IMG/VR virus record: IMGVR_UViG_2531839130_000012
Length of the DNA: 35,037 nucleotides
DNA from: a virus
Taxonomy: Duplodnaviria; Heunggongvirae; Uroviricota; Caudoviricetes
Reading direction: 5' to 3' (one strand)
In this document: one piece after another, positions 1-35,037 of the stretch
Numbering within the stretch: the first letter of the stretch is position 1
Layout: each line of letters begins with the position of its first letter
The notes under the pieces: generated by a model
Seen by the model: only the letters and a program-made list of their open reading frames with translations
Told to the model about the DNA's origin: nothing
The model's database searches: none
Program-made: the position numbers and the translations under genes

Positions 1-1032
1 TCAAAAACTTGCTATTGATGTTGGTAGTGTTGCCAGCGGATTAAACCGTAATGCAGTTTCCAGGTGATCCGGTGCTAGATGTGCGTAACGCATAGTCATT
101 TTTATGTCGTGATGTCCGAGGATTTTTTGCAAAGCAAGGATATTTCCACCCGACATCATAAAATGCGCCGCAAACGTATGGCGCAGAACGTGTGTCAGTT
201 GACCGCGAGGGAGCACGATAGACGTTTTTTCCATCACGGATAAAAATTGAAAATAGCAGTCTGTGAAGAAATTGAACCCATCGAGCGCCATGATCTCTTC
301 GTAAAGCTCTTTACTGATAGGGATGCTTCTGTTTTTCTTCCCCTTCGTTCTGACAAAGGTAATTCGGTATTTGGTCACCTGTGAGCGGGTAAGGTTTATT
401 GCTTCTCGCCAGCGTGCGCCTGTGCTTAAGCATATCTTGACTACCAGTGCCAGAATTGGGTCCTGACGTTTGCAATCATCCAGCAGTTCAACAATCTGCT
501 CATGGGTAAGCCATGCCATCTCTTTTTCTGCGATGGTGAATTTTCGCATGTTCTCCAGTGGGTTTGGATACGACCATTCGCCCAGGCGGGATAGTTCGCT
601 AAAAACACTACTTAGATAGCTTTGCTCCAGGTTAATGGTGACCGGGCTGGCCCCTTTCTTCCATTTCTCGCTGAAGTAGATCTCACCTGTCAGTCGTTTA
701 TCTCGATAATGGGCAAACATTTTAGATGTGAGATCGGTTGCAAGGGGATTGCCCAGAGCGTCAACCATCAGCAGCAATTTGTCATAGACATGCTGCCCAG
801 CAGTCAGAGATTTACCATGTAGTTTGAACCATAGCTCAACCACGTCTTTCAGGGTTCGACGATCTACTGATTCGCCCAGCCAGGGCTTTGCTTCGGTTTC
901 TTCCATCGTGTGACGCTCAAAAGCCAGTGCTTCGCCTTTGGTGGCGAATTGTTTACGCACACGACGCCCACTACGTCCGGCGGGGTAACATTCGCAAAGC
1001 CATTTTCCTGTGGTGAGTTTTCGTACTGCCAT
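1..1032 (-). CDS. int: Tyrosine integrase (P2/186 family)
   Basis: C-terminal catalytic region with HVLRHTFAAHFMM (HxxR box) and MTMRYAHLAP (catalytic Tyr); start at internal MAVRK Met preceded by GGAGGG Shine-Dalgarno on the minus strand; stop codon is bases 1-3. Confidence 0.9.
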   Translation of the reverse strand: MAVRKLTTGKWLCECYPAGRSGRRVRKQFATKGEALAFERHTMEETEAKPWLGESVDRRTLKDVVELWFKLHGKSLTAGQHVYDKLLLMVDALGNPLATDLTSKMFAHYRDKRLTGEIYFSEKWKKGASPVTINLEQSYLSSVFSELSRLGEWSYPNPLENMRKFTIAEKEMAWLTHEQIVELLDDCKRQDPILALVVKICLSTGARWREAINLTRSQVTKYRITFVRTKGKKNRSIPISKELYEEIMALDGFNFFTDCYFQFLSVMEKTSIVLPRGQLTHVLRHTFAAHFMMSGGNILALQKILGHHDIKMTMRYAHLAPDHLETALRFNPLATLPTSIASF

Positions 1033-1218
1033 AAAAAATGCCCTCCAATAGAGAGCATTTTTACTGTATGTATAACCAGTGTCAATGTATGAAATCTTGC
1101 GACCATACATCTCACTGAAGCCATAATGAAGTTGGCTATTTTTTGCTATGTGAGTATGTGACTTTTGCGGTTAGCCTGCGGCTCATTGTTATATTAGGCG
1201 CAGATATAAAAGCAAAAA

Positions 1219-1410
1219 TTATCGCGAGTTTTTAGTACAGATTTTTTTTGATTTACTAATAGTTCCATCATTGCAAACGAACTTTCCATCGGAGGTACAG
1301 TGAGAGACACCTCCCTTTTTCCCAGAACAAGGATAATTTTTAGCATAGGTAGTTAGTGGGTTTAATAACAAAGAGCATGATAAAACCACAAAAAATACCT
1401 TACCAAGCAT
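1219..1410 (-). CDS. Small secreted Cys-rich protein (63 aa; predicted signal peptide, 4 Cys in ~40-aa basic mature part), function unknown
   Basis: ORF directly downstream of cI on the same strand; strong GGGAGGA Shine-Dalgarno 5 nt before the ATG (plus-strand tttcctccc at 1413-1421); hydrophobic N-terminus [16 protein letters not shown]; AT-rich. Confidence 0.4.
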
Positions 1411-1425
1411 AGTTTCCTCCCGGTA

Positions 1426-1995
1426 TTACCTAACGTACTTAATTGTTAAACTTATAATTTTTCCAATTATTTCAACATCTTCTATCTTGCACTCGAAGGA
1501 TCTGTTTCCACCTTCAACGAAGATTCTTCCACCGGGTAAACGAGTAATGTCGCGGATTGTTATTTCGCCATCAATACTTATTACCCATTTACCATCACGT
1601 ATATCATCAAATTCTTTATCACAAATAAATTCAGAATTGTTATCTGTGATGACAAAAGGTTTTTTAAACGTAGAGGGTAGAAATCCCTTATCAAAAATAT
1701 AAAAACCGTCTTCACGCAAGGCACCATCAGATAATACATATTTAGCAACTTCCATCGTATTTGTATTACCTGAAGTTTGCTTTGAACCATGTCCAGTTGT
1801 GAGCCAATTAAGCGAGGTGCCCGTTTCAAGGGCGCACTGGATTACCCATTCTGCTGGGAATGAGTCACGCATGTAGCGTGTAGCGAGTGTACTTTTAGAG
1901 ATTCCTAAATGATCGCACAACGCCTGTCGAGTTTTGAATCCATAAGCTTCTACCATGCGCTCTATAGCGCCTCGTCCGCCTTTCTCCAAATTCAT
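1426..1995 (-). CDS. cI: Phage 186 CI-type immunity repressor
   Basis: About 190 aa; N-terminal HTH region (AYGF...LCDHLGISKSTLATRY) and C-terminal domain resembling 186 CI; divergent from the Apl/cII operon; ATG at 1995 preceded by GGAG (the 1999-2001 GTG is the alternative start). Confidence 0.8.
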   Translation of the reverse strand: MNLEKGGRGAIERMVEAYGFKTRQALCDHLGISKSTLATRYMRDSFPAEWVIQCALETGTSLNWLTTGHGSKQTSGNTNTMEVAKYVLSDGALREDGFYIFDKGFLPSTFKKPFVITDNNSEFICDKEFDDIRDGKWVISIDGEITIRDITRLPGGRIFVEGGNRSFECKIEDVEIIGKIISLTIKYVR

Positions 1996-2019
1996 GGTCA
2001 CTCCAAGTGAACTTTTATC

Positions 2020-2048
2020 TTGACGATTTCATAGTGCGATCGTATGTT
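2020..2048 (+). promoter_or_regulatory. Candidate rightward lytic promoter (pR-like): -35 TTGACG 2020-2025, 17-nt spacer, -10 TATGTT 2043-2048
   Basis: Sigma70-like hexamers with optimal spacing in the cI/apl divergent intergenic region, about 70 nt upstream of the apl-like start. Confidence 0.4.
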
Positions 2049-2120
2049 TATGGAGTTCACAAAATACAAACGATCCGTATTCGTCCTGATTAATCATCAT
2101 TAAACGAGGAATGTTGCATC

Positions 2121-2342
2121 ATGAGACCTAACATTTCAATCACTCTTACCACGCCTCATGTGACTATTGAACGCTATAGCGAGCTGACAGGACTGTCCAT
2201 CGATACCATCAATGACATGTTGGCTGATGGACGCCTTATCCGTCACCGTTTGCGCAAAGATAAAAAACGCGAAAAAGTGATGATCAACATAGCAGCCATG
2301 ACCGTTGATGCGCTTTCAGAATGCAATCTAAACCTTAATTAG
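2121..2342 (+). CDS. apl: Apl/Cox-like excisionase and transcriptional regulator (73 aa)
   Basis: First gene of the rightward operon divergent from cI; small basic HTH-like protein ([13 protein letters not shown]...); position matches 186 apl / P2 cox. Confidence 0.55.
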
Positions 2343-2368
2343 TTCGATTCTGAAATACATCAGAGGCA

Positions 2369-2884
2369 TTGACCATGTTTGATTACCAAGTTTCCAAACA
2401 TCCACATTTTGATGAAGCCTGTCGTGCATTTGCACTGCGCCACAATCTGGTGCAACTGGCAGAACGTGCAGGCATGAATGTGCAGATTCTGCGGAACAAG
2501 CTGAACCCAGCTCAGCCTCATTTATTAACCGCACCAGAAATCTGGCTGCTTACCGATCTGACTGAAGATTCAACGCTGGTAGATGGTTTTCTGGCACAGA
2601 TTCACTGCCTGCCATGTGTACCGATTAATGAGGTTGCAAAAGAGAAACTGCCGCATTACGTCATGAGCGCAACTGCAGAGATCGGACGTGTTGCAGCAGG
2701 TGCGGTATCTGGTGATGTAAAAACTAGTGCCGGTCGTCGTGATGCTATCAGCAGCATTAACTCTGTAACACGACTGATGGCGCTGGCTGCTGTTTCATTG
2801 CAGGCCCGTTTACAGGCTAATCCTGCGATGGCGAGTGCAGTTGATACCGTGACTGGCCTCGGTGCTTCATTCGGTTTGCTGTGA
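2369..2884 (+). CDS. cII: 186 CII-type lysogeny-establishment activator
   Basis: 171 aa starting [22 protein letters not shown]..., resembling 186 CII; second gene of the rightward operon. Confidence 0.7.
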
Positions 2885-2891
2885 GGTGCTT

Positions 2892-3092
2892 ATGCTGACG
2901 AAAGAACCATCATTTGCATCGCTGCTGGTAAAACAAAGCCCGGCAATGCACTACGGTCACGGCTGGATCATGGGTGAGGATGGTAAACGCTGGCATCCGT
3001 GCCGTTCACAAGATGAATTGCTGGCAGAACTATCTACGAAAAAACGGGGGAACAAATGGCTATTGAAGGCGCTGCGGCGACTGTTCCATTAA
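2892..3092 (+). CDS. Small early protein of unknown function (186 fil position)
   Basis: ORF overlapping the cII stop; GAGGTG Shine-Dalgarno before ATG 2892; synteny only. Confidence 0.4.
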   Translation: MLTKEPSFASLLVKQSPAMHYGHGWIMGEDGKRWHPCRSQDELLAELSTKKRGNKWLLKALRRLFH

Positions 3093-3397
3093 GCCCCGGT
3101 GAACGCCTGAATGGACTTAATCACATAGCGGAATTAAGGGCAAAAGTTTTTGGCCTGAATATTGAGTCAGAGCTTGAGCGGTTTATTAAAGATATGCGTG
3201 ATCCACGGGATATCAATAACGAACAAAATAAACGAGCACTGGCAGCCATATTCTTTATGGCAAAAATTCCGGCTGAACGTCATAGCATCAGCATCAATGA
3301 GCTGACCACTGACGAAAAGCGGGAGTTGATTAAAGCAATGAATCATTTTCGTGCAGTGGTGAGCTTATTTCCCAGACGGCTAACCATGCCGAATTAA
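3056..3397 (+). CDS. Early protein of unknown function (113 aa)
   Basis: ORF in the early operon; assigned by synteny only. Confidence 0.4.
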   Translation: MAIEGAAATVPLSPGERLNGLNHIAELRAKVFGLNIESELERFIKDMRDPRDINNEQNKRALAAIFFMAKIPAERHSISINELTTDEKRELIKAMNHFRAVVSLFPRRLTMPN

Positions 3398-3464
3398 CCA
3401 ACTAATGAAATTAATGGCGTAAACCCGCCGAGCATCCCTTTATCTAAATTCAGGAGAATTGATT

Positions 3465-3698
3465 ATGCGTAATATTGAGATCCTCACGACTAAAACCGGA
3501 TCGGATGATGCAGGGCTTAATATTTTACTGACAGTGGCTCGTCTGGAAGAACGCCGGGCAAGGGCTGAAGCAATGGCAGCTCGCCTTGATAGCCTGGCGT
3601 GTCATATCTCATCCCGTCAGCTAAACCACGTGGAAGCAGCAGAACTACTGCGTGTAACTGCTGAAGCAATCCAGAACGAAGCGCAGGAGATCCACTAA
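3465..3698 (+). CDS. Early protein of unknown function (77 aa)
   Basis: AGGAG Shine-Dalgarno 8 nt upstream of ATG 3465; the ORF track start at 3459 is a TTG. Confidence 0.45.
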   Translation: MRNIEILTTKTGSDDAGLNILLTVARLEERRARAEAMAARLDSLACHISSRQLNHVEAAELLRVTAEAIQNEAQEIH

Positions 3699-3925
3699 TG
3701 GCTGATGCAATGGATCTCGTACAGCAGCGCGTTGAAGAAGAACGCCAGCGCCATATTCGTGCTGCCCGTGCCAAAACACCGGGCGTGTCTCGCGTGCTTT
3801 GTATTGAATGTGAAGCGCCAATTCCGCCAGCACGACGCCGCGCCATTCCGGGAGTGCAGCTTTGCATTACCTGCCAGGAAATCGCAGAGCTGAAAGGCAA
3901 ACATTACAACGGAGGTGCTGTATGA
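3698..3925 (+). CDS. TraR/DksA-family C4 zinc-finger protein
   Basis: CIECEAPIP...CITC four-cysteine motif in a 75-aa protein; translationally coupled to the downstream gene (ATGA overlap). Confidence 0.65.
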   Translation: MADAMDLVQQRVEEERQRHIRAARAKTPGVSRVLCIECEAPIPPARRRAIPGVQLCITCQEIAELKGKHYNGGAV

Positions 3926-4779
3926 GCACCATCCTGAAATGGGCGGGAAATAAAACCGCCATTATGTCCGAACTGAAAAAACACCTTCCTGCTGGCCCGC
4001 GACTGGTTGAACCTTTCGCGGGTTCCTGTGCTGTGATGATGGAGACGGATTACCCCAGCTATCTGGTTGCGGATATTAATCCTGATTTAATCAACCTCTA
4101 TAAAAAGGTTGCCGCTGATTGTGAATCGTTTATATCTCGCGCCAGAGTTTTATTTGAGATCGCAAACAGGGAGGTGGCTTATTACAACATAAGGCAGGAG
4201 TTTAATTACTCCACTGAAATTACTGATTTCATGAAAGCGGTATATTTCCTGTATCTCAATCGTCACGGTTACCGTGGTTTATGTCGCTATAACAAGAGCG
4301 GGCATTTCAACATTCCCTACGGTAATTATAAAAATCCGTATTTCCCTGAAAAAGAAATTCGCGCATTTGCAGAAAAGGCCCAGCGAGCAACGTTTATCTG
4401 CGCCAGCTTTGATGAAACGCTGGCGATGTTGAAGGCGGGGGATGTGGTGTATTGCGATCCGCCGTATGACGGTACGTTTTCCGGCTATCACACTGACGGC
4501 TTCACTGAAGATGACCAGTATCACCTGGCATCTGTTCTTGAACATCGGTCATCAGAAGGACATCCAGTCATTGTTTCTAACAGTGACACATCCCTGATCC
4601 GTTCGCTGTATCGCAATTTTACTCACCACTACATCAAGGCAAAACGCAGCATCGGTGTGGCAGCTGGCGAGGGTAAATCAGCAACAGAAATCATTGCTGT
4701 TTCCGGGCCGCGCTGCTGGGTGGGATTTGATTATTCGCGTGGCGTGGATAGTTCTGCCGTGTACGGAGTACGTGCATGA
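3922..4779 (+). CDS. dam: DNA N6-adenine methyltransferase, Dam family
   Basis: Motif [10 protein letters not shown] and motif IV DPPY ([10 protein letters not shown]); starts [11 protein letters not shown]; GGAGG Shine-Dalgarno; stop overlaps the gene A start. Confidence 0.85.
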
Positions 4780-7190
4780 GTCATGCCGATATGAACAACT
4801 GCTGCGGCTTTAACGAGGCTGCCGCAGCATTCTCATGGAACAGCCCGAAAAAGGCCATTAACCCTTATCTGGACCCGGCGGAAGTTGCGCCGGTTTCTAC
4901 GCTTTCAAACCTGATCACTCTGTACGCTGCCGATAACGAGCAGGAACAGTTGCGCCGCGAGGCACTGAGTGATCAGGTCTGGGAGCGTTATTTCTTTAAT
5001 GAATCACGTGATCCTGTCCAGCGCGAAATGGAGCAGGATAAGCTCATTAGCCGGGCAAAGCTGGCGCATGAGCAGCAGCGTTTTAATTCAGACATGGTCA
5101 TTCTGGCGGACGTCAACGCCCAGCCTTCCCATATCAGCAAGCCGCTGATGCAACGTATTGAATACTTCAGCAGCCTGGGCAGGCCAAAGGCTTATTCCCG
5201 CTATTTACGTGAGACGATTAAGCCATGTCTGGAACGACTGGAGCATGTACGCGACAGTCAGCTATCTGCATCTTTTCGCTTTATGGCAAGCCATGAAGGG
5301 CTGGACGGCCTGCTGATCCTGCCTGAAATGAGTCAGGATCAGGTGAAACGCCTGTCCACCCTAGTAGCTGCGCATATGAGTATGTGCCTTGATGCAGCTT
5401 GTGGTGATTTGTATGCCACCGATGACGTTAAGCCAGAAGAAATCCGCAAGACATGGGAAAAGGTGGCAGCGGAAACCCTGCGTCTGGATGTCATCCCACC
5501 TGCGTTTGAGCAACTCCGTCGGAAAAGAAACCGCCGTAAACCCGTGCCCTATGAACTCATTCCGGGTTCGCTGGCGCGTATGTTGTGCGCCGACTGGTGG
5601 TATCGGAAATTATGGAAGATGCGTTGCGAATGGCGGGAAGAGCAGTTGCGCGCTGTTTGCCTGGTCAGCAAAAAAGCATCTCCTTATGTCAGCTATGAAG
5701 CCGTGATGCATAAACGTGAGCAGCGCCGTAAGTCGCTGGAGTTTTTCCGTTCTCATGAACTGGTGAACGAAGACGGCGACACGCTGGACATGGAGGATGT
5801 GGTAAACGCCAGCAGCAGCAACCCTGCGCATCGCCGCAATGAGATGATGGCCTGTGTTAAAGGTCTGGAGCTTATCGCGGAAATGCGCGGTGACTGCGCC
5901 GTTTTCTACACTATCACCTGTCCGTCGCGTTTCCATTCCACGCTAAATAACGGCAGACCAAACCCGACCTGGACAAACGCGACGGTAAGACAAAGCAGCG
6001 ATTATCTGGTCGGCATGTTTGCTGCATTTCGTAAGGCGATGCACAAAGCCGGGTTGCGCTGGTATGGCGTGCGGGTGGCTGAGCCGCATCATGATGGCAC
6101 AGTTCACTGGCACCTGTTGTGTTTCATGCGCAAAAAAGACCGCCGTGCCATCACTGCATTACTGCGTAAGTTTGCCATCCGTGAAGACCGCGAGGAGCTG
6201 GGCAATAACACTGGGCCGCGCTTTAAGTCTGAGTTGATTAACCCGCGCAAAGGAACGCCGACAAGCTATATCGCGAAATATATCAGTAAGAACATTGACG
6301 GTCGTGGTCTGGCTGGCGAGATCAGCAAGGAAACGGGTAAATCTCTGCGTGATAACGCTGAATACGTGAATGCCTGGGCGTCTCTGCATCGTGTTCAGCA
6401 ATTCCGCTTCTTTGGTATTCCGGGGCGTCAGGCTTACCGTGAACTTCGCTTGCTGGCTGGTCAGGCGGCAAGGCAACAGGGTGACAAAAAAGCAGGTGCG
6501 CCGGTACTGGATAACCCGCGTCTTGATGCCATTCTGGCTGCTGCTGATGCTGGTTGTTTTGCCACCTACATCATGAAGCAGGGCGGCGTACTGGTTCCCC
6601 GTAAATATCACCTCATCAGAACCGCTTATGAAATCAACGAAGAGCCGACCGCCTATGGCGATCACGGCATTCGTATTTATGGCATCTGGTCACCCATTGC
6701 AGAGGGCAAGATCTGCACTCATGCAGTGAAGTGGAAAATGGTTCGTAAAGCCGTTGACGTTCAGGAGGCGGCAGCCGACCAGGGCGCTTGCGCCCCTTGG
6801 ACTCGTGGCAATAACTGTCCCCTTGCTGAAAATTTGAACCAACAGGAGAAAGATAAATCAGCTGATGGGGACCCCAGAACGGACATTACCCGCATGGATG
6901 ACAAGGTGTTGCACGATTACCTGCACAGTATGAACAAAAAGGAGCGCCGGGAACTGGCTGCAAGGTTACGCCTGGTGAAACCGAAATGGCGTAGAGACTA
7001 CAAACAGCGAATTACAGACCATCAACGACAGCAGCTCGTCTATGAACTGAAGTCCAGAGGATTTGATGGCAGCGAGAAAGAGGTCGATTTACTCCTTCGC
7101 GGCGGCAGTATTCCGTCAGGAGCAGGCCTGCGTATCTTCTATCGGAACCAGCGTTTGCAGGAAGATGATAAGTGGCGGAACCTGTATTAA
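4776..7190 (+). CDS. A: Replication initiation endonuclease A (rolling-circle initiator, P2 gpA family)
   Basis: 804 aa; HUH-like VHWHLL motif and paired-tyrosine [10 protein letters not shown] motif; position after the early operon. Confidence 0.9.
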
Positions 7191-7259
7191 TTACGCTGGT
7201 TAACAATTCGTGCTCTTAATAATACCAGGCATATCAGGCTGATAAGCGTAAAAAAACGT

Positions 7260-7302
7260 TTTACATCAGTAAGATTATTATATACTGTAAACATAAACAG
7301 TG
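7260..7302 (+). promoter_or_regulatory. SOS promoter: -35 TTTACA (7260-7265), -10 TATACT (7281-7286), overlapping LexA box TACTGTAAACATAAACAGTG (7283-7302)
   Basis: CTGT-N8-ACAG core with 16/20 match to the LexA consensus TACTGTATATATATACAGTA, placed over the -10/+1 region about 45 nt upstream of the next ATG. Confidence 0.6.
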
Positions 7303-7343
7303 GTTATACATACAGTATTGCGTGTGGTGTCATAGGAGGAAAG

Positions 7344-7532
7344 ATGCAGGACTATTTTTTGGAGTCTTTGAAGCTCCAGCGCATTGATTTTTTTCTTAAG
7401 CTTGTAGCGGCTAGTGAGTGTAGTGATGAAGAGAAGGGGCTGGCTCTGCAGTGGGTTTCTGAATTGACTGATGAACTCATGGCAAAAATCAGAAGCCACG
7501 AATACAACCGCTCAATGGATGTCATCAACTGA
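7344..7532 (+). CDS. Small SOS-regulated protein (62 aa), possible Tum-like antirepressor N-terminal module
   Basis: Strong TAGGAGGA Shine-Dalgarno before ATG 7344; first ORF after the LexA box; same position as the 186 tum operon. Confidence 0.45.
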   Translation: MQDYFLESLKLQRIDFFLKLVAASECSDEEKGLALQWVSELTDELMAKIRSHEYNRSMDVIN

Positions 7533-7542
7533 GGTGACTTTT

Positions 7543-7776
7543 ATGCGCATTGAAATAATGATCGATAAAGAGCAGAAGATTAGCCAGTCTACCCTGGACG
7601 CCCTTGAATCCGAGCTTTACCGCAATCTGCGCCCCCTGTATCCCAAAACGGTAATCCGTATCCGTAAAGGTAGCTCTAACGGTGTGGAACTGACCGGACT
7701 GCAACTGGACGAAGAAAGAAAACAAGTGATGAAAATTATGCAGAAGGTGTGGGAAGACGACAGCTGGCTGCATTGA
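7543..7776 (+). CDS. DinI-family protein
   Basis: MRIEIMIDK...LDALESELYRNL...YP...KQVMKIMQKVWEDDSW aligns along its length with E. coli DinI (MRIEV..., ...WESADDW); GAGG Shine-Dalgarno before ATG 7543. Confidence 0.75.
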   Translation: MRIEIMIDKEQKISQSTLDALESELYRNLRPLYPKTVIRIRKGSSNGVELTGLQLDEERKQVMKIMQKVWEDDSWLH

Positions 7777-7830
7777 TTTTGTCAATAGACGCTTGTTTTT
7801 ACTAATCAAAAAGGGTTACATATGAGTGAG

Positions 7831-7863
7831 AGGCGATGTCAATCAGATATCGCCTTGTTTTTT
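7831..7863 (+). terminator. Rho-independent terminator-like hairpin (AGGCGAT / ATCGCCT) followed by TTGTTTTTT
   Basis: Read directly from the sequence downstream of the DinI-like gene. Confidence 0.45.
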
Positions 7864-7889
7864 GTCAAGAAAAGAATAATAGGCTAAAA

Positions 7890-8567
7890 ATGAAAATTAA
7901 TAACGTAGCGTTACCAATATCTCTGGCTGTAATCCTAACTGGTTGCGTGCCACATGCTTCTAACCGAAATATCACTGCTATTGAAGTGGTGAAGCCTGCT
8001 ATTGGGCAAAGTGCTACCGCCTACATGGGCGATCCCATTATCACATCTGCTACTGGATTTAAAACGGACGTACTAGAACTTGGTGCGGCTAATGGTGCAT
8101 TGTCTTCTATCGCTGCTGGTACATATTGCAGTGAGGGGAATGGAATTTACCGCAATTATCATAACCCTCAAGCTGTTGCGTTAAAAAATCTCTATGGGCA
8201 AATCGGTAACTATGTTGATTATGTTAGTTACGATGCTGCAAAAAATGAGATATCACCGCCAAATGGTACTTCTTATACTGCATCAGAAATTTCTATCAAA
8301 CGTGTTCCTGATGGGCTGTGTCGAGTTAGTAACTCATTGGTTAAGACTATCGAATACAATGGAAATGCAGGCGGTGTAATGAAGTTCACCTATCGTGAAT
8401 TTGCAAACGATATGGCTCGTGCAGCATTTACAACAGATTTTTCTGTAGATTCTAAGGGAAGTGACGTTATCGCTTACAAAGGTGCCAAGTTCAAAGTGAA
8501 CAAGGCTGATAACTCGTCTATTTCTTATACAATTATTTCTGGCTTTGACAAGACTGTCACGTTCTAG
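7890..8567 (+). CDS. Lipoprotein of unknown function (lipobox LTGC), cargo gene
   Basis: MKINNVALPISLAVILTGC signal with lipobox Cys; AT-rich; sits between the SOS operon and the cos-like site. Confidence 0.6.
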   Translation: MKINNVALPISLAVILTGCVPHASNRNITAIEVVKPAIGQSATAYMGDPIITSATGFKTDVLELGAANGALSSIAAGTYCSEGNGIYRNYHNPQAVALKNLYGQIGNYVDYVSYDAAKNEISPPNGTSYTASEISIKRVPDGLCRVSNSLVKTIEYNGNAGGVMKFTYREFANDMARAAFTTDFSVDSKGSDVIAYKGAKFKVNKADNSSISYTIISGFDKTVTF

Positions 8568-8671
8568 GTTTCACGCTTGCTGAGTATGTTACGATTTTGC
8601 ACATTCTGCATAAACGCGCATGTCTATGCTGCATGAGATCGCATGATCGTTTGAGGATCTTTTGTGTTAAG

Positions 8672-8698
8672 GCCCGCCAGTTCTGGCGGGCTTTTGCG
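8672..8698 (+). terminator. Rho-independent terminator (GCCCGCCAG ttc TGGCGGGC then TTTTG)
   Basis: Perfect GC-rich stem plus T-run downstream of the lipoprotein gene. Confidence 0.6.
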
Positions 8699-8740
8699 TA
8701 GATCATGCAGGTGCATGAAAACCACTACATAAAGCGGGCA

Positions 8741-8759
8741 GGCGTGGCGGGGATACGAG
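8741..8759. other. Candidate cos (cohesive-end) site, GGCGTGGCGGGGA...
   Basis: 13/13 identity to the start of the 19-nt P2/186 cohesive-end sequence as I recall it (GGCG[A/T]GGCGGGGAAAGCA...); location between gene A and the portal gene matches P2/186. Confidence 0.4.
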
Positions 8760-8840
8760 CGCGCGGATGAGTAATCTATACCATCATCTTGATAAAAGTA
8801 TTAAAAATGGTAAATTTAGCAAGCTACATATTAAAGGAAA

Positions 8841-10238
8841 ATGAAGATGTATGAAGTAATTGATATATCAGCGCAGGAAATTAAGGCGTTGTTAAACACT
8901 ACTGAAGATCATTTCAATGATTTTAAAAGTAAGCAAATAGCGCCTAATAAATTACAAGAAACTTTTGTAGCATTTGCAAATGCTGATGGCGGTAATATTT
9001 ATATTGGCATAGAGGATGCAGCTTCGGGGAGAGAGCGTATATCTGGTTTCAATGAGCCAGAGGAAGCGAATGCTATTATTTCGACCTTATTGGAAAATAC
9101 TAATCCAGCTGTTGAGAATGTTGAGGTGGAATATTTAAGAACACCTTCCAATGGATTGATTTTACATGTGGATATACCAAAAAGCCCCAAAGTTCATTAC
9201 ACGGCCTCTGGCGATTGCTTTATAAGAGCTAACGCGCAAAAATTAAAAATAAAAGGTGAGCGAATTACTCAGCTTTCCTATTCTAAAGGCGCAGAACCTT
9301 ATGAAAAAAAAGCAGTGGATATAGTTGAAGTAGAAGATATTCTTGAAAGTGAATATTATTCTGATTATTTACGTAGAATAGGAACGACTCAGTCACCGAG
9401 AGTTTTTTTAAAAAAACAACGACTGTTAACTAAGAAAGATGGTGAATTTGTCCCGAATGTAGGCTGTGTTTTACTATTTGATGAAGAGCCTCAAGGATGT
9501 TTAGATACTCGATGTGCTGTAAAAGTATATCGGCTTAGAACAACTGAAGCAGAGTACAAACGTGAACAATTACAGGAAGATCCTGTAACGATTGAGGGGC
9601 CACTTGAAGTGGTTATTTTAAATACAATAGCAAAAGTAAAAGAATATGTTGATGGAGCATCATTCAAAGACGGCGAAAATCTAGTAAAACTTAGCTATCC
9701 TGCAGAAGCATTGAAGGAAATATTAGTTAATGCTGTTATTCATAGAGATTACAGCCAAAAGGATGATGTGCACGTAAAAGTTTATGACAACCGGATTGAA
9801 GTTCAAAGTCCAGGCAGATTGCCTGGATACATGACTATTAATAATTTATATGAAGAGCGGTTTTCTCGTAATCCAAATTTAGTGCGTTTGTTGCATAAAC
9901 TTCCCAATCCAGTGAACCATGATATTGGTGAGGGGCTTGATACTGCAAAAAATGAATTGCGTAAGGCCGGGTTGGTAGCCCCGGTATTTGAAGAAAGGGG
10001 CAATAATTTTGTTGTAATAGTTAAGCATCAAACAATAGCCTCAATTGAGGATGTGATTATTAATTATTTTAAAGAAAATCCAACGGGACAGCTCACAAAT
10101 AAGTTGGTTAGACAATTAAGTGGCGAAGATGACCTTCAAAAGGTTAAAAAGGCATTGCAAAAGTTAAGGGAGGAGGGCGTAATAAAACCATTAGATCCTA
10201 ACGCGAATCCTTTCAAATTTAAATATATTAAAGCTTAA
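8841..10238 (+). CDS. Schlafen-like/AlbA_2 DNA-binding domain + HATPase_c_4-like domain + C-terminal winged-helix protein (465 aa); candidate defence/cargo gene
   Basis: N-terminal FNDFKSK...VAFANADGGNIYIGIED (AlbA_2/Schlafen signature); central EALKEILVNAVIHRDYS...VKVYDNRIEVQSPGRLP (HATPase_c_4 signature); C-terminal LTNKLVRQLSGEDDLQKVKKALQKLREEGVI (wHTH-like); strongly AT-rich; flanked by terminators; the start may be ATG 8847 rather than 8841. Confidence 0.7.
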   Translation: MKMYEVIDISAQEIKALLNTTEDHFNDFKSKQIAPNKLQETFVAFANADGGNIYIGIEDAASGRERISGFNEPEEANAIISTLLENTNPAVENVEVEYLRTPSNGLILHVDIPKSPKVHYTASGDCFIRANAQKLKIKGERITQLSYSKGAEPYEKKAVDIVEVEDILESEYYSDYLRRIGTTQSPRVFLKKQRLLTKKDGEFVPNVGCVLLFDEEPQGCLDTRCAVKVYRLRTTEAEYKREQLQEDPVTIEGPLEVVILNTIAKVKEYVDGASFKDGENLVKLSYPAEALKEILVNAVIHRDYSQKDDVHVKVYDNRIEVQSPGRLPGYMTINNLYEERFSRNPNLVRLLHKLPNPVNHDIGEGLDTAKNELRKAGLVAPVFEERGNNFVVIVKHQTIASIEDVIINYFKENPTGQLTNKLVRQLSGEDDLQKVKKALQKLREEGVIKPLDPNANPFKFKYIKA

Positions 10239-10244
10239 GTTAAA

Positions 10245-10269
10245 GGTGGAGGTTGTCTCCACCTTTTTT
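10245..10269. terminator. Bidirectional rho-independent terminator (GGTGGAG gttgt CTCCACC, A-run before, T-run after)
   Basis: Between the convergent 465-aa gene and the portal gene. Confidence 0.55.
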
Positions 10270-10289
10270 CATAGGTAATGATTTTTAAA

Positions 10290-11318
10290 TTATAGTTTAT
10301 AGTGTTCGAAAGTTATTGCTTCTTCATTGATCCAATAGTTGAGATCTTGTAACTTCTTCTGAAGTGGCATCAGTTCATTCCGAACAAATACCCGGCTGGC
10401 CTTCTCCACATCCCCAAACCCTCCAACATTATTAGGCATAATCCCCATCATTTGCGGCGGCACGCGGTGCGCAGCCATCATGTCGTCGCGGCTGACATTT
10501 TTGATATTCAGAAATTCATCCTTCGCCGCGACTTCTGATAACGGGATGATTTGAAGCCCGTCCTTTTTGCCGTTAGGCGAGTACATAAACAGATTGCGGA
10601 AGTTGCCTGGACCTTTGGCGCTTTTCATTGCGTTGCGGAGGTTGTTCACATCCTCCTGGTTCTGCGCGGCATCGGTCATGTACATGATGAAGCCTGCATG
10701 GCTGCCGTTGATGTAATACTTACGGCGGAACAGCGTGGCGGACTCGTTGAGCAGGGCTGACGGAATGGCAGAAAGATAGCCGGGCAGGCCGTAGATCTCC
10801 TGGTTAATGTCCGGTTCCATCAGATGAAAAATGCTGCCTTTCGTGAACTGATACGGCTGGGTTGTCATACCGTATTGCACAAACCAGTAGGTATCCAGGT
10901 CTAACCCGCGTCGGGTGTATTTTGCCAGAGCAGGCTCAAGGGCGATAACTTCACCGAAGCGGTTCGTGCGTTTCTCCAGGTAGGCGTTACCAAATACCAG
11001 ATAGTCCTGCACAAAACGTGAAAAAGCCTGCTGGCTGAGCAGCGGATGGGGGATGTAGGTACTGGTCAGAATGTTGCATTTCACCGCAATTGGTGAACTG
11101 TGATGCACGGCGGCGCGGAAGGTGCGTGCCAGTCCGTCAAAGCTTACTGGCGGCTCATACCAGCGATCTGTCTGTACGCATTCCACATAGTCCAGTAGTT
11201 CGCGGCGGTCCAGAACAGGAACGGGATCACCGAAGCTGAATGCTTCGGCTGTAGTTTGACTTTTATGCTGGATCTGGTTCGTCGACGCAGCGCGGTTCTT
11301 CTTACTCTTTCCCATCAA
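10290..11318 (-). CDS. Q: Portal protein (P2 gpQ family)
   Basis: 342 aa; first late gene next to the cos region, co-oriented with and overlapping the terminase ATPase gene, as in the P2 PQ operon. Confidence 0.9.
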   Translation of the reverse strand: MMGKSKKNRAASTNQIQHKSQTTAEAFSFGDPVPVLDRRELLDYVECVQTDRWYEPPVSFDGLARTFRAAVHHSSPIAVKCNILTSTYIPHPLLSQQAFSRFVQDYLVFGNAYLEKRTNRFGEVIALEPALAKYTRRGLDLDTYWFVQYGMTTQPYQFTKGSIFHLMEPDINQEIYGLPGYLSAIPSALLNESATLFRRKYYINGSHAGFIMYMTDAAQNQEDVNNLRNAMKSAKGPGNFRNLFMYSPNGKKDGLQIIPLSEVAAKDEFLNIKNVSRDDMMAAHRVPPQMMGIMPNNVGGFGDVEKASRVFVRNELMPLQKKLQDLNYWINEEAITFEHYKL

Positions 11319-13081
11319 AAAATCTCCACAATATTACTGGTATTGGCGGACTCGCCCTGCAGTGGTTCGTTAAACAGTGCGTGCATTGTTGCCCAGGCCA
11401 GATCGGCGTGGCTGGCTTCTTCGCTGCGGCTGGCTTCATAGGTCGGGCGGTTGCCGCTGGCGGTGGTGGCGCGACGGATTGCCATGAATGACTGCGCAAT
11501 GTCGGTGTGCCCGGCGTCAAACTCCAGACGGCGGTGGCTGATAATGTCGTAGGCCTTGAGCACCAGGGCGTTTTTAACGTTGGGGTTGTAGACAAACTCC
11601 CGGACGGCAGGAAAGAATGCTTTCACGTTCTCGTAAACCCCGTGACCAACGCCGGTTGAGTCGATACCGATATAAGTCACGTTGTACTGTTCGGTCAGTT
11701 TTTTGATGGCGTCAGCCTGAGCGCGGAAGTCCATCCCGCGCCACTGGTGACGCTCAAGAATGCGGAATTTACCGCCCGGTACGGCTGGCGGTGCCACCAC
11801 CACGCATCCGGCACTGTCGCCGTTCTGAGTACCTTTTGCGGGGTCATAACCGATCCATACTTCGCGCCAGCCAAACGGGCGCAGGGCCAGTGCATGAAAG
11901 TCGGTCCAGATTTCCCAGCTGTCCACCATGCACGCCTGCAGTTCGCTGAGCGGGAACACGGACGCGAGATCGTCCACGAACTCGCACATCAGCAGGTTCT
12001 GGTATTCGTCCGGGCTGTACTCCATGCGCAGCTGGTCGAGGTCGAACAGGTTACAGCCGCCGCGCACCGCATCTTCCACGGTGACTATCTGGCGGTATTG
12101 CCCGTCTGCGCACAGCAGGCCGGGGGCCAGATTGCTGTGGGACAGGTCGATGTCCACCTTGTCAGCTTTGTTGCGTCCACGGTTGAACAGCGCACCGGAC
12201 CAGAACGGATAAGCACTGTGGGTCAGGCTGGATGGCGTGGAAAAATAGGTTTGTCGCCATTTCTTGTGAATAGCCATCCCGGAAGCCACTTTGCGCAGCT
12301 CCTGGAATTTCGGGATCCAGAAATATTCATCCAGATACAGGTTGCCGTGGTAACTCTGGGCCGTGCGGGCATTGGTTCCGAGGAAGTAAAGCGTAGCCCC
12401 ATTAGGAAGCACCATCGGATCGCCTTTCAGCTCCACCTCCACTTCTTTGGCGAAGTCGATGATGTACTGCTTAAAGACGTGGGCCTGTGCCTTACTGGCG
12501 GAAAGGAAAATCTGGTTACGTCCGGTCAGCAGGGCGTCAATCAGGGCTTCACGGGCAAAATAGAAGGTCGCGCCGATCTGGCGTGACTTCAGCAAGTTGC
12601 GGATGCGGTTGGTTTTTCCGGCTTCCCACCAGTGGCGCTGGTAGTTGAACATGGAGGAATGAAAGATTTCTTCCAGCTTCTCAATCTGTTCATCGGTGAA
12701 AACATTCTTTTCCGGCTGACGGCGCGGGCCTTTGTTACGGTTGGCGACGTTAGGGTTTAAGTCGGCTTCGTTGCCGCCATTGTTAAACTTGCCGATCCGC
12801 GCGTGGCGTTCCGACTGGCGCGCCAGCAGGTCAATCTCTTTGAAATCTTTCCCTTCTTTGTGCTCCTTCATAATGAGCTGGCAGTAGCGTGCGGCGGTGG
12901 TGAGCTGCATCTGATCCAGCGGCCCATAGTCACCCCACTTGTCGCGTTTTTTCCAGCTGTGAACGGTTGCAACTTTCTCGCCCAGCATTTCAGCAATGCG
13001 GGCGACGCGGTATCCCTGAAAGTACAGCAGCATGGCCTGCCGACGGGGATCGAGATCTGCGGGTGTCAGTGTGGTGTTCAT
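11315..13081 (-). CDS. P: Terminase large (ATPase) subunit (P2 gpP family)
   Basis: 588 aa; synteny and size. Confidence 0.9.
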   Translation of the reverse strand: MNTTLTPADLDPRRQAMLLYFQGYRVARIAEMLGEKVATVHSWKKRDKWGDYGPLDQMQLTTAARYCQLIMKEHKEGKDFKEIDLLARQSERHARIGKFNNGGNEADLNPNVANRNKGPRRQPEKNVFTDEQIEKLEEIFHSSMFNYQRHWWEAGKTNRIRNLLKSRQIGATFYFAREALIDALLTGRNQIFLSASKAQAHVFKQYIIDFAKEVEVELKGDPMVLPNGATLYFLGTNARTAQSYHGNLYLDEYFWIPKFQELRKVASGMAIHKKWRQTYFSTPSSLTHSAYPFWSGALFNRGRNKADKVDIDLSHSNLAPGLLCADGQYRQIVTVEDAVRGGCNLFDLDQLRMEYSPDEYQNLLMCEFVDDLASVFPLSELQACMVDSWEIWTDFHALALRPFGWREVWIGYDPAKGTQNGDSAGCVVVAPPAVPGGKFRILERHQWRGMDFRAQADAIKKLTEQYNVTYIGIDSTGVGHGVYENVKAFFPAVREFVYNPNVKNALVLKAYDIISHRRLEFDAGHTDIAQSFMAIRRATTASGNRPTYEASRSEEASHADLAWATMHALFNEPLQGESANTSNIVEIF

Positions 13082-13127
13082 GGCACAAACCTACAGCCTT
13101 GAATGAAGGCTTTCCCCGCCTGCGGTT

Positions 13128-13145
13128 TGTGTGATTGTCGGTACA
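13128..13145. promoter_or_regulatory. Ogr/B-type late-promoter dyad TGT-N12-ACA (divergent P/O late promoter region)
   Basis: TGTgtgattgtcggtACA between divergent P and O; a second dyad at 13070-13087 overlaps the P start. Confidence 0.5.
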
Positions 13146-13223
13146 AATACCGCGCATTGTTTCACTGCCCCTATCACCGCAACCATAAGGCTCCAGTAAG
13201 TTTTTTCTAACGGAGCACGGCTC

Positions 13224-14057
13224 ATGACAGTGAAAGCAAAGCGTTTTCGCATCGGGGTGGAAGGTGCCACCACCGACGGACGCGAAATCCAGCGTGAATG
13301 GCTGGAACAGATGGCAGCCAGCTACAACCCGGCGGTGTATACCGCGCTGATTAACCTTGAGCACATCAAGTCTTATCTGCCGGACAGCACCTTTAACCGC
13401 TACGGCAAGGTGACGGCGCTGTTTGCTGAAGAAATCAAGGAAGGTCCGCTGGCAGGCAAGATGGCGCTGTATGCCGACGTTGAGCCAACGGAGTCCCTGG
13501 TGGAACTGGTGAAAAAAGGCCAGAAATTATTCACCTCTATGGAAGTCAGCCCGAAGTTCGCTGATACGGGCAAAGCCTACCTGGTCGGCCTGGCTGCCAC
13601 TGATGACCCTGCCAGTCTGGGCACTGAAATGCTGACATTCAGCGCCAGTGCAGCCCATAACCCGCTGGCAAACCGCAAGCAGAATCCTGCCAATCTCTTT
13701 ACCGCTGCAGAAGAAACGGTGATCGAACTGGAGGAAATCCAGGACGACAAACCGTCCCTGTTTGCCCGCGTCACGGCGCTGTTCACCAAAAAAGAGCAGT
13801 CAGACGATGCCCGGTTCTCTGATGTGCATAAGGCCGTGGAGCTGGTCGCCACTGAGCAGCAAAACCTGAGTGCGCGCACCGAAAAATCCCTGTCTGAACA
13901 GGAAGAACGCTTGTCTGAGCTGGAGACAGCCCTGCAGGCACAGCTGACCGCCTTTGACGAACTGGTGGACAAGCTGAGCCATGAAGACAGCCGCCAGGAC
14001 TACCGCCAGCGTGCAACAGGCGGTAACGCCCCCGCTGACACTCTGACCAATTGCTGA
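13224..14057 (+). CDS. O: Capsid scaffolding protein (P2 gpO family)
   Basis: Starts MTVKAKRFRIGVEGATTDGREI..., resembling P2 gpO; synteny. Confidence 0.85.
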   Translation: MTVKAKRFRIGVEGATTDGREIQREWLEQMAASYNPAVYTALINLEHIKSYLPDSTFNRYGKVTALFAEEIKEGPLAGKMALYADVEPTESLVELVKKGQKLFTSMEVSPKFADTGKAYLVGLAATDDPASLGTEMLTFSASAAHNPLANRKQNPANLFTAAEETVIELEEIQDDKPSLFARVTALFTKKEQSDDARFSDVHKAVELVATEQQNLSARTEKSLSEQEERLSELETALQAQLTAFDELVDKLSHEDSRQDYRQRATGGNAPADTLTNC

Positions 14058-14073
14058 TGGAGCACAAAACCTG

Positions 14074-15132
14074 ATGAAGAAGAATACCCGCTTTGCTTTT
14101 AACGCTTACCTGCAGCAGCTGGCGCGTCTGAACGGTGTGGCAGTTGAAGAACTGTCCAGCAAGTTCACCGTGGAGCCGTCTGTGCAGCAGACGCTGGAAG
14201 ACCAGATCCAGCAGTCCGCCGCTTTCCTGACGCTGATTAATGTCACCCCGGTGACTGAACAGTCCGGTCAACTGCTGGGGTTGGGTGTTGGCAGCACCAT
14301 TGCCGGAACCACTGATACCACCGCAAAAGAGCGTGAGCCTGTCGATCCGACGCTGATGGTCGATGTGGAATATAAATGCGAGCAGACCAACTTTGATACG
14401 GTGCTGACCTACGCGAAGCTGGACCTGTGGGCGAAGTTTCAGGATTTCCAGGTGCGTATCCGTGACGCCATCGTGAAACGTCAGGCACTGGACCGCATCA
14501 TGATCGGCTTTAACGGCGTGAAGCGTGCGAAAACCTCCAACCGTAGCGAAAACCCGTTGCTGCAGGATGTGAACAAAGGCTGGCTGCAGAAAATCCGTGA
14601 GGATGCACCGGATCACGTCATGGGCAGCACCACCACGGGCGGTAAAACCACACCGGGCGCAGTGAAAGTCGGCAAAGGTGGCGAATATGCCAACCTGGAC
14701 GCTGTAGTGATGGATGCGGTCAATGAGCTTATCGACGTGGTCTACCAGGACGATGACGATCTGGTGGTGATTTGCGGTCGTGAACTGCTGTCTGACAAGT
14801 ATTTCCCGCTGGTCAACAAAGAGCAGGAAAACAGTGAAAAACTGGCTGCCGATATGATCATCAGCCAGAAACGCATGGGTGGCCTGCAGGCCGTGCGTGC
14901 GCCGTTCTTCCCGCCGAATGCGCTGCTGATCACCCGTCTGGATAACCTGTCCATCTACTGGCAGGAAGACACCCGCCGCCGTTCAGTTATCGACAACCCG
15001 AAACGTGATCGGATTGAAAACTTTGAATCCGTTAACGAAGCCTATGTGGTTGAGGACTACCGCTGCGCCGCACTGGTGGAAAACATCCAGATTGGTGATT
15101 TCAGCGCCGCCGCAGCCGAAACAGGAGCGTAA
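14074..15132 (+). CDS. N: Major capsid protein (P2 gpN family)
   Basis: 352 aa; synteny O-N-M. Confidence 0.9.
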   Translation: MKKNTRFAFNAYLQQLARLNGVAVEELSSKFTVEPSVQQTLEDQIQQSAAFLTLINVTPVTEQSGQLLGLGVGSTIAGTTDTTAKEREPVDPTLMVDVEYKCEQTNFDTVLTYAKLDLWAKFQDFQVRIRDAIVKRQALDRIMIGFNGVKRAKTSNRSENPLLQDVNKGWLQKIREDAPDHVMGSTTTGGKTTPGAVKVGKGGEYANLDAVVMDAVNELIDVVYQDDDDLVVICGRELLSDKYFPLVNKEQENSEKLAADMIISQKRMGGLQAVRAPFFPPNALLITRLDNLSIYWQEDTRRRSVIDNPKRDRIENFESVNEAYVVEDYRCAALVENIQIGDFSAAAAETGA

Positions 15133-15135
15133 TCC

Positions 15136-15786
15136 ATGAGCCTGAGTCCCGCACGGCAGCATCGCCTGCGCGTTCAGGCTGAACAGGCCGCCCGCGAGGG
15201 CGGCAGTGTTCGCCACGCATCGGGCTATGACCTGATGCTGCTGCAACTGGCGGAAGACCGCCGCCGTCTCAAGGGCGTTCAGTCCACGGTCAAAAAAGCG
15301 GAAATCAAGGTGGAGCTGCTGCCGAAGTACGCCGCCTGGGCAGAGGGTGTCCTGGCTGCCGGAGGCGCTCAACAGGATGACGTGCTGATGTACGTGATGC
15401 TGTGGCGCATTGATGCCGGAGATTATGCCGGAGCGCTGGAGATCGGGCGTCATGCCCTGCGTCATGGCTGGGTGATGCCGCTGGGTAACCGCAACGTGCA
15501 GACCGTGCTGGCAGAGGAAATGGCAGACGCCGCGCAGAGCGCAATGCTTGCCGCCACCGGCTTTGATGCTGATCTGTTGCTGCAGACGCTGGAGCTGACA
15601 GACGGTCTGGATATGCCGGACCAGTCACGGGCGCGTCTGCATAAAGCGATTGGCGTTGTCCTGAGTGAAAGCAATCCGGCGTCCGCCCTTAATCATCTCA
15701 ACCATGCGTTACAGCTCGATCCCCGCTGTGGCGTGAAAAAAGACAAACAGCAGCTGGAGCGCAGACTGCGCAATGACAGCCGCTGA
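15136..15786 (+). CDS. M: Terminase small (endonuclease) subunit (P2 gpM family)
   Basis: Synteny and size. Confidence 0.85.
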   Translation: MSLSPARQHRLRVQAEQAAREGGSVRHASGYDLMLLQLAEDRRRLKGVQSTVKKAEIKVELLPKYAAWAEGVLAAGGAQQDDVLMYVMLWRIDAGDYAGALEIGRHALRHGWVMPLGNRNVQTVLAEEMADAAQSAMLAATGFDADLLLQTLELTDGLDMPDQSRARLHKAIGVVLSESNPASALNHLNHALQLDPRCGVKKDKQQLERRLRNDSR

Positions 15787-15881
15787 CAGAACGTGCCCCC
15801 GCGCACGGGCGGCACGGGGTGGCGAAAGGCACAGCCTCATCAAAACCCCGTCCACCGCCCTCTATTTCAGGAGAAAGCAGC

Positions 15882-16346
15882 ATGAAGTTTGTTGCGCCAG
15901 AACAGGCACCGGAACAGGCGGAAATCATCAGAAATACGCCGTTCTGGCCTGATGTGGACCTGTCGGAGTTTCGCAGTGTCATGCGCACTGACGGCACGGT
16001 GACGCAGCCGCGTTTAAAGCAGGTTGCCCTGTCGGCAATTTCGGAGGTCAACGCAGAGCTGTATGAGTTTCGCAGACGCCAGCAGATGCTGGGGTATGCC
16101 TCGCTGGCAGAGGTTCCGGCGGAACAGCTGGACGGGAAAAGTGAGCGCATTCAGCACTATTTCAACGCGGTTTACTGCTGGGCACGCGCCATGCTCAACG
16201 AACGATACCAGGACTATGACGCCACGGCATCCGGTGTGAAGCGAGGCGAAGAACTGGCGGAAGCCAGCGGTGATTTGTGGCGTGACGCCCGCTGGGCCAT
16301 CAGCCGGGTGCAGGATGCGCCGCACTGCACAGTGGAGCTTATCTGA
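15882..16346 (+). CDS. L: Head completion/stabilisation protein (P2 gpL family)
   Basis: AGGAG Shine-Dalgarno before ATG 15882 (MKFVAPEQ); synteny. Confidence 0.8.
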   Translation: MKFVAPEQAPEQAEIIRNTPFWPDVDLSEFRSVMRTDGTVTQPRLKQVALSAISEVNAELYEFRRRQQMLGYASLAEVPAEQLDGKSERIQHYFNAVYCWARAMLNERYQDYDATASGVKRGEELAEASGDLWRDARWAISRVQDAPHCTVELI

Positions 16347-16549
16347 TGAAAGTGCGTGCGTATCAGTATGACACGGTGGACGCGCTTTGCTGGCGTCATT
16401 ACGGGCGCACGCAGGGTGTCACGGAGCAGGTACTGAAGGCAAATCCGGGGCTTGCCGAATACGGCCCCTTTTTACCTCACGGGCTGCAGGTGGAGCTGCC
16501 GGACATACCGACCACCACCACCGTGCAGACCGTCCAGCTATGGGACTGA
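16346..16549 (+). CDS. X: Tail protein X
   Basis: 67-aa ORF immediately after L, as in P2. Confidence 0.7.
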   Translation: MKVRAYQYDTVDALCWRHYGRTQGVTEQVLKANPGLAEYGPFLPHGLQVELPDIPTTTTVQTVQLWD

Positions 16550-16552
16550 ATT

Positions 16553-16768
16553 ATGACGCTTGAGCGAATCAGCGCCTTTATCACGTATTGCATCGCCGTC
16601 GTGCTGGCCTGGCTGGGCGATTTGTCCATCAAGGATGCCTCAACGCTGGGCGGCCTGATGATCGGTGTGCTGATGCTGGCTATCAACTGGTACTACAAAC
16701 ACAAAGCCTACCAGCTTCTGCGCGACGGGCAGATCTCGCGGGAGGACTATGAATCCATCAATCGTTAA
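16553..16768 (+). CDS. Holin
   Basis: 71-aa membrane protein with two hydrophobic segments and a charged C-terminus, directly upstream of the endolysin. Confidence 0.65.
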   Translation: MTLERISAFITYCIAVVLAWLGDLSIKDASTLGGLMIGVLMLAINWYYKHKAYQLLRDGQISREDYESINR

Positions 16769-17261
16769 ACGCTGCCTTGTCGGGGCCGTGCTGGCTATTG
16801 CTGCCACGCTGCCGGGGTTTCAGCAGCTTCACACCTCCGAGGAGGGACTGAAACTGATCGCCGATTATGAAGGCTGTCGTCTGCAGCCGTATCAGTGCAG
16901 CGCGGGTGTCTGGACCGACGGCATTGGTAATACGTCGGGCGTCATTCCCGGCAAAATTATTACGGAACGACAGGCAGCTGAAGGGCTGATCTCCAACGTG
17001 CTACGAGTGGAGCGGGCGCTGGAAAGGTGTGTGAAGCAACAGCCGCCGCAGAAGGTGTATGACGCTACGGTGTCGTTTGCCTTCAACGTGGGGACGGGCA
17101 ATGCCTGTAGTTCCACGCTGGTGAAATTGCTCAATCAGCGGCGCTGGGCGGATGCATGCCGACAGTTGCCGCGCTGGGTTTATGTGAAAGGTGTTTTTAA
17201 TCAGGGGCTGGATAACCGCCGTGCGCGGGAGATGGCCTGGTGTTTACAGGGAGCAAACTGA
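16749..17261 (+). CDS. Endolysin, T4-lysozyme-type glycoside hydrolase with SAR-like N-terminal hydrophobic segment
   Basis: N-terminal VGAVLAIAATLPG hydrophobic stretch followed by EEGLKLIADYEGCRL...WTDGIGNT (E...D...T catalytic triad pattern). Confidence 0.8.
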   Translation: MNPSIVKRCLVGAVLAIAATLPGFQQLHTSEEGLKLIADYEGCRLQPYQCSAGVWTDGIGNTSGVIPGKIITERQAAEGLISNVLRVERALERCVKQQPPQKVYDATVSFAFNVGTGNACSSTLVKLLNQRRWADACRQLPRWVYVKGVFNQGLDNRRAREMAWCLQGAN

Positions 17262-17262
17262 A

Positions 17263-17640
17263 ATGAAAAAGAAATTAATCAGCGGACTGTTTCTGATGTT
17301 ATGGATGGCGCTGTTAATCGCAGCAATGGTGTATCCGCAGGGGATTTTTCCGGTACTGGCAGCGTCCGGCGTTTGGGTAGCCTGTTTGCTGACATGGGCG
17401 GTAATTCCGGTAGCGCTGGCTGCGTTAATTAAGAATGGCCCGCTCTGGCAGGAGTTAAGGGCATCTTTGCTGAAGACAATTACCCGAAAAGAAAACGTAT
17501 TTACCAGTTGGGTGATGCGATTGCTGATTGTTGTAAGTCTCGCCTGGACGGGGTGGGCTATTACCCTGGTCTTTTATCTACTGACCGTTATTGCCTTCTG
17601 GATCACCCGTAATCAGATGGCGCAACAGGTAGCAGCATGA
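17263..17640 (+). CDS. Lysis-associated membrane protein (LysA-like, 4 predicted TM segments)
   Basis: Hydrophobic 125-aa protein between the endolysin and the spanin genes. Confidence 0.5.
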   Translation: MKKKLISGLFLMLWMALLIAAMVYPQGIFPVLAASGVWVACLLTWAVIPVALAALIKNGPLWQELRASLLKTITRKENVFTSWVMRLLIVVSLAWTGWAITLVFYLLTVIAFWITRNQMAQQVAA

Positions 17641-18065
17641 ACCGGTTGCTGCTGGTTGTGCTGACGTTATTACTGGCGGCGCTGGGCTGGCAGACGTGGC
17701 GGCTGGCTGATGCCAGCCAGACCATCAGCACGCAGGCAGACGAGCTGCAGAGCAAAAGCCAGGCACTGGCAAAGAGCAATAGCCAGCTTATCAGCCTGTC
17801 CATTCTGACTGAAACCAATAACCGGGAGCAGGCGCGGCTCTATGCCGAAGCAGAACAGACCAGCACACAGCTGAGACAACGACAACACCGGATCGAGGAA
17901 CTGAAACGTGAGAACGAGGATTTACGCCGCTGGGCTGATACTCCTTTGCCTGCTGACATTATCCGGCTGCGGAAACGTCCGGCACTCACCGGAGGTATGG
18001 CTTACCGTCAGTGGTTGTCCGCGAGTGACGCCGTGTCGGCTGGATCAGGCAACGCCGCGCACTAA
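17637..18065 (+). CDS. Inner-membrane spanin (Rz / LysB-like)
   Basis: N-terminal TM segment, coiled-coil-like Q/E/R-rich body; overlapped by a lipoprotein ORF in another frame. Confidence 0.65.
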   Translation: MNRLLLVVLTLLLAALGWQTWRLADASQTISTQADELQSKSQALAKSNSQLISLSILTETNNREQARLYAEAEQTSTQLRQRQHRIEELKRENEDLRRWADTPLPADIIRLRKRPALTGGMAYRQWLSASDAVSAGSGNAAH

Positions 18066-18198
18066 CGGTGATCTGAACGCGTTGCTGGATGAAACGGAGG
18101 CCGCCTGGGCGGTCTGTGCAGACAAAGTGGACATGATTATTGCGTGTCAGGAGCGAAACAGTGAACAAACCACAATCCCTGCGCCACGCCCTCAATAA
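17908..18198 (+). CDS. Outer-membrane lipoprotein spanin (Rz1 / LysC-like), overlapping the Rz gene
   Basis: Lipobox LSGC after a signal peptide; starts inside Rz in a different frame and extends beyond it (overlapped architecture as in P2 lysB/lysC). Confidence 0.55.
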   Translation: MRTRIYAAGLILLCLLTLSGCGNVRHSPEVWLTVSGCPRVTPCRLDQATPRTNGDLNALLDETEAAWAVCADKVDMIIACQERNSEQTTIPAPRPQ

Positions 18199-18592
18199 AG
18201 CGGTGCCTTATGTCCGCAATAACCCGGACAAACTGCATCTGTTTGTGGATAACGGTTCGCTGGTTGCCACGGGGGCCAGCTCCATGTCGTGGGAGTACCG
18301 TTACACACTGAACGCGGTGATTGAGGATTTCAGCGGCGACCAGAATCTGCTGATGGCCCCGGTTTTGCTGTGGCTGAGGGATAACCAGCCCGATGCCATC
18401 AATAACCCGGCGTTACGGGAAAAGCTATTCACCTTTGAGGTGGATATTCTGCGCAACGATGTCTGTGATATCAGCCTGAACCTGCAACTGACGGAACGTG
18501 TGCTGGTCAGCACTGACGGCAGTGTGTCGAGCGTTGAAGCTATAGCGGAACCTGATGCACCTGAAGAAATGTGGACGGTGAAACGTGGCTGA
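18161..18592 (+). CDS. R: Tail completion protein R
   Basis: ...PQSLRHAL...FVDNGSL...EYRYTLN... resembles P2 gpR; AGGAG Shine-Dalgarno before GTG 18161 (the ORF track start at 18140 is a TTG). Confidence 0.8.
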   Translation: MNKPQSLRHALNKAVPYVRNNPDKLHLFVDNGSLVATGASSMSWEYRYTLNAVIEDFSGDQNLLMAPVLLWLRDNQPDAINNPALREKLFTFEVDILRNDVCDISLNLQLTERVLVSTDGSVSSVEAIAEPDAPEEMWTVKRG

Positions 18593-19031
18593 ACTGCAGA
18601 AGGTGGACGACTGGCTGAGTGCCTTGCTGGCGAATCTGGAACCAGCCTCGAGAAGCCGCATGATGCGCCAGCTGGCGCAGGAACTTCGCCGGACACAGCA
18701 GCAGAATATCAGGATGCAGCGCAACCCTGACGGCAGCAGCTATGAACCGCGACGGGTAACAGCACGCAGTAAAAAAGGCCGTATCAAACGTCAGATGTTT
18801 GCAAAGCTGCGCACCACAAAATACCTGAAAACTGCCGCCAGCACCGACTCTGCCAGCGTCCAGTTTGAAGGCAAGGTGCAGCGCATTGCCCGCGTTCACC
18901 ATTACGGCCTGCGAGATCGCGTCAGTCGTAAGGGACCGGAGGTGCGTTACGCAGAGCGTCGCCTTCTGGGTGTAAATGATGATGTTGAGGCAATGACCCG
19001 CGACATGATTCTGCAATGGCTGGCGGGGTGA
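18585..19031 (+). CDS. S: Tail completion protein S
   Basis: Synteny R-S, size. Confidence 0.8.
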   Translation: MAELQKVDDWLSALLANLEPASRSRMMRQLAQELRRTQQQNIRMQRNPDGSSYEPRRVTARSKKGRIKRQMFAKLRTTKYLKTAASTDSASVQFEGKVQRIARVHHYGLRDRVSRKGPEVRYAERRLLGVNDDVEAMTRDMILQWLAG

Positions 19032-19035
19032 TCTT

Positions 19036-19053
19036 TGTATCAGCACTGATACA
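19036..19053. promoter_or_regulatory. Ogr/B-type late-promoter dyad TGT-N12-ACA upstream of V
   Basis: Near-perfect palindrome TTGTATCAGCACTGATACAA. Confidence 0.5.
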
Positions 19054-19099
19054 AGTTGCAGCACTGCCGCCTTTCTTCCCCTGATGGCAACCTTTCCCT

Positions 19100-19678
19100 A
19101 TGAACGCACAATTAACCGAAATCATGCGCCTTATCACCAACCTGATCCGCACAGGGGTAGTCACCGAAGTGGACAGGGAAAACTGGCTTTGCCGGGTGAA
19201 AACGGGCGAGCTTGAAACCAACTGGATCAGCTGGCTGACGCTGCGTGCCGGGAATGCCCGTACATGGTGGCGACCATCGGAAGGTGAGCAGGTGGTGCTG
19301 CTGAGTCTGGGCGGCAATCTGGAAACCGCCTTTGCGCTGCCCGCTGTCTATTCGAATCAGTTCGCACCACCGTCGACGTCGGCGGACGCCTGCGTGACAG
19401 AACATCCTGACGGTGGCTGGTTTGAATACGAACCCGCCACCGGGCGCTGGTATGTCAGGGGCATCAAATCAATGGTCATTGAGGCTGCTGACAACATCAC
19501 CATGAAAACCAGTGAGTTTGTACTGGAGGCTGACCGCACGCGCATTAACAGCGAAGTGGTGATCAATGGTGGCGTTACCCAGGGCGGCGGAGCGATGAGT
19601 TCTAACGGGATCGTGGTTGATGCGCATCAGCATACTGGCGTCCTGAAAGGCGGCGATACAACCGGAGGCCCGGTATGA
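19100..19678 (+). CDS. V: Baseplate spike/assembly protein V
   Basis: Synteny and size. Confidence 0.8.
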   Translation: MNAQLTEIMRLITNLIRTGVVTEVDRENWLCRVKTGELETNWISWLTLRAGNARTWWRPSEGEQVVLLSLGGNLETAFALPAVYSNQFAPPSTSADACVTEHPDGGWFEYEPATGRWYVRGIKSMVIEAADNITMKTSEFVLEADRTRINSEVVINGGVTQGGGAMSSNGIVVDAHQHTGVLKGGDTTGGPV

Positions 19679-20034
19679 CGCTTTATAGCGGGATGAACAA
19701 TACCAGCGGCACAGTCATTACTGATATTGATCATCTGCGCCAGTCGGTGCGGGACATTCTGCTGACACCGCAGGGTAGCCGTATTGCCCGCCGGGAATAT
19801 GGTTCCCTGCTGTCGGCACTGATAGATCAGCCACAAAATCCGGCATTACGCCTGCAGGTCATGTCGGCAGTGTATGTGGCGCTGAGTCGCTGGGAGCCAC
19901 GGTTGACGCTGGATTCCATCACCATCAACAGCAATTTTGACGGTTCAATGGTGGTGGAGCTGACCGGGCGGCGGAATAACGGTGTGCCTGTGTCCCTTTC
20001 CGTATCAACAGGAGCAGAGAATGGCAGTGATTGA
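19675..20034 (+). CDS. W: Baseplate wedge protein W (gp25-like)
   Basis: Synteny V-W-J-I. Confidence 0.8.
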   Translation: MTLYSGMNNTSGTVITDIDHLRQSVRDILLTPQGSRIARREYGSLLSALIDQPQNPALRLQVMSAVYVALSRWEPRLTLDSITINSNFDGSMVVELTGRRNNGVPVSLSVSTGAENGSD

Positions 20035-20929
20035 CCTTTCGCAGTTGCCTGCACCGCAGATTGTGGATGTGCCGGACTTTGAGACGCTGCTTGCCGAACG
20101 CAAGGCAGAATTTGTGGCGCTTCATCCGAAAGATGAGCAGGAAGCAGTGATCCGCACGCTGGAACTGGAATCTGAACCCGCCACTAAATTGTTGCAGGAG
20201 AACGCTTACCGTGAGTTGCTTCTGCGCCAGCGCATTAACGAAGCCGCGCAGGCGGTGATGGTGGCTTACGCGATGGGCGGCGATCTTGACCAGCTCGCTG
20301 CCAACTACAACGTGACACGCCTGACGGTGACGCCTGCTGATAATGATGCTGTGCCGCCCGTTGCAGCTGTGATGGAAAGCGATGAAGCGTTGCGCCTGCG
20401 TGTGCCTGCAGCCTTTGAAGGGCTTTCTGTTGCGGGGCCAACTGCAGCTTATGAATTTCATGCCCGAAGCGCCGACGGTCGGGTGGCGGATGCCAGTGCA
20501 ACCAGCCCGGCACCTGCAGAGGTGGTGCTGACTGTCCTTAGCCGCGAAGGCGATGGAACTGCAGAAAAAGACCTGCTGGACGTGGTGGAAAAAGCTCTGA
20601 ACAGTGAGAACGTCCGCCCGGTGGCTGACCGTCTTACGGTTCGCAGCGCAGAAATCATCCCGTATCGCGTGGAAGCCACCATTTTTCTCTATCCGGGACC
20701 GGAAGCAGAGCCGGTAATGGCAGCGGCAAAAGCCAGTCTGCAGAAGTACATTGCCAGCCAGACGAGGCTTGGTCGGGATATTCGCCGTAGCGCCATCTTT
20801 GCTGCTCTGCATGTTGAGGGTGTTCAACGTGTGGAACTGGCTTCTCCGCTGGCGGATGTGGTCCTGAACAAAACACAGGCGGCATCATGTACGCAGTGGA
20901 GCGTAACCAACGGAGGAACGGATGAATAG
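20021..20929 (+). CDS. J: Baseplate protein J
   Basis: AGGAG Shine-Dalgarno before ATG 20021 (MAVIDLSQLP); synteny. Confidence 0.85.
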   Translation: MAVIDLSQLPAPQIVDVPDFETLLAERKAEFVALHPKDEQEAVIRTLELESEPATKLLQENAYRELLLRQRINEAAQAVMVAYAMGGDLDQLAANYNVTRLTVTPADNDAVPPVAAVMESDEALRLRVPAAFEGLSVAGPTAAYEFHARSADGRVADASATSPAPAEVVLTVLSREGDGTAEKDLLDVVEKALNSENVRPVADRLTVRSAEIIPYRVEATIFLYPGPEAEPVMAAAKASLQKYIASQTRLGRDIRRSAIFAALHVEGVQRVELASPLADVVLNKTQAASCTQWSVTNGGTDE

Positions 20930-21527
20930 TCTGCTGCCACCGGGTTCAACTTCACTGGAGCGCCGACTGGCGCAAACCTGTAGCGGGATTTCTAATTTGC
21001 AGGTGCCGCTGCGTGACTTGTGGAATCCGGCTACCTGTCCGGTCAGCTTCCTGCCTTATCTCGCCTGGGCGTTCTCTGTGGATCGCTGGGACGAGGGCTG
21101 GACAGAAAGCGTCAAACGCCAGGTAGTGAAGGATGCTTTTTATATTCATCAGCATAAAGGAACTACCAGTGCCGTGCGGCGGGTGGTGGAACCGTTCGGA
21201 TTCCTGATCCGCATTATTGAGTGGTGGCAGACCGGAGAAACACCGGGCACGTTTCGCCTGGATATCGGCGTGCAGGACCAGGGCATCACTGAAGATACCT
21301 ATCTGGAACTTGAGCGGCTGATAAGCGATGCCAAACCATGTAGCCGTCACATGATCGGCATGTCCATCAATCTGCAGACCAGCGGTCCGCATTGGGTGGG
21401 GGCCGCCAGCTATCTTGGCGAAGAAATCACGATCTATCCGTATATCAACGAAACAATTATTTCTGGCGGCACCGCGCATGAAGGCGGGGCGGTCCATGTT
21501 ATTGACACAATGAGAGTGAATCCATGA
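20922..21527 (+). CDS. I: Baseplate/tail protein I
   Basis: Synteny. Confidence 0.8.
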   Translation: MNSLLPPGSTSLERRLAQTCSGISNLQVPLRDLWNPATCPVSFLPYLAWAFSVDRWDEGWTESVKRQVVKDAFYIHQHKGTTSAVRRVVEPFGFLIRIIEWWQTGETPGTFRLDIGVQDQGITEDTYLELERLISDAKPCSRHMIGMSINLQTSGPHWVGAASYLGEEITIYPYINETIISGGTAHEGGAVHVIDTMRVNP

Positions 21528-22603
21528 GCACAAAATTTTATACCCTGCTGACGGATATTGGCGCGGCGAAACTTGCCAGCGCCGCCGCGCTCGGTGTGCC
21601 GCTAAAAATTACCCATATGGCGGTCGGCGATGGCGGCGGAGTATTACCGACGCCGGACGCAAAGCAGACGGCACTGGTAAATGAGAAACGCCGGGCTGCG
21701 TTGAATATGCTTTATATCGACCCGCAGAACAGTAGCCAGATTATTGCTGAACAGGTGATCCCTGAAAACGAGGGCGGTTGGTGGATACGTGAAGTGGGCC
21801 TGTTTGATGAGTCCGGGGCATTGATTGCCGTGGGAAACTGCCCGGAAAGCTATAAGCCGCAACTGGCTGAAGGCAGCGGGCGTACCCAGACCGTGCGCAT
21901 GGTGCTGATTACCAGCAGCACGGACAATATCACCCTGAAAATCGACCCTGCCGTAGTGCTGGCAACCCGCAAGTATGTGGATGATAAGGTACTGGAGCTG
22001 AAGGTGTACGTGGATGATCAGATGGCAAAACATCTTGCAGCACCGGACCCGCATTCACAGTATGCACCCAAAGAAAGTCCTACGTTTACCGGGACACCCA
22101 AAGCGCCAACGCCAGCGGCGGGGAATAACACCACGCAGGTTGCGACCACCGCGTTTGTTCAGGCGGCACTGACGGCTCTTATTAATGGTGCGCCAGCCAC
22201 GCTGGACACGCTGAAAGAAATTGCCGCAGCCATAAACAATGACCCGAAATTCAGTACCACCATTAACAATGCGCTGGCACTGAAAGCGCCGCTGTCGAGT
22301 CCGGCACTCACCGGAACGCCAACAGCACCTACTGCGGCACAGTCGGTCAACAATACACAGATTGCCACCACGGCATTTGTGAAATCGGCGATTGCGGCAA
22401 TGGTGGGTTCTGCACCTGCGGCACTGGATACACTGAACGAACTGGCGGCGGCACTGGGGAATGATCCGAACTTTGCCACGACAATGCTTAATGCGCTGTC
22501 AGGTAAACAACCGCTGGACAATACGCTTACCAATTTGAGTGGAAAGGATGTAGCTGGTCTTCTCACATACCTTGGTTTGGGAGAAGCCAGATATGTCATT
22601 TAG
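21524..22603 (+). CDS. H: Tail fibre protein H, constant N-terminal part, terminating at an in-frame TAG 5 codons inside the invertible segment
   Basis: Two tandem ~60-aa tail-fibre repeats (NTTQVATTAFVQAAL... and NNTQIATTAFVKSAI...); the crossover site lies in its 3' end; TAG at 22601-22603. Confidence 0.8.
   Translation: MSTKFYTLLTDIGAAKLASAAALGVPLKITHMAVGDGGGVLPTPDAKQTALVNEKRRAALNMLYIDPQNSSQIIAEQVIPENEGGWWIREVGLFDESGALIAVGNCPESYKPQLAEGSGRTQTVRMVLITSSTDNITLKIDPAVVLATRKYVDDKVLELKVYVDDQMAKHLAAPDPHSQYAPKESPTFTGTPKAPTPAAGNNTTQVATTAFVQAALTALINGAPATLDTLKEIAAAINNDPKFSTTINNALALKAPLSSPALTGTPTAPTAAQSVNNTQIATTAFVKSAIAAMVGSAPAALDTLNELAAALGNDPNFATTMLNALSGKQPLDNTLTNLSGKDVAGLLTYLGLGEARYVI
22560..22585. 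other. hix/gix-like 26-bp crossover site, left: TTCTCACATACC-TT-GGTTTGGGAGAA
   Basis: 12-2-12 architecture with ACC-core-GGT like hix/gix; its inner half site is the exact reverse complement of the inner half site of the right site. Confidence 0.6.
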
Positions 22604-22915
22604 CGAGGAGCTAATGCCAATGGTGCATGGGTACGCTGGTCAGATGGTGCAATAGAAGTATTTGGAACCGGTGGATCTAATGATAATGGACTGGCTAAAG
22701 TCGTTTACCCAATTGCACTGCCTAAACTTTCACGTTTTATCAGTATCGCAGAAAGAATAAGAACGGATTACGAGAGCACACCTAATAATGTTCACGTTTC
22801 AATGATCGTGGATGATCAGGTAACAAATACCGGCTTTTATGCCCGCTGCCAGATGTACGACGGCAGACCATCATCAAATGCTTTTTCATGGAGGGTTTAT
22901 TGTGCGCCTGTTTAA
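22604..22915 (+). pseudogene. Tail-fibre C-terminal tip domain remnant, in frame with H but separated from it by the TAG codon
   Basis: Translation RGANANGAWVRWSDGAIEVFGTGG...NVHVSMIVDDQVTNTGFYARCQMYDGRP has the pattern of a phage tail-fibre C-terminal domain; no start codon of its own. Confidence 0.4.
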
Positions 22916-23099
22916 TCCAGTTACTTTGACTGAAGTAATCCCCGGTCTTCATGACGTGACCGGGGCTATTGAATTACCGGAGGACAACTGGTTTTTTACT
23001 ATGACAGAAATTCCTCAGGGCATGGAGCTAACAATTAATGAGAAAGGCGAACCAATACTGATTGAGGTTAATCAGTCTCAGGGAATACAGGCCAAATAA
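22902..23099 (+). pseudogene. Truncated gpG-like tail-fibre assembly chaperone (66 aa, N-terminal part only)
   Basis: GGAGGG Shine-Dalgarno and GTG start overlapping the fibre-tip stop; ...PEDNWFFTMTEIPQGMELTINEKGEPILIEV resembles the N-terminal region of P2 gpG (...[28 protein letters not shown]...); ends where the convergent chaperone gene ends. Confidence 0.4.
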
Positions 23100-23673
23100 T
23101 ATCAGGCGCGGTGCTGGTATCTATTGCCGTCACCGCGTCAATGTAATCCAGCACAGCGTTAAGGCGGGTTGTTTCTGCCTGCGTCAGTTTACGTCCGGCC
23201 TGCAATTTCAGCTGAATCAGACTGATGGAAGCCATAGCAGCATCAATCAGAGACTGGCGCTGTACTTCTGCTGCATCTACTGCGGCGCTATGCTGTGCCT
23301 CGGTATCTGTTACCCATTTCTCACCATCCCATTTATCGTATGGCGTTAATGGGGCAAAAGTGGTCGTATTTTCAGGGTAATCCCCCGGCACAGTAATTTC
23401 TTTTGATTCCCCCGTTTCGATGCCATAGACAATTTCACCGCGATGGTCTGGCACATATTCCCATGAGTTAAAATCTGCAGAACGGCAGATTGCATAACCA
23501 GCCTTATGTGTGCCGGGCGCATCGGTACAGGAATTGGCAGGAATACCCACCCCCACAGGCAGATACTCAAGCGATGAGGATATGTATTCGCGGGTGTCGC
23601 CCCGGTAGTTGTACACAGTGATTTCTCCTGCCACGGTGGCAATAAACGCACTGTTTAATTTTGCTTTCGCCAT
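23068..23673 (-). CDS. Tail-fibre assembly chaperone (Tfa family) of the alternative cassette
   Basis: 201 aa ending ...DYIDAVTAIDTSTAPDIIWPVFPETD (conserved Tfa C-terminal motif); start codon overlaps the stop of the upstream fibre cassette. Confidence 0.75.
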   Translation of the reverse strand: MAKAKLNSAFIATVAGEITVYNYRGDTREYISSSLEYLPVGVGIPANSCTDAPGTHKAGYAICRSADFNSWEYVPDHRGEIVYGIETGESKEITVPGDYPENTTTFAPLTPYDKWDGEKWVTDTEAQHSAAVDAAEVQRQSLIDAAMASISLIQLKLQAGRKLTQAETTRLNAVLDYIDAVTAIDTSTAPDIIWPVFPETD

Positions 23674-24257
23674 TATGCAGCCCTCACGATGTAGTTAAAT
23701 GCAATGTTGCGCGGACGGGTTTCAGATGCGTACACGGACGGATGAGTAACACCGTCTGAGGTCGATGCCCTGTAAGTCCTGAATGGTGGTAATCCGGGCG
23801 CTATTTCGTTGTTATTACCTGTTGGTGAAAGGTCCTTGCGATAAAGGATTACCTTGTCTGCCCTACTGGTTGCGTCCCATGATGTTCCTGACGACGATGG
23901 ACTCAGGACCGCACTGGGTATTTCTGGTTCATCGTTGAAAACCGTATAGATATCGCTTTCCATCTGGTATGACGGATTACCCACTCCGGTTGGCAGAGCG
24001 TGCGCATGGTCCTGGAAAGCAAAACTCTGACAACTGAGAAGTATGCGCCCCCCATCAATCCCTCGCCCGCCATCCCAGCCACGAATAAACTCACCACGTA
24101 AATCTGGCAATTTATTTGTCGGGTAAGCCTTTGCCAGTTCCGGGTATTCTTCAGCAGAAAAAGCCGCACCATTGCATTTCAGCCAGCCTGTTGGCGGAGT
24201 GGCTGAAGGCCACGGAACAGGGACACCAACAGGTAATGCAGAGCCTTCTCCCAAACC
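23673..24257 (-). CDS. Alternative tail-fibre C-terminal cassette with tail-collar domain (promoterless; would fuse to H after inversion)
   Basis: Reads GLGEGSALPVGVPVPWPSATPPTGWLKCNGAAFSAEEYPELAKAY...LPDLRGEFIRGWD (tail-collar-like) starting at the right crossover site; shares the GLGE junction codons with H. Confidence 0.7.
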   Translation of the reverse strand, partial: GLGEGSALPVGVPVPWPSATPPTGWLKCNGAAFSAEEYPELAKAYPTNKLPDLRGEFIRGWDGGRGIDGGRILLSCQSFAFQDHAHALPTGVGNPSYQMESDIYTVFNDEPEIPSAVLSPSSSGTSWDATSRADKVILYRKDLSPTGNNNEIAPGLPPFRTYRASTSDGVTHPSVYASETRPRNIAFNYIVRAA

Positions 24258-24271
24258 AACGTTTATGAAAA
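24246..24271. other. hix/gix-like 26-bp crossover site, right: TTCTCCCAAACC-AA-CGTTTATGAAAA
   Basis: Inverted relative to the left site; core AA versus TT. Confidence 0.6.
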
Positions 24272-24326
24272 TGCAGAGATAATGGTTAACTGGCATCATC
24301 CCCGGTTTTTATTCAGGGGGATGCTC

Positions 24327-24893
24327 ATGCTTATTGGCTATGTACGCGTGTCAACAAATGACCAGAACACCGATTTGCAACGTAATGCACTGAACTGCGC
24401 GGGATGTGAGCGAATTTTTGAGGATAAAATCAGTGGCACTAAGTCCGACAGACCAGGGTTGAAAAAACTGCTCAGGACACTATCGGCAGGAGACACGCTG
24501 GTTGTCTGGAAGCTGGACAGGTTGGGGCGCAGTATGCGGCATCTTGTTACGCTGATAGAAGAGTTGCGTCAGCAAGGCGTGAATTTCCGAAGCCTGACTG
24601 ACAGTATTGATACCAGCACCCCAATGGGCCGTTTCTTTTTTCATGTCATGGGTGCCCTGGCTGAAATGGAACGCGAACTGATAGTTGAACGTACCAGGGC
24701 AGGGCTGGCTGCAGCTCGTGCCAAAGGCAGAGTAGGTGGACGCCGTCCTAAGTTGACCACCGAACAGTGGGCACAGATTGGGCGTTTACTCGAGGCCGGA
24801 GAATCAAGACAGCGTATTGCACTGATTTTTGATGTGGGTGTTTCCACAATTTATAGAAAATTTCCGGCAAATAAGAGCAATGAATCCCCCTGA
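24327..24893 (+). CDS. Serine DNA invertase, Gin/Pin/Cin/Hin family
   Basis: MLIGYVRVSTNDQNTDLQRNAL...LVVWKLDRLGRSM...FRSLTDSIDTS...MGRFFFHVMGALAEMERELI closely resembles Mu Gin; C-terminal HTH. Confidence 0.85.
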   Translation: MLIGYVRVSTNDQNTDLQRNALNCAGCERIFEDKISGTKSDRPGLKKLLRTLSAGDTLVVWKLDRLGRSMRHLVTLIEELRQQGVNFRSLTDSIDTSTPMGRFFFHVMGALAEMERELIVERTRAGLAAARAKGRVGGRRPKLTTEQWAQIGRLLEAGESRQRIALIFDVGVSTIYRKFPANKSNESP

Positions 24894-24941
24894 ATCAGCA
24901 TTATTTTGATTATCCCTGCAAGTAGACAAATACCGTCATTT

Positions 24942-24959
24942 TGTGTGAATAACGGTACA
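24942..24959. promoter_or_regulatory. Ogr/B-type late-promoter dyad TGT-N12-ACA upstream of the sheath gene
   Basis: TGTgtgaataacggtACA about 85 nt before the FI start. Confidence 0.5.
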
Positions 24960-25035
24960 ACTGCGCTTAGCTGTTTGTCAGGCACAATCACTTCAACATA
25001 GGGCGAAGCCTAATCCAATCAGGAGGTTCGCCACT

Positions 25036-26208
25036 ATGGCTCAGGATTACCACCACGGGGTGCGCGTTGTTGAAGTCAACGAAGGCACCCGATCCATTAC
25101 CACGGTGAGCACCGCCATCGTGGGCATGGTCTGCACGGGCGATGATGCCGATGCAAAAATGTTTCCTCTTAACAAACCTGTTCTGATCACTGATGTGCTG
25201 ACTGCCAGCGGTAAAGCGGGTGAGTCCGGCACGCTGGCCCGTTCGCTGGATGCCATCGCTGACCAGGCAAAACCCGTGACCGTTGTTGTGCGTGTGCCGC
25301 AGGGTGAAACGGAAGAAGAAACCACGACCAATATCATCGGCGCAGTGACTGCTGAAGGTAAAAAAACAGGCATGAAAGCTCTGTTATCTGCCCAGTCACA
25401 GCTCGGCGTTAAACCGCGCATTCTTGGCGTGCCAGGCCACGATAACAAAGCCGTTGCGACTGAATTGCTGAGCGTGGCGCAAAGCCTGCGTGGGTTTGCT
25501 TACCTGTCAGCGTATGGCTGCAAGACAGTGCAGGAGGCGATCACTTACCGTGAAAACTTTAGCCAGCGCGAAGGGATGCTGATCTGGCCTGACTTTACTG
25601 GCTGGGACACGGTGCTGAACGCCGAAGCAATGGCATATGCCACCGCCCGTGCGCTTGGTCTGCGCGCCAAAATTGATGAGCAGACTGGGTGGCACAAAAG
25701 CCTGTCCAACGTGGGCGTGAACGGTGTCACCGGAATTTCTGCTGATGTGTTCTGGGATCTGCAGGACCCGGCAACAGATGCGGGACTGCTGAACCAGAAC
25801 GACGTCACCACGCTTGTGCGCAAGGACGGTTTCCGCTTCTGGGGTTCCCGCTGTCTGAGTGATGACCCGCTCTTTGCCTTCGAAAACTACACCCGCACAG
25901 CGCAGGTACTGATGGACACAATGGCAGAAGCGCACATGTGGGCGGTGGACAAACCGCTGAACCCGTCGCTGGCGCGCGACATTATCGAAGGTATCCGCGC
26001 CAAAATGCGCAGCCTGGTCAGTCAGGGCTATCTCATTGGTGGTGATTGCTGGCTGGATGAGTCGGTGAACGATAAAGACACGCTGAAAGCCGGAAAACTC
26101 ACCATCGACTATGACTACACGCCAGTGCCGCCACTTGAAAAACTGATGCTGCGCCAGCGCATCACCGATCAGTACCTGGTGAATTTCGCCAGCCAGGTCA
26201 GCGCGTAA
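25036..26208 (+). CDS. FI: Contractile tail sheath protein FI
   Basis: 390 aa; AGGAGG Shine-Dalgarno; synteny FI-FII-E-T. Confidence 0.9.
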
Positions 26209-26217
26209 GGGGACAAC

Positions 26218-26733
26218 ATGGCTTTACCACGCAAATTAAAACATCTGAACCTGTTTAACGACGGGAACAACTGGCAGGGGATCGTAGAGTCGCTGACGCT
26301 GCCGAAATTCACCCGCAAATATGAGAAGTATCGCGGCGGCGGAATGCCTGGTGCAGTTGATGTGGATCTGGGGCTTGATGACAGTGCGCTGGACACAGAA
26401 TTTTCCATTGGTGGTACTGAACTGCTGCTGTTTAAGCAGATGGGTAAAGCCACGGTGGATGGCATCCAGTTGCGCTTTACCGGCTCTATCCAGCGTGACG
26501 ATACCGGAGAAGTGCAGGCCGTGGAGCTTGTCGTGCGTGGACGTCACAAAGAAGTGGATTCCGGCGAGTGGAAGACGGGCGAAAGCAACACCACCAAAGT
26601 GACCAGTACCAACAGCTACGCGAAGCTGACCATCAATGGTGAGGTGCTCTATGAAGTGGACCTTATCAACATGGTGGAAATTGTGGACGGTGTGGACCTG
26701 ATGGAAGCGCACCGCAACGCCCTCGGCCTCTGA
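26218..26733 (+). CDS. FII: Tail tube protein FII
   Basis: 171 aa; synteny. Confidence 0.85.
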   Translation: MALPRKLKHLNLFNDGNNWQGIVESLTLPKFTRKYEKYRGGGMPGAVDVDLGLDDSALDTEFSIGGTELLLFKQMGKATVDGIQLRFTGSIQRDDTGEVQAVELVVRGRHKEVDSGEWKTGESNTTKVTSTNSYAKLTINGEVLYEVDLINMVEIVDGVDLMEAHRNALGL

Positions 26734-26787
26734 TATATCTGAACGGCGCGGGATACCGCGCCAGAACCCAATTGACAGGACAGCAAA

Positions 26788-27090
26788 ATGAGCGATAAGC
26801 AGACTGAAAAGACCATTCAACTGGATACCCCCATCAAGCGCGGTAAAACAGAAATCACCGAAATTGTGCTGCGTAAACCGCAGTCCGGTGCGCTGCGCGG
26901 TACACGCCTGCAGGCCATTATGGATATGGATGTAAACGCGATGATGATCGTGATCCCCCGCATCTCCAGTCCGGCACTGACTACACAGGAAATTGCAGAG
27001 ATGGACCCGGCAGATCTCACTGTCATGTCGGTTGAGGTTGTCACTTTTTTGTTGAAGAAGTCGGTGCTTGCCGGTTTACCGACAGCCTGA
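26788..27090 (+). CDS. E: Tail assembly chaperone E
   Basis: 100-aa ORF upstream of the tape-measure gene containing a TTTTTTG slippery site. Confidence 0.75.
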   Translation: MSDKQTEKTIQLDTPIKRGKTEITEIVLRKPQSGALRGTRLQAIMDMDVNAMMIVIPRISSPALTTQEIAEMDPADLTVMSVEVVTFLLKKSVLAGLPTA

Positions 27091-27224
27091 CGGTTGACGA
27101 TCTGGTGGCAGATATCGCCACCATTTTTCACTGGCCGCCATCCGTTACTGACGTTATGCCGCTGACCGAAGTGCTGGAATGGCGGTATAAAGCGATTCAG
27201 AGAAGCGGGGCCAACGATGAGTGA
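26788..27224 (+). CDS. E+E' tail assembly chaperone produced by programmed -1 ribosomal frameshift at TTTTTTG (27045-27051)
   Basis: The -1 frame after the slippery heptamer is open to TGA at 27222-27224 and reads ...ADIATIFHWPPSVTDVMPLTEVLEWRYKAIQRSGANDE, overlapping the T start as in P2. Confidence 0.6.
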
Positions 27225-30200
27225 TAACAACCTGCGTCTGCAGGTCATTCTTAATGCGGTTGACAAGCTCACCCGCCCATTTCGATCTGCGCAGGCCAGT
27301 TCAAGAGAACTGGCTGCTGCTGTCAAAAAATCCCGCGATGCAATAAAGCAGCTTGATCAGGCCGGGAGCAGTCTGGACAGCTTCCGAAAGCTGCAGGCAG
27401 AAAATCAGAAATTAGGCGACAGGCTGAACTATGCCCGCCAGCGTGCAAATTTGCTCAGTCAGGAACTGGGAGCGATGGGGCCGCCTTCGCAACGTCAGGT
27501 TGTTGCTCTGGGCCGTCAACGGCTGGCTGTTCAGCGCCTGGAAGAACGCCAGAAAAAGCTGCAGCAGCAGACGGCGCTTGTGCGTGCTGAACTGTACCGG
27601 GCGGGAATTTCTGCGAAAGACGATGCGGGAGCAACTGCCCGTTTAGCCCGTGAAACATCACGTTATAACCAGGAACTTTCGAAACAGGAGGCGCGGCTGA
27701 AGCGACTGGGGGAAGCTCAGCGCAGGATGAATGCAGCGCGTGCCAGTTATGCCCGTTCGCTGGAGGTGCGTGATCGTATTGCAGGTGCCGGAGCCACCAC
27801 CACGGCTGCAGGGCTGGCAATGGGCGCACCAGTGATGGCGGCAGTAAAAAGCTATACCAGCATGGAAGATGCCATGAAAGGTGTGGCAAAGCAGGTCAAT
27901 GGTCTGCGTGACGATAATGGCAACCGCACTGCACGTTTTTATGAAATGCAGGATGCCATCAAGGCTGCCAGCGAACAGTTGCCGATGGAAAACGGTGCGG
28001 TGGATTTCGCTGCACTGGTTGAAGGTGGTGCGCGCATGAACGTCGCAAACCCTGACGACAGTTGGGAAGATCAGAAACGTGACCTGCTGGCCTTCGCCAG
28101 TACGGCAGCAAAGGCGGCAACAGCCTTTGAGCTGCCAGCGGATGAACTGTCAGAAAGTCTGGGGAAAATCGCCCAGCTCTACAAAATCCCCACCCGCAAT
28201 ATTGAACAGCTCGGCGATGCGCTGAACTATCTGGATGATAACGCCATGTCGAAAGGGGCAGACATCATTGATGTGATGCAACGTCTGGGCGGTGTGGCTG
28301 ACCGTCTGGATTATCGTAAAGCGGCGGCGCTGGGTTCCACCTTCCTGACACTGGGCGCTGCGCCAGAGGTTGCAGCCAGTGCAGCAAACGCGATGGTGCG
28401 TGAATTGTCCATTGCCACCATGCAAAGCAAGAGTTTCTTTGAAGGGATGAATCTGCTGAAACTCAATCCTGAAGTGATTGAAAAGCAGATGACGAAGGAT
28501 GCGATGGGAACCATCCAGCGCGTGCTGGAGAAGGTGAACGCACTGCCGCAGGACAAGCGTCTGTCTGCCATGACCATGTTGTTTGGTAAAGAGTTTGGCG
28601 ATGACGCGGCGAAACTGGCAAACAACCTGCCGGAACTGCAGCGCCAGTTAAAGCTGACAGCGGGCAATGATGCGCTCGGTTCCATGCAGAAAGAATCCGA
28701 CATCAACAAGGACTCACTTTCTGCTCAGTGGTTGCTGGTCAAAACCGGAGCGCAGAACACCTTCAGCAGCCTGGGTGAAACGCTGCGCCAGCCGCTGATG
28801 GATATTCTGTACACGGTGAAAAGCGTCACGGGGGCGTTGCGTCGCTGGGTGGAAGCTAACCCGGAACTGACGGGCACACTGATGAAAGCAGCGGCTGTTG
28901 TGGCTGCGGTTACCGTGGGCCTCGGCACCTTAGCGGTGGTGTTAGCTGCAGTGCTGGGGCCGCTGGCAGTGATCCGTCTGGGGTTCTCTGTGCTGGGTAT
29001 CAAAACGTTACCTTCCGTTACGGCAGCAGTAACCCGAACCAGCAGCGCGTTGTCCTGGCTGGCTGGCGCACCACTGGCACTGCTGCGACGCGGGCTTACT
29101 TCATCGGGCAACGCCGCAGGTTTACTTACTGCGCCGTTGTCGTCTTTGCGCCGCACGGCATCACTGACGGGAAATGTCCTGAAAACTGTAGCAGGTGCGC
29201 CGGTTGCACTTTTGCGGTCTGGATTATCCGGTTTACGTGCTGTTGCTGTGATGTTTATGAATCCTCTGGCGGTACTGCGCGGTGGGCTGGCCGCCGCAGG
29301 CACGGTGCTGCGAGTACTGGCATCTGGTCCACTGGCGATGCTGCGCGTTGCCCTGTATGCCGTATCTGGTCTGTTAGGTGCTCTGCTCAGTCCGATAGGT
29401 CTTGTGGTTACTGCACTGGCGGGCGTGGCGCTGGTTGTCTGGAAATACTGGCAACCCATCACCGCATTTCTTGGTGGCGTGGTGGAAGGATTCAAAGCGG
29501 CGGCAGGTCCCGTCAGTGCAGCATTCGAACCGCTTAAGCCCGTATTCCAGTGGATTGGCGACAAAGTACAGGCGCTGTGGGGCTGGTTTACTGATCTGCT
29601 GACGCCCGTTAAGTCGACCTCTGCCGAACTGCAGAGTGCAGCGGCAATGGGGCGGCGATTCGGGGAGGCACTGGCGGAAGGGCTGAATATGGTCATGCAT
29701 CCGCTGGACTCCCTGAAATCCGGCGTTTCCTGGTTGCTGGAGAAACTCGGCGTTGTCAGTAAAGAGGCCGCAAAGGCGAAACTACCGGAAAGTGTGACGC
29801 GTCAGCAACCTGCGACGGTGAATACAGACGGTAAAGTGATGATGCCATCGGGTGGTTTTCCGTCATGGGGATATGGCTTTGCGGGGATGTATGACAGCGG
29901 CGGCTATATCCCGCGCGGGCAGTTTGGCATCGTCGGTGAAAACGGGCCGGAAATTGTTAACGGCCCGGCAAATGTGACCAGCCGGAGAAATACAGCTGCA
30001 CTGGCTGCCGTTGTTGCCGGAATGATGGGCGTTGCTGCCGCGCCAGCAGAGCTTCCACCGTTGCACCCTTTGGCACTTCCCGCGAAAGGTGGAGAAGCAA
30101 TTGTGAGTCGCGCAGCCACTGTGCCGCCCGTTTACAGGATTGAGGCACCGACGCAGATCATCATCCAGACGCAGCCAGGACAAAGTGCGCAGGATATTGC

Positions 30201-30294
30201 GCGGGAGGTGGCCCGCCAGCTTGATGAACGTGAACGCAGGCTGAAGGCAAAAGCCAGGAGTAACTACAGCGATCAGGGGGGATACGACGCATGA
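27217..30294 (+). CDS. T: Tail tape-measure protein T
   Basis: 1025 aa; N-terminal coiled-coil region, internal degenerate PLA(V/L)LR.GL repeats, hydrophobic segments. Confidence 0.9.
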   Translation: MSDNNLRLQVILNAVDKLTRPFRSAQASSRELAAAVKKSRDAIKQLDQAGSSLDSFRKLQAENQKLGDRLNYARQRANLLSQELGAMGPPSQRQVVALGRQRLAVQRLEERQKKLQQQTALVRAELYRAGISAKDDAGATARLARETSRYNQELSKQEARLKRLGEAQRRMNAARASYARSLEVRDRIAGAGATTTAAGLAMGAPVMAAVKSYTSMEDAMKGVAKQVNGLRDDNGNRTARFYEMQDAIKAASEQLPMENGAVDFAALVEGGARMNVANPDDSWEDQKRDLLAFASTAAKAATAFELPADELSESLGKIAQLYKIPTRNIEQLGDALNYLDDNAMSKGADIIDVMQRLGGVADRLDYRKAAALGSTFLTLGAAPEVAASAANAMVRELSIATMQSKSFFEGMNLLKLNPEVIEKQMTKDAMGTIQRVLEKVNALPQDKRLSAMTMLFGKEFGDDAAKLANNLPELQRQLKLTAGNDALGSMQKESDINKDSLSAQWLLVKTGAQNTFSSLGETLRQPLMDILYTVKSVTGALRRWVEANPELTGTLMKAAAVVAAVTVGLGTLAVVLAAVLGPLAVIRLGFSVLGIKTLPSVTAAVTRTSSALSWLAGAPLALLRRGLTSSGNAAGLLTAPLSSLRRTASLTGNVLKTVAGAPVALLRSGLSGLRAVAVMFMNPLAVLRGGLAAAGTVLRVLASGPLAMLRVALYAVSGLLGALLSPIGLVVTALAGVALVVWKYWQPITAFLGGVVEGFKAAAGPVSAAFEPLKPVFQWIGDKVQALWGWFTDLLTPVKSTSAELQSAAAMGRRFGEALAEGLNMVMHPLDSLKSGVSWLLEKLGVVSKEAAKAKLPESVTRQQPATVNTDGKVMMPSGGFPSWGYGFAGMYDSGGYIPRGQFGIVGENGPEIVNGPANVTSRRNTAALAAVVAGMMGVAAAPAELPPLHPLALPAKGGEAIVSRAATVPPVYRIEAPTQIIIQTQPGQSAQDIAREVARQLDERERRLKAKARSNYSDQGGYDA

Positions 30295-30776
30295 TGATGG
30301 TGCTGGGATTGTACGTGTTTATGCTGCGCACCGTGCCGTATCAGGAGCTGCAGTATCAACGCAGCTGGCGACATGCGGCAAACAGCCGGGTAAACCGACG
30401 TCCGTCCACGCAGTTTCTGGGACCGGACAACGACATGCTGACGCTTTCCGGTGTTCTTATGCCGGAGATAACAGGTGGCAGGCTGTCGTTGCTGGCACTG
30501 GAGCAGATGGCAGAACAGGGGAAAGCATGGCCCCTGATTGAAGGCAGCGGCACGATTTATGGCATGTATGTGATTGAGGGACTGAATCAGACTAAAACGG
30601 AGTTTTTCCGCGACGGTATGCCGCGCCGGATTGAGTTCACCCTGTCGCTCAAACGGGTGGATGAATCCCTGTCCGGTATGTTCGGTGATCTCAGTACGCA
30701 ACTGAATAATCTGCAGGACACGGCAACATCTGCCTTAAGTGATATCAGTAAAACGGTGGGAGGGCTGCTGTCGTGA
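30291..30776 (+). CDS. U: Tail protein U
   Basis: Synteny T-U-D. Confidence 0.85.
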   Translation: MMMVLGLYVFMLRTVPYQELQYQRSWRHAANSRVNRRPSTQFLGPDNDMLTLSGVLMPEITGGRLSLLALEQMAEQGKAWPLIEGSGTIYGMYVIEGLNQTKTEFFRDGMPRRIEFTLSLKRVDESLSGMFGDLSTQLNNLQDTATSALSDISKTVGGLLS

Positions 30777-31873
30777 ATTTCAGCTCTGAACTGCTTAACA
30801 AAGGCAACAAAACTCCCGCATTCAGCATCAGTATTGAGGGCAGGGATATCACTACTGTGCTGGATAACCGTCTGATGAGTCTGACGCTGACGGACAATCG
30901 GGGCTTTGAAGCGGACCAGCTTGATCTGGAGCTGGACGACGCCGACGGAAAAATCGTGCTGCCGCGCCGTGGTGCGGTCATCACGCTGGCGCTGGGCTGG
31001 AAGGGGCAGCCGCTTTTCCCGAAAGGGGCATTCACGGTGGACGAGATTGAACACACCGGCGCACCGGATCGCCTGACTATCCGGGCGCGAAGTGCTGATT
31101 TTAGGGAAACGCTGAATACCCGCCGTGAAAAATCGTGGCACAAGACCACTGTCGGGGAAGTGGTGAAGGAAATAGCCGCGCGTCATAAGCTGAAGATGGC
31201 ACTGGGTAAAGACCTGTCGGATAAGCCCGTGGAGCATATAGACCAGACTAATGAGAGTGACGGCAGTTTTCTGATGCGGCTGGCGCGCCAGTACGGTGCC
31301 ATCGTGTCGGTGAAAAATGGCAATCTGTTATTCATCCGGCAGGGTCAGGGCAAAAGCGCCAGCGGTAAACCACTGCCGGTGATCTCAATCACACGTAAGG
31401 ACGGCGACAGTCACCGCTTTACCCTGGCAGATCGCGGAGCCTACACGGGCGTAATTGCCAGTTGGTTGCATACCCGCGAACCCGAGAAGAAAGAAAGCAC
31501 CACGGTGAAGCGTAAGCGCAGGACTAAGAAGCAGAAGAAAGAGCCGGAAGCGAAGCAGGGCGATTACCTGGTGGGTACGGATGAAAACGTGCTGGTACTT
31601 AATCGCACTTATGCCAACCGGAGCAACGCCGAACGGGCAGCGAAAATGCAGTGGGAACGCCTGCAACGCGGCGTTGCATCATTCTCGCTACAACTGGCGG
31701 AAGGGCGGGCAGATCTCTACACAGAAATGCCTGTGAAGGTCAGTGGCTTTAAACAGCCGATAGATGATGCGGAATGGACCATTACGACTCTGACGCATAC
31801 CGTCAGCCCCGATAACGGTTTTACAACCAGTCTGGAGCTTGAAGTGAGGATTGATGATTTCGAAATGGAATGA
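30773..31873 (+). CDS. D: Tail protein D
   Basis: 366 aa; synteny. Confidence 0.85.
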   Translation: MNFSSELLNKGNKTPAFSISIEGRDITTVLDNRLMSLTLTDNRGFEADQLDLELDDADGKIVLPRRGAVITLALGWKGQPLFPKGAFTVDEIEHTGAPDRLTIRARSADFRETLNTRREKSWHKTTVGEVVKEIAARHKLKMALGKDLSDKPVEHIDQTNESDGSFLMRLARQYGAIVSVKNGNLLFIRQGQGKSASGKPLPVISITRKDGDSHRFTLADRGAYTGVIASWLHTREPEKKESTTVKRKRRTKKQKKEPEAKQGDYLVGTDENVLVLNRTYANRSNAERAAKMQWERLQRGVASFSLQLAEGRADLYTEMPVKVSGFKQPIDDAEWTITTLTHTVSPDNGFTTSLELEVRIDDFEME

Positions 31874-31963
31874 TTCTTCGCAATGGAGAACTTTTAAGTT
31901 TGCAAAATGGAATAATGCGGTATCATTATTGTGAATTTAGCAAAAATGGGGAGAACTCGAAAA

Positions 31964-32182
31964 ATGATGATTTGCCCACTGTGTGGAAGTGCCGCCCATA
32001 CTCGCAGCAGTTTTCAGGTATCTTCATTGACCAAAGAGCGTTACAACCAGTGCCAGAACATTAACTGCAGCCATACTTTTGTTACCCATGAAACTTTTGT
32101 TCGTTCGATTGCAACGCCAAAAGAGTCAAATCCGGTTCAGCCGCATCCAATGAAATCAGGACAGGTGGCGCTCTCTCTTTGA
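31964..32182 (+). CDS. ogr: Ogr/B-family zinc-finger late-gene transcription activator
   Basis: MMICPLCGSAAHTRS...KERYNQCQNINCSHTF matches the Cys-x2-Cys...Cys-x4-Cys pattern and length (72 aa) of P2 Ogr / 186 B; last phage gene. Confidence 0.8.
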   Translation: MMICPLCGSAAHTRSSFQVSSLTKERYNQCQNINCSHTFVTHETFVRSIATPKESNPVQPHPMKSGQVALSL

Positions 32183-32260
32183 CGCTGCCGCCATTTTGTC
32201 GCCATCGTTAAAAAACAGTGTTTCTAACATCATGATTTTAAACAGCATAAATTTCAGGCA

Positions 32261-32305
32261 ACAAAAAACCCATCAACCTTGAACCGAAATGGCGGGGTTG
32301 ATGGG
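32261..32305 (-). terminator. Hairpin (CCCATCAACC / GGTTGATGGG, 17-nt loop) followed by a T-run on the minus strand; possible ybjL terminator, lies in the attR region
   Basis: Read directly from the sequence; large loop makes it a weak call. Confidence 0.35.
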
Positions 32306-32417
32306 CTCCACAAAATGGGGACATCAAAGAAAAGCAGTGGCACTAATTAAGACTGATGCCCTGCGGAAAAGTTCTGCGGTTGTGCAAAAAAATTTCATTT
32401 TCAGGGCAACTTCAGTT

Positions 32418-34103
32418 TTATCCTAATCCTGGCCATACCATGACGATGATTGTCCCTGCCAGCGTCAGCAGGACGTTGGCGATTGCGTAGGTGCCCGCGT
32501 AGCCCAGCGCAGGGATGTTACTGCGAGCTGTATCACTGATGATCTCCATTGCCGGCGCGCAGGTGCGTGCGCCCATCATTGCGCCGAACAACAGTGCGCG
32601 GTTCATTCGCAATACATAAGCACCGAACAAGAAACAGATAACCACGGGCACAAGACTGACAATTAATCCGGCAATCAACATCTGACCGCCAATCGCGCCC
32701 AGGCCGTTATTAATACCGCTACCGGCGCTCAGACCAACGCCTGCCATAAACACCATCAAGCCGAACTCTTTCACCATGCTTAATGCACCTTGCGGAATGT
32801 AACCGAAGGTCGGGTGGTTAGCACGCATAAAGCCCAGCATAATTCCGGCGAATAACAACCCGGCAGCGTTCCCCATGCCGAAACTGAATGTGCTGAACTG
32901 GAAGGTGATCATCCCGATCATCAGCCCAATAACAAAGAAGGCGCAAAATGCCAGCAGGTCAGTGACCTGGCTGTGAATCGAGATAAAGCCGATGCGATCG
33001 GCGATGGTTTTTACGCGACGGGCATCACCGCTGACTTGTAAAACGTCACCTTTGTTAAGCACGACGTTGTCATCTATCGGCATCTCAATCTGGCTACGAA
33101 TGACGCGGTTAAGGAAGCAACCGTGATCGGTCAACTTCAGTTGTGCGAGACGTTTACCTACAGCGTTATGGTTTTTAACGACCACTTCTTCAGTGACGAT
33201 ACGCATGTCGAGAAGGTCACGATCGAAAACTTCTTTACCGTTACGGAAGCTGGGATCGAGTCGGGCATGGGCGTCGGGATAGCCTACCAACGCTATTTCA
33301 TCGCCCATTTGTAGCACGGCATCACCGTCTGGATTTGCCAGAATCCCGTTACGTCGAATACGTTCAATGTAGCAGCCGGTTTGTCGATAAATACCCAGTT
33401 CACGCAGATTTTTGCCGTCGGTCCAGGCCACCAGCTCCGGGCCGACGCGATAGGCGCGGATCACCGGTAAATAAACCTTACGGTTGGCATCAGTGTCCAG
33501 GCCACGTTCGCGGGCGATTTGCTGGGCGCTGGTCTGTAAGTCCTGATGCTGCAATTTCGGCAAGTAACGCGCACCAACAATCAAACTCACCAGACCGATT
33601 AAATAGGTTAAGGCATACCCGAGGCTCAGATTATCCAGTGCCAGTGAGAGCTGCCTGCTTTCCATGCCGGAATGACGCAGTGTATCGCCAGCACCGACCA
33701 GAACCGGTGTCGACGTCATAGAGCCTGCTAACATACCGGCCGTCAGGCCAATATCCCAGCCAAACAGCTTACCTAACCCTAAGGCGATCACCAGCGCACT
33801 GCCAACCATCACCAGTGCTAACATTAGGTAATTTTTCCCATCGCGAAAAAAAATGGAAAAAAAGTTCGGTCCGGCTTCGACCCCGACGCAGAAAATAAAC
33901 AGCATAAAGCCAAGATTAAGCGCATCGGTGTTAATGCTGAAATGTTGTTGGCCTAATAACAGCGATACGACTAAAACGCCAATGGAATTACCCAGTTGGA
34001 TCGAACCAAGTCGTAACTTTCCGAGACATAGCCCAAGCGCGAGGACCACAAATAATAACAGAATGTAATTCCCATTTAACAATTCGGCGACGTTTATATT
34101 CAC
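32418..34103 (-). CDS. ybjL: Putative AAE-family transport protein YbjL (chromosomal)
   Basis: 561-aa polytopic membrane protein with central soluble domains; size, and position next to ybjM and grxA, match E. coli ybjL. Confidence 0.85.
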
Positions 34104-34372
34104 GGAGGCTAACTTCTTGTTTACTAGTAAGCTGTTGAAAGAAATGGTAATTTACGATAATGTTTTTTACCAGAATTCAGGGCGCAGATTCATTCAGCGC
34201 ACCTAAACGATAGTAAAGTAACAATATATTTTACTAGTGTAATCACATTAGGTATCAACGGCTATATGAATTGCGTTGGCCTATATTAGCATGGAATGCG
34301 AAGCGGCTTTATCTTACTGAACGCCACACTGGCGAAAAATGTGTTCGATAGACGCAGTGTCAGGAGGAACGA

Positions 34373-34750
34373 GTGAAACATAAACAACGTTGGGCGGGGG
34401 CAATCTGCTGTTTTGTCCTCTTCATTGTGGTGTGCCTTTTTCTGGCGACGCACATGAAAGGCGCTTTTCGGGCTGCCGGGCATCCTGAAATCGGCTTGCT
34501 ATTTTTCATTCTTCCTGGAGCAGTCGCCAGCTTCTTTTCACAGCGTAGAGAAGTCCTGAAACCTCTGTTTGGCGCAATGCTGGCGGCACCCTGTTCGATG
34601 CTCATTATGCGGCTGTTTTTTTCACCGACGCGCTCATTCTGGCAAGAGCTGGCATGGTTACTAAGCGCGGTGTTCTGGTGTGCGCTGGGGGCACTGTGTT
34701 TCTTATTTATCAGTAGTTTGTTTAAACCACAGCACAGAAAAAATCAGTAA
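34373..34750 (+). CDS. ybjM: Inner membrane protein YbjM (chromosomal)
   Basis: 125-aa hydrophobic protein between ybjL and grxA, as in E. coli. Confidence 0.75.
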   Translation: MKHKQRWAGAICCFVLFIVVCLFLATHMKGAFRAAGHPEIGLLFFILPGAVASFFSQRREVLKPLFGAMLAAPCSMLIMRLFFSPTRSFWQELAWLLSAVFWCALGALCFLFISSLFKPQHRKNQ

Positions 34751-34769
34751 AGCCCTCAACGCGAGGGCT
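34751..34769. terminator. Hairpin AGCCCTC aacgc GAGGGCT between convergent ybjM and grxA
   Basis: Read directly from the sequence; weak T-run. Confidence 0.35.
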
Positions 34770-34779
34770 TGTCAGACGA

Positions 34780-35037
34780 TCAGGCGTCCAGATTTTCTTT
34801 CACCCATGCAGCAAAATCGGTATAGCCGCCGATATGTTGCTGATCGACAAAAATCTGCGGCACGGTTTCTACGGGTTTACCTGCCTTTTGTTGTAGATCT
34901 TCTTTAGTGATCCCTTCCGCACGAATATCTACATACTGATACTGAAAATCATCGCGTTCATTGCTCAATTTCTCAGCCAGATCTTTTGCACGCACACAGT
35001 AAGGGCAACCCGGACGACCAAAAATAACGGTTTGCAT
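34780..35037 (-). CDS. grxA: Glutaredoxin 1
   Basis: 85 aa with CPYC active site (GRPGCPYCVRAKDLAEKL); near-identical to my recollection of E. coli GrxA; start codon is the last three bases of the window. Confidence 0.9.
   Translation of the reverse strand: MQTVIFGRPGCPYCVRAKDLAEKLSNERDDFQYQYVDIRAEGITKEDLQQKAGKPVETVPQIFVDQQHIGGYTDFAAWVKENLDA

What the first reader, a model, noticed from the sequence alone, without database searches (positions are those of the whole stretch)
1219..1410. Small secreted cysteine-rich peptide gene embedded in the lysogeny operon between cI and int
Seen in sequence: a 63-aa ORF on the cI/int strand with a near-consensus Shine-Dalgarno (GGGAGGA) and a signal-peptide-like N-terminus, followed by a ~40-aa basic mature region with four cysteines; the local sequence is AT-rich. 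Inference: being co-transcribed with cI and int it would be expressed in lysogens, which suggests a lysogenic-conversion moron (secreted toxin, bacteriocin-like peptide or periplasmic factor). As far as I recall, P2 has no gene between int and C.
Basis: partly seen in the sequence, partly recalled or inferred. Interest (0 to 1): 0.5.

Follow-up and report, generated by a model that had tools for sequence, protein, structure and literature searches.

The report
Prophage YdcA-family periplasmic mini-protein gene
The small ORF is a real, strongly conserved gene for an exported, cysteine-stapled 40-residue protein of the uncharacterised YdcA family, sitting directly behind the repressor gene of a 186/P2-like E. 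coli prophage in a slot where related phages carry anti-phage defence genes; the gene is already catalogued, but its function is unknown.

Summary
Window 1219-1410 (-) is a 63-aa ORF with SD GGGAGGA, starting 15 nt after the cI stop. It has a Sec-type signal peptide and a 40-aa basic mature part (pI 9.6, 4 Cys) at 35% GC, against 52% for the window.

It is a real gene. dN/dS is about 0.04 against the E. coli HS allele. It scores above the curated cut-off of NCBIfam NF007463 (YdcA family, PF27300). RefSeq already annotates it in about 590 of 5,426 complete E. coli genomes.

A YdcA gene directly follows cI in several diverged cI lineages: two in E. coli, plus Yersinia, and an unannotated ORF in Haemophilus phage HP2. 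It is absent from 186, P2 and HP1. In sister prophages the same cI-int slot holds PD-Lambda-1, a KAP NTPase, or the K139 exclusion protein Glo.

The domain is also fused to three unrelated secreted nuclease families. It is probably homologous to the lobes of Legionella Dis2, a subunit of the T4SS outer-membrane cap.

My best reading is a lysogen-expressed periplasmic binding module, probably blocking entry of foreign DNA. This is inferred, not shown. A toxin or bacteriocin role is not supported. A conserved hairpin plus U-run before the int ATG makes co-transcription with int doubtful.

The parts
1219..1410 (-). YdcA-family CDS (63 codons plus TAA stop at 1219-1221)
   Evidence: ORF listing. 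NCBIfam NF007463 scores 116.1 bits against a cut-off of 93. PHROG 6000. The PGAP CDS WP_001321204.1 has the same coordinates in strain D7. dN/dS is about 0.04.
1342..1410 (-). Signal-peptide codons 1-23 ([23 protein letters not shown]), with predicted signal peptidase I cleavage after A23
   Evidence: Hydrophobicity profile. The Ala at -1 is invariant in alignment A1 and at least 90% conserved in A2, while the leader is otherwise unconserved. dN of the leader is 0.79, against 0.034 for the mature part. Cleavage itself is inferred.
1222..1341 (-). Mature 40-aa basic domain [40 protein letters not shown] (4 Cys, pI 9.64)
   Evidence: The core is 79-94% identical in the cI-linked copies of E. coli ST131, Yersinia, Buttiauxella and Haemophilus HP2, whose cI proteins are only 37-71% identical. 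AF2 core pLDDT is 82-90.
1415..1421 (-). Shine-Dalgarno GGGAGGA, 4 nt upstream of the ATG
   Evidence: Read directly from the sequence.
1426..1995 (-). 186-type cI repressor gene; its stop codon lies 15 nt upstream of the YdcA start
   Evidence: Pfam Phage_CI_repr E 3e-33 and Phage_CI_C E 1e-28. PGAP CDS in strain D7.
1034..1062 (-). Hairpin AAAAAUGCUCUCU-AUU-GGAGGGCAUUUUU, whose 3' arm ends in a run of U that continues one base further to just before the int ATG. It is terminator-like, and its 3' arm contains the int SD (1041-1046).
   Evidence: dG -15.9 kcal/mol, z -5.7. The structure is kept with different stems in the ST131 and 813R9 int leaders. Function is inferred.
1057..1085 (-). Sigma-70 promoter-like site TTGACA-17-AAAAAT upstream of int; its -10 element overlaps the 5' arm of the hairpin
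   Evidence: Consensus scan, 10 of 12 matches. It lies inside the conserved int module, whose homology to Klebsiella phages ends near 1090. It is a consensus match only.
1..1032 (-). P2-family tyrosine integrase gene (downstream flank of the cargo slot)
   Evidence: Pfam Int_N and Phage_integrase. PGAP CDS.

Best explanation
The ORF is a genuine prophage cargo gene (moron) of the YdcA family. It is transcribed with the repressor gene cI from the lysogenic promoter, so it should be made continuously in lysogens. Its product is exported by Sec and cut after Ala23. The 40-residue, strongly basic mature part is expected to fold in the periplasm, held by two disulfides formed from four conserved cysteines.

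This domain appears to be a small binding module that works at the periplasmic side of the envelope. Its ligand is probably a polyanion (DNA, or phosphate-bearing envelope components) or an outer-membrane machine.

In the prophage, its favoured role is to protect the lysogen at the entry step. It would act as a superinfection-exclusion-like factor that hinders incoming phage or other foreign DNA in the periplasm, complementing cI immunity.

Shown here: the gene is real, it belongs to the family, it is under purifying selection, it is repeatedly placed right after cI, the slot is variable, and the domain occurs in fusions. Inferred: export and cleavage, disulfides, expression in lysogens, the ligand and the exclusion phenotype. 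I put confidence in the identity part at about 0.9, in 'a periplasmic binding module that benefits the lysogen' at about 0.6, and in 'blocks entry of foreign DNA' at about 0.3.
For: Identity and reality:
- NF007463 scores above its cut-off; PF27300 is recorded on the homologues; PHROG 6000 matches.
- It is 57% identical to E. coli K-12 YdcA, E 1e-19.
- dN/dS is about 0.04, and the mature part is far more constrained than the leader.
- The cI + YdcA + int arrangement is present in about 590 of 5,426 complete E. coli genomes.

Linkage to cI:
- The YdcA gene directly follows cI here, with a 15-nt gap.
- It does so in ST131 strain 4224, upstream of a KAP NTPase.
- It does so in Yersinia aldovae and Y. 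alsatica, with a 48-nt gap. It lies further downstream of cI in Y. nurmii (214 nt) and Buttiauxella (410 nt).
- In Haemophilus phage HP2 it is an unannotated 60-aa ORF overlapping the cI stop as TAATG.
- The cI proteins are only 37-71% identical, while the YdcA core stays 79-94% identical.

The slot holds defence or exclusion cargo in relatives:
- PD-Lambda-1, E 3e-120, in phage 813R9.
- PDC-S20 KAP NTPase, E 1e-171, in ST131.
- In K139, Glo is annotated 'periplasmic protein; involved in phage exclusion' and lies between cI and int (PMC4870250).

Binding-module idea:
- The signal peptide plus YdcA domain is fused N-terminally to three unrelated secreted nuclease folds: SNase, Endonuclease_NS and PLD-like.
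- Tandem repeats of the domain occur, such as P0065 with three copies.
- Median net charge is +6.
- A profile search of PDB sequences hits only Legionella Dis2 (7MUC chain AN), E 2.3e-4, and the same chain is the top Foldseek match (prob 0.98, 38% identity).
- The Dis2-like fragment P0229 carries PF27300 and matches the YdcA NCBIfam models at E 3e-4.
- Dis2 is a disulfide-pinned two-lobe protein next to the outer membrane (PMC8486379).
- In HP2 the next gene encodes a secreted OB-fold (tRNA_anti-like) protein.
Against: - No experiment links any YdcA-family protein to phage exclusion or DNA binding. The literature calls the family uncharacterised (PMC11340327, PMC13541209).
- PADLOC has no model that matches it.
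- Nuclease fusions fit envelope anchoring as well as DNA binding.
- The Dis2 link is weak by hhalign (probability 26%).
- Deleting Dis2 gives only subtle phenotypes (PMC12716638).
- Most family members (about 90% of the species-level loci) are not next to cI; they sit in varied chromosomal, T6SS and plasmid contexts.
- E. coli already has a core paralogue, so a general envelope role is equally possible.
- Location in a hotspot is guilt by association only.
Confidence: 0.5

Rival explanations
1. An envelope-physiology or fitness factor rather than a defence. The prophage copy would add to the dose of the core YdcA function, for example tolerance of acid or organic-acid stress, and so benefit the lysogen directly.
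For: It is 57% identical to K-12 YdcA. A ydcA deletion made E. coli W sensitive to 3-hydroxypropionate, and ydcA is reported to be induced at pH 5 under YdcI (PMC7642389). Most family members are chromosomal.
Against: NCBI keeps the prophage type as a separate equivalog (NF007463, against NF007462 for K-12 YdcA). The repeated placement right after cI, in a slot otherwise filled with defence genes, points to a phage-related benefit. The stress phenotypes come from a single study and have no mechanism.
Confidence: 0.25
2. A module that docks on envelope-spanning machines (T4SS or T6SS, as Dis2 does) and modulates conjugation, secretion or contractile-injection traffic in the lysogen.
For: Probable homology to the Dot/Icm outer-membrane-cap subunit Dis2. 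A long form of the family is embedded in T6SS clusters, between TssE and TssA/VasL. UniRef names the cluster 'Conjugal transfer protein'.
Against: The window contains no T4SS or T6SS genes. The UniRef name is unverified. Dis2 is described as Legionella-specific and dispensable (PMC12716638).
Confidence: 0.1
3. A secreted toxin or bacteriocin-like antimicrobial peptide.
For: It is a small, cationic, cysteine-rich peptide, superficially like a defensin. It is carried on mobile elements.
Against: The leader is Sec-type and would deliver the peptide only to the periplasm. No export or immunity genes are present: the neighbours are cI and int. A core-genome paralogue exists in E. coli. Elsewhere the domain serves as a fused accessory module and probably as a structural subunit.
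Confidence: 0.03
4. Not a functional protein gene: a chance ORF, or a conserved non-coding or RNA element.
For: The ORF is short and AT-rich, and many chance ORFs of similar size occur nearby.
Against: Substitutions are 11 synonymous to 2 non-synonymous, and 18 to 3 in the mature part. The family comprises 456 clusters at 50% identity across alpha-, beta- and gamma-proteobacteria. There is no Rfam match. The SD is strong.
Confidence: 0.02

Closest known systems
E. coli K-12 YdcA (b1419; NCBIfam NF007462; Pfam PF27300)
   Same: Same family: a Sec leader ending in Ala, the core motif PCSGxKGG(V/I)SHC...GKFVCNDG(T/S)xSxSKKxC, and four Cys. It is 57% identical, E 1e-19. It is described as a 57-aa predicted periplasmic protein of unknown function (PMC11340327).
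   Different: YdcA is a core chromosomal gene between rydC and hokB, and is reported to be under YdcI and acid control (PMC7642389). The window gene belongs to a separate equivalog (NF007463), is prophage-borne, has 35% GC, and sits in the lysogeny operon.
Vibrio phage K139 Glo
   Same: It occupies the same slot, between cI and int in the PL lysogenic operon of a P2/HP1-family phage. Its product is periplasmic and is annotated as involved in phage exclusion (PMC4870250).
   Different: It is 137 aa and shows no detectable homology beyond the signal peptide (hhalign probability 3.9%).
Legionella pneumophila Dis2 (Lpg0823), Dot/Icm T4SS outer-membrane cap, PDB 7MUC chain AN
   Different: It has two lobes, ten Cys and five disulfides, and is a stoichiometric subunit of a T4SS. 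It is less basic. Homology is probable but not certain (hhalign 26%).
Defence genes co-transcribed with or adjacent to the repressor (PD-Lambda-1, the KAP NTPase PDC-S20; lambda rexAB from my own knowledge)
   Same: They occupy the same cI-int slot in sister prophages that carry the same integrase. The logic is the same: expression in lysogens together with the repressor.
   Different: They are large cytoplasmic ATPases or nucleases, not a 4-kDa periplasmic peptide. YdcA matches no PADLOC model.
Small envelope superinfection-exclusion lipoproteins (Cor of phi80/N15, Llp of T5; from my own knowledge)
   Same: These are small phage-encoded envelope proteins that block entry of other phages.
   Different: They are lipoproteins that mask FhuA. 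Here the only leader Cys (C12) is too early and is not conserved in homologues. Homology was not tested.

Membership tests
YdcA family (NCBIfam NF007463 / PRK10040.1-2; Pfam PF27300) | Profile score above the curated cut-off | tested here: met
   116.1 bits against a cut-off of 93, E 4e-34. Close homologues carry a precomputed PF27300 hit. PGAP names identical copies 'YdcA family protein'.
YdcA family (NCBIfam NF007463 / PRK10040.1-2; Pfam PF27300) | Conserved core with four Cys: PCSGxKGGxxxC...FxCxDGxxSxSKxxC | tested here: met
   P27, K32, C38, F44, C46, G49, S52, S54, K55 and C58 are invariant. C28, S29, G30, K31, G33, G34, V35, H37 and D48 are at least 90% conserved in 38 sequences.
YdcA family (NCBIfam NF007463 / PRK10040.1-2; Pfam PF27300) | N-terminal cleavable Sec signal peptide, giving a periplasmic product | tested here: inconclusive
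   The sequence pattern is met: a K4 n-region, a hydrophobic core, TYA at -3..-1, and a conserved Ala at -1. SignalP was not available, and export and cleavage have not been shown experimentally.
Lysogeny-operon accessory genes (morons) of P2/186/HP1-family phages | Lies between the repressor and integrase genes, on the same strand, with no terminator after cI | tested here: met
   Coordinates. The gap is 15 nt. No minus-strand terminator lies between cI and the ORF.
Lysogeny-operon accessory genes (morons) of P2/186/HP1-family phages | Presence or absence varies among close relatives; base composition is atypical | tested here: met
   The gene is absent from 186, P2 and HP1. Other cargo fills the slot in 4LV2017, 813R9 and UPEC_U013, which carry the same int. 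GC is 34.9% against 51.7% for the window.
Lysogeny-operon accessory genes (morons) of P2/186/HP1-family phages | Expressed in the lysogen | not testable with these tools
   This needs RNA-seq, Ribo-seq or mass spectrometry of a lysogen.
K139 Glo-type periplasmic exclusion proteins | Sequence homology to Glo | tested here: not met
   hhalign probability 3.9%, confined to the signal peptide.
K139 Glo-type periplasmic exclusion proteins | Confers exclusion of superinfecting phage | not testable with these tools
Dis2 (Lpg0823) T4SS outer-membrane-cap subunits | Shared domain, by sequence and by fold | tested here: inconclusive
   hmmsearch against PDB sequences E 2.3e-4. Foldseek prob 0.98, E 0.097. 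NCBIfam YdcA models match P0229 at E 3e-4. hhalign gives only 26%.
Dis2 (Lpg0823) T4SS outer-membrane-cap subunits | Two-lobe architecture with five disulfides, encoded in a genome with a Dot/Icm T4SS | tested here: not met
   The mature part has a single lobe with four Cys. No T4SS genes are in the window.
Bacteriocins or microcins | A dedicated leader (double-glycine) and adjacent export and immunity genes | tested here: not met
   The leader is Sec-type. The neighbours are cI and int only.
Phage Sie lipoproteins (Cor/Llp type) | A lipobox with the lipidated Cys at the cleavage site | tested here: not met
   The only leader Cys is C12, after a 7-residue hydrophobic stretch. It is not conserved in homologues, which end in AxA.
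Known anti-phage defence systems (PADLOC-DB 2.0) | Match to a defence-protein model | tested here: not met
   No family matched at E<=0.01.

The most novel reading that the evidence does not exclude
The YdcA domain would be a previously unrecognised, widespread periplasmic module that binds DNA or the entry route. Free-standing copies placed behind cI in P2/186/HP1-type prophages (and in Moraxella and Acinetobacter phages) would form a new class of entry-level defence, giving superinfection exclusion or blocking transformation. The same fold would have been recruited as the repeat unit of the Legionella T4SS subunit Dis2 and as the targeting domain of secreted nucleases.
Probability: 0.2. Interest if true: 0.7.

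Novelty: new member of a known kind. Interest (0 to 1): 0.4.

Why it matters
About one in nine complete E. coli genomes carries this gene in a 186-like prophage, including a B-lineage laboratory strain (AS19) and the commensal HS. It is probably expressed whenever cI is, yet nothing is known about what any YdcA-family protein does.

The comparative picture gives a concrete, cheap set of tests: phage plating, DNA-entry, conjugation and transformation assays, and DNA or envelope binding by a 40-residue synthetic peptide. That picture has four parts:
- the gene is repeatedly placed right behind cI in diverged phages;
- it sits in a slot that otherwise holds defence genes;
- the domain is fused to three nuclease families;
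- it is probably homologous to Dis2.

The work also flags a small gene missed in the reference records of Haemophilus phages HP2 and S2. It suggests that Dis2, published as Legionella-specific with no relatives, belongs to a broad family. If the function proves to be ordinary envelope housekeeping, the finding is simply a routine moron.

Tried and rejected
- The local Pfam copy lacks PF27300. It gave only a spurious GULLO2 hit (E 0.068).
- Foldseek against BFVD viral structures found nothing below E 0.9.
- The afdb50 library was not available.
- Rfam found no match in 900-2400, so an RNA element was rejected.
- Homology to K139 Glo was rejected.
- The lipoprotein idea (the VLSC12 'lipobox') was rejected: the Cys is too early and is not conserved.
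- The viral-contig scan returned only near-identical copies of the same prophage, so it added no diversity.
- Nesper et al. 1999, the primary paper on K139 Glo, is not held. I rely on the GenBank annotation and on PMC4870250.
- Text searches for WP_001321204, 'YdcA family' and PF27300 found nothing functional.
- 'ydcA' in gonococcal-island and Bacillus papers is an unrelated gene name.
- The Acinetobacter plasmid copy is not in a transfer region, so the UniRef name 'Conjugal transfer protein' remains unexplained.
- A possible circular-permutation relationship to DUF3761 (from memory) was not tested.

Full report
**1. The observation.** The window is a complete 186/P2-like prophage of E. coli. 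It starts at the stop codon of int and ends in the host genes ybjL and ybjM. On the minus strand the order is cI (1426-1995), the 63-codon ORF (1219-1410), and int (1-1032).

The ORF has an ATG preceded by GGGAGGA (1415-1421) with a 4-nt spacer, and it starts 15 nt after the TAA of cI. The product is [23 protein letters not shown] / [40 protein letters not shown]. The first part is a typical Sec leader: a Lys in the n-region, a 12-residue hydrophobic core with mean hydropathy 2.86, and T-Y-A at -3..-1. The second part is 40 residues, 4.26 kDa, pI 9.64, with nine K/R against two D/E and four cysteines. The ORF has 34.9% GC against 51.7% for the window.

**2. It is a real gene, and a catalogued one.**
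- NCBIfam NF007463 (PRK10040.1-2) matches at 116.1 bits, above the curated cut-off of 93. PHROG 6000 matches at E 5e-34.
- Database homologues carry Pfam PF27300, and many are named 'YdcA family protein'.
- PGAP annotates the identical CDS (WP_001321204.1) in strain D7 and in the B-lineage strain AS19.
- The 401-bp region occurs in 632 of 5,426 complete E. coli genomes. The full int-YdcA-cI arrangement occurs in about 590.
- Against the E. coli HS allele there are 13 substitutions, of which 11 are synonymous (dS 0.31, dN 0.014).
- Against the 70%-identical ST131 allele, the mature part has 18 synonymous and 3 non-synonymous differences, while the leader has dN 0.79. A fast-evolving leader that keeps only its hydrophobicity and its Ala at -1, followed by a frozen mature peptide, is the classic signature of an exported protein.
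- No Rfam family matches the region.

**3. Surroundings and relatives: a cargo slot behind cI.** Phage 186 has cI and int overlapping, with nothing between them. P2 has a 115-nt gap.

Prophages that share this integrase, with homology ending near window position 1090, carry other things between cI and int:
- a 349-aa unknown protein in Klebsiella phage 4LV2017;
- a 558-aa protein in phage 813R9 that is PD-Lambda-1 (PADLOC E 3e-120);
- a 323-aa unknown protein in UPEC_U013;
- in ST131 strain 4224, a YdcA gene followed by a KAP-family NTPase (PDC-S20, E 1e-171).

In Vibrio phage K139 the slot holds orf2 and glo. The latter is annotated 'periplasmic protein; involved in phage exclusion' (PMC4870250). 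The slot is therefore a hotspot for lysogen-expressed accessory and defence genes.

Within it, a YdcA gene sits immediately after cI in several lineages whose cI proteins have diverged to 37-71% identity, while the 33-residue YdcA core stays 79-94% identical. These are:
- the window type;
- the ST131 type;
- Yersinia aldovae and Y. alsatica, with 48-nt gaps;
- Y. nurmii and Buttiauxella, where it lies further downstream;
- Haemophilus phages HP2 and S2, where a 60-codon ORF overlapping the cI stop (TAATG) is not annotated in the records.

HP1, whose cI is 97% identical to that of HP2, has four unrelated ORFs instead.

**4. The family at large.** A profile search of 1.84 billion representatives finds 456 clusters at E<=1e-3. 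A species-level genome scan finds the domain in alpha-, beta- and gamma-proteobacteria. Homologues also occur in the late regions of 20 Moraxella phages, in Acinetobacter phages and plasmids, and on Rhizobium plasmids.

Only 7 of 80 species-level loci have a 186-type cI upstream. The other contexts are mixed. A 132-136-aa long form is embedded in T6SS clusters between TssE and TssA/VasL.

E. coli K-12 has a core paralogue, ydcA. It is 57% identical and is a separate equivalog, NF007462. The literature describes it only as a 57-aa predicted periplasmic protein of unknown function (PMC11340327). One study links it to the YdcI/acid regulon and to 3-hydroxypropionate sensitivity (PMC7642389).

**5. 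Clues to what the domain does.**
- *Fusions.* A signal peptide plus YdcA domain sits N-terminal to three unrelated secreted nuclease folds: SNase (E 5e-24), Endonuclease_NS (E 1e-24 to 1e-34, several proteins), and a PLD-like Nuc domain (E 5e-19). There are also tandem arrays of two or three copies. This is how a ligand-binding or anchoring module behaves, not a toxin.
- *What is known of Dis2.* It is described as two similar lobes pinned by five disulfides, lying next to the outer membrane in the Dot/Icm cap. It has no structural relatives and is called Legionella-specific (PMC8486379, PMC12716638). I consider domain-level homology probable.
- *Chemistry.* The domain is strongly basic (median net charge +6). 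Its invariant Gly/Lys/Ser motifs (KKGG, SxSK) would suit phosphate-bearing ligands; this last point is inference.
- *Neighbour in HP2.* The next gene encodes a secreted OB-fold (tRNA_anti-like) protein.

**6. Most likely mechanism.**
- *Shown:* a constrained, family-typical coding gene, tightly linked to cI, in a variable cargo slot.
- *Inferred from established Sec and Dsb biology:* export, cleavage after A23, and two disulfides.
- *Inferred from operon structure:* transcription with cI in lysogens.
- *Hypothesis:* the free 40-mer binds a conserved polyanionic or outer-membrane-proximal target in the periplasm and so hinders entry of foreign DNA. This would be an exclusion function complementing repressor immunity, as Glo does in K139.

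I rate the entry-blocking step at about 0.3. Rivals are an envelope-stress fitness role like that reported for core YdcA (0.25), docking on secretion or conjugation machines (0.1), a toxin or bacteriocin (0.03) and a non-functional ORF (0.02).

**7. Co-transcription with int.** Immediately 5' of the int ATG lies a 13-bp hairpin (1034-1062, dG -15.9 kcal/mol, z -5.7). Its 3' arm ends in a run of U that continues one base further, and that arm contains the int SD. The int leaders of the ST131 and 813R9 prophages have different stem sequences that fold the same way, with dG -12.2 and -13.3.

A promoter-like TTGACA-17-AAAAAT site lies just upstream, with its -10 element in the 5' arm. This suggests that the cI-cargo transcript is terminated or translationally silenced before int, and that int has its own control. 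I infer this from structure alone. The consensus terminator scan did not flag the hairpin, perhaps because its A and U tracts pair with each other.

**8. Comparison and novelty.** The gene is a member of the YdcA family: all the sequence criteria I could test are met. By position it belongs to the known class of lysogeny-operon morons. It is not a homologue of Glo, not a lipoprotein Sie factor, not a bacteriocin, and not in PADLOC.

Four things are not in the papers I could search:
- the repeated cI-YdcA linkage across diverged P2-family phages;
- the missed ORF in HP2 and S2;
- the nuclease fusions;
- the link to Dis2.

The object itself is catalogued and ordinary in kind, but its function is an open and easily testable question. 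I score interest at 0.4.

Noticed in passing
window 1034-1062 (-), with the promoter-like site at 1057-1085 (-): A 13-bp hairpin whose 3' arm ends in a run of U lies immediately before the int ATG, and that arm contains the int Shine-Dalgarno. The structure, but not the stem sequence, is conserved in the int leaders of other prophages (ST131 strain 4224, phage 813R9). It looks like a terminator or translational attenuator that separates int from the cI-cargo transcript. The -10 element of a TTGACA-17-AAAAAT site lies in its 5' arm.
   Followed up: partly
[not shown]
   Followed up: yes
PDB 7MUC chain AN (Legionella Dis2/Lpg0823); P0229, P0230: Dis2 is published as Legionella-specific with no structural relatives. 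It appears to be a tandem of two YdcA-like lobes: profile E 2.3e-4, Foldseek prob 0.98, and PF27300 on a Dis2-like fragment.
   Followed up: partly
P0115, P0185, P0167, P0187; L133 3989-4936: The YdcA domain is fused, after a signal peptide, to three unrelated secreted nuclease families (SNase, Endonuclease_NS, PLD-like). Tandem two- and three-copy proteins also exist (P0073, P0065).
   Followed up: yes
L108, L125, L137 (Enterobacterales chromosomes), around 3995-4399: A 132-136-aa long form of YdcA, with a C-terminal PTCAPLYM...HLPICSGNQY motif, sits inside T6SS gene clusters. It lies between TssE (GPW_gp25) and a 414-aa membrane protein with a T5orf172/MUG113 domain, followed by TssA/VasL.
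   Followed up: partly
L006 4091-5767 (phage vB_EcoM-813R9); L007 1610-2941 (ST131 strain 4224): In prophages with the same integrase, the cI-int slot carries recognised defence genes: PD-Lambda-1 (E 3e-120) and a KAP NTPase, PDC-S20 (E 1e-171). The slot therefore behaves as a defence hotspot of 186-like phages.
   Followed up: partly
window 7836-10238 (+): A second cargo region lies between a DinI-like gene (7471-7776) and the portal gene (10290-11318, -). It holds a 243-aa protein with no family match and a 465-aa Schlafen AlbA_2 + HATPase_c_4 protein with weak PADLOC matches to pAgo/Aga-associated models (E 1e-19). It is probably another defence locus.
   Followed up: partly
L002 3112-3876 (HP2 orf1(S)): The gene after YdcA in HP2 encodes a protein with a signal peptide and a tRNA_anti-like OB-fold domain (Pfam E 3e-13). 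It is a second exported, possibly nucleic-acid-binding protein in the same lysogenic operon.
   Followed up: no
L089 (contig JAEWTL010000113.1, labelled Bacillota MAG): A 3-kb contig of a 'Bacillota' MAG carries this E. coli prophage's cI-YdcA-int segment, with a YdcA protein 98% identical to the window's. It is most likely binning contamination.
   Followed up: no
window 32418-34750: The right end of the window is host DNA: a ybjL-like Asp-Al_Ex permease and ybjM. In complete genomes the left flank beyond int is rcdA, ybjJ and ybjI. The prophage therefore occupies the rcdA-ybjL interval.
   Followed up: partly

Follow-up and report, generated by a model that had tools for sequence, protein, structure and literature searches.

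The analyzed DNA, hereafter the window, is a stretch of 35,037 nucleotides and is a Fels-2/186-like prophage of the P2 family. Its interval 7191-10289 is the known cargo hotspot beside the DNA-packaging site of P2-family prophages. On the left lies gene A, which was identified by a Pfam profile search (PF05840, 4776-7190) and ends at 7190, and on the right lies the portal gene Q on the minus strand (PF04860 on 10290-11318), whose stop codon starts at 10290. The order of genes from A to Q is the same in Fels-2, 186, and P2. A first-pass annotation had described here a LexA box with a two-gene operon, a lipoprotein gene, a cos-like site, a 465-aa gene, and hairpins, and had placed them at the tin/old hotspot of P2, between gpA and gpQ and adjacent to cos. 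All of these elements were recovered at their positions, and A, Q, and cos are in place as this assignment expects. The locus is the already known gpA-gpQ hotspot, for which Rousset et al. 2022 (PMC9122126) count 1,650 different arrangements of genes among 18,150 loci. The features listed in Table 1 form a conserved backbone, which consists of an SOS-induction switch and cos, and two swappable cargo slots, one per side of cos. The current cargo is, as predicted from sequence, a lipoprotein gene in slot L and a Schlafen-type candidate antiviral nuclease in slot R.

Table 1. Features between gene A and portal gene Q.
Feature	Coordinates	Strand	Basis or content
p95-like SOS promoter region	7259..7316	+	LexA motif statistics; equivalent position in relatives and 186 record
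62-aa gene, positional TumA-type antirepressor candidate	7344..7532	+	phrog_698
DinI-family gene (TumB), 77 aa	7543..7776	+	PF06183, 81 bits
Variable slot L cassette	7777..8623	+	Terminator hairpin 7830-7856 with T-run, and lipoprotein gene
Lipoprotein gene	7890-8567	+	Signal peptide with lipobox
Conserved cos flank, 117 bp	8624..8740	.	Hairpin 8669-8694 (t95b-like) and repeats; beside 23 different slot-L cassettes
cos	8741..8765	.	Predicted 19-nt cohesive-end sequence 8741-8759 and conserved CGCGCG
Variable slot R cassette	8766..10289	+	Promoter-like site, Schlafen-GHKL-winged-helix gene, hairpin terminator
Portal gene Q	10290..11318	-	Right boundary of the island; last few codons belong to the recombination junction

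The LexA box (TACTGTAAACATAAACAGT) is located at 7283-7301 (7302) and matches TACTGT-N8-ACAGT exactly, as no other site in the window does. When up to one mismatch was allowed, the motif matched four times in the window versus 0.38 expected, and none of the shuffles reached four. A weaker LexA-like element at 7297-7316 overlaps the main box. A CTGT-N8-ACAG box is present directly 5' of the tumA-like gene in the relatives that were checked, distant ones among them, as well as in PSP3 and 186; in the 186 record, the corresponding position is annotated with p95 and a LexA site. A LexA operator is predicted upstream of the first gene, as in SOS operons of the 186 type, and the -35 and -10 elements of the promoter region are putative, having been assigned by reading the letters and not reported by the promoter scan.

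The DinI-family protein showed 41% identity to the C-terminal half of 186 Tum (E = 3e-24), and the same gene in Fels-2 is annotated as similar to PSP3 TumB. The 62-aa protein matched no Pfam family in the profile search, and BLASTP gave no alignment with the N-terminal half of 186 Tum or with PSP3 TumA. Antirepressors are expected to diverge along with their cognate CI. From its position, its size, the LexA control, and the literature on split tum genes, the 62-aa gene is an antirepressor candidate; in Fels-2 and PSP3, the antirepressor and DinI parts of tum are separate genes (PMC3121763). Among the 70 close relatives, defined by a portal identity of at least 93%, the 62-aa protein is 97-100% identical in nearly all, as are the LexA box and the DinI gene, and the operon was found in 1125 of the 5426 complete E. 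coli genomes that served as the prevalence sample. The LexA box and the two genes are the split tum (tumA/tumB) SOS switch of 186-type phages and are not cargo. In the proposed mechanism, the LexA-repressed promoter would drive this operon once LexA is cleaved upon DNA damage, the 62-aa product would act as an antirepressor of the phage CI and induce the prophage, and the DinI-like product would modulate RecA.

The predicted cohesive-end sequence, GGCGTGGCGGGGATACGAG, occurs once in the window and agrees with 186 cos at 15/19 positions and with P2 cos at 14/19, and its flanks are conserved on both sides. The left flank carries four GCATGA repeats (8631-8718) and the 8669-8694 hairpin, which is the counterpart of 186 t95b and belongs to the backbone; this flank is the probable place of terminase recognition. 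Variable DNA begins 7-17 bp to the right of cos and 117 bp to its left. The three hairpins of the interval, at 7830-7856, 8669-8694, and 10242-10266, fold with -18 to -26 kcal/mol (z = -3.8 to -4.6), and the first and third have T-runs; a consensus terminator scan reported only the first of them. They had been taken as separators of modules. They indeed stand between units, but the one at 8669-8694 is no boundary of the lipoprotein cassette. Promoter-like sites in the region numbered 9, versus 10.0 in shuffles.

The lipobox of the slot L protein, LTG, is part of MKINNVALPISLAVILTG followed by C and fits the pattern [LVI][ASTVI][GAS]C, and G18 and C19 were invariant across 22 homologues. Since there is no Asp at +2, sorting to the outer membrane is expected. 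Homology and fold searches found no informative homologue or fold match. The cassette is present in 50/5426 E. coli genomes, and relatives with an empty slot L have about 200 bp with a GC of 0.51. The lipoprotein shares position and ORF length with Orf97 of 186, but the sequences are unrelated (E = 4.5). According to the 186 record annotation, orf97 on a plasmid blocks 186 infection. Because orf97 is transcribed from the LexA promoter via a partial terminator, the lipoprotein gene may likewise be coupled to the SOS operon rather than independent, and part of its expression would come from transcripts that pass the 7830-7856 hairpin when SOS is induced. Since the gene comes with its own weak promoter-like site (7862-7891), this coupling is no more than an analogy with 186. 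At the cell envelope, the lipoprotein might serve to exclude superinfecting phages or to mask a receptor. T5 Llp and phi80/N15 Cor are phage outer-membrane lipoproteins that block receptors. They too are small prophage-encoded lipoproteins, and the likeness is a functional analogy only: no sequence or fold similarity to them was found, and the protein here is much larger (~206 mature residues).

The 465-aa ORF of slot R spans 8841-10238, and the Shine-Dalgarno spacing and the RefSeq annotation make the ATG at 8847 (463 aa) the likelier start. It is preceded by a promoter-like site at 8789-8816 (TTGATA-16-TGnTAAATT, with an extended -10) and followed by the 10242-10266 hairpin terminator, whose T-run extends to 10269. 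The profile search assigned PF04326 (SLFN_AlbA_2) to residues 22-137 with 66.9 bits against a cut-off of 25.3, and PF13749 (GHKL ATPase) with 62.6 bits against a cut-off of 26. Across 16 homologues with identities as low as 69%, the Ex4DxK motif (E22-DHFN-D27-F-K29), a VAFAN box at 43-47, and E293 and N297 of the GHKL domain do not vary, and the E-x3-N spacing equals that of E314/N318 in RzAgo. Fold searches matched 3lmm, CA domains of histidine kinases, SLFN13, and winged helices including MarR-type ones; the closest solved structure, 3lmm, is an uncharacterized structural-genomics protein, and confidence in the AF2 model is low (pLDDT 58.6). Judged by its domain and fold matches, the protein is a fusion of a Schlafen nuclease, a GHKL ATPase, and a winged helix with intact catalytic motifs. 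Table S5A in PMC9122126 lists it as 'HATPase_c_4/AlbA_2' (WP_001471283) together with DinI. The cassette was found in 8/5426 E. coli genomes, all with at least 99.8% identity. An empty slot R in relatives measures ~183-193 bp (GC 0.54-0.62), similar to the short distance between cos and Q in P2 and 186.

This domain composition is shared with prokaryotic Schlafens (pSlfn; Perez Taboada et al. 2026, PMC13056530) and with the 'Schlatpase' SLFN plus GHKL supradomain (bioRxiv 10.64898/2026.05.29.728809), which have PF04326 and PF13749, the Ex4(D/E)xK motif as defined in PMC13056530 and the SLFN-pAgo preprint, a SAFAN-like box, here VAFAN, and the GHKL E/N pair. SLFN-pAgo shows the same domain order in its N-terminal part, and the PADLOC pAgo model matched the protein over model positions 55-437. 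Unlike these systems, the 465-aa protein has no Argonaute, Ig-like, or DUF262 sensor and only a winged helix at its C-terminus, and no defence phenotype has been published for this short architecture. PADLOC gave partial domain-level matches but no defence system for it, and neither of the two cargo genes in the window matched a PADLOC defence-system model. Prokaryotic Schlafens are phage-activated tRNases, and their commonest architectures are fusions to histidine-kinase-like domains with or without HTH (PMC13056530).

Whether the protein is instead a DNA- or RNA-binding regulator, or another housekeeping-type factor for phage or host gene regulation, has to be weighed. Its database names suggest a regulator, as do the C-terminal winged helix and the matches to MarR-type and winged-helix folds. 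Orthologues with 70-83% identity in three distant genomes (Dickeya, Thiobacillus, Photobacterium) are solitary among housekeeping, metabolic genes outside defence islands. Moreover, only the DUF262 and Ig-like fusions protected among seven pSlfn systems tested, so that no histidine-kinase-type pSlfn was protective, and some 30% of pSlfn genes lack defence genes nearby (PMC13056530). Against a regulator stand the invariance of the nuclease motif and of the Mg/ATP residues of the ATPase, the location in a slot where relatives hold recognized defence genes, and the occurrence as a presence/absence cassette of nearly constant sequence on diverged backbones. We therefore regard a purely regulatory role as rather unlikely, and the 465-aa protein is a probable antiviral tRNase. 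Slot R would hold a self-contained promoter-gene-terminator unit expressed from the lysogen, and its product might sense an infecting phage, perhaps via the winged helix, oligomerize on ATP binding, and cleave tRNA, by which the growth of the competitor would be aborted or slowed.

Comparison of the interval among relatives, which the first-pass annotation had proposed, mapped the variable units to DinI-to-cos and cos-to-Q. The 70 close relatives have 41 different cassettes between cos and Q and 23 between DinI and cos in 62 combinations, and both slots have an empty state. The lipoprotein and 465-aa cassettes occur together in only one of the 5426 E. coli genomes (H41). In relative L008, Q and the 465-aa gene are identical to those of the window and the slot-L cassette is different, which places the crossover in the cos flank. 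When slot-R cassettes were clustered at 80% identity and coverage, 78 types were obtained, and in 76 of them the final 70 nt ahead of the Q stop contain a strong hairpin. In PADLOC, other slot-R cassettes matched the defence models PDC-M03, PDC-S49, bSEFIR, AbiL, AriA, and retron RT-Toprim, and other slot-L cassettes matched type II methyltransferase models. Known defence genes are present in many of the cassettes of the close relatives. Rapid swapping of the defence cassettes of P2-like phages is reported by de Sousa et al. 2026 (PMC13586616).

The GC content of 7191-10289 is 0.390, which makes it the lowest 3.1-kb stretch in the window; the remainder has ~0.54. Segments of 3.1 kb have a mean GC of 0.537 (sd 0.036), with 0.44 in the lowest one not overlapping the island, and all 500-bp segments of 7001-10500 are at or below 0.436, compared with 0.51-0.61 in the structural genes. 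The claim of an AT-richer island thus holds for the interval as a whole, but not for all its parts. GC3 is 0.26 in the 465-aa gene and 0.32 in the lipoprotein gene, whereas the 62-aa and DinI genes (0.53 and 0.58) resemble the core genes (0.57-0.70), and the 143-bp cos region including its flank has a GC of 0.55.

These data bear on the proposal that four autonomous AT-rich morons (the LexA operon, the lipoprotein gene, a cos unit, and the 465-aa gene) were accreted singly around cos and bounded by terminators. The AT-richness of the entire interval and the hairpins between units agree with it, and P2 has orf91 here instead of a tum operon, which indicates that the operon is lineage-specific on a deep timescale. 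However, the GC and codon check found the LexA-controlled pair core-like, and the pair is conserved in nearly all close relatives and widespread in E. coli. In 186, PSP3, and Fels-2, the SOS operon is documented as part of core regulation, and every cassette type has cos with its flank and the 8669-8694 hairpin conserved beside it. The proposal is largely refuted by the conservation, GC3, and genome-survey data, and we consider it very improbable: the pair is a conserved SOS operon and cos with its flank is conserved backbone, so that the four modules are not independent. What stands of modular accretion are horizontally acquired AT-rich cassettes with their own hairpins that differ among relatives, in two variable units only. 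It is hardly credible that the low GC reflects functional constraint from promoters, cos bending sites, and terminators on genes that are not foreign, since, although some AT-richness sits in the non-coding promoter regions 7191-7343 and 8766-8840, third codon positions of the two cargo genes carry the strongest signal, the cos flank is GC-rich, and most relatives are without the cassettes.

Taken together, a conserved backbone with two replaceable cassette slots, with the roles proposed above, is the likely organization of the interval. Related phages would exchange cassettes by recombination in the conserved flanks, which are Q on one side and the cos flank with the SOS operon on the other, and the two slots would thereby assort independently. 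The 78 types of slot-R cassettes mostly start 7-17 bp from the cos nick site, with a few keeping part of the ancestral spacer, and end within the last codons of Q, and 108/110 of their genes are oriented from cos to Q. In the packaged linear genome, slot R forms the very left end, so new DNA could join at end processing or re-circularization. That it is filled by such cos-linked, orientation-specific capture rather than by generic recombination is a speculation to which we give little credence; if true, cos of the P2 family would be an active gene-capture site and provide a mechanism for the hotspot, which according to the 2026 survey (PMC13586616) 'still need[s] to be elucidated'.

The available texts of PMC9122126 and PMC13586616 treat the interval as one hotspot, and the two-slot substructure, the junction positions, and the orientation rule were not found in them. 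The SOS operon of 186 (p95-tum-t95a-orf97-t95b) likewise follows gene A and has a LexA box at its promoter, and there too a hairpin, a second gene, and a second hairpin immediately before cos follow. Fels-2 is 98% identical over 7191-8765. One difference from 186 and PSP3 lies in the 62-aa protein, which lacks similarity to the 186 Tum N-terminal half and PSP3 TumA. The TO (tin/old) hotspot of P2 is similarly located between A and Q beside cos, is hypervariable, and contains known defence genes in relatives. P2 carries old and tin between A and cos and leaves the cos-Q gap empty, whereas both sides of cos are occupied here. Strictly, only the DinI-to-cos slot is the positional equivalent of tin/old; the equivalence does not extend to the cos-to-Q slot, which is empty in both P2 and 186. 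Morons of temperate phages, as known from Juhala, Hendrix and colleagues, are autonomous promoter-gene-terminator insertions. Both cassettes resemble them in AT-richness, presence/absence polymorphism, and their own terminators, and the 465-aa gene also in its promoter-like site, but they insert only into two fixed slots, whose junctions hardly vary, and not between arbitrary gene pairs.

Portal homologues in IMG/VR and in GTDB species genomes served to collect 160 surrounding loci, 80 from each source, and in every locus we mapped the positions of A, the 62-aa gene, DinI, cos and Q. Two slots between A and Q were variable. The distance from Q to cos was ~183–193 bp (GC 0.54–0.62) in the 'empty' state, as in P2 and 186, and 530–3530 bp (GC 0.32–0.47) when filled; the corresponding distances from cos to DinI were ~200 bp (GC 0.51) and 460–4500 bp (GC 0.33–0.47). 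When slot contents were clustered with thresholds of 80% for identity and for coverage, 78 cassette types were obtained in the cos–Q slot and 46 in the DinI–cos slot, and 70 relatives with a portal identity of at least 93% had 41 and 23 types, respectively, in 62 combinations. Among the fetched loci, the cos–Q cassette of the window was present in L008 and a Citrobacter genome and its lipoprotein cassette in six others, and none carried both together. The complete E. coli genomes contained the lipoprotein cassette in 50 cases, the 465-aa cassette in 8 (all with an identity of at least 99.8%) and both in one. In L008, Q and the 465-aa gene are identical to those of the window and the DinI–cos cassette is different, which locates a crossover within the flank of cos. 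The cos–Q slot of Fels-2 (positions 5644–7341 of its fetched locus, L002) holds an unrelated 565-aa hypothetical gene. Among loci L001–L003, the 465-aa gene is accompanied in E. coli 2017.11.01CC by a 141-aa gene on the reverse strand that takes the place of the lipoprotein gene, and in E. coli 20AR0354 by a DUF4145 protein. When the cassette proteins of the relatives were searched with PADLOC (E <= 1e-10), many matched: PDC-M03, PDC-S49, bSEFIR, AbiL, AriA and retron RT-Toprim in cos–Q cassettes, the listed matches in DinI–cos cassettes being type II and Dru/Drm-type methyltransferase models.

The junctions of the two slots were near-constant in position. On the right side of cos, cassettes ceased to resemble one another after a conserved CGCGCG(C), 7 bp beyond the 19-nt end; a weak residual similarity reached ~+17, and a few cos–Q cassettes retained more of the ancestral spacer. 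At the other end of this slot, similarity ended at or within the last codons of Q. A strong hairpin was found in the last 70 nt of 76 of the 78 cos–Q cassette types, indicating that each cassette provides a terminator that also faces the convergent P–Q operon. The 117 bp immediately left of cos were conserved beside nearly all cassette types. This flank contains the second hairpin of the interval, a counterpart of 186 t95b, and four GCATGA repeats. The hairpin was considered as a module boundary, which was rejected because it is part of the conserved flank. GCATGA occurs four times within 88 bp here (three direct and one inverted) compared with 25 times in the entire 35-kb window, and these may be terminase recognition repeats. 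The lipoprotein cassette begins exactly at the DinI stop codon and replaces a hairpin-containing segment of ~80 bp that is kept in most relatives, including 'empty' ones. The junctions imply that no more than ~7–17 bp towards Q are required for a functional cos, compared with ~117 bp retained in the direction of DinI. ORFs in the cos–Q slot ran from cos towards Q in 108 of 110 cases, and the orientation in the DinI–cos slot was mixed (39 to 28). The near uniformity in the cos–Q slot is a rule for which any mechanism must account. A cos-linked capture mechanism is unlikely; the slots, junctions and orientation are explained most simply by recombination followed by selection. Recombination in the conserved flanks would exchange cassettes, and selection would then remove dispensable spacer and act against cargo transcribed in the direction of the strongly expressed late operon.

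Coordinates of features in and around the A–Q interval and elsewhere in the window
Feature	Position	Strand	Remark
Integrase gene	1-1110	minus	
Second LexA-like box	1062-1080		TACTGTATGTATAACCAGT
D12-class (Dam-like) adenine methyltransferase gene	3862-4779		overlaps gene A start
A–Q interval	7191-10289		
LexA box	7283-7301		TACTGTAAACATAAACAGT
Weaker LexA-like element	7297-7316		CAGTGGTTATACATACAGTA
62-aa gene	7344-7532	plus	SOS operon
DinI gene (77 aa)	7543-7776	plus	SOS operon
Hairpin 1	7830-7856		
Lipoprotein gene	7890-8567	plus	DinI–cos slot
GCATGA repeats	8631-8718		cos flank
Hairpin 2	8669-8694		cos flank
cos	8741-8759		
465-aa gene	8841-10238	plus	cos–Q slot
Hairpin 3	10242-10266		
Tail-fibre assembly gene	23068-23673		
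Tail-collar fragment	23673-24299	reverse	
Hin/Gin-type serine recombinase	24282-24893	plus	adjoins tail-collar fragment and tail-fibre assembly gene
ybjL-like permease (minus) and ybjM	32418-34750		host genes

All the features that the first-pass annotation had listed between A and Q were present, and the interval is AT-richer than the phage core as claimed: its GC of 0.390 is the lowest of any 3.1-kb stretch in the window, where the lowest non-overlapping value is 0.44 and the mean 0.537. The AT-richness is uneven. GC3 was low in the 465-aa (0.26) and lipoprotein (0.32) genes, whereas the 62-aa (0.53) and DinI (0.58) genes resembled core genes (0.57–0.70) and the GC of the cos region was 0.55. 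All three hairpins, which were judged by folding, folded far more strongly than shuffled sequence; a consensus terminator scan, restricted by its rules on T-runs and longest stems, found one of the three. An Rfam scan of 7000–10500 gave no match at E <= 1.

Rather than cargo, the two genes under LexA control form a core switch. Its LexA box is the sole exact match to the pattern within the window, in which the pattern is commoner than in shuffles. A CTGT-N8-ACAG box lies directly upstream of the first gene of the SOS operon in all relatives checked, in PSP3 and in 186, and is retained even where the 62-aa homologue is only 46% identical. The weaker LexA-like element matches the consensus at 15 of 20 positions by manual count and shares 6 nt with the main box; the presence of a similar element in Fels-2 suggests tandem operators. 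The second LexA-like box, with one mismatch to TACTGT-N8-ACAGT, lies ~30–50 bp within the 5' end of the integrase gene and could be a chance match. The SOS operon was present in 1125 of 5426 complete E. coli genomes. Comparison with related prophages confirmed variation for the two slots but not for the SOS operon, which was 97–100% identical in nearly all close relatives. In the annotated record of 186, the SOS promoter p95 with its LexA site is followed by tum, the partial terminator t95a, orf97, the terminator t95b and cos at the genome end, and the elements of the window are in the same order. The 77-aa protein belongs to the DinI family and shares 41% identity with the C-terminal half of 186 Tum. 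At the equivalent place, PSP3 is annotated with tumA ('UV induction of prophage') and the DinI-like tumB, and the DinI gene of Fels-2 is annotated as similar to PSP3 TumB. Lemire et al. (2011) reported that tum is split by a stop codon in Fels-2 and PSP3 and that the upstream tum gene of PSP3 encodes an antirepressor (PMC3121763). Since BLASTP detected no similarity of the 62-aa protein to 186 Tum or PSP3 TumA, its putative antirepressor role is deduced solely from position and regulation.

The lipoprotein family comprises 27 clusters, all enterobacterial and none named, in which the lipobox is invariant and two additional cysteines are conserved. According to the 186 record, plasmid-expressed orf97 blocks 186 infection. 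BLASTP detected no similarity between the lipoprotein and 186 Orf97, and because of this result and that for the 62-aa protein, homology-based transfer of function was dropped. The lipoprotein gene has the orientation of the SOS operon and is preceded by a canonical hairpin and its T-run, which, by analogy with 186, makes partial read-through after SOS induction plausible. A 243-aa ORF from ATG 7836 was rejected: this start codon falls within the hairpin, and position 7890 is the start both in RefSeq and among the homologues. PADLOC and NCBIfam gave no system-level match for the 62-aa, DinI, lipoprotein or 465-aa protein; the sole NCBIfam match among the four was to a DinI equivalog model, below cut-off.

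In the 465-aa protein, Pfam assigned SLFN_AlbA_2 (residues 22–137) and HATPase_c_4 (residues 309–393). The Schlafen motif E22-x4-D27-x-K29, a VAFAN box and the GHKL pair E293/N297 were invariant in 16 homologues down to 69% identity. An AF2 model, built with 16 close homologues, was of low confidence (pLDDT 58.6) and was used only for domain-level Foldseek matches, without structural argument. The matches obtained with this model were 3lmm (E = 3e-16), an uncharacterised protein of the same architecture, together with winged-helix proteins, the SLFN13 N-domain and CA domains of histidine kinases. ATG 8847 (463 aa) is the more probable start codon, given its Shine-Dalgarno spacing and the start annotated in RefSeq. 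Perez Taboada et al. described bacterial Schlafens as phage-activated tRNases, the commonest architectures being histidine-kinase-like fusions (34%) and those with an additional HTH (19%); among seven systems tested, only DUF262 and Ig-like fusions gave protection (PMC13056530). A 2026 preprint named the SLFN and GHKL pair 'Schlatpase'. Based on the domains, invariant motifs, fold matches and this literature, we consider the chances evenly balanced that the 465-aa protein is an autonomous sensor-effector tRNase. Against this reading, no PADLOC system model covers the protein, and orthologues with 70–83% identity are solitary among housekeeping genes in Dickeya, Thiobacillus and Photobacterium (loci L169, L171 and L172). 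Such identity is unusually high for a gene scattered over such distant hosts. Short Schlafens with GHKL (and winged-helix) domains are the most abundant prokaryotic Schlafen class, without a demonstrated phenotype. The 465-aa gene occupies a validated defence slot and has a promoter-like site and a terminator of its own, which makes it a good candidate for testing an antiviral role of the class.

The gene content identifies the window as a Fels-2/186-type prophage of the P2 family, with an integrase, a 186-type CI repressor (PF07022 and PF16452), a Dam-like methylase, replication gene A, portal Q, terminase P and tail genes, beyond which lie host ybjL/ybjM-like genes; the ybjL-like product is an Asp-Al_Ex/TrkA_C permease. 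The segment 7191–8765 is ~98% identical to Fels-2, Salmonella phage RE2010 and many Klebsiella P2-like phages. PADLOC assigned the adenine methyltransferase as an orphan methyltransferase, and Fels-2 has the same gene. A module in the tail-fibre region (23068–24893, GC 0.44–0.50) resembles an invertible segment and is probably a host-range switch.

Instead of the four independent modules proposed in the first-pass annotation, the hotspot resolves into an SOS switch and cos with its 117-bp flank, both conserved, and two independently assorting slots. This anatomy enables annotators to tell cargo from non-cargo between A and Q. The two-slot substructure, the junction positions and the orientation rule were not found described for the hotspot in the available parts of two papers (PMC9122126, PMC13586616), and they are modest refinements. 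Features of this kind are already known, and one more instance adds little to a hotspot recorded in thousands of P2-like prophages. The 465-aa gene itself is also catalogued: Table S5A of the 2022 paper lists 'hypothetical + HATPase_c_4/AlbA_2 + hypothetical + DinI' with WP_001471283 (PMC9122126), which is the RefSeq accession of the gene in the E. coli matches. The expectation of a tin/old-type hotspot with morons was borne out. The slot contents of the relatives vary and agree with the published gpA–gpQ hotspot, with 1,650 arrangements across 18,150 E. coli loci (PMC9122126), and with the rapid cassette swapping in 1,511 P2-like prophages (PMC13586616).

Follow-up and report, generated by a model that had tools for sequence, protein, structure and literature searches.

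The closest described counterparts of the locus analyzed here are found in phages 186, PSP3, and Fels-2. In 186, Tum binds the CI repressor and prevents operator binding (Shearwin 1998, as cited in PMC3121763), and the 186 record carries the note "inhibits CI DNA binding" on tum. In Fels-2 and PSP3, a stop codon divides tum into two parts (PMC3121763). In PSP3, the upstream gene is described as the antirepressor, an activity credited solely to a personal communication, and the downstream gene as a DinI homologue (PMC3121763); the PSP3 record annotates tumA with "UV induction of prophage" and, for tumB, notes a similarity to dinI and to the 3' end of 186 tum. Fels-2 STM2727 was upregulated 5.5- to 14.8-fold with the mutagen MX, and all three genes of the operon STM2726-2728 shifted in the same direction (PMC2225428). 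According to the title of a further study (Bunny, Liu & Roth 2002, cited in PMC3121763), the Fels-2 prophage is the source of the lethal lexA-null phenotype. Two other systems are of relevance, namely (i) the Gifsy antirepressors, which work across heteroimmune repressors (PMC3121763), and (ii) the colicin operons, in which dual boxes take two LexA dimers and thereby confer very tight repression (PMC2994835).

Here we describe a locus which is very probably the SOS-induction operon of a Fels-2/186-like prophage, composed of a LexA-repressed bicistron encoding an antirepressor and a DinI-like protein. The two-gene layout has already been described for Fels-2 and PSP3, and its occurrence here is real but ordinary.

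Locus organization and prophage setting

The window, by which we mean the entire stretch of 35,037 nucleotides analyzed, derives from a Fels-2/186-like prophage of the Peduoviridae, the host of which is most likely E. coli. Gene order is that of 186, PSP3, and Fels-2. CI is encoded at 1426-2001 (Phage_CI_repr and Phage_CI_C domains, no peptidase domain, 32% identical to 186 CI), CII carries Phage_CP76, and the Apl-like ORF in the apl position (2121-2342) had no Pfam match. The module lies directly 3' of gene A (gpA, 4776-7190; Pfam Phage_GPA, 4.6e-128). Positions 7200-7800 share 97.2% identity with Fels-2 and 98% with many Klebsiella P2-like phages, and the region is present in 1125 of the 5426 complete E. 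coli genomes examined. The features of the module are as follows.

7260-7265, plus strand: -35 hexamer TTTACA of a p95-like promoter, 17 nt 5' of TACTGT
7283-7288, plus strand: putative -10 hexamer TACTGT, assigned from the layout of 186 p95; coincides with nt 1-6 of LexA box 1
7283-7302, plus strand: LexA box 1, TACTGTAAACATAAACAGTG, 16/20 matches to the consensus TACTGTATATATATACAGTA
7298-7317, plus strand: predicted LexA box 2, CAGTGGTTATACATACAGTA, 15/20 matches; shares 5 bp with box 1, left half-site degenerate
7334-7339, plus strand: Shine-Dalgarno AGGAGG of the small ORF; motif ataGGAGGgaa(a/g)ATG conserved among loci
7344-7532, plus strand: tumA-like gene, 62 aa, Tum N-terminal homologue and predicted CI antirepressor; ATG 7344, TGA 7530-7532
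7531-7537, plus strand: Shine-Dalgarno GAGGTGA for the DinI-like gene; shares bases with the tumA stop codon
7543-7776, plus strand: tumB or DinI-like gene, 77 aa, counterpart of 186 Tum72 (Pfam DinI, 6.6e-23); ATG 7543, TGA 7774-7776
7830-7866, plus strand: terminator-like hairpin and T run, an 11-bp stem and then GTTTTTTGTC; located where 186 has t95a

A sequence-only reading of this DNA had proposed a 186 tum-type, LexA-controlled induction module in the form of two ORFs. This description is borne out, given that both parts of 186 Tum are matched, the lower ORF by BLASTP and the upper by profiles. The individual elements it reported, namely the 16/20 LexA box, the 62-aa ORF with its strong Shine-Dalgarno, and the second Shine-Dalgarno ahead of a clear DinI homologue, are likewise all present. 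Its placement of the box over the -10 region of a sigma70-like promoter is correct with respect to the overlap at TACTGT, while the term sigma70-like holds only by way of the 186 analogy and conservation.

The small ORF and its relationship to Tum

The 62-aa ORF is a real gene under strong purifying selection, with a median dN/dS of 0.061 compared with 1.3 and 2.1 for the off-frame controls, and is 98% identical to Fels-2 STM2728. Pairwise BLASTP gave no alignment between the 62-aa ORF and either 186 Tum or PSP3 TumA, nor between PSP3 TumA and 186 Tum. Short length and wide divergence put these proteins beyond the reach of pairwise searches, which made profiles necessary. A narrow profile, drawn from members sharing more than 80% identity, reached an hhalign probability of just 39% and was replaced by a broad one. 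With the latter, the 62-aa ORF aligned with the 186 Tum N-terminal family at a probability of 97% (P 1.2e-10; columns 4-44 to columns 4-44), and hmmsearch returned 33 bits for the same link. The outcome that the sequence-only reading had named as evidence against its proposal, i.e. 186 tum aligning to only one of the two ORFs, was thus obtained with pairwise BLASTP but not with profiles.

PHROG assignments point in the same direction. The 62-aa ORF matches PHROG 698, which the N-terminal part of 186 Tum matches independently (5.9e-6), and PHROGs 8554 and 1993 are matched by both; PHROG 1993 is the PSP3 TumA family, to which the 62-aa ORF is weakly related in direct comparison (hhalign P 1e-3). 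At the level of profiles, the 62-aa ORF is a homologue of 186 Tum residues 4-44, and this link justifies naming the gene. The AF2 model of the protein is a helical hairpin (pLDDT 88.9), for which Foldseek retrieved generic hairpins alone from the PDB (all E >1), and a PDB sequence search with the small-ORF family profile found nothing.

The small-ORF family comprises 85 cluster representatives (50% identity; 1.84 billion proteins). One candidate, P0408, a 1205-aa protein with 10 matched stretches, was rejected as a false positive and is a NACHT/HEAT-repeat protein. The small ORF is the constant component of the module. The DinI-like gene is missing in about 12 of 33 genome loci; at loci where it was lost or never present, the small ORF and the LexA box persist, and the small ORF is also found alone in ESSI-2-type phages.

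The best surviving alternative accepts LexA control of the operon but gives the 62-aa protein some other SOS-linked role in place of CI antirepression, such that only the DinI-like part is related to tum function. We regard this as improbable. It is consistent with the lack of any Pfam or NCBIfam family for the 62-aa protein, the PHROG of which is listed as having unknown function, and with the distribution of CI types. TumA and CI genes are both present at 27 loci. Co-variation of TumA type with the whole CI protein was looked for and not found. TumA proteins remain 70-98% identical, whereas the accompanying CIs share 30-60% identity, with the exception of one locus (L004) at 87%. The window and Fels-2 follow the same pattern, their CIs being 39% identical while their small ORFs are 98% identical, and at another locus (L024) the TumA type of the window is paired with a 186-like CI.

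Several observations nevertheless argue against this alternative: (i) the profile homology is collinear and extends to the N-terminal part of Tum, which is absent from Tum72, as well as to the PSP3 TumA family, (ii) the 62-aa ORF occupies the same genomic slot behind the same type of promoter, (iii) wherever CI could be located, TumA is accompanied by a 186-type CI without a self-cleavage domain, and (iv) as noted above, ORF and LexA box are kept together where no DinI-like gene exists. Furthermore, the N-terminal DNA-binding domain of CI is conserved far above the C-terminal domain (median 62% vs 35%) and is a plausible common target; TumA type is associated with this domain alone, with one exception. 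The conservation of TumA beside divergent CIs sharing an N-domain signature suggests that TumA may recognize the CI DNA-binding domain. We thus continue to favor an antirepressor role for the 62-aa protein. That it acts on the CI of the same prophage is assumed from homology.

The DinI-like gene and the junction between the two cistrons

The downstream ORF matches Pfam DinI (PF06183) over profile positions 1-63 of 63 with 81.3 bits (cut-off 24.2). It aligns with 186 Tum residues 71-145 at 41% identity, its Met1 falling on the internal GTG start of Tum72, and is 78% identical to PSP3 TumB; the match to the E. coli DinI structure 1GHH covers residues 1-75 (2.7e-6). The NCBIfam equivalog for the chromosomal DinI orthologue, NF007893, has a cut-off of 111 bits, which neither the DinI-like ORF (42.7) nor 186 Tum (44.5) reached. 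By these comparisons, the 77-aa protein is best classed as a phage DinI-like paralogue, and host dinI is ruled out.

The sequence-only reading had noted that the two ORFs together approach the length of 186 Tum, and this is correct: the 433-nt span equals 144 codons (62 + 77 = 139 codons within the ORFs themselves), compared with 146 for 186 Tum. In a second alternative, the locus would be a tum that a frameshift or nonsense mutation has recently disrupted, or a single gene yielding a fused Tum via programmed frameshifting or readthrough. A single indel can indeed fuse the frames, as the earlier reading had raised: deletion of one nucleotide in the TGA (T7530 or A7532) gives an in-frame 143-aa protein, the DinI frame is open from 7468, and 186 itself encodes a fused Tum of 146 aa. 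The fusion is, in this case, arithmetic and not history. The two cistrons are parted by the TGA and 10 nt, unlike the single polypeptide of about 146 aa encoded in 186. Across 33 related loci, the gap from stop to ATG is 9, 10, 11, or 12 nt, so that all three relative frames (0, +1, +2) occur, and the tumA stop codon may be TGA, TAG, or TAA. Inspection of the junction by eye revealed no conserved frame relation or slippery site.

Each cistron has a Shine-Dalgarno of its own, and a G-rich one follows the tumA stop in every locus that keeps the DinI-like gene. The two-gene arrangement is kept in Fels-2, PSP3, and the 1125 E. coli genomes, none of the 85 small-ORF cluster representatives is fused to DinI, and 186-type Tum-N homologues are likewise mostly stand-alone proteins of 63-91 aa. 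This second alternative is already largely refuted and we consider it very unlikely. The locus is a natural bicistron, with tumA and tumB split as in PSP3 and Fels-2. Consequently, where the sequence-only reading left a choice between a split or frameshifted tum and a naturally bipartite antirepressor, the natural two-part arrangement stands, and the split or frameshifted origin does not, given the variable gaps and the separate Shine-Dalgarno and start of each gene. The notion that both parts make up the antirepressor also falls, given the constancy of the small ORF and the frequent absence of the DinI-like gene.

A hairpin at 7521-7538 covers the tumA stop and the second Shine-Dalgarno and appeared terminator-like in the scan. 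It was considered as a translational-coupling or attenuator device and set aside as incidental; its z value is -1.5 to -2, and it is present in the window, Fels-2, and L004 only, being missing at other loci. An Rfam scan of 7000-8900 gave no matches. The gene downstream of the operon, at 7890-8567 (243/225-aa), is no homologue of 186 orf97 despite their equal annotated length.

Promoter and LexA operator

LexA box 1 is the single occurrence of CTGT-N8-ACAG in the 35-kb window. Given that 0.46 occurrences per window are expected by chance, and that 35% of shuffles contained at least one, the case for the box rests on its position and conservation and not on its count. A CTG-N10-CAG box lies 5' of the small ORF in 35 of 36 related loci, and TT[TGC]ACA is found 17-18 nt upstream of it in 29 of the 36. 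In 35 of the 36 loci, the box is conserved together with its distances from TTTACA and from the ATG, although the surrounding sequence varies between loci. The sole locus without the box (L034) also has a truncated ORF.

Positions 7260-7288 can be regarded as a sigma70-like promoter on the basis of this conservation and of their likeness to 186 p95, in which TTCACA is followed after 18 nt by a TACTGT annotated as the first 6 nt of the LexA site. A generic sigma-70 scan did not call the tumA promoter, because its -10 hexamer matches TATAAT at only 3 of 6 positions.

A second LexA-box-like element (7298-7317), not mentioned in the sequence-only reading, overlaps the first and recurs at the identical +15 offset in 22 of 36 loci. 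Positions 7278-7319 align with Col plasmid promoters that lie approximately 40 nt 5' of bacteriocin genes of the colicin E1-like and cloacin types. In its sequence, the operator is a colicin-type pair of overlapping SOS boxes, both of which are predicted to be filled by LexA.

A third alternative, in which the box arises by chance and the genes, as the tail of an early lytic operon, are expressed by readthrough from gene A, draws on the chance frequency of the motif and the uncalled promoter, but is refuted for practical purposes and next to impossible in our estimate in view of the conserved box geometry, the joint loss of box and intact ORF at L034, the alignment with colicin and cloacin SOS operators, and the induction of the Fels-2 genes along with SOS genes.

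Proposed mechanism

On the basis of the above, induction of the prophage probably proceeds as follows. In the undamaged cell, LexA would occupy the overlapping boxes over the -10 and start region and keep the operon off. Upon DNA damage, RecA-stimulated self-cleavage of LexA would free the promoter and permit synthesis of the bicistronic mRNA. The 62-aa helical-hairpin protein would then bind the 186-type CI, which has no self-cleavage domain, and prevent it from binding its operators, allowing the lytic promoter to fire. The DinI-like protein would modulate RecA filament activity and thereby tune the SOS signal in an accessory role. SOS- and LexA-dependent expression of the operon in this prophage is presumed from the near-identical Fels-2 locus.

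Significance

The module decides when common E. coli, Salmonella, and Klebsiella prophages exit lysogeny after DNA damage, including damage caused by antibiotics. Its biology is established for 186 and Fels-2, and the mechanism is not new. The practical value of the present analysis lies in annotation: RefSeq, Pfam, NCBIfam, and PHROGs list the 62-aa gene as a "hypothetical protein" or under "unknown function", although it is probably what triggers induction in 1125 of the 5426 complete E. coli genomes. Two smaller aspects extend past the initial observation, namely the colicin-type double SOS box, which bears on induction thresholds, and the conservation of the antirepressor across divergent CIs, which bears on crosstalk.

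These aspects can be combined into a joint reading in which the Fels-2-type TumA is of broad specificity and supports heteroimmune crosstalk, the double operator sets a threshold, and PHROGs 698, 8554, and 1993 belong with the N-terminal part of 189 to an antirepressor superfamily. We put this forward tentatively, as a possibility that is on balance more apt to fail than to hold. If true, a single TumA, once switched on by the SOS response, could induce a number of heteroimmune P2-like prophages residing in one cell, in a manner resembling Gifsy crosstalk, and extensive DNA damage would be required to release this shared trigger from its colicin-type double LexA operator. If true, the four PHROG groups would also form one superfamily that at present has no name in roughly one in five E. 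coli genomes, three of the PHROGs being listed as "unknown function".

Comparison with known systems

Fels-2 is the nearest relative. Its record annotates the two CDS (STM2728 and STM2727/STM2726.1), its DinI-like protein is 100% identical to that of the window, and its promoter and dual operator are identical in design. The operon likewise follows gene A and precedes a lipoprotein-like gene, but the cargo gene situated ahead of portal gene Q, past the operon, is not the one present in Fels-2. PSP3 shares the two cistrons after gene A and a LexA box beginning at the -10, and differs in having one LexA box instead of two, a TumA belonging to PHROG 1993 instead of 698, and a CI that is a 286-aa variant.

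In 186, the N-terminal antirepressor and C-terminal DinI-like parts are homologous to the two ORFs, and the DinI-like part is also made alone as Tum72 from an internal Shine-Dalgarno and a GTG that aligns with ATG 7543. Both operons have a terminator behind them, that of 186 being the partial terminator t95a. Differences include the fusion of both parts in one polypeptide, the presence of one LexA box as opposed to two, and a downstream gene, orf97, unrelated to that at 7890-8567.

Outside of this group, the colicin and cloacin operators (Lu & Chak 1996; PMC2994835) align base for base with 7283-7317 (TACTGT...CAGTGGTTATA..TACAGTA), although there they control a bacteriocin and here, where binding of two LexA dimers is a prediction, a prophage induction switch. 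The Gifsy dinI-gfoA/gfhA operons (Lemire et al. 2011, PMC3121763) are also LexA-repressed and combine a small antirepressor with a DinI homologue; they differ in that dinI comes first, reversing the gene order, and in that they belong to lambdoid phages and address another repressor family.

Prophage Layout and Promoter Architecture

The window is a P2/186-like prophage, and its layout, together with the elements of the tumA-tumB region, is listed below. The LexA box, the promoter and both open reading frames (ORFs) described in the sequence-only reading were recovered at the positions it had assigned to them.

Features of the prophage and of the tumA-tumB operon (window positions)
1-1110, minus strand: integrase
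1426-2001, minus strand: 186-type CI repressor (Pfam Phage_CI_repr and Phage_CI_C)
apl position: Apl-like ORF, named by position, without a family match
after the Apl-like ORF: CII gene
after the CII gene: Dam-like methylase ORF, named from the annotation at the same position in Fels-2
4776-7190: replication gene A, directly before the tumA-tumB region
7260-7265: putative -35 hexamer TTTACA, 17 nt before TACTGT
7283-7288: putative -10 hexamer TACTGT, assigned on the precedent of 186 p95
7283-7302: LexA box 1, TACTGTAAACATAAACAGTG, 16/20
7298-7317: candidate LexA box 2, CAGTGGTTATACATACAGTA, 15/20, 5-bp overlap with box 1
7334-7339: Shine-Dalgarno AGGAGG, before the 62-codon ORF
7344-7532: 62-codon ORF (tumA-like)
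overlapping the TGA of the 62-codon ORF: Shine-Dalgarno GAGGTGA, before the 77-codon ORF
7543-7776: 77-codon DinI-like ORF (tumB)
7830-7866: hairpin and T run
between the tumA-tumB region and gene Q: two cargo genes
last in order, minus strand: portal gene Q

The CTGT-N8-ACAG core of box 1 occurs once in the window against ~0.5 copies expected by chance, so that the count by itself is no proof; the case for the LexA box is carried by context and conservation. Conservation was assessed in Fels-2, two ESSI-2-type phages, and 33 loci from different Enterobacterales species, all with a homologue of the 62-aa ORF. Of the 36 (window included), 35 have a CTG-N10-CAG box before the small ORF, and 29 have TT[TGC]ACA at a distance of 17-18 nt on the upstream side of the box, while the sequence flanking the box varies from locus to locus. 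The sole box-less locus (Siccibacter turicensis, L034; 9900-10180) is a decayed copy, in which only 20 codons of the tumA-like ORF are left, so that box and ORF have decayed together.

A generic sigma-70 scan called no promoter at 7260-7288 because TACTGT matches TATAAT at only 3/6 positions; the assignment is therefore based on what is annotated in 186. The annotated 186 promoter p95 consists of TTCACA, 18 nt, and TACTGT, the -10 hexamer being bases 1-6 of its LexA site. The window has this same geometry, and by analogy TTTACA-17 nt-TACTGT is the putative promoter of the operon.

Boxes 1 and 2 (7283-7317) are offset by 15 bp and have CAGTG in common, and 22 of 36 tumA-like loci have a box 2 with this offset. 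Matches to the stretch 7278-7319 occur in ~700 small plasmids of the Col type; in two that were inspected, the match lies ~40 nt upstream of a cloacin-type or colicin E1-like bacteriocin gene, and the window operator aligns base for base with both operators. The operator is double and colicin-type, with box 2 a candidate LexA site, whereas those of 186 and PSP3 have one LexA box each. If the predicted box 2 is bound by LexA, the switch would be tighter and would fire later, which would suit a decision that is lethal.

Relationship of the Two ORFs to 186 Tum

The product of the 77-codon ORF is a DinI-family protein over its full length (Pfam 6.6e-23) and aligns with E. coli DinI of known structure (1GHH). 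It is 41% identical to residues 71-145 of 186 Tum, and its Met1 aligns exactly with the GTG annotated in the 186 record as the start of Tum72, a truncated product, which in 186 is preceded by an internal AAGGAGG.

BLASTP of the 62-aa ORF revealed no similarity to either 186 Tum or PSP3 TumA. At this level 186 tum matched one ORF only, a result that the sequence-only reading had held to speak against a tum-type module, but profile comparisons overturned it. A profile of close relatives, searched against 1.84 billion cluster representatives, found 85 members of the family, nearly all stand-alone proteins of 35-100 aa. A broad profile of 44 diverse members is collinear with the 186 Tum N-terminal family (columns 4-44 in both; hhalign probability 97%, P 1.2e-10), and the HMM of the 62-aa family scores 186 Tum at 33 bits. 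The window ORF matches PHROGs 698 (1e-37), 8554 (1e-8), and 1993 (2e-3), the 186 Tum N-terminus matches 1993 (1.5e-23), 8554 (3e-12), and 698 (5.9e-6), and PSP3 TumA matches 1993; these matches agree independently with the profile alignment. The common core consists of a hydrophobic helix, a turn in which a Cys is conserved, and a helix of motif [IL]-A-[LI]-x-[WL]-[IV]-[AS]-E-[LI], and an AlphaFold2 model of the 62-aa protein is a two-helix hairpin (pLDDT 88.9). It appears that PHROGs 698, 8554, and 1993 form one Tum-N/TumA superfamily with positions 1-70 of PHROG 189. No Pfam or NCBIfam family was found for the 62-aa protein, which RefSeq labels "hypothetical protein" in E. coli genomes and which, as PHROG 698, is listed under "unknown function". 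Given that the DinI-like ORF corresponds to Tum 71-145 and the 62-aa ORF to the Tum N-terminus, each half of Tum has a counterpart in the window.

A Natural Bicistron

Two forms of the module had been proposed, namely a split or frameshifted tum and a naturally bipartite one. Deletion of T7530 or A7532 would fuse the ORFs into a 143-aa protein, but this single-base fusion has no evolutionary meaning. Among related loci the gap from stop to ATG is 9, 10, 11, or 12 nt, which puts the DinI-like gene in any of the three frames (0, +1, or +2) with respect to the small ORF, whose stop codon is TGA, TAG, or TAA and is always followed by a G-rich Shine-Dalgarno. Purifying selection on the small ORF is strong (median dN/dS 0.061 over 423 pairs, versus 1.3 and 2.1 in the other two frames of the same DNA). 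This ORF occurs with its LexA box but without a DinI-like gene in ~12 of 33 loci and in ESSI-2-type phages, the DinI-like gene is decayed in two loci, and no fusion to DinI was found among the 85 family members. This combination of variable gap, frame and stop codon, low dN/dS, stand-alone small ORFs, and absence of DinI fusions identifies a natural bicistron rather than a broken gene. Homologues of the 186 Tum N-terminus are mostly stand-alone too (63-91 aa), and fused 186 tum retains an internal ribosome-binding site and start codon; the fused gene looks like the derived state.

A 6-bp hairpin (7521-7538) spanning the tumA stop and the DinI-like Shine-Dalgarno, followed by TTTTAT, is restricted to the window, Fels-2, and one Enterobacterales locus (L004), and was not significant against shuffles.

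Pairing of TumA with CI

The window and Fels-2 have TumA proteins that are 98% identical and CI repressors that are 39% identical. Across loci, TumA is 70-97% identical, while CIs are 30-60% identical to that of the window, L004 (87%) excepted, and no co-variation of TumA with whole CI was seen across the loci compared. Within the CIs of TumA loci, median pairwise identity is 62% for the N-terminal helix-turn-helix domain versus 35% for the C-terminal domain, and the N-domain has the signature RQ.LC.HL.VS.STMANR..RD.FPA.W, which is absent from 186 CI. These sequences suggest that the N-domain may be the target of TumA and that heteroimmune prophages may be able to cross-induce one another. The sole exception to the association of tumA type with this signature is a Pantoea stewartii prophage (L024; 3204-3725, 10001-10180), which has both a Fels-2-type tumA (85% identical) and a CI very like that of 186, with an N-domain only 36% identical to that of the window.

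Neighbouring Genes

A lipoprotein-like gene (7890-8567, plus strand; PHROG 1353, unknown function), whose signal peptide includes an LTGC lipobox, follows the terminator and has its own promoter-like site (7862-7891). It is a homologue of Fels-2 STM2726, which PMC2225428 groups with STM2727/2728 in one operon, with all three genes rising under MX; it is unrelated to 186 orf97, though their annotated lengths are equal. The protein encoded at 8841-10238 (plus strand; 465 aa; PHROG 12156, "DNA helicase") combines Schlafen AlbA_2 and HATPase_c_4 domains and partially matches the PADLOC models for pAgo and Aga (SIR2-PNTD). Its gene lies between the tum operon and portal gene Q, a slot filled by another gene (STM2723.1) in Fels-2, and may be cargo for defence against phages, at a locus that varies within the P2 family. 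Between integrase and cI, a 63-aa ORF (1219-1410, minus strand) with a signal-peptide-like N-terminus and several cysteines occupies the slot of a DUF2511 gene in PSP3 and may be a moron.

Proposed Mechanism and Comparison with Known Phages

The window CI is 32% identical to 186 CI and has the Pfam domains Phage_CI_repr and Phage_CI_C but no peptidase domain. Most likely, LexA cleavage would free the operon promoter, the 62-aa TumA-like protein would bind the non-cleavable 186-type CI and block its DNA binding, and the DinI-like protein would modulate RecA filament activity, as the 186 record notes for Tum72; binding of TumA to the CI of its own prophage is what we infer here. Literature on the near-identical Fels-2 locus supports this functional reading. 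In a microarray of a Fels-2 lysogen, the mutagen MX induced STM2727 5.5- to 14.8-fold alongside recN, sulA, umuD, and dinI, with STM2726-2728 all shifted in the same direction (PMC2225428), and the title of Bunny, Liu & Roth 2002 (cited in PMC3121763) names the Fels-2 prophage as the cause of the lethal phenotype of lexA-null Salmonella.

The region 7200-7800 (601 bases) matches Salmonella phage Fels-2 at 97.2% identity, many Klebsiella P2-like phages at 98%, and prophages of 1125 of 5426 complete E. coli genomes at up to 99.8%; these records annotate the pair as "hypothetical protein" and "DinI-like family protein". What the present analysis adds is grounds for naming a gene still listed as hypothetical in databases, the double operator of colicin type, and the pattern of a conserved antirepressor with a divergent repressor. 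The module itself is a Fels-2/PSP3-type tumA-tumB operon, already described: Lemire et al. (PMC3121763) report that a stop codon divides tum into two in Fels-2 and PSP3, the Fels-2 record shows this pair of CDS (STM2728, STM2726.1) after the gpA gene, and the PSP3 record has, in the same place, tumA ("similar to 5' end 186 tum; UV induction of prophage") and tumB ("similar to dinI and 3' end of 186 tum").

Follow-up and report, generated by a model that had tools for sequence, protein, structure and literature searches.

A lipoprotein gene before the cos site of a P2-family prophage

The window, i.e., the whole stretch of 35,037 nucleotides that we analysed (IMG/VR record IMGVR_UViG_2531839130_000012), carries a lipoprotein gene preceded by an SOS operon and followed by a terminator and the cos region (Table 1). 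The operon, made of orf62 and a DinI-family gene, had been anticipated in the original prediction, and its LexA box is the sole perfect match to CTGT-N8-ACAG within the window. The lipoprotein gene had also been placed at the right end of the phage genome, and no other gene separates it from cos. The cos region was recognised by similarity: the first 57 positions of the Cartapus record, annotated as 'putative cos site, homologous to the cos of P2', match it at 98%. The ends of the SI22 and SW9 records match it, too. The putative cohesive end is identical to P2 cosL (GGCGAGGCGGGGAAAGCAC) at 14 of 19 positions, and the motif is unique within the window. The strong terminator expected after the gene is present, but it does not belong to the cassette described below. 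The stretch 8670-8765 is 92-100% identical among phages both with and without the lipoprotein, and the terminator is thus part of the phage backbone.

Table 1. Features of the lipoprotein locus, with positions in the window (or residues of the protein).
Feature	Position	Strand	Description
LexA box CTGTAAACATAAACAG	7285-7300	+	Overlaps the -10 of the orf62-dinI SOS operon promoter
orf62 (phrog_698)	7344-7532	+	SOS operon; backbone common to lipoprotein-less phages
DinI-family gene	7543-7776	+	PF06183 DinI, E 6.6e-23; phrog_189; backbone also in lipoprotein-less phages
Lipoprotein cassette (moron)	7777-8617	+	~840 bp; present or absent as a unit, from the dinI stop to the cos-proximal backbone
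Weak sigma-70-like hexamers TTGTCA/ACTAAT	7779-7806	+	16-nt spacer; candidate own promoter
Terminator/attenuator-like hairpin	7830-7856, plus T-run to 7863	+	11 pairs, loop AATCA; terminator scan
Lipoprotein CDS	7890-8567	+	225 aa plus stop; ORF and translation
Signal peptide	residues 1-18		Lipidated Cys19 predicted at 7944-7946
Short disordered tether	after Cys19 to about residue 27-30		Followed by an all-beta body of 17 strands
Strong terminator hairpin AAGGCCCGCCA-GTTC-TGGCGGGCTTT, then T	8669-8695	+	11 pairs, GC-rich; fold of 8560-8700
cos region	8709-8765	+	Putative 19-nt cohesive end 8741-8759, GGCGTGGCGGGGATACGAG
465-aa Schlafen/AlbA_2 + HATPase_c_4 protein	8841-10238	+	PF04326, PF13749; phrog_12156

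The AlbA_2 protein encoded across cos has partial PADLOC similarity to pAgo-associated models. It is independent cargo, located between cos and the portal gene Q and outside the lipoprotein cassette. Homology to the lipoprotein-bearing phages stops at 8765, and the site beyond is occupied by at least 25 different gene sets among 55 loci, including a reverse transcriptase and its partner gene, TIR/SEFIR, TIR, and, in the window, AlbA_2. We considered a two-gene system including AlbA_2 and dropped it because the search for a conserved partner came out empty; the AlbA_2 site is hypervariable.

The gene forms a cassette that is either present or absent as a unit

The original prediction described the gene as AT-rich cargo, and comparisons with related phages bear this out. 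Phages with an empty site (Escherichia phage 500465-1, vB_EcoM-813R9, Klebsiella Kp4845-2, ST15-OXA48phi14.1, and Cartapus) are homologous to the window up to positions ~7774-7776. In the alignment with 500465-1, homology stops at the dinI stop codon (7776) and returns at ~8617, while in Kp4845-type phages lacking the cassette only ~135 bp separate dinI from cos. The GC content is 0.39-0.43 across the lipoprotein gene and 0.50-0.58 in gpA and Q/P; for the cassette it is ~0.40, compared with ~0.52-0.56 for the backbone. Hence, two marks of a moron, presence/absence polymorphism with sharp boundaries and deviating base composition, are found here, and 7777-8617 is a self-contained single-gene accessory cassette in a Fels-2-type prophage of the P2 family. 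Its position, between gene A and cosR, matches that of the P2 lysogenic-conversion genes tin and old.

Across prophages of Salmonella, E. coli, and Klebsiella, the cassette keeps 98-100% identity, while the adjoining hotspot turns over. We found the ORF intact in dozens of independent prophages and in 50 complete E. coli genomes, and the cluster of the protein at 90% identity gathers 1,023 sequences from the same three taxa. The carrier prophages include some of carbapenemase-producing clones.

The protein is a predicted outer-membrane lipoprotein under purifying selection

The coordinates given for the ORF in the original prediction are correct, but the product counts 225 residues plus the stop codon instead of 226. 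The Fels-2 annotation uses a longer start, at position 7836, that results in a protein of 243 aa. We regard 7890 as the better start because the extension falls within the upstream hairpin and is lost in diverged copies. The dN/dS ratio is 0.06 relative to a copy with 88% identity and 0.15 relative to Fels-2. The lipoprotein gene is therefore real and functional, and it is under strong purifying selection.

The N-terminus (MKINNVALPISLAVILTGC) has the canonical lipoprotein signal that had been claimed for it, with a lysine at position 2, a hydrophobic core, and the lipobox L16-T17-G18-C19. To class lipoproteins we used a rule in the style of PROSITE PS51257, coded for this analysis, that requires a positively charged n-region, an uncharged hydrophobic stretch, and the motif [LVI][ASTVI][GAS]C with the cysteine at positions 15-35. 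The protein passes it, with K2, residues 9-14 free of D/E/R/K, and then I15-L16-T17-G18-C19; so do 260 of the 302 full-length members of its family. Alignments of the close family show no variation at G18 and C19. The residue following the cysteine (+2) is a valine and not an aspartate, and aspartate is likewise absent from this position in all 260 rule-positive members. The +2 sorting rule applies to Enterobacterales only. Since the +2 residue is not Asp, this rule predicts sorting to the outer membrane: the protein should be lipidated at Cys19 and then transported by Lol.

The mature protein has ~206 aa. In the AlphaFold2 model (pLDDT 80.2; residues 1-27 score below 50), the tether leads into an all-beta body of about 195 residues, which should be placed in the periplasm or at the cell surface. 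Analysis of conservation by region revealed a C-terminal module (about residues 150-219) conserved across the family, whereas the N-terminal part varies. The invariant residues Y156, G158, Y168, R169, E170, R177, D187, and N208 form a cluster. The family alignments also show conservation of Cys80 and Cys144, a candidate disulfide pair, and 211 of the 260 members have exactly two cysteines in the mature part.

Expression is compatible with attenuation and read-through from the SOS operon

A promoter-like element had been proposed upstream of the gene. The hexamers are there, at the positions indicated in Table 1, but the element is weak. The pair was not listed by our promoter scan (its -10 lacks the A at position 2), and the number of promoter-like sites in the region, 9, is at the level expected by chance (10.2 in shuffled sequences). 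Diverged cassettes show, when read by eye, TTGnnn and TAnnnT-like hexamers at about the matching alignment columns. The scan did list a promoter after the hairpin (TTGTCA at 7862 and AAAAAT), which we rejected because of its overlap with the start codon and its lack of conservation among diverged copies.

The terminator-like hairpin predicted upstream of the gene is well supported. Detected by the terminator scan, it follows the candidate promoter and stands 27 nt before the start codon, and the leader RNA folds with -20.2 kcal/mol (z = -3.25). Two diverged lineages show compensatory changes in its stem, from GGCGAT/ATCGCC to GGCTAT/ATAGTC (L018) and to GGTGAT/GTCACC (L058). The hairpin accompanies the cassette in P2-type contexts only, and the leader matches no family of Rfam.

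This hairpin separates the gene from the LexA-controlled orf62-dinI operon, as supposed in the proposal that expression could be attenuated or read through from that operon. Published array data are compatible with this proposal. The Fels-2 ortholog of the lipoprotein, STM2726, is 98.7% identical to it. In Salmonella exposed to the mutagen MX, STM2726-2728 were all three up-regulated, from 14.8-fold down to 2.6-fold (each p<=0.01), a range given for the predicted operon as a whole with no separate value for STM2726 (PMC2225428). STM2727, the DinI ortholog, figures in the LexA-regulon table of the same study, with 5.5- to 14.8-fold induction (PMC2225428). The joint rise fits partial read-through or co-induction, and it could also be explained by induction of the prophage. 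We thus propose that the weak promoter of the cassette would provide basal expression, that the conserved leader hairpin with its T-run would throttle it, and that DNA damage would increase expression by read-through from orf62-dinI, by prophage induction, or by both.

A large family without annotated relatives

The protein matches phrog_1353 over its full length (E 6.3e-105, 351 bits; its residues 1-222 align with 1-229 of the 230 profile positions). This family is devoid of annotation and membership is thus uninformative on function. The PHROG matches are limited to two families of unknown function, none of them annotated. We found no family at E<=0.1 in Pfam, which presumably includes models for TraT and Bor, nor in PADLOC-DB v2, whose models we take to include the Vassallo PD systems. 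NCBIfam gave no match, and a Pfam scan of ten distant members of the family was equally negative. The fold search with the structure model returned no match in PDB or BFVD; recurring weak matches to polysaccharide lyases and hydrolases had TM-scores of 0.1-0.2 and were discarded as noise. The PDB sequence-profile search returned a nanobody at E 0.41 and nothing else. The literature that we searched holds no functional study or phenotype of the lipoprotein. Yet, the family is large: clustering at 50% identity leaves 2,434 representatives, spread across diderm phyla.

The homologs are carried by P2-like myophages, SSU5-type phage-plasmids, siphophages, P4-like satellites, and recombinase- or defence-type islands, and are also found at ordinary chromosomal sites. 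We found no conserved partner gene across 63 lineages. In siphophage-type loci, nine large neighbours were identified by PHROGs as tape-measure proteins, from at least four tape-measure families, and two more such neighbours were already annotated. In the window, the tape-measure gene gpT (27217-30294) is about 19 kb from the lipoprotein gene. We rejected a structural role in the tail of siphophages in view of the invariant export and lipidation signal.

Neighbours in other mobile elements include OLD-family nucleases, an AbiC-like gene, and HNH/AAA_13, and the neighbours analysed in bulk include AIPR, ParE, and a DNA methylase. One homolog lies at the cargo end of a P4-like satellite, and a copy with 80% identity adjoins a CS1-type fimbrial operon. 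Only 5 of the 30 plasmid matches are on conjugative plasmids. Two plasmid contexts that we examined, IncFIB plasmids with genes for a DnaB-like helicase and a ligase, were read as SSU5/pHCM2-like phage-plasmids. The ordinary chromosomal contexts include a Neisseria homolog between nrdA and nrdB and homologs adjoining gatB (3 lineages), fatty-acid synthesis genes, or the trigger factor, in Nitrospirota, Planctomycetota, and other phyla.

Comparison with known systems

The original prediction likened the protein to Cor and Llp. Cor (of phi80, N15, HK022, and T1-like phages) and Llp (of T5) are small outer-membrane lipoproteins of roughly 60-80 aa that block FhuA, and their genes adjoin tail-fibre or receptor-binding genes. 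The likeness does not extend to homology: we found no sequence or fold relation using Pfam, PADLOC, annotated PHROGs, BFVD, and PDB. What they share is being single-gene, phage-encoded lipoproteins of the Lgt/Lsp type, predicted in our case to reach the outer membrane, and encoded in dispensable morons; moreover, the siphophage homologs lie within the block of tail and entry genes. In contrast, our protein is much larger in its mature form, and its family extends over many phyla and numerous loci outside phages, while Cor and Llp are restricted to phages using FhuA. The carrier here is a P2-type myovirus. These myoviruses use LPS.

The closest systems in terms of location are tin, old, and the cargo of P2 'hotspot 1' (Rousset 2022, Vassallo 2022), which also occupy the slot between the replication-gene side and cos. 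Like tin and old, the cassette is non-essential, AT-rich, and variably present in related phages. Unlike the lipoprotein, which is predicted to be exported and has no homology to them, Tin and Old are cytoplasmic and hit phage replication or DNA. The difference to hotspot 1 lies in the stability of the cassette across many phages, when the site across cos swaps rapidly, and in the lack of a match to any of the PADLOC models.

Ltp is a prophage lipoprotein from the Streptococcus thermophilus phage TP-J34; it targets the tape-measure protein and in this way blocks the injection of DNA. Both proteins would be located outside the cytoplasmic membrane and are proposed to act after adsorption, and the recurrent adjacency of our family to tape-measure genes suggests, by analogy, a link to the step at which Ltp acts. 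They differ in that Ltp has a Gram-positive host and is encoded in the lysogeny module, and in that the lipoprotein gene is far from gpT in the window. The fold of Ltp, a helical repeat, is unrelated. Finally, TraT (of F-like plasmids) and Bor/Iss (of lambda) are outer-membrane lipoproteins involved in surface exclusion or serum resistance. They resemble our protein in being borne by mobile elements and in their location, predicted for the latter, and TraT has a similar size (about 220-240 aa). However, our protein lacks any Pfam match and its homologs are rarely on conjugative plasmids.

Possible functions of the lipoprotein

Judging from its sequence, the lipoprotein probably acts at the cell envelope. 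We favour, tentatively and with somewhat less than even confidence, a reading in which the cassette and its regulation are as described above and the protein acts there against incoming phages, by superinfection exclusion or by blocking their entry. We favour it because of the tin/old site, the defence-type neighbours of the homologs in other elements, and the linkage to tape-measure genes in siphophages. Experiments have validated the P2 locus that stretches from the replication gene to the portal gene as an anti-phage hotspot (PMC9519451; PMC13586616). Superinfection exclusion is plausible. The protein would then bind a conserved component of the envelope or of the entry process, rather than a strain-specific receptor, with the C-terminal module as the constant part and the N-terminal part as the determinant of specificity. 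Its raised level upon induction would protect the induced cell and spare the loss of progeny on debris. P2-type phages adsorb to the LPS core, and masking of the phage's own receptor is therefore not an obvious mechanism. Other observations run counter to an anti-phage role: the protein resembles no known exclusion or defence protein in sequence or fold, its gene is remote from the tape-measure gene in the window, the near identity of the cassettes is unlike typical fast-swapping defence cargo, and the homologs in ordinary chromosomal contexts of distant phyla suggest a general envelope role.

A more specific version of the anti-phage reading, which we consider distinctly unlikely, is that the family is a hitherto unrecognised, phylum-spanning class of periplasmic or outer-membrane lipoproteins with a new beta fold that block genome entry after adsorption, via the channel formed by the tape measure and the tail tip or via its conserved envelope partner. 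This class would be a Gram-negative counterpart of Ltp. Such a role would explain the repeated placement beside tape-measure genes of unrelated siphophages. It would also explain why P2-type phages, phage-plasmids, and P4-like satellites took up the gene as stand-alone exclusion cargo, and why the C-terminal module is conserved when the N-terminal part varies.

The strongest alternative, unlikely in our view but to be taken seriously, is that the protein is a lysogenic-conversion factor that alters the envelope to the benefit of the host, with no anti-phage role. Candidate benefits are serum or complement resistance, adhesion, tolerance to envelope stress, and protection from bacteriocins, T6SS effectors, or peptidoglycan hydrolases (compare with Bor and TraT). 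An exported lipoprotein on prophages of enteric pathogens, with very high conservation under strong purifying selection and more than a thousand sequences in its 90% cluster, would suit such a role, as would the copy next to the fimbrial operon; the chromosomal contexts across diderm phyla fit a general envelope function borrowed by mobile elements. Against it, the protein resembles neither Bor, TraT, nor any virulence family in Pfam and NCBIfam, its model has no similarity to folds of lysozyme inhibitors or immunity proteins in PDB, and in mobile elements the homologs have neighbours characteristic of phage defence or entry, not of virulence.

It is very unlikely that the protein, expressed upon induction or together with the late genes, serves the lytic cycle only, e.g., by preventing the re-adsorption of progeny to debris or by helping envelope remodelling or release, without protecting the lysogen. 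The gene does lie downstream of an SOS-induced operon, and the predicted operon of its ortholog responds to a mutagen. The siphophage homologs are within the late tail operon, beside the tape-measure gene, and would therefore be made late in infection. However, closely related phages lack the gene, which is thus dispensable, and homologs are found in satellites, islands, and chromosomes without a lytic cycle. The gene is outside the lysis cassette and lacks a partner resembling spanins, and we rejected a spanin or lysis role on the same grounds. Finally, the protein could be a functionless passenger in the present prophage, either a housekeeping envelope family carried along or an ORF poorly expressed behind a terminator, but this is scarcely credible: the hairpin directly upstream, the lack of a convincing promoter after it, and the lack of a phenotype in the literature searched are set against the low dN/dS (0.06-0.15), the many intact copies, the conservation of hairpin and leader motifs, and the response of the ortholog's predicted operon transcript to a mutagen.

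Implications

Prophage lipoproteins acting at the envelope are of a known kind, but in Gram-negatives only a few tiny families, such as Cor and Llp, are understood. The protein described here represents a large unstudied family with no Pfam model, annotation, or detectable structural relative. It is encoded in a small and well-delimited cassette, and the linkage of the family to tape-measure genes is a concrete lead to its mechanism. If the lipoprotein excludes phages, it would have consequences for the host range of phages used in therapy, and a mechanism at the level of the envelope would join the repertoire of the P2 hotspot, so far made mostly of cytoplasmic nucleases and abortive infection. 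If it acts instead on the envelope for the host, it would be a new lysogenic-conversion factor.

The lipoprotein cassette and its surroundings

The gene at 7890-8567 of this Fels-2-type prophage of the P2 family encodes an exported, lipobox-bearing protein, and it is a stand-alone accessory gene placed in the slot that tin and old occupy in P2. Fels-2 (Salmonella LT2) and many P2-like phages of Klebsiella pneumoniae share 98% identity with window 7200-8765, and the Fels-2 annotation already lists the gene as a hypothetical ORF (STM2726). In P2-like phages with orf62-dinI and without the lipoprotein, homology stops at the dinI stop, and in the alignment of Escherichia phage 500465-1 it picks up again at about 8617; the cassette thus spans about 7777-8617. 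Stretch 8709-8765 matches the annotated cos of phage Cartapus and, in phages SI22 and SW9, the ends of the records; the lipoprotein gene is thus the last one 5' of cos, at the right end of the phage genome as the original prediction had it. The strong terminator proposed 3' of the gene is present as a hairpin at 8669-8694, but it belongs to a backbone that reaches 8765 and occurs with or without the cassette. Among 5,426 E. coli genomes that are complete, about 1,280 have a match to part of 7780-8780, probably to this cos/terminator backbone, and only 50 carry the lipoprotein.

Features of the prophage around the lipoprotein gene
Feature	Position	Strand	Remarks
Integrase-size ORF	1-1110	-	Where the integrase is expected; read from position only
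191-aa ORF	1426-2001	-	Where the repressor is expected; read from position only
Replication protein gpA	4776-7190		PF05840
LexA box	7285-7300		Perfect match, upstream of orf62-dinI
orf62 and DinI-family gene	7344-7776		dinI 7543-7776; orf62 is phrog_698
Lipoprotein ORF	7890-8567	+	225 aa; N-terminus MKINNVALPISLAVILTGC then VPHASN...
cos region	8709-8765		Positions 1-57 of phage Cartapus, annotated cos site
Putative cohesive end	8741-8759		Matches P2 cosL at 14/19 positions
AlbA_2 (Schlafen-type) and HATPase_c_4 protein, 465 aa	8841-10238	+	Between cos and portal gene Q
Portal Q	10290-11318	-	Followed by terminase P, head genes and tail genes

The cassette is stable beside a fast-swapping hotspot: among 55 loci sharing it, the site between cos and Q is filled by 25 or more distinct gene sets, for example a reverse transcriptase plus a partner in Klebsiella 4LV2017 (L002) and a SEFIR/TIR protein in Buttiauxella (L018). 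In phage 500465-1 (L159), where the lipoprotein site is empty, the slot across cos encodes a TIR-domain protein (2669-3097). These TIR, SEFIR/TIR and reverse-transcriptase occupants illustrate defence-type turnover at the site. The 465-aa occupant in the window is very AT-rich (~36% GC), its C-terminus is weakly RPA_C-like, and it shows partial similarity to the pAgo-associated and SIR2-associated models of PADLOC (E 1e-19 to 3e-11). It is a candidate defence protein encoded by a single gene and independent of the lipoprotein.

A large family of predicted lipoproteins

The predicted ORF and its LTGC lipobox were both recovered, the length being 225 rather than 226 aa. A PS51257-style rule detects the lipoprotein signal, with Cys19 and Val at +2, and G18 and C19 are invariant across 24 homologs with identity down to 24%. 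The same rule detects a lipobox in 260 of 302 full-length family members, none of which has Asp at +2, and we infer that the protein lies in the outer membrane. Since 211 of the rule-positive members have exactly two further cysteines, the Cys80/Cys144 pair of the window protein suggests an extracytoplasmic disulfide. The gene is AT-rich, as proposed (GC ~0.40 vs 0.50-0.58 in flanking phage genes), and is selectively maintained: its dN/dS is 0.06 in comparison with an 88% homolog and 0.15 in comparison with Fels-2.

The Fels-2 record NC_010463 (STM2726.Fels2) annotates a start 18 codons upstream of 7890, giving 243 aa. The added stretch is 7836-7889; its ATG lies within the upstream terminator hairpin and is unconserved in diverged copies; we therefore accepted 7890. 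The upstream start buries the lipoprotein signal and probably adds to the label 'hypothetical protein', which all public sources give.

The protein matches phrog_1353 (function unannotated) end to end, and searches of Pfam, NCBIfam and PADLOC gave no match. An exhaustive profile search retrieved 2,434 cluster representatives (E≤1e-3), nearly all of 210-240 aa, from Gamma-, Beta- and Alphaproteobacteria, Nitrospirota, Planctomycetota, Verrucomicrobiota, Gemmatimonadota and Omnitrophota. The AlphaFold2 model is confident (pLDDT 80, many blocks >90) and has 17 beta strands, with signal and tether (residues 1-27) disordered; the fold search revealed nothing similar among solved structures or viral predicted ones. 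Across the family, majority-residue frequency is 0.56-0.67 in the C-terminal ~70 residues vs 0.21-0.40 in the N-terminal part, and the C-terminus gathers invariant or near-invariant polar residues (Y156, G158, Y168, R169, E170, R177, D187, N208). As prophage envelope lipoprotein cargo the gene is of a familiar kind, but its protein family is large, uncharacterised and structurally unplaced. The 90%-identity cluster containing the lipoprotein has 1,023 members, many of them IlvE (branched-chain amino-acid transaminase), as is its 308-aa representative. This looks like a clustering artefact, and because of it the first homology search gave no full-length match above 88% identity.

Expression downstream of an SOS operon

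By our own reading of the sequence, the LexA box overlaps the -10 of the orf62-dinI promoter. Box and genes together resemble a Fels-2-type equivalent of the tum SOS operon in phage 186, and orf62, which has no annotated family, could be an antirepressor. A short terminator-like hairpin (7521-7538; 6 pairs and TTTTAT) spans the orf62 stop just 5' of dinI; it could tune the expression of orf62 relative to dinI, or have arisen by chance.

A real hairpin separates this operon from the lipoprotein gene, as had been proposed: 11 pairs at 7830-7856 followed by a T-run (-20.2 kcal/mol, z -3.25). The stem is retained through compensatory changes in copies of the cassette whose proteins are 82% and 88% identical, and the T-run is still there. 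Two contexts outside P2 (79-80% protein identity) have something else in place of the T-run hairpin but retain a GTTACATATGA-like motif just upstream. The leader had no match in Rfam. The promoter-like TTGTCA (7779-7784) and ACTAAT (7801-7806) are present as described, but are weak and at chance level. In arrays of an LT2 derivative exposed to the SOS-inducing mutagen MX, STM2726-STM2727-STM2728, one predicted operon, were all up (p≤0.01), from 14.8-fold for the DinI-like STM2727 down to 2.6-fold (PMC2225428). This fits attenuated read-through, to which prophage induction could contribute; expression is presumably low at the basal level and raised by SOS.

Genomic contexts of the relatives

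Among 63 lineages (70% identity) no conserved partner gene was found; the most frequent neighbour family, read as integrase, occurs in 5 of them. Enterobacterial relatives (53-82% identity) include one in the same P2 slot of Buttiauxella with an adjoining TIR/SEFIR gene, others in serine-recombinase islands alongside OLD-family nucleases or an AbiC-like gene, and another adjoining a CS1-type fimbrial operon. E. coli, Shigella, Citrobacter and Klebsiella have copies at ~37% identity on plasmids of ~95-128 kb that are classed as non-mobilizable. The two examined (L160, NZ_CP032074.1; L161, NZ_CP081792.1; match about 6001-6630) are IncFIB, carry DnaB-like helicase and ligase genes, and resemble phage-plasmids of the SSU5/pHCM2 type; on them the gene stands alone, in opposite orientation, flanked by replication genes and a ParA-like ATPase. 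More distant copies occupy the cargo end of a P4-like satellite or lie beside HNH/AAA_13 genes. Bulk neighbour annotation returned housekeeping genes together with integrases, tail genes, ANT, RhuM, AIPR, ParE and methylase. In Neisseria sp. metagenome contigs (L015/L016, 7001-7687), a member sits between the ribonucleotide reductase genes nrdA and nrdB; the index lists 173 blocks for this copy, and the location is chromosomal, apparently non-mobile, and does not fit a phage-only role.

Possible functions

We tentatively place first an anti-phage role at the envelope, through superinfection exclusion or a block to entry, at rather less than even probability. Validated anti-phage genes come from the P2 locus that lies between replication and portal genes (PMC9519451, PMC13586616), and one single-gene 'lipoprotein' system, not tied to the present family, was validated by a screen (PMC9519451). 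The proposed likeness to Cor and Llp does not extend to kinship: the protein falls outside both families and outside TraT, Bor and any PADLOC system, even if it may, by analogy, work in a Cor- or Llp-like way. The original observation stands, and its superinfection-type interpretation is partly supported. The literature searched contained no functional study of STM2726 or its relatives. For the main rival, a host-benefit envelope factor, speak the stability of the cassette and the large number of relatives at non-mobile chromosomal sites; we consider it unlikely, if a serious contender. Below both rank a lytic-cycle helper role, which is improbable, and a functionless passenger, which is very improbable.

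Unexpectedly, in siphophage-type contigs and prophages the family gene lies directly beside the tape-measure protein (TMP) gene or one small ORF away, usually between tail-assembly chaperone and TMP and sometimes just 3' of TMP. Such distant homologs occur at L003, L011, L081, L084-L087, L089, L091, L094, L095, L098, L099 and L117; the spot is unusual for an inserted gene, and the TMP families are mutually unrelated PHROGs. About 7 of 11 lineages show the adjacency, and their TMPs belong to at least 4 PHROG families. By a rough reckoning that takes the lineages as independent, a phage of ~60 genes would show such closeness by chance with a probability of about 7% for each lineage. The TMP linkage is a testable lead on an otherwise uncharacterised lipoprotein family.

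Follow-up and report, generated by a model that had tools for sequence, protein, structure and literature searches.

A Schlafen protein of the Slfn-HisKinase-HTH class in the cos-proximal cargo slot of a Fels-2/186-like prophage, with a predicted role in phage defence

The AT-rich gene that lies between the cos site and portal gene Q of a complete Fels-2/186-like prophage encodes a stand-alone Schlafen of the Slfn-HisKinase-HTH class and is carried as a moron of the cos-proximal hotspot. On balance, its product appears to be an infection-triggered RNase that arrests translation. A defence role is predicted from the domains, an invariant catalytic motif, the fold matches of the structure model, the status of the gene as variable cargo, its solitary organisation and its alternation with Abi-type genes. 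Several points argue against such a role: no protection was seen with the HisKinase fusions that were assayed in 2026 (PMC13056530), the subfamily is rarely near defence genes outside prophages, and it is unusually conserved.

Cargo slot, start site and expression signals

In the window, which is the whole 35,037-nt stretch of DNA analysed, the locus comprises the following features.

gpA 4776-7190, cos ~8709-8765, cargo gene, portal 10290-11318: gene order, from the ORFs and the cos match
8618..8765: conserved cos-flanking block, left border of the variable slot, with GGCGTGGCGGGGATACGAG at 8740-8758
8766..10365: cargo module, exchangeable, 1,600 bp, made up of the region upstream of the gene, the gene itself, the terminator and the final 76 nt of the portal gene
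8789..8816, + strand: candidate sigma-70 promoter, -35 TTGATA 8789-8794, 16-nt spacer, extended -10 TGgTAAATT 8808-8816
8847..10238, + strand: cargo CDS for the Slfn-GHKL-wHTH protein, 463 aa (465 aa from the alternative upstream ATG 8841)
10242..10266, bidirectional: intrinsic-terminator hairpin with a 10-bp stem, in the gap that separates the cargo gene from portal gene Q
10290..10365, - strand: final 25 codons of portal gene Q, moving with the cargo module, GC 0.30 compared with 0.53 for the rest

The 465-aa open reading frame of the preliminary description (8841..10238, + strand) was present, and its true start is likely ATG 8847, which gives a protein of 463 aa. This start is favoured because database orthologues are nearly all 463 aa long, because ATG-TAT-GAA is invariant, and because AGGA at 8835-8838 sits 8 nt upstream, compared with 2 nt for ATG 8841. 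The protein is 100% identical to E. coli entries named 'RNA-binding domain-containing protein', found on 291 contigs. Database names vary; 'transcriptional regulator' and 'putative DNA binding domain-containing protein' also occur. The GC content is 0.36 for the gene and 0.26 for the region upstream of it, against 0.53-0.57 for gpA, portal and terminase on either side, and the gene, on the + strand, runs counter to portal and terminase; both its low GC relative to the core genes and its orientation were thus correctly described at the outset. The low-GC zone reaches left to ~7190 and takes in a second, independent variable slot (7775-8617). No tRNA genes were found in the window by ARAGORN.

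Identity to Fels-2 ends at 8765 and returns at 10366; for 813R9, it returns at 10375. The cargo module has a GC content of 0.26-0.36, compared with 0.53 for the remainder of the portal gene. To its left, the block 8618-8765 recurs at 96-100% identity in Fels-2, in 813R9 and in many Peduoviridae of Klebsiella, Salmonella and E. coli, and it is invariant across six orthologous loci. The linear record of the Cartapus phage begins at window position 8709, and its positions 1-57, annotated as 'putative cos site', equal 8709-8765. This confirms the proposed location between cos and portal gene Q.

Among ~1,276 E. coli genomes having the same cos block, only 8 carry the cargo gene. Related prophages have AbiU, an AbiU-like AIPR protein, a PD-Lambda-3_B/HEPN-like protein or PDC-M11A in the slot. 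Together with the breakpoints at 8766 and 10365, this comparison of the A-to-Q interval indicates that the gene is variable cargo of the hotspot, as had been suggested, and not a core gene. E. coli HS has a protein of 463 aa in this slot; it was considered as a diverged homologue and was found to be unrelated (E=0.63). In a megablast search of 50,697 phage records the cargo gene was not found; the sole match was a 66-nt cos block.

Rousset et al. 2022 (PMC9122126) documented the gpA-gpQ hotspot of P2-like phages as a reservoir of defence genes. The exact cargo protein, WP_001471283, is entered as 'HATPase_c_4/AlbA_2' in the P2-hotspot supplementary table of that study, where the Slfn-GHKL-wHTH arrangement is rare and catalogued only. 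The validated EcoSlfn7 has a DUF262/AlbA_2 architecture, which likewise occurs as P2/P4 hotspot cargo (PMC9122126). The cargo module shares with P2 old/tin and other gpA-gpQ cargo its locus and its form, that of a short, AT-rich, self-contained, cos-adjacent cassette alternating with Abi-type genes, whereas the proteins themselves are unrelated to the Slfn-GHKL-wHTH protein.

A promoter of its own had been assigned to the gene, and both boxes are present; in the promoter scan, the -10 box TAAATT (8811-8816) carries the TG extension. Promoter-like sites in the region are at chance level by scan (9 found vs 9.5 expected), so that the real support for the candidate comes from the phylogenetic footprint across loci and not from the scan count: six orthologous prophage loci (71-99% identity) all have CTTGAT and TGGTAAATT unchanged, and the spacer and flanks vary. 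Terminators had been placed on both sides of the gene, and both hairpins were found. The hairpin at 10242-10266 has a dG of -15.1 (z -3.9) on the + strand and is followed by T6; because it also folds on the - strand (dG -15.6, z -5.5), it probably serves the portal gene as well as the cargo gene. The left hairpin (8669-8694, dG -22.3, z -4.7) lies outside the cargo module, within the conserved block 8618-8765 that is common to prophages with other cargo.

Domains and predicted catalytic site

The protein is divided as follows.

8904..9251, + strand: Schlafen/AlbA_2 nuclease domain, E-x4-D-x-K motif (E20, D25, K27; 463-aa numbering) at 8904-8927
9252..9764, + strand: linker with the middle alpha/beta region, joining the two Pfam domains, pLDDT >85, aligning with the matching part of 3LMM
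9765..10019, + strand: HATPase_c_4 (GHKL/Bergerat-like, 'minimal histidine kinase') domain, with N-box-like E291-x3-N295 and with G361-E-G363
10038..10235, + strand: C-terminal winged helix-turn-helix domain, from fold matches of the model

An arrangement of AlbA_2, HATPase-like and winged-helix parts had been read from the sequence, and it was upheld by profile searches: Pfam matches both SLFN_AlbA_2 and HATPase_c_4, which disposes of the possibility that these domains are absent, and the model shows the winged helix. The match to PF04326 SLFN_AlbA_2 scores 66.9 bits (cut-off 25.3, E=3e-18) and covers model positions 1-117 of 118. The motif in the cargo protein, E20-DHFN-D25-F-K27, is invariant in 39 orthologues. 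In a profile alignment to the nuclease C-lobe of SLFN14/12/13/11/5, the catalytic residues are in register (E-STHV-E-F-K in SLFN14), and the catalytic motif of pSlfn/SLFN11 is Ex4(E/D)xK (Perez Taboada et al. 2026, PMC13056530). The first suggestion, that the protein acts by nucleic-acid binding, lacks precision; what the invariant Ex4DxK indicates is an endoribonuclease of the Schlafen type.

In the GHKL domain, E291 and N295 are invariant and G361-x-G363 is present. By sequence inspection, S321-P322-G323 stands in place of the DxGxG of the G1 box in all 39 orthologues and in nearly all of 62 diverse homologues. ATP-dependent regulation by this domain is uncertain because the canonical adenine-binding Asp is missing. 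Structure comparison found a GHKL-like fold despite the SPG at G1, and a resemblance of the C-terminal wHTH to ArsR/MarR-type domains. The high-confidence AF2 model used here, which rests on a 62-sequence alignment, matches SLFN11/5/SAMD9 nuclease, GHKL ATPase and winged-helix folds.

NCBIfam has no family for the cargo protein. PADLOC gave no full-length match to any of its named systems. Its matches are partial and involve a pAgo fusion model, over N-terminal positions 55-437 of 1121, as well as Aga_SIR2-PNTD models; the 'Aga_SIR2-PNTD' match, at residues 190-327, overlaps the middle region 9252..9764. The PHROGs label 'DNA helicase' (phrog_12156) was taken as an old RecG-like misnomer, since Pfam gives only SLFN_AlbA_2 and HATPase_c_4. 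Similarly, Hapeshi et al. 2020 (PMC7554251) consider the helicase-type naming of TrlG mistaken.

Orthologues and known Schlafen systems

The cargo protein has the domain composition of Slfn-HisKinase-HTH, namely Slfn, a histidine-kinase-like ATPase and HTH in one polypeptide. Of the 5,930 prokaryotic Schlafens surveyed by Perez Taboada et al. (Nat Microbiol 2026, PMC13056530), 19.2% belong to this class, and with Slfn-HisKinase (34.0%) added, the share exceeds one half. With the class on record and the exact protein already in the table of Rousset 2022, the architecture cannot be called undescribed, as it had been. The accompanying remark that no named and validated system has this architecture holds, the PADLOC matches being partial and to fusion models.

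Like the cargo protein, members of the Slfn-HisKinase-HTH class of pSlfn proteins (PMC13056530) are encoded by one gene, combine an N-terminal Slfn with Ex4(E/D)xK, a histidine-kinase-like ATPase and HTH, and occur in Enterobacterales. The validated pSlfn members, EcoSlfn7 (DUF262-Slfn) and RorSlfn5 (Ig-like Slfn), are of different fusion classes, and the sensor domain of RorSlfn5 differs between orthologues, whereas the cargo protein has no variable domain. DUF262-Slfn and Ig-like Slfn protect E. coli through phage-triggered tRNA cleavage (PMC13056530). Seven pSlfn constructs were tested in that study, HisKinase fusions included, and protection came from the DUF262 and Ig-like fusions only; the Slfn-HisKinase-HTH class is not among the four architectures given as tested. 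Activation of RorSlfn5 did not induce the SOS response. In other systems, an Enterococcus Schlafen provides defence by abortive infection, and the toxicity of Avs9 needs the AlbA_2 active site.

The combination 'Schlafen RNase + minimal histidine kinase + wHTH' has also been described, for at least 1,017 taxa, in connection with BREX loci (NAR 2026, PMC12839542). These BREX-linked effectors have the identical three-domain architecture and a predicted role as suicidal back-up endoRNases. They sit in or next to BREX loci, whereas the cargo copy stands alone in a prophage hotspot; for both, the role is a prediction. The AlbA_2 and HATPase_c_4 core also occurs in TrlG of Photorhabdus laumondii. 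TrlG causes a reversible growth arrest that requires both domains, as judged from loss-of-function substitutions in each (Hapeshi et al. 2020, PMC7554251). TrlG-type proteins are ~26% identical to the cargo protein, and the plasmid copy L058 (pNDM-KN), whose module lies within a type I R-M operon, is shorter (~387 aa). TrlG is encoded in a trlR-trlF-trlG operon beside the AAA-like/PHP ATPase TrlF, with temperature as the trigger, whereas no such operon exists at the cargo gene. With no conserved neighbour and with TrlF-linked homologues at ~26% identity, the cargo locus does not belong to the TrlG/temperature restriction loci.

Mammalian SLFN11/13/14 and SAMD9/9L have a homologous nuclease fold and catalytic motif, fused to nucleic-acid-sensing/NTPase modules, and arrest translation as an antiviral response via tRNA cleavage. 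Their N-domain is two-lobed and is followed by a C-terminal SF1 helicase or STAND NTPase, whereas the cargo protein has a single lobe with GHKL-like and wHTH parts. DIP2311 of Corynebacterium diphtheriae (PDB 3LMM), a structural-genomics entry of 583 aa, is 16% identical to the cargo protein.

Orthologues with 58-92% identity occur across Pseudomonadota, Bacteroidota, Planctomycetota, Firmicutes and one archaeon, and a variable sensor domain is absent among 39 of them. The homologues from E. ludwigii, E. hormaechei and P. agglomerans share 91-92% identity with the cargo protein. Such cross-phylum conservation without a variable sensor domain would be unusual for an arms-race protein. No partner gene is conserved among the 46 loci compared, in agreement with the initial view of a single-gene unit. 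Outside prophages, the subfamily is solitary amid housekeeping, transporter and transposase genes, and few PADLOC matches were found among the 150 nearest neighbours at 42 loci; in Enterobacterales, the gene occupies the P2 hotspot slot. Most close homologues are chromosomal, not viral. A protein search of the same phage records returned distant homologues only (24-31% identity), from actinophages and gut-virome contigs; temperate actinophages have a homologue of the module within immunity regions. One relative, P0138, shows a weak, sub-threshold N-terminal match to an ANT/KilAC antirepressor-like domain (E=4.8e-4, 20.9 bits vs cut-off 25.3).

Proposed function and alternatives

In the lysogen, the protein would be expressed from its own promoter and be held inactive by its GHKL-like and winged-helix regions. 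The GHKL-like/wHTH part may sense a cue made by an infecting phage, probably a nucleic acid or nucleotide and not a fast-evolving phage protein. By homology, the Schlafen endoribonuclease (E20/D25/K27) would then cut tRNA or rRNA, and the halt of translation would lead to growth arrest and a smaller burst of the invader, in the style of abortive infection. More tentatively, the subfamily as a whole may be a self-contained, broad-host-range immune tRNase, in which the GHKL-like/wHTH part senses a universal cue, which would be a nucleotide or a structure in nucleic acid and not a protein of the phage. This would explain the 58-92% cross-phylum identity, the absence of a variable domain and a function without a partner gene.

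Extreme conservation would also suit a conserved cellular cue, as expected of a growth-arrest module of the TrlG type that responds to the state of the cell (temperature shift, stationary phase, DNA damage) and benefits either the prophage, through addiction or induction control, or the host. TrlG, the only studied protein with the two-domain core, arrests Photorhabdus at 36 C with the cells remaining viable and has not been linked to phage (PMC7554251), and the solitary position of the subfamily amid housekeeping genes in many taxa is in line with this. However, we consider this unlikely: the ~26% identical TrlG-type proteins belong to an operon that is absent at the cargo locus, the TrlF-TrlG pair inside the type I R-M operon of pNDM-KN suggests that TrlG too is defence-related, and the Enterobacterales slot is otherwise filled by Abi genes. 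The AlbA_2 domain might instead target DNA, in a restriction-like factor whose wHTH and AlbA_2 domains bind, or cleave, invading DNA. In relatives with 37-43% identity, HsdR-type restriction motors carry the whole module as an N-terminal fusion, in the position that in HsdR is normally taken by a DNA nuclease. Against a DNA target, which seems rather improbable, all Schlafen-fold nucleases characterised in the literature examined cut tRNA or rRNA, Ex4DxK aligns with the RNase site, and RorSlfn5 is activated without an SOS response.

A factor for the phage's own lytic cycle or for counter-defence, acting for example in host translation reprogramming or host RNA decay after induction or infection, would fit a gene with its own promoter at the extreme (left) end of the virion DNA by cos, with an orientation opposite to that of the late genes; the sub-threshold match of P0138 is of the same tenor. 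We find this very doubtful. Presence in 8 of ~1,276 genomes bearing related E. coli prophages implies that the gene is dispensable for the phage, its close homologues are mostly chromosomal, and the hotspot is a documented defence reservoir (Rousset 2022, PMC9122126). It is highly improbable that the protein simply regulates transcription or binds nucleic acid without catalysis, as its database names and the ArsR/MarR-like wHTH might suggest: those names are automatic annotations, no conserved target gene lies nearby, and a simple repressor would not need an invariant catalytic triad and a GHKL-like core.

In sum, the reading as a stand-alone defence Schlafen concerns Slfn-HisKinase(-HTH) proteins, which form over half of the surveyed prokaryotic Schlafens and none of which has a demonstrated function or trigger. 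The cargo locus provides a natural, E. coli-compatible member of this class with its own conserved promoter, in a slot that otherwise holds Abi genes. The first hypothesis suggested by the locus is inter-phage competition, possibly against phages outside standard panels; the absence of a defence phenotype would suggest a non-immune role for a widespread and highly conserved gene. Once found, the trigger would reveal how gating of a Schlafen RNase by a winged helix and a degenerate GHKL domain works, and would link the cargo protein to TrlG growth arrest and to the relatives embedded in R-M and BREX loci. If the reading of a universal cue is true, it would supply a trigger for the most abundant, still orphan class of prokaryotic Schlafens, with the E. 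coli P2-type copy as the experimental system.

The cargo slot beside cos

The window is a complete Fels-2/186-like (Peduoviridae) prophage.

Features of the prophage
1-1110, minus strand: integrase
1426-2001, minus strand: CI-type repressor
3862-4779: Dam-type methylase
4776-7190: replication gene A (gpA)
After gpA, before the 243-aa gene: DinI-like gene
7836-8567, plus strand: 243-aa gene, function unassigned, between the DinI-like gene and the cargo gene
10290-11318, minus strand: portal Q
11315-13081, minus strand: terminase P
Beyond terminase P: head, tail and lysis genes
32418-34103: host permease gene

At 24282-24893 is a Hin/Gin-type serine invertase (Resolvase + HTH_7), and beside it (23068-24299) are genes in opposite orientations that encode a tail-fibre assembly protein and the C-terminal part of a tail-collar/fibre protein. 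GC is also lower across 23068-24893, and the region resembles an invertible host-range segment.

Fels-2 matches positions 7000-8765 at 97.6% identity; the match is lost at 8766 and returns at 10366 (at 10375 for phage vB_EcoM-813R9). On this comparison, the exchanged module is 8766-10365. It takes in the final 25 codons of portal gene Q (10290-10365, minus strand), where GC is 0.30 versus 0.53 in the rest of the gene. Since these codons are cargo-like in GC and are exchanged with the cargo, the hotspot has its recombination boundary within the portal gene and not between genes. The cos site is within the conserved block left of the module; the linear record of phage Cartapus begins at 8709, and this stretch carries the annotation of a P2-type cos site. 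On the other (gpA) side of cos is a second, independent variable slot (7775-8617). It holds the 243-aa protein, which matched phrog_1353 (E=8e-105) and had no match in Pfam or PADLOC; it is found in Fels-2 (STM2726) and E. coli HS, and is missing in 813R9 and in ERP001, an E. coli strain with a copy of the cargo gene. Its N-terminus (..LAVILTGC..) resembles a lipoprotein signal.

The preliminary description had proposed that the gene is variable cargo, and this was borne out by the breakpoints (8766/10365), by its rarity and by its alternation with Abi genes. A search of 5,426 complete E. coli genomes found the cos block in about 1,276; only 8 of these carry the cargo gene, with 99.7-99.9% identity and the portal gene adjacent every time. 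The slot is filled by AbiU in Fels-2 (STM2723.1, PADLOC E=3e-112), by an AbiU-like AIPR protein in another prophage (E=2e-36), by a Hypoth_Ymh protein with PD-Lambda-3_B/HEPN-like matches in another, and by a cassette of PDC-M11A and an Abi-like gene in three strains. In E. coli HS (L060), it holds a 463-aa hypothetical protein unrelated to the cargo protein (WP_001003256.1, 4654-6045), which had no PADLOC match and may be an uncharacterised cargo gene. The slot is the gpA-gpQ hotspot beside cos of Rousset et al. 2022 (PMC9122126), whose supplementary table enters WP_001471283, the accession of the ERP001 copy, as 'HATPase_c_4/AlbA_2' in the P2 hotspot arrangement; DUF262/AlbA_2 cargo is also entered there, in P2 and P4 hotspots.

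Coding sequence and expression signals

The proposed ORF is present at 8841..10238 on the plus strand, and its low GC was confirmed (0.36 in the gene and 0.26 upstream, versus 0.53-0.57 in gpA, portal and terminase). The second ATG (8847), giving 463 aa, is more likely the true start, because nearly all database orthologues have this length, ATG-TAT-GAA at the start is unchanged in an alignment of six orthologous loci, and AGGA (8835-8838) is 8 nt from ATG 8847 and only 2 nt from ATG 8841. A consensus scan returned a promoter of TTGATA, 16 nt and TAAATT, with TG upstream; promoter-like sites in the region were no more numerous than chance expects, so the scan by itself is no evidence. In the upstream sequences of six prophages, from E. 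coli (two), Raoultella, Enterobacter ludwigii, Citrobacter and Rahnella, CTTGAT and TGGTAAATT were unchanged in all six, and the spacer and downstream leader were variable; it is this alignment that supports the candidate promoter. Terminators had been claimed on both sides, and both hairpins are real. The one at 10242-10266 folds strongly in either orientation (z -3.9 and -5.5), is followed by a T6 run on the plus strand, and probably ends transcription of the cargo gene as well as of the portal gene that converges on it. The left one (8669-8694, z -4.7) lies within the conserved cos flank and is not part of the cargo.

Domains, conservation and distribution

Pfam matched SLFN_AlbA_2 (residues 22-137, E=3e-18) and HATPase_c_4 (residues 309-393, E=3e-17), both far over the gathering score. 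The cargo protein, encoded in the P2 hotspot, is a prokaryotic Schlafen (pSlfn) and falls in the class Slfn-HisKinase-HTH. The locus logic and architecture of the preliminary description were right; its label 'undescribed' was not, since Slfn-HisKinase-HTH is already a class (Perez Taboada 2026, PMC13056530) and the gene itself is in the table of Rousset 2022. A shallow alignment had given a poor structure model; with a 62-sequence alignment (24-92% identity), the model reached pLDDT 92.2 and pTM 0.82. The family profile matched SLFN14/12/13/11/5 (E from 1e-7 to 7e-10), and the family E-x4-D-x-K motif aligned in register with SLFN14 E-STHV-E-F-K. Ex4(E/D)xK is the catalytic motif defined for SLFN11 and pSlfns (Perez Taboada 2026). 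E20, D25 and K27 were unchanged in 39 orthologues from many phyla, as were E291, N295, H299, S321-P322-G323, R341-N342 and G361/G363 of the GHKL-like domain. On inspection of the sequence, its G1 box is SPG in place of DxGxG, which makes canonical adenine binding doubtful. The 39-orthologue comparison found no hypervariable domain within the subfamily, and conservation is highest in the GHKL-like domain. With its Schlafen-domain part, the profile also matched PDB 9ylu, a recent deposition (CbCash; 297 aa, 3 entries, 28 chains; E=1e-3).

The superfamily comprises 8,505 clusters at 50% identity (E<=1e-3). The specific subfamily is remarkably conserved, with identities of 91-92% in Citrobacter, Raoultella, Enterobacter and Pantoea, 82-84% in Rahnella, Dickeya and Pantoea dispersa, and 58-71% in other Pseudomonadota, Chryseobacterium, Gimesia, a Kiritimatiellota isolate, Paenibacillus and Methanosarcina. 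A 60% identical copy is present in an archaeon (Methanosarcina sp. Mfa9; L046, 10001-11335) and another in a Firmicute (Paenibacillus sp.; L047), which implies that the gene either moved recently between domains of life or is very strongly constrained. In the four Enterobacterales loci whose flanks were clustered (Raoultella, E. ludwigii, Citrobacter, Rahnella), the gene sits in this same prophage slot, as it does in E. coli ERP001; in other taxa, it is a solitary chromosomal gene with unrelated surroundings. Clustering of all neighbouring ORFs from 46 loci found no conserved partner gene. Of the 150 genes closest to it across 42 loci outside prophages, few had PADLOC matches (one type III R-M, one type IIG R-M, PDC-S01 and a few generic ATPases), and Pfam content was heterogeneous. 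In Thiobacillus denitrificans (L009, 7908-11389), the homologue is directly 3' of htpG on the same strand; htpG encodes Hsp90, itself a GHKL ATPase, and this adjacency is probably coincidental.

Possible function

TrlG-type proteins (~26% identity) adjoin a 'TrlF family AAA-like ATPase'. Photorhabdus TrlG causes growth arrest at 36 C with many cells still viable, and in spontaneous suppressors substitutions affect the AlbA_2 domain as well as the HATPase_c_4 domain (Hapeshi et al. 2020, PMC7554251). That the cargo protein likewise arrests growth under stress, with no direct part in antiviral action, is unlikely, and is the foremost of the alternatives. On IncC plasmid pNDM-KN (L058, 1-10169), the type I R-M operon has the order R, TrlF, TrlG-like, S, AAA ATPase, M; this position of TrlF and TrlG-like genes suggests that the Photorhabdus 'temperature restriction locus' is part of a defence-linked family. 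Relatives with 37-43% identity over nearly the full length (P0132, P0136, P0137, P0141, P0163) carry the Slfn + HATPase_c_4 module N-terminal to HsdR-type motors (ResIII/SNF2, Helicase_C, EcoEI_R_C; PADLOC REase_I down to 2e-130). In canonical HsdR, this is the position of the nuclease domain. That the target is DNA, not RNA, comes next among the alternatives and is also unlikely; phage-triggered tRNA cleavage has been shown for an Ig-like pSlfn fusion (Perez Taboada 2026).

Homologues in temperate actinophages (27-30% identity) include those of Mycobacterium phage Squirty (L059, 3962-5398) and gp38 of Gordonia phages; Squirty gp31 is in the integrase/repressor (immunity) region beside a RelA/SpoT-like gene, gp29. 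They look like another case of prophage-borne Schlafen cargo. It is improbable that the cargo protein serves the cycle of its own phage or counter-defence, and very improbable that it is a plain regulator.

Considering the observed domains, motif, folds, cargo status, solitary organisation and alternation with Abi genes, the most likely function, at slightly better than even, is that of a stand-alone prophage-encoded Schlafen RNase with autoinhibition and infection-triggered activity. The gene would be expressed in the lysogen, with the RNase held inactive by its own GHKL-like and wHTH parts. An infection cue would release the RNase, which may cleave tRNA or rRNA; translation would be arrested, and the lysogen population protected from competing phages. 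Because the protein has no variable sensor domain and is conserved across phyla, a nucleic-acid or nucleotide cue is, speculatively, more plausible than a phage protein.

The commonest pSlfn architectures are Slfn-HisKinase (34.0%) and Slfn-HisKinase-HTH (19.2%). Protection was also shown for a DUF262 fusion; HisKinase fusions were in the test set and absent from the two protective genes (Perez Taboada 2026). A specialist would not be surprised by the cargo gene, but its conservation pattern is unusual. Slfn-HisKinase-HTH is so far an orphan subclass, and the E. coli prophage copy is a handy entry to the largest orphan class of bacterial Schlafens.

What the first reader, a model, noticed from the sequence alone, without database searches (positions are those of the whole stretch)
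22560..24271. Gin/Pin-type invertible tail-fibre segment defined by two hix-like 26-bp sites
Seen in sequence: TTCTCACATACC-TT-GGTTTGGGAGAA at 22560-22585 and TTCTCCCAAACC-AA-CGTTTATGAAAA at 24246-24271 are inverted copies with the 12-2-12 layout of hix/gix sites; their inner half sites are exact reverse complements, so both orientations encode the same GLGE junction with the constant part of H. An invertase gene closely resembling Mu Gin lies immediately outside the right site. Established knowledge: Mu G, P1 C and e14 P segments switch tail-fibre specificity this way.
Basis: partly seen in the sequence, partly recalled or inferred. Interest (0 to 1): 0.6.

Follow-up and report, generated by a model that had tools for sequence, protein, structure and literature searches.

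The report
Invertible tail-fibre switch in P2-like prophage
This is an ordinary, well-known kind of phage DNA switch: a Gin-type enzyme flips a 1.7-kb segment so that the tail-fibre gene of a P2-like E. coli prophage gets one of two alternative receptor-binding ends, and the end currently joined to the gene carries a premature stop codon.

Summary
Both 26-bp sites are at the stated coordinates. They are the only two matches in 35 kb to a consensus I derived from Mu gix and P1 cix (0.01 expected by chance).

- **Context:** the sites bracket a 1,684-bp segment in the tail-fibre gene H of a P2-like (Peduoviridae) E. coli prophage.
- **Invertase:** the adjacent 188-aa serine recombinase is 74% identical to Mu Gin and 79% to P1 Cin. 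Its 5' end contains the positional homologue of the Fis-dependent enhancer.
- **Evidence of inversion:** the window, flipped in silico between the two cores, matches two other E. coli chromosomes full-length at 99.9%. Two near-clonal genome pairs differ over 6.5 kb only by an exact inversion bounded by these sites.

In the present orientation H ends after 359 aa at an in-frame TAG (22601-22603). All close relatives have CAG there and make a 463-aa fibre. The same TAG allele appears in three independent assemblies. The flipped orientation gives an intact 544-aa fibre plus its assembly protein.

This kind of switch is already known, and inversion has been shown experimentally in P2-like prophages. 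Interest is low.

The parts
21524..22573 (+). Constant part of tail-fibre gene H (P2 gpH-like), up to and including the crossover dinucleotide. It encodes residues 1-350; the shared inner half-site then adds GLGE (351-354), ending ...YLGLGE.
   Evidence: Pfam Phage_tail_fib PF12571, E=6e-65. Annotated as phage tail protein in the 99.9% identical NCTC9064 prophage. Homology with many other phages stops at query position 1086, which is window 22585, the end of the left site.
22560..22585 (.). Left recombination site (hix/gix-like, 12-2-12), with core TT at 22572-22573.
   Evidence: Sequence read; inverted repeat; consensus match with 1 mismatch, 0.01 expected by chance.
22574..22915 (+). Variable cassette A, joined to H in the present orientation. 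It encodes a gp53-like C-terminal tip and is interrupted by an in-frame TAG at 22601-22603. Relatives have CAG there and make a 463-aa H.
   Evidence: ORF list. A single C-to-T difference from NCTC9064 at 22601. Pfam Gp53-like_C, weak at E=0.0017; PHROG 2557 at 7.5e-15. The TAG allele is also in three independent assemblies.
22902..23099 (+). 65-aa ORF downstream of cassette A, of unknown function. It matches only the first 66 of 145 profile positions of PHROG 5400.
   Evidence: Annotated as hypothetical protein WP_001440573.1 in relatives. PHROG 5400, E=1.4e-25. No Pfam hit.
23068..23673 (-). Tail-fibre assembly protein (201 aa), which goes with cassette B.
   Evidence: Pfam Caudo_TAP PF02413, E=2e-30. 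PHROG 105 tail fiber assembly, E=4e-96.
23673..24257 (-). Variable cassette B, silent in the present orientation. It is a 194-aa C-terminal tip with a Tail Collar domain. After inversion H becomes 544 aa.
   Evidence: Pfam Collar PF07484, E=2e-15. PHROG 523 tail collar fiber protein, E=7e-67. In-silico inversion gives a 544-aa ORF, the same length as the H annotated in MB06173 and SW071618.
24246..24271 (.). Right recombination site (hix/gix-like), with core AA at 24258-24259.
24327..24893 (+). DNA invertase, a 188-aa small serine recombinase of the Gin/Cin/Pin/Hin group.
   Evidence: Pfam Resolvase and HTH_7. phmmer E=3e-92 to Mu Gin structures 3uj3 and 4m6f, aligned end to end, with Ser9 conserved. 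78.6% identity to P1 Cin and 74.1% to Mu Gin by tblastn.
24345..24416 (.). Positional homologue of the recombinational (Fis-dependent) enhancer, inside the 5' end of the invertase gene. Fis-consensus matches lie at 24349-24363 and 24397-24411.
   Evidence: P1 annotates its enhancer at nt 19-90 of cin. The window is 57/72 nt identical over that stretch. Two KNNYRNNWNNYRNNM matches with centres 48 bp apart sit at the same gene positions in cin, gin and the window. The right-site core is 97.5 bp from the first Fis centre, against 96.5 bp in Mu.

Best explanation
This is a two-state invertible tail-fibre segment of a P2-like E. coli prophage, run by a Gin-family serine invertase.

**Inferred mechanism (by homology with Gin, Hin and Cin).** Invertase dimers bind the two 26-bp sites. 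With host Fis bound to the enhancer inside the 5' end of the invertase gene, they form an invertasome. All four strands are cut with 2-nt staggers at the TT/AA cores, one half rotates 180 degrees, and the ends are religated. This flips 22574-24257.

**What the sequence shows.** The flip changes which C-terminal cassette is fused in frame after ...YLGLGE of gene H.
- Cassette A is a gp53-like tip followed by a 65-aa ORF.
- Cassette B is a Collar-domain tip followed by a 201-aa tail-fibre assembly protein.

**State of this sequence.** The segment is in orientation A, and cassette A carries a CAG-to-TAG nonsense mutation at H codon 360. A non-suppressing host would therefore make a 359-aa fibre without its tip. 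Only orientation B would give a complete 544-aa fibre.

Shown here: the anatomy, the homology, and natural inversion in near-identical prophages. Inferred: Fis dependence, the cleavage chemistry, and the host-range consequences.
For: - **Sites:** both are present, and they are the only matches in the window to the gix/cix-derived consensus.
- **Invertase:** 74% identical to Gin and 78.6% to Cin, with the catalytic Ser9 and a C-terminal HTH_7 domain.
- **Enhancer:** a homologue with two Fis-consensus matches 48 bp apart lies at the same distance from the nearest site as in Mu.
- **Cassettes:** two convergent tail-fibre C-terminal cassettes, with an assembly gene behind cassette B.
- **Inversion in near-identical prophages:** the in-silico inverted window matches E. 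coli MB06173 and SW071618 full-length, with 12 mismatches in 6,501 nt. The uninverted window matches NCTC9064 equally well.
- **Inversion in near-clonal pairs:** strains 64 and 61, and DG341-1 and DG342-2, are identical over 6.4-6.5 kb except that the stretch between the repeat arms is exactly reverse-complemented, with 0 mismatches.
- **Both orientations are common:** among complete E. coli genomes, 20 hold the segment as in the window and 36 hold it flipped, at 80% coverage or more.
- **Literature:** inversion phase variation in P2-like prophages of EPEC was shown by sequencing (PMC4272514). A delta-gin mutant locks a prophage tail-fibre shufflon (PMC13418256).
Against: - No data come from the strain that supplied the window, so activity in this particular lysogen is inferred from relatives.
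- The Fis-site matches lie in coding sequence that is conserved for the protein (YVRVSTNDQ, CAGCE). Their conservation is therefore not independent evidence of enhancer function.
- The simple promoter scan found no promoter-like site for the invertase between the right site and its start codon.
- The 65-aa ORF behind cassette A is not a recognisable tail-fibre assembly protein.
- With the amber codon, orientation A may be non-functional, so the switch may no longer serve host-range alternation in this lineage.
Confidence: 0.9

Rival explanations
1. A fossil switch. The sites and the invertase gene are inherited, but the segment no longer inverts in this lineage. The amber codon in cassette A would be one sign that the prophage's tail-fibre module is decaying.
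For: There is an amber codon in the expressed cassette, and it is present in three further assemblies. The simple scan found no promoter for the invertase. The closest complete-genome relative, NCTC9064, has a frameshifted integrase, so decay occurs in this prophage group.
Against: The invertase ORF is intact and full-length, with Ser9. Both sites are intact. Prophages with only 12 differences over 6,501 nt (99.8% identical) are found in both orientations, and near-clonal isolates differ only by the flip, so inversion is recent and frequent in this group. The integrase ORF at the left end of the window is open.
Confidence: 0.07
2. Inversion by general (RecA-dependent) homologous recombination between the short inverted repeats, rather than by the site-specific invertase.
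For: The two orientations found in genomes show only that the breakpoints lie within the 15-bp identical arms. That does not in itself identify the enzyme.
Against: Only 15 bp are identical. From established knowledge, this is below the roughly 23-27 bp minimal efficient processing segment for RecA in E. coli. The repeats have the 12-2-12 layout and half-site consensus of gix/cix sites. A Gin/Cin orthologue with its enhancer sits alongside.
Confidence: 0.02
3. A multi-site shufflon-type system (like Min of p15B, or the three-repeat P2-like locus of EPEC) with more than two states.
For: Such loci exist in P2-like prophages (PMC4272514) and in FR-phi (PMC13418256). Some relatives carry larger segments with two full assembly genes.
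Against: The consensus search finds exactly two sites in the whole 35-kb window, allowing up to 3 mismatches. The inner 14-mer has no further copy with fewer than 3 mismatches. The segment holds only two cassettes.
Confidence: 0.01

Closest known systems
Phage Mu G segment with Gin
   Same: The gene order is the same: constant fibre part, invertible segment with two convergent variable-tip and assembly gene sets, then the invertase downstream on the same strand as the fibre gene. The invertase is 74% identical. The sites are 26 bp with the half-site pattern TTnTCnnAAACC. The enhancer is in the 5' end of the invertase gene, 96.5 bp (Mu) against 97.5 bp (window) from the nearest site core.
   Different: The segment is 1.7 kb here against 3.06 kb core to core in Mu. 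The core dinucleotide is TT/AA here and TC/GA in Mu. The phage backbone is P2-like, not Mu-like. The cassettes are unrelated. One cassette is followed by a 65-aa ORF instead of a U-type assembly gene. Cassette A carries an amber codon.
Phage P1 C segment with Cin
   Same: This is the closest characterised invertase, at 78.6% identity. The cixL inner half GGTTTAAGAGAA differs from the window's GGTTTGGGAGAA at 2 of 12 positions, and the core TT is the same. The annotated enhancer is 57/72 nt identical.
   Different: In P1, cin lies upstream, with cixL at its 3' end. From established knowledge, the P1 C segment is 4.2 kb with long inverted repeats.
Invertible tail-fibre loci of P2-like (Peduoviridae) prophages and phages: EPEC E2348/69 P2-like prophages, Escherichia phage Cartapus (Elveevirus), phage 500465-1
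   Same: The backbone and position are the same (J-I-H, segment, invertase, sheath FI). The H constant part and the invertase of Cartapus are 97% identical at the DNA level, and its invertase is annotated as a Mu phage Gin invertase homolog. Inversion in P2-like prophages was shown experimentally (PMC4272514).
   Different: The cassettes inside the segment differ: there is no detectable similarity to the Cartapus variable parts. The window's allele has the amber codon.
e14 P segment with Pin, and Salmonella Hin/hix
   Same: Same invertase family and same site architecture. From established knowledge, these invertases substitute for one another, so resident Pin-type enzymes could also flip this segment.
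   Different: e14 is a defective lambdoid element. Hin flips a promoter rather than gene ends. I did not compare these sequences directly here.

Membership tests
Gin/Cin/Pin/Hin (Din) DNA-invertase systems | A small serine recombinase of about 190 aa: an N-terminal resolvase catalytic domain with the nucleophilic Ser9/10, and a C-terminal HTH. | tested here: met
   188 aa. Pfam Resolvase E=3e-53 and HTH_7 E=1e-15. Aligns over residues 1-184 with Gin structures 3uj3 and 4m6f at E=3e-92, and Ser9 aligns with Gin Ser9.
Gin/Cin/Pin/Hin (Din) DNA-invertase systems | Close sequence relationship to characterised invertases rather than to resolvases. | tested here: met
   78.6% identity to Cin and 74.1% to Gin. 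Gin scores 310 bits against 124 bits for gamma-delta resolvase.
Gin/Cin/Pin/Hin (Din) DNA-invertase systems | Two 26-bp imperfectly palindromic sites (12-2-12) in inverted orientation, with compatible 2-bp cores. | tested here: met
   The sites are at 22560-22585 and 24246-24271. The cores are TT and AA, which are reverse complements. These are the only two consensus matches in the window, with 0.01 expected by chance.
Gin/Cin/Pin/Hin (Din) DNA-invertase systems | A cis-acting recombinational enhancer with two Fis sites 48 bp apart, located in the 5' part of the invertase gene. | tested here: inconclusive
   The sequence homologue of the P1-annotated enhancer is present (57/72 nt). It has two Fis-consensus matches 48 bp apart, at the same positions as in cin and gin. 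However, this stretch is also constrained as coding sequence, the Fis consensus I used is degenerate and recalled from memory, and Fis binding and stimulation cannot be tested with these tools.
Gin/Cin/Pin/Hin (Din) DNA-invertase systems | The segment actually inverts, with breakpoints in the sites. | tested here: met
   This holds for near-identical prophages. Two near-clonal genome pairs differ only by an exact inversion between the repeat arms. Relatives at 99.9% identity (over the 3.5-kb region searched) occur in both orientations. It was not tested for the strain of the window itself.
Phage host-range switches of the Mu G / P1 C type | Inversion exchanges the C-terminal part of a tail-fibre gene together with a cognate assembly gene. 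| tested here: met
   Cassette B (Collar domain) comes with a Caudo_TAP assembly gene. Cassette A (gp53-like tip) comes with a 65-aa ORF. Both are fused in frame after GLGE. Caveats: cassette A has an amber codon, and its downstream ORF is not a recognisable assembly protein.
Phage host-range switches of the Mu G / P1 C type | The two orientations give virions with different receptor specificity. | not testable with these tools
   This needs adsorption or plating assays with orientation-locked phage.
Shufflons (Rci tyrosine recombinase) and multi-site Min-type systems | More than two recombination sites giving several sub-inversions (and, for Rci-type shufflons, a tyrosine recombinase). | tested here: not met
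   There are only two sites in 35 kb, and the recombinase is a serine invertase.

The most novel reading that the evidence does not exclude
The amber codon in cassette A is a genuine mutation fixed in this lineage, not a sequencing error. It turns a host-range switch into a toggle between complete and tipless fibres. Lysogens in orientation A would release non-adsorbing particles, unless the host carries a glutamine-inserting amber suppressor, which would restore the wild-type Gln. If so, one arm of an invertible switch can decay while the other keeps the phage viable.
Probability: 0.45. Interest if true: 0.2.

Novelty: already known. Interest (0 to 1): 0.1.

Why it matters
It matters little beyond correct annotation. 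The segment explains three things:
- why automated annotation calls a free-standing 207-aa "phage tail protein" on the minus strand, which is really the silent cassette read through the right site;
- why assemblies of such strains may break or differ in orientation here;
- why the H gene looks truncated in this sequence.

For anyone using this prophage or its fibres, for example in host-range work, the practical point is that only the flipped orientation encodes a complete fibre in this allele.

Tried and rejected
- **Third or internal site.** I searched the inner 14-mer with up to 3 mismatches and the full gix/cix-derived consensus. Nothing turned up beyond the two sites, so the shufflon reading is rejected.
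- **Promoter for the invertase.** The simple sigma-70 scan found no plus-strand candidate between the right site and the start codon. This is uninformative rather than negative.
- **Cartapus cassettes.** I compared cassette A and the 65-aa ORF with the corresponding Cartapus proteins and found no similarity. The cassettes are mosaic, and only the constant part of H and the invertase are shared.
- **Exact look-up of the 359-aa H.** I used this to judge whether the amber is real. Three hits are genuine TAG alleles. Three Logan contigs merely end at that point with C rather than T, and I excluded them as evidence for the amber.
- **Logan contig ends as evidence of mixed orientation.** These contigs end exactly one 31-mer past the last base specific to the left flank (22601). 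That fits a mixed-orientation population, but it fits a second copy of the cassette elsewhere in those genomes equally well, so I treat it as ambiguous.
- **Apparent 1,457-bp deletion in GCA_019585435.1.** See noticed in passing. The symmetric stubs make an assembly artefact as likely as a real deletion.
- **Heavy searches not run.** I ran no structure predictions or large protein-database searches. The identity of every part was already clear from Pfam, PHROGs, PDB and annotated near-identical genomes.
Full report
**1. The observation**

22560-22585 reads TTCTCACATACC-TT-GGTTTGGGAGAA, and 24246-24271 reads TTCTCCCAAACC-AA-CGTTTATGAAAA. They are the strongest inverted repeat in 21500-25000: 27 nt, 85% complementary, arms 1658 nt apart. 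The inner arm CTTCTCCCAAACCAA is exact over 15 nt, and the 14-mer within it occurs only at these two places in the window.

For a test that did not rest on remembered sequences, I fetched phage Mu and phage P1 and read their annotated sites. These are gixL TTATCCAAAACC-TC-GGTTTACAGGAA, gixR TTCCTGTAAACC-GA-GGTTTTGGATAA and cixL CAATCCTAAACC-TT-GGTTTAAGAGAA. The consensus they give is TTNTCNNAAACC-NN-GGTTTNNGANAA. It hits only the two reported sites in 35,037 bases, with one mismatch each. Shuffled sequence gives 0.01 hits on average.

**2. What surrounds the sites**

The window is a P2-like prophage of E. coli.
- The chromosomal flank at 32300-35037 (ybjL, ybjM, grxA) is 99.93% identical to E. 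coli NCTC9064.
- The genes upstream of the finding are baseplate J (19982-20929), tail protein I (20922-21527) and the tail-fibre gene H, starting at 21524 with the P2-type N-terminal domain.
- Downstream come the tail sheath FI (25036-26208) and the tail tube.
- The closest named phage is Escherichia phage Cartapus (Peduoviridae, Elveevirus). Its H constant part and invertase are 97% identical at the DNA level, and its invertase is already annotated as a Mu phage Gin invertase homolog.
- Homology with several other phages stops at query position 1086, which is window 22585, the last base of the left site. The site is therefore also the boundary of the exchangeable module.

**3. Anatomy of the segment**

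The stretch between the two core dinucleotides is 22574-24257 (1,684 bp).

Cassette A is on the plus strand, directly after ...YLGLGE. It runs from 22574 to 22915 and encodes a roughly 110-aa tip with a weak Pfam match to the gp53-like C-terminal domain (E=0.0017, below the curated cut-off) and a PHROG match to phrog_2557, annotated 'virion structural protein' (E=7.5e-15). A 65-aa ORF follows at 22902-23099. It matches only the first 66 of 145 profile positions of PHROG 5400, a family of unknown function.

Cassette B is on the minus strand, read inward from the right site. It runs from 24257 down to 23673 and encodes 194 aa with a Tail Collar domain. A 201-aa tail-fibre assembly protein follows at 23673-23068. 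Flipping the segment in silico gives a continuous 544-aa H. That is the same length as the H annotated in the genomes that carry the flipped orientation.

The 207/208-aa minus-strand "phage tail protein" called by ORF finders and by RefSeq is the silent cassette read through the right site to a fortuitous ATG. It is not an independent gene.

**4.

In the present orientation H reads ...GLGE-ARYVI and then meets TAG at 22601-22603. The gp53-like tip continues in the same frame after it.

- NCTC9064 is in the same orientation and differs from the window at only 4 positions in 3.5 kb. It has CAG at that codon and an annotated 463-aa H.
- MB06173 and SW071618, which are in the flipped orientation, also have C at that position.
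- The TAG allele is not a private error. An exact-sequence look-up of the 359-aa product found it, stop codon included, in an ENA metagenome assembly (ERZ27271667) and in two NCBI assemblies (GCA_019585435.1, GCA_958337735.1). All three are identical or nearly identical to the window.
- Three further Logan hits are contigs that merely end at that point and carry C. I do not count them.

In this allele, then, orientation A encodes a fibre that lacks its tip, unless a suppressor is present. A glutamine-inserting amber suppressor would restore the wild-type residue. That last point is inference from established knowledge of supE.

**5. The recombinase and the enhancer**

The ORF at 24327-24893 is a 188-aa serine recombinase with Resolvase and HTH_7 domains.
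- It aligns over residues 1-184 with the solved Gin structures at E=3e-92, and its Ser9 aligns with the catalytic Ser9 of Gin.
- It is 78.6% identical to P1 Cin and 74.1% to Mu Gin.
- P1 annotates its recombinational enhancer at nucleotides 19-90 of cin. The same stretch of the window's gene, 24345-24416, is 57/72 nt identical to it.
- Two matches to the degenerate Fis consensus KNNYRNNWNNYRNNM lie at 24349-24363 and 24397-24411. Their centres are 48 bp apart, and they sit at the same gene positions in cin, gin and the window.
- The first Fis centre is 97.5 bp from the core of the right site, against 96.5 bp in Mu.

This is what a Fis-dependent enhancer would look like. However, the stretch also encodes conserved protein motifs, so I rate this feature as consistent rather than proven.

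**6. Does it invert?**

I built the sequence that inversion at the cores would produce and searched all complete E. coli genomes with it.
- It matches MB06173 and SW071618 over its full 3,501 nt at 99.9% identity, and 36 genomes at 80% coverage or more. The window as given matches NCTC9064 at 99.9%, and 20 genomes at 80% coverage or more.
- Over 6,501 nt, the inverted construct differs from MB06173 and from SW071618 at 12 positions. The uninverted window differs from them at about 1,250 positions.
- Two pairs of near-clonal genomes give the strongest evidence. Strains 64 and 61 have the prophage at the same chromosomal coordinates. DG341-1 and DG342-2 have the same chromosome length. Each pair is identical across 6.4-6.5 kb except that the stretch between the repeat arms is exactly reverse-complemented, with zero mismatches. 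The identical flanks end at ...TTGGTTTGGGAGAAG and resume at CTTCTCCCAAACCAA....

That places the breakpoints inside the 15-bp identical arm, which includes the core dinucleotide. It also shows that inversion is frequent on the time scale of strain divergence. It does not show inversion in the strain that supplied the window.

**7. Mechanism**

By homology with Gin, Hin and Cin (established knowledge), invertase dimers bind the two sites and Fis binds the enhancer. Together they assemble an invertasome on supercoiled DNA. Ser9 attacks the DNA with 2-nt staggered cuts at the TT/AA cores, one half of the tetramer rotates by 180 degrees, and the strands are rejoined. The cores are reverse complements of each other, as religation in the inverted configuration requires.

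The rivals are less likely.
- **Fossil switch.** This is contradicted by the intact gene and sites and by the recent flips seen in relatives.
- **RecA-mediated inversion.** This is unlikely with only 15 bp of identity.
- **Multi-site shufflon.** This is excluded by the site search.

**8. Comparison with what is known, and verdict**

The system is a member of the Gin/Cin/Pin/Hin invertase family in every feature I could test, and it is organised like the Mu G segment on a P2-type backbone. It differs from Mu and P1 only in details:
- a shorter segment (1.7 kb against 3.06 kb in Mu);
- a TT/AA core, as in cix, rather than the TC/GA of gix;
- unrelated cassettes;
- a 65-aa ORF in place of one assembly gene;
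- the amber allele.

Invertible tail-fibre loci in P2-like prophages have been demonstrated experimentally in EPEC E2348/69 (PMC4272514). A recent survey of P2-like phage hotspots notes DNA invertases with inverted neighbouring genes (bioRxiv 10.1101/2024.10.15.618418). A delta-gin mutant was shown to lock a prophage tail-fibre shufflon (PMC13418256).

The finding is a correct identification of an already known kind of element. Interest is low. The only points a specialist might note are the nonsense mutation in the currently expressed cassette and its presence in several independent assemblies.

Noticed in passing
window 22601-22603: There is an in-frame TAG in the tail-fibre cassette that is currently joined to H. 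The closest relatives have CAG there and a 463-aa H. The same TAG allele is present in ERZ27271667, GCA_019585435.1 and GCA_958337735.1.
   Followed up: yes
window 24311-24322 and 24884-24895: A perfect 12-nt inverted repeat, ATTCAGGGGGAT / ATCCCCCTGAAT, brackets the invertase ORF. The first copy covers the likely Shine-Dalgarno sequence and the second covers the last codons and the stop. It is kept in NCTC9064, Cartapus and DG341-1 but degraded in strain 64 and WP4-S18-ESBL-08. About 0.4 such repeats are expected by chance in 3.5 kb by my own estimate, so it may be chance.
   Followed up: partly
L014 (GCA_019585435.1, VCYL01000001.1), corresponding to window 22688-24144: This assembly is 100% identical to the window on both sides but lacks 1,457 bp of the invertible segment. 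It keeps 114 nt inside the left core and 113 nt inside the right core. Such symmetric stubs suggest an assembler artefact at a segment present in both orientations, but a real deletion is not excluded.
   Followed up: partly
L016, L017, L018 (Logan contigs), ending at window 22601: Three short-read contigs from different runs all end exactly 31 nt after the last base specific to the left flank (22571), which is one k-mer past it. That is where a de Bruijn graph would branch if the cassette had two different left neighbours. The cause could be mixed orientation in the culture or a second copy elsewhere in the genome.
   Followed up: partly
window 22902-23099 (+): The 65-aa ORF behind cassette A matches only the first 66 of 145 profile positions of PHROG 5400, a family of unknown function, and it overlaps the 3' end of the convergent assembly gene. 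It may be a truncated gene. It is conserved in all close relatives as WP_001440573.1.
   Followed up: partly
window 1-1110 (-), compared with L012 37739-38805: The integrase ORF at the left end of the window is open (369 aa). In NCTC9064 the integrase is annotated as frameshifted. The early region (window about 1-10350) is mosaic relative to NCTC9064, at 92-96% identity with gaps in homology.
   Followed up: no
window 23673-24299 (-): RefSeq annotation of near-identical prophages calls a free-standing 207-aa phage tail protein here. It is the silent cassette B extended through the right recombination site to an ATG outside the segment, so it is an annotation artefact of invertible fibre genes.
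   Followed up: yes

What the first reader, a model, noticed from the sequence alone, without database searches (positions are those of the whole stretch)
22574..23099. In the current orientation the tail-fibre cassette looks decayed: in-frame amber codon in H and a truncated assembly chaperone
Seen in sequence: H reads ...LTYLGLGEARYVI and hits TAG at 22601-22603, five codons after the crossover core; the same frame then continues without a start codon through a recognisable fibre-tip domain to 22915. The overlapping chaperone gene (GTG 22902) is only 66 aa and stops where the convergent chaperone gene ends, whereas gpG-like chaperones are about 175 aa. By contrast the opposite-strand cassette encodes a complete tail-collar C-terminus plus a 201-aa Tfa. 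Inference: this orientation is a nonfunctional or host-range-off state created by deletion and nonsense mutation, so infectivity of released particles would depend on inversion; alternatively the short tip is a genuine minimal receptor-binding domain and the TAG is a lesion in this isolate.
Basis: partly seen in the sequence, partly recalled or inferred. Interest (0 to 1): 0.65.

Follow-up and report, generated by a model that had tools for sequence, protein, structure and literature searches.

The report
Amber-hit arm of switchable tail fibre
One of the two interchangeable tips of this prophage's tail fibre is knocked out by a single C-to-T nonsense mutation found only in one clonal lineage, while the "truncated chaperone" next to it is a widely conserved miniature version of a fibre-assembly protein, so the cassette is ordinary apart from that one lesion.

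Summary
The sequence observation is correct. H stops at TAG 22601-22603, the same frame runs on to TAA 22913-22915, and a 65-aa ORF (GTG 22902 to 23099) overlaps the convergent 201-aa Tfa gene by 32 nt.

The TAG is a real single C-to-T change from CAG (Gln360). Near-identical prophages such as NCTC9064 have CAG and an intact 463-aa H. None of 112 complete E. coli genomes with this segment carries TAG. TAG appears only in one clone (window, L004-L006), and H is the only interrupted gene in the prophage.

The short tip and the 65-aa ORF are not deletion debris of this isolate.
- In 55 viral contigs the ORF is 58-69 aa (one copy frameshifted), in almost all of them directly after the ~105-aa tip.
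- Both genes are under purifying selection (dN/dS about 0.15) and co-vary (r = 0.76).
- In several P2-like modules without any invertase they are the only fibre cassette.

The small protein is homologous to the N-terminal, fibre-binding domain of full-length Tfa chaperones and lacks their conserved C-terminal domain.

Verdict: this is a standard Pin/Gin-type host-range switch with one arm amber-inactivated in one lineage, plus an undescribed "mini-Tfa".

The parts
21524..22603 (+). Tail-fibre gene H as it reads in this orientation. It gives 359 aa and ends at the amber codon. Residues 1 to about 350 are the constant part (Phage_tail_fib N-terminal domain plus shaft).
   Evidence: PF12571, E 4e-65 on the intact NCTC9064 homologue; 99.8% identical to the 463-aa H of NCTC9064, with one in-frame stop.
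22560..22585 (.). Left 26-bp hix/gix-like recombination site, TTCTCACATACC|TT|GGTTTGGGAGAA. The central dinucleotide is at 22572-22573, inside H codon 350.
   Evidence: The core is identical to the e14 P-segment repeat TTGGTTTGGGAGAAGG reported in PMC12529663. The half-site layout follows my own knowledge of hixL.
22601..22603 (+). Amber codon TAG, which is CAG (Gln360) in relatives. It is a single C-to-T transition at 22601.
   Evidence: alignment with NCTC9064 and O111 15A. (0 of 112 complete genomes carry TAG). (Q, S or N at this residue in every other locus whose tip ORF reaches this residue). (TAG also in L004-L006, same clone).
22574..22915 (+). Variable tip A, the roughly 113 codons after the crossover. 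It is a short gp53/R-pyocin-like receptor-binding domain, cut off from H here by the amber codon.
   Evidence: Gp53-like_C, E 0.002, below Pfam's cut-off. (15 of 21 family members match at E<=0.01, best 8.8e-7). (weak profile hits to R1/R2 pyocin fibre structures). (dN/dS 0.16).
22902..23099 (+). Mini-Tfa, a 65-aa protein homologous to the N-terminal fibre-binding domain of Tfa chaperones but lacking the conserved C-terminal domain. It overlaps the tip's stop by 14 nt and has its own GGAGGG ribosome-binding site.
   Evidence: the family is 57-69 aa. (hhalign 98.9% against the 131-aa Caudo_TAP protein P0182). (phage JK004 gene_1). (P0182 C-terminus matches Mu U, 5yvq_B). (dN/dS 0.15). (co-variation with the tip, r=0.76).
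23068..23673 (-). Full-length 201-aa tail-fibre assembly protein of the alternative cassette (Tfa-B).
   Evidence: Caudo_TAP, E 2.2e-30. (phrog_105). (99.5% identical to NCTC9064, no stop).
23673..24259 (-). Variable tip B with a tail-collar domain. It is promoterless here and fuses to the constant part of H after inversion.
   Evidence: Collar, E 1.8e-15. (in MB06173 the inverted state gives a 544-aa H). (99.0% identical, no stop).
24246..24271 (.). Right 26-bp recombination site, TTCTCCCAAACC|AA|CGTTTATGAAAA, inverted relative to the left site.
24327..24893 (+). Serine DNA invertase of 188 aa, Pin/Gin/Cin/Hin type.
   Evidence: Resolvase E 3.3e-53, HTH_7 E 1.3e-15. (100% identical to the NCTC9064 invertase).

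Best explanation
The region is the left half of a two-state, Pin/Gin-type invertible host-range segment (about 1.69 kb, 22572/3 to 24258/9) in an otherwise intact P2/186-like prophage.

Inversion by the adjacent serine invertase joins the constant part of tail-fibre protein H (residues 1 to about 350) to one of two C-terminal cassettes:
- Cassette A: a short (about 113-aa) lectin-like gp53/R-pyocin-type tip plus a 65-aa 'mini-Tfa'.
- Cassette B: a tail-collar tip plus a 201-aa Tfa.

Cassette A in its short form is the normal, selected state of a widespread module. The mini-Tfa is the fibre-binding N-terminal domain of a Tfa chaperone that has dispensed with the conserved C-terminal oligomerisation domain. 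I infer that it binds or caps the small tip during or after trimer formation.

What is abnormal here is one base. CAG(Gln360) has become TAG, ten codons into the variable part, and this has been fixed in one clonal prophage lineage. I infer the following consequences. In the present orientation H terminates at 359 aa without any tip. Fibres fold from their C-terminal end, so such cells should release fibre-less or non-adsorbing particles. Only cells that have flipped to cassette B, or hosts with a Gln-inserting amber suppressor, would yield infectious phage. The lineage has therefore lost one of its two host ranges.
For: Shown by tool results:
- One-base difference from CAG in prophages that are 99.8% and 92% identical over the 2.1-kb invertible-segment query, both of which have a 463-aa H.
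- The TAG version of a 60-nt probe matches no complete E. coli genome exactly. The CAG version matches 112 genomes, and every listed genome scores one mismatch better with CAG.
- TAG is present in three other assemblies that are 99.99-100% identical to the window, so it is inherited and not an error.
- All 40-odd other prophage genes are full length; H is the only one with a stop. There are no tRNA genes in the window.
- Both orientations of the same prophage occur among genomes (L001 versus L002; strains 61 versus 64). Logan unitigs break exactly k-1 bases after the last flank-specific base, which indicates mixed orientation in the reads.
- The short cassette is conserved. All 55 IMG/VR loci have a 58-69-aa ORF (one copy frameshifted), and in nearly all loci where the upstream sequence is present and readable it lies 14 nt into the end of a ~105-aa tip. 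Many are fused in frame to H of 387-474 aa.
- Five P2-like modules have I-H(short tip)-mini-Tfa-sheath with no invertase and no second cassette.
- dN/dS is 0.15 for the mini-Tfa (codons 13-54) and 0.16 for the tip.
- Tip and mini-Tfa identities co-vary (r=0.76), whereas tip and shaft do not (r=0.12).
- Homology of the mini-Tfa to the first ~59 residues of bona fide Caudo_TAP proteins is supported by hhalign at 98.9% (E 1.9e-17) and by phage JK004 gene_1. The remainder of those proteins matches the C-terminal domain of Mu Tfa, 5yvq_B.

From the literature: Tfa proteins have a variable N-terminal fibre-binding domain and a conserved C-terminal trimerisation domain (PMC9608196, citing North et al. 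2019).
Against: - No experiment bears on the function of the short tip or the mini-Tfa. All evidence is comparative.
- Nearly all carriers are prophages. Among deposited phage records only S164 (partial genome) and, distantly, Cronobacter phage JK004 carry a homologue of the small ORF.
- Loss of the domain thought to drive fibre oligomerisation is hard to reconcile with a classical chaperone role.
- The loci were retrieved with a pattern that fixes the first 12 residues, so degraded copies are under-sampled. Lesions do occur elsewhere: a frameshift in L022, an IS3 insertion in E. coli W, and a 1.46-kb deletion in L005.
- Assignment of the tip to the gp53-like fold rests on sub-threshold Pfam and PDB sequence matches for the window's own copy.
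- No usable structural model was obtained.
Confidence: 0.85

Rival explanations
1. Cassette A is a decayed, host-range-off arm created by both a deletion and a nonsense mutation. On this view the deletion shortened the tip and cut the chaperone to 65 aa, and the small ORF is a non-functional remnant.
For: - The small ORF covers only the first ~66 positions of phrog_5400 (145 positions).
- It covers only the N-terminal ~59 residues of 128-131-aa Tfa proteins.
- Its variable C-terminal tail runs antisense into the end of the convergent Tfa gene, as a deletion junction would.
- Other lesions of this cassette exist in other lineages.
Against: - The same length and architecture are kept in 55 viral contigs and in clusters down to 43% identity.
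- dN/dS is 0.15, equal to that of the tip.
- The ORF has a strong ribosome-binding site.
- The short form ends a few residues after the conserved GEPxL motif even where no convergent gene exists.
- It is the sole cassette in invertase-less P2-like modules.
- Any deletion was therefore ancient and the product has been maintained; it is not decay in this isolate.
Confidence: 0.08
2. The TAG is a sequencing or assembly artefact and H is intact in the real genome.
For: It is a single-base difference from very close relatives.
Against: The same T is found in three further assemblies from different projects (an ENA metagenome assembly, GCA_019585435.1 and GCA_958337735.1). All are 99.99-100% identical to the window over 5-9 kb. 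NCBI protein records of the 359-aa product also exist.
Confidence: 0.02
3. The amber codon is read through, by a host suppressor tRNA such as a supE-type glnV allele or by context-dependent leakiness. Enough full-length H would then be made and the arm would still work.
For: CAG to TAG is exactly the change that a Gln-inserting amber suppressor would correct to wild type. The base after the stop is C, which to my knowledge is a comparatively weak termination context.
Against: There is no tRNA gene in the window. Amber suppressors are rare in natural E. coli (my own knowledge). The allele is confined to one clone, and one member of that clone has gone on to delete most of both cassettes. That pattern fits relaxed selection rather than a maintained recoding site.
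Confidence: 0.04
4. The truncated arm has been kept because it benefits the host. It might act as a domesticated switch that limits production of infectious phage, or that expresses fibre fragments which block other phages, as reported for the e14 P segment.
For: An invertible segment with the same crossover sequence in cryptic prophage e14 yields a chimeric fibre protein that blocks T2 adsorption (PMC12529663).
Against: The amber removes the receptor-binding part rather than creating a new fusion. The allele is in a single clone with no sign of spread. No lysogenic promoter signal above chance was found in the region.
Confidence: 0.02

Closest known systems
Din-family invertible host-range segments: Mu G/Gin, P1 C/Cin, e14 P/Pin, and P2-like prophage switches in E. 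coli (Goldberg et al. 2014, PMC4272514)
   Same: - A serine invertase lies next to the segment.
- Two inverted 26-bp hix-like sites are present, one inside the fibre gene, so that inversion swaps the fibre C-terminus together with its downstream helper gene.
- The crossover core is identical to that of e14.
- Both orientations are seen in nature.
   Different: One arm carries a very short tip with a 65-aa helper instead of a full Tfa. In this lineage that arm is inactivated by an amber codon.
Phage P2 H/G and Mu S/U fibre-chaperone pairs; TfaMu (PDB 5YVQ; North et al. 2019, as summarised in PMC9608196)
   Same: The helper gene lies immediately after, and overlaps, the fibre gene. The mini-Tfa is homologous to the N-terminal fibre-binding module of Caudo_TAP proteins.
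   Different: It lacks the conserved C-terminal helical domain that defines the family and is proposed to drive trimerisation. It does not reach any Pfam Caudo_TAP score.
Long-form homologues: Cronobacter phage JK004 gene_2/gene_1, and the metagenomic two-cassette segment L070 (P0182)
   Same: A short gp53-like tip is followed directly by a helper whose first ~56-59 residues are homologous to the window's ORF. In L070 it converges on a second Tfa and tip, as in the window.
   Different: There the helper is 128-131 aa with a complete Caudo_TAP C-terminal domain. The tips are only distantly related to the window's tip.
AP22 gp53 C-terminal domain (Pfam PF21882) and the R-type pyocin fibre foot domain (PDB 6CT8, 6CL6, 6CXB; PMC6363177)
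   Same: A small C-terminal receptor-binding domain sits on a P2-like contractile-tail fibre. There are weak sequence matches for the window's tip and clearer ones for family members.
   Different: The window's own tip is below Pfam's gathering score (19.1 versus 24.9 bits). The fold was not confirmed by a model.
P2 H amber mutants (classical conditional-lethal tail-fibre mutants; my own knowledge)
   Same: A nonsense codon in H is expected to give fibre-less, non-infectious particles in suppressor-free hosts.
   Different: Here the amber lies in the invertible part, so it is conditional on segment orientation as well as on suppression.

Membership tests
Din-type (Gin/Cin/Pin/Hin) invertible tail-fibre switch | An adjacent small serine recombinase with an N-terminal resolvase catalytic domain and a C-terminal HTH | tested here: met
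   Resolvase E 3.3e-53 and HTH_7 E 1.3e-15 in the 188-aa protein at 24327-24893.
Din-type (Gin/Cin/Pin/Hin) invertible tail-fibre switch | Two inverted 26-bp recombination sites with a matching central dinucleotide | tested here: met
   sites at 22560-22585 and 24246-24271, with centres TT and AA. They share a 15-nt perfect core and there is no third site. The core equals the e14 repeat quoted in PMC12529663.
Din-type (Gin/Cin/Pin/Hin) invertible tail-fibre switch | One site lies inside the fibre gene, so that alternative C-termini and their helper genes are expressed | tested here: met
   H is 463 aa with tip A (NCTC9064) and 544 aa with tip B (MB06173).
Din-type (Gin/Cin/Pin/Hin) invertible tail-fibre switch | The segment is actually found in both orientations | tested here: met
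   the same prophage occurs in both orientations across genomes; unitig breaks are consistent with mixed reads. This was not shown for the amber clone itself; all four of its assemblies are in the present orientation.
Din-type (Gin/Cin/Pin/Hin) invertible tail-fibre switch | A Fis-dependent recombinational enhancer | not tested
   I did not look for one.
Caudo_TAP tail-fibre assembly proteins (Pfam PF02413), for the 65-aa ORF | Match to the family profile at Pfam's gathering score | tested here: not met
   no Caudo_TAP hit even at E<=1; no NCBIfam hit.
Caudo_TAP tail-fibre assembly proteins (Pfam PF02413), for the 65-aa ORF | A conserved C-terminal helical domain (...W..Y..L..VD....P.WP..P) | tested here: not met
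   the family ends 2-15 residues after the N-domain; the corresponding part of the long-form P0182 matches Mu U residues 118-175.
Caudo_TAP tail-fibre assembly proteins (Pfam PF02413), for the 65-aa ORF | An N-terminal fibre-specific domain homologous to that of a recognised Tfa | tested here: met
   hhalign 98.9%, E 1.9e-17, over 58 columns against P0182 (Caudo_TAP 73 bits). JK004 gene_1.
Caudo_TAP tail-fibre assembly proteins (Pfam PF02413), for the 65-aa ORF | The gene lies immediately downstream of its fibre tip and travels with it | tested here: met
   a 14-nt overlap in almost all loci; tip and small-ORF identities correlate at r=0.76.
Caudo_TAP tail-fibre assembly proteins (Pfam PF02413), for the 65-aa ORF | Required for, or bound to, correctly folded fibre | not testable with these tools
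   This needs co-expression or pull-down, virion proteomics or genetics.
Gp53-like_C receptor-binding domain (Pfam PF21882), for tip A | Match to the family profile at Pfam's gathering score | tested here: inconclusive
   19.1 bits against a cut-off of 24.9 (E 0.002); 15 of 21 relatives match at E<=0.01, best 8.8e-7; profile hits to R-pyocin fibres at E 0.02-0.14.
P2-type tail fibre H | An N-terminal tail-collar fibre domain, with the gene placed after baseplate genes J and I | tested here: met
   PF12571 E 4e-65; gene order V-W-J-I-H.

The most novel reading that the evidence does not exclude
The 57-69-aa 'mini-Tfa' may be a functional, self-sufficient partner of a short lectin-like fibre tip. 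That would mean the conserved C-terminal domain of Tfa chaperones, currently regarded as the part that drives fibre trimerisation, is dispensable for a whole class of P2-like fibres. The N-domain alone might act as a tip cap or co-receptor-binding subunit that stays on the virion, as TfaMu does.
Probability: 0.5. Interest if true: 0.45.

Novelty: new variant of a known kind. Interest (0 to 1): 0.3.

Why it matters
For this genome the result is mainly a correction. The cassette is not a wreck. It is a standard invertible host-range switch in which one base change has silenced one of two host ranges in one clonal lineage.

The wider point is the small gene. A very common, unannotated 60-aa protein (PHROG 'unknown function', NCBI 'hypothetical protein') turns out to be the fibre-binding half of a tail-fibre assembly protein, kept without the half thought to do the assembling. 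If it is functional, it gives a minimal tip-plus-helper module of about 170 aa in total. Such a module could be useful for retargeting P2-like phages and tailocins, and it offers a natural test of the current two-domain model of Tfa action.

It also warns annotators that short ORFs after fibre genes should not be dismissed as truncations.

Tried and rejected
- **Structure prediction with family alignments (A2, A3).** The single-sequence model of the 65-aa protein was unusable (pLDDT 50.8), so no fold search was run and no structural claim is made.
- **Profile search of the representative library with A2.** The single-sequence search was used instead.
- **The search for related loci in genome contigs.** It was blocked because the query equals database proteins. 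It was replaced by a degenerate DNA pattern scan of viral contigs.
- **Hits of the 65-aa ORF to giant Mollicutes-type repeat proteins (Spiralin/DUF285).** I judged these to be repeat-summed chance matches and did not pursue them.
- **PDB sequence searches.** Those with the mini-Tfa profile and with the tip gave nothing significant.
- **Promoter and terminator scan of 21400-25100.** It found no more sites than shuffled sequence.
- **Third recombination site (shufflon-like arrangement).** None was found.
- **Suppressor tRNA in the window.** None was found.
- **Count of '359-aa H' contigs as a measure of the amber allele.** I rejected it. Five of the eight loci shown are CAG contigs that merely end at the equivalent of 22601.
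- **Literature searches for a described N-domain-only Tfa.** They found none.
Full report
**Setting.** The window holds a P2/186-like prophage: integrase at 1-1110, late genes, and ogr near 32 kb, followed by host flank. The tail module runs V-W-J-I-H (19100-22603). After it come a segment bounded by inverted repeats, a serine invertase (24327-24893), sheath FI, tube FII, E/E' and the tape measure.

The repeats (22560-22586 and 24245-24271) contain a perfect 15-nt TTGGTTTGGGAGAAG. This is the same core as the e14 P-segment repeat quoted in PMC12529663. They can be written as 26-bp hix-like sites with central TT/AA at 22572-3 and 24258-9 (layout from my own knowledge of hixL). There is no third site, so this is a simple two-state switch of about 1.69 kb.

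**Checking the observation.**
- H reads ...LTYLGLGEARYVI and stops at TAG 22601-22603, which is codon 360.
- The frame continues as RGANANGAWVRWSDG... to TAA 22913-22915.
- A 65-aa ORF (not 66) starts at GTG 22902, six bases after GGAGGG, and ends at 23099. It overlaps by 32 nt the end of a convergent 201-aa Caudo_TAP gene.
- The minus-strand cassette has a Collar-domain tip and is intact.

**The amber codon is a real, lineage-specific point mutation.** The prophage of E. coli NCTC9064 is 99.8% identical across the segment and has CAG where the window has TAG. H there is an uninterrupted 463 aa. A more distant relative (O111 strain 15A, 92% identical) is the same.

I compared two 60-nt probes against the complete E. 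coli genomes.
- The TAG probe matches 48 genomes, none exactly.
- The CAG probe matches 112 genomes, 30 of them exactly.
- Each listed genome scores exactly one mismatch better with CAG.

No complete genome therefore carries T at this site. In the viral-contig relatives whose tip ORF reaches this position, the residue is always Q, S or N.

The T is not an error. It recurs in an ENA metagenome assembly (L004), in GCA_019585435.1 (L005) and in GCA_958337735.1 (L006). All three are 99.99-100% identical to the window over 5-9 kb.

One caution applies to the counts. The database figure of contigs encoding 'the 359-aa H' is inflated. Five Logan contigs (of the eight loci shown) carry the CAG allele and simply end at the base equivalent to 22601. 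That is 30 nt after the last flank-specific base, as expected for k=31 unitigs from cultures with both orientations.

H is the only gene in the prophage with an in-frame stop when compared gene by gene with the NCTC9064 annotation. The window has no tRNA gene.

**The short tip and the 65-aa gene are the normal state of a widespread module.**
- The 65-aa protein sequence encoded here is recorded on at least 997 contigs. Homologues from Enterobacter, Salmonella, Citrobacter, Hafnia, Xenorhabdus, Erwinia and others are all about 57-73 aa as called.
- An exhaustive phmmer search found stand-alone clusters of 57-65 aa down to 43% identity.
- A degenerate DNA pattern for the first 12 codons retrieved 55 IMG/VR loci. 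Every complete ORF is 58-69 aa, except one frameshifted copy.
- In almost all of them a ~105-aa tip ends 14 nt inside the small ORF.
- In about two dozen the tip is fused in frame to a full H of 387-474 aa.
- Five loci (L015, L020, L042, L047, L050) are P2-like tail modules with no invertase and no second cassette. Their order is I, H with the short tip, the small ORF, then the sheath gene. There the short cassette is the phage's only fibre tip.

Selection and co-variation point the same way.
- Pairwise dN/dS is 0.15 for the small ORF. I used codons 13-54 only, to avoid the ascertained part.
- Pairwise dN/dS is 0.16 for the tip.
- Tip and small-ORF identities co-vary (r=0.76, 406 pairs). Tip and upstream shaft do not (r=0.12, 91 pairs).

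The pair therefore moves and evolves as a unit.

**What the small protein is.** It has no Pfam or NCBIfam family. It matches only positions 1-66 of phrog_5400, which has unknown function. Three longer proteins explain it.
- Cronobacter phage JK004 gene_1 (128 aa) follows a short gp53-like tip and passes Pfam Caudo_TAP at 74 bits. Its first 56 residues align with the window's ORF.
- P0182 (131 aa, Caudo_TAP 73 bits) aligns to the family profile with hhalign probability 98.9% (E 1.9e-17) over its first 59 residues.
- P0182 residues 72-131 match the C-terminal domain of Mu tail-fibre assembly protein U in PDB 5YVQ.

P0182 sits in a classic two-cassette arrangement: tip, Tfa, convergent Tfa, tip.

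According to the literature, Tfa proteins have two domains. A variable N-terminal domain binds the fibre tip, and a conserved C-terminal helical domain mediates trimerisation (PMC9608196, summarising North et al. 2019). The window's ORF is therefore an N-domain-only Tfa, which I call a 'mini-Tfa'.

The loss is ancient and the product has been maintained. The variable C-terminal tails end a few residues after the conserved GEPxL motif whether or not a convergent gene is present. This argues against a recent junction.

**What the tip is.** The window's tip scores 19.1 bits against Pfam Gp53-like_C, below the cut-off of 24.9. Of 21 relatives, 15 match at E<=0.01, the best at 8.8e-7. A family profile gives weak hits to R1/R2 pyocin fibre structures. 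A distant homologue forms the C-terminus of a baseplate-module protein in the lytic Xanthomonas phage DIBBI. I treat 'small lectin-like receptor-binding domain' as likely but not proven.

**Mechanism.**
*Shown:* the architecture of the switch, the intact invertase, the intact cassette B, and the occurrence of both orientations of this prophage type in nature.
*Inferred:*
- In the present orientation the amber ends H at 359 aa, with no tip.
- Fibres nucleate folding at the C-terminal end, and P2 H amber mutants are non-viable without suppression (my own knowledge). Such cells should therefore release non-adsorbing particles.
- Cells that invert the segment make the 544-aa H with tip B and its 201-aa Tfa, and remain infectious.
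- A Gln-inserting suppressor would restore the exact wild-type protein.

The clone has thus lost one of two host ranges. One of its members (L005) has additionally deleted window 22688-24144, which is most of both cassettes. This suggests the prophage is under relaxed selection in that host lineage.

**Comparison and novelty.** The switch is a regular member of the Gin/Cin/Pin/Hin class. The amber is an ordinary pseudogenising SNP. The one feature I could not find described is the mini-Tfa, a conserved Tfa homologue lacking the family-defining C-terminal domain and paired with a very short tip (literature searches). It fails Caudo_TAP membership on two tested features, so I do not file it as a member, only as a homologue of the N-terminal module. 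Whether it chaperones, caps or co-binds is untested.

**Limits.**
- No experiments bear on any of this.
- The locus sample was ascertained by a conserved N-terminal pattern.
- Nearly all carriers are prophages rather than propagated phages.

Overall interest is modest: the finding as posed is largely explained as ordinary, with a small new annotation insight.

Noticed in passing
L005 (GCA_019585435.1, VCYL01000001.1) 5150-5180; equivalent to window 22688-24144: A member of the same amber-carrying clone (100% identical on both sides) lacks 1,457 bp covering most of tip A, the mini-Tfa, Tfa-B and most of tip B. The junction has only 1 nt of overlap, so it is a real deletion rather than an assembly collapse. 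That prophage has no usable fibre tip in either orientation.
   Followed up: partly
L072 (E. coli W, NC_017664.1) 936-2113: An IS3-family element is inserted just after the stop of H and cuts off the first codons of the mini-Tfa gene, which is annotated there as 62 aa (P0056, on 45 contigs). This is an independent lesion of the same cassette in the E. coli W/KO11FL lineage. It also appears in an assembly labelled DH5alpha.
   Followed up: partly
L007-L011 (Logan contigs), ends equivalent to window 22601: Short-read unitigs of CAG-allele prophages stop exactly 30 nt after the last flank-specific base (22571). This yields partial H proteins of 359 residues, identical to the amber-truncated product. 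It is a coincidence that inflates exact-match counts, and it is indirect evidence of mixed segment orientation in those cultures.
   Followed up: yes
window 7836-10238: There is cargo between the DinI-like gene and the portal gene. It consists of a 243-aa protein with no family and a 465-aa protein with Schlafen AlbA_2 and HATPase_c_4 domains, which has weak PADLOC hits to Argonaute-associated models. NCTC9064 has different genes at this spot (an HNH endonuclease and a 427-aa hypothetical protein). This may be a variable anti-phage hotspot.
   Followed up: partly
L069 (NCTC9064) 36239-37305: The integrase of the closest complete relative is annotated as frameshifted, whereas the window's integrase ORF (1-1110, 369 aa) is open. 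The immunity regions also differ: the CI proteins are only about 45-50% identical.
   Followed up: no
L044 (IMGVR_UViG_3300009011_000012, 89-kb contig), locus about 6300-10600: The tip plus mini-Tfa module is one of several alternative tips (several ...GLGEA... starts on both strands) next to a 217-aa invertase. This is a multi-segment, Min/shufflon-like inversion cluster on what looks like a P1-like or plasmid prophage.
   Followed up: no
P0166 (2709 aa) and P0174 (1373 aa): The 65-aa ORF gives summed phmmer hits (5-15 stretches, 26-30% identity) to giant Mollicutes-type repeat proteins with Spiralin/DUF285 domains. This is probably a repeat-amplified chance similarity, but I did not examine it further.
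   Followed up: no
window 23068-23099: In many unrelated loci the mini-Tfa gene and a convergent Tfa gene overlap at their 3' ends by 14-32 nt. The mini-Tfa's variable tail is then encoded antisense to the conserved ...WP..P end of the other chaperone. In other loci there is a gap or no convergent gene at all.
   Followed up: partly
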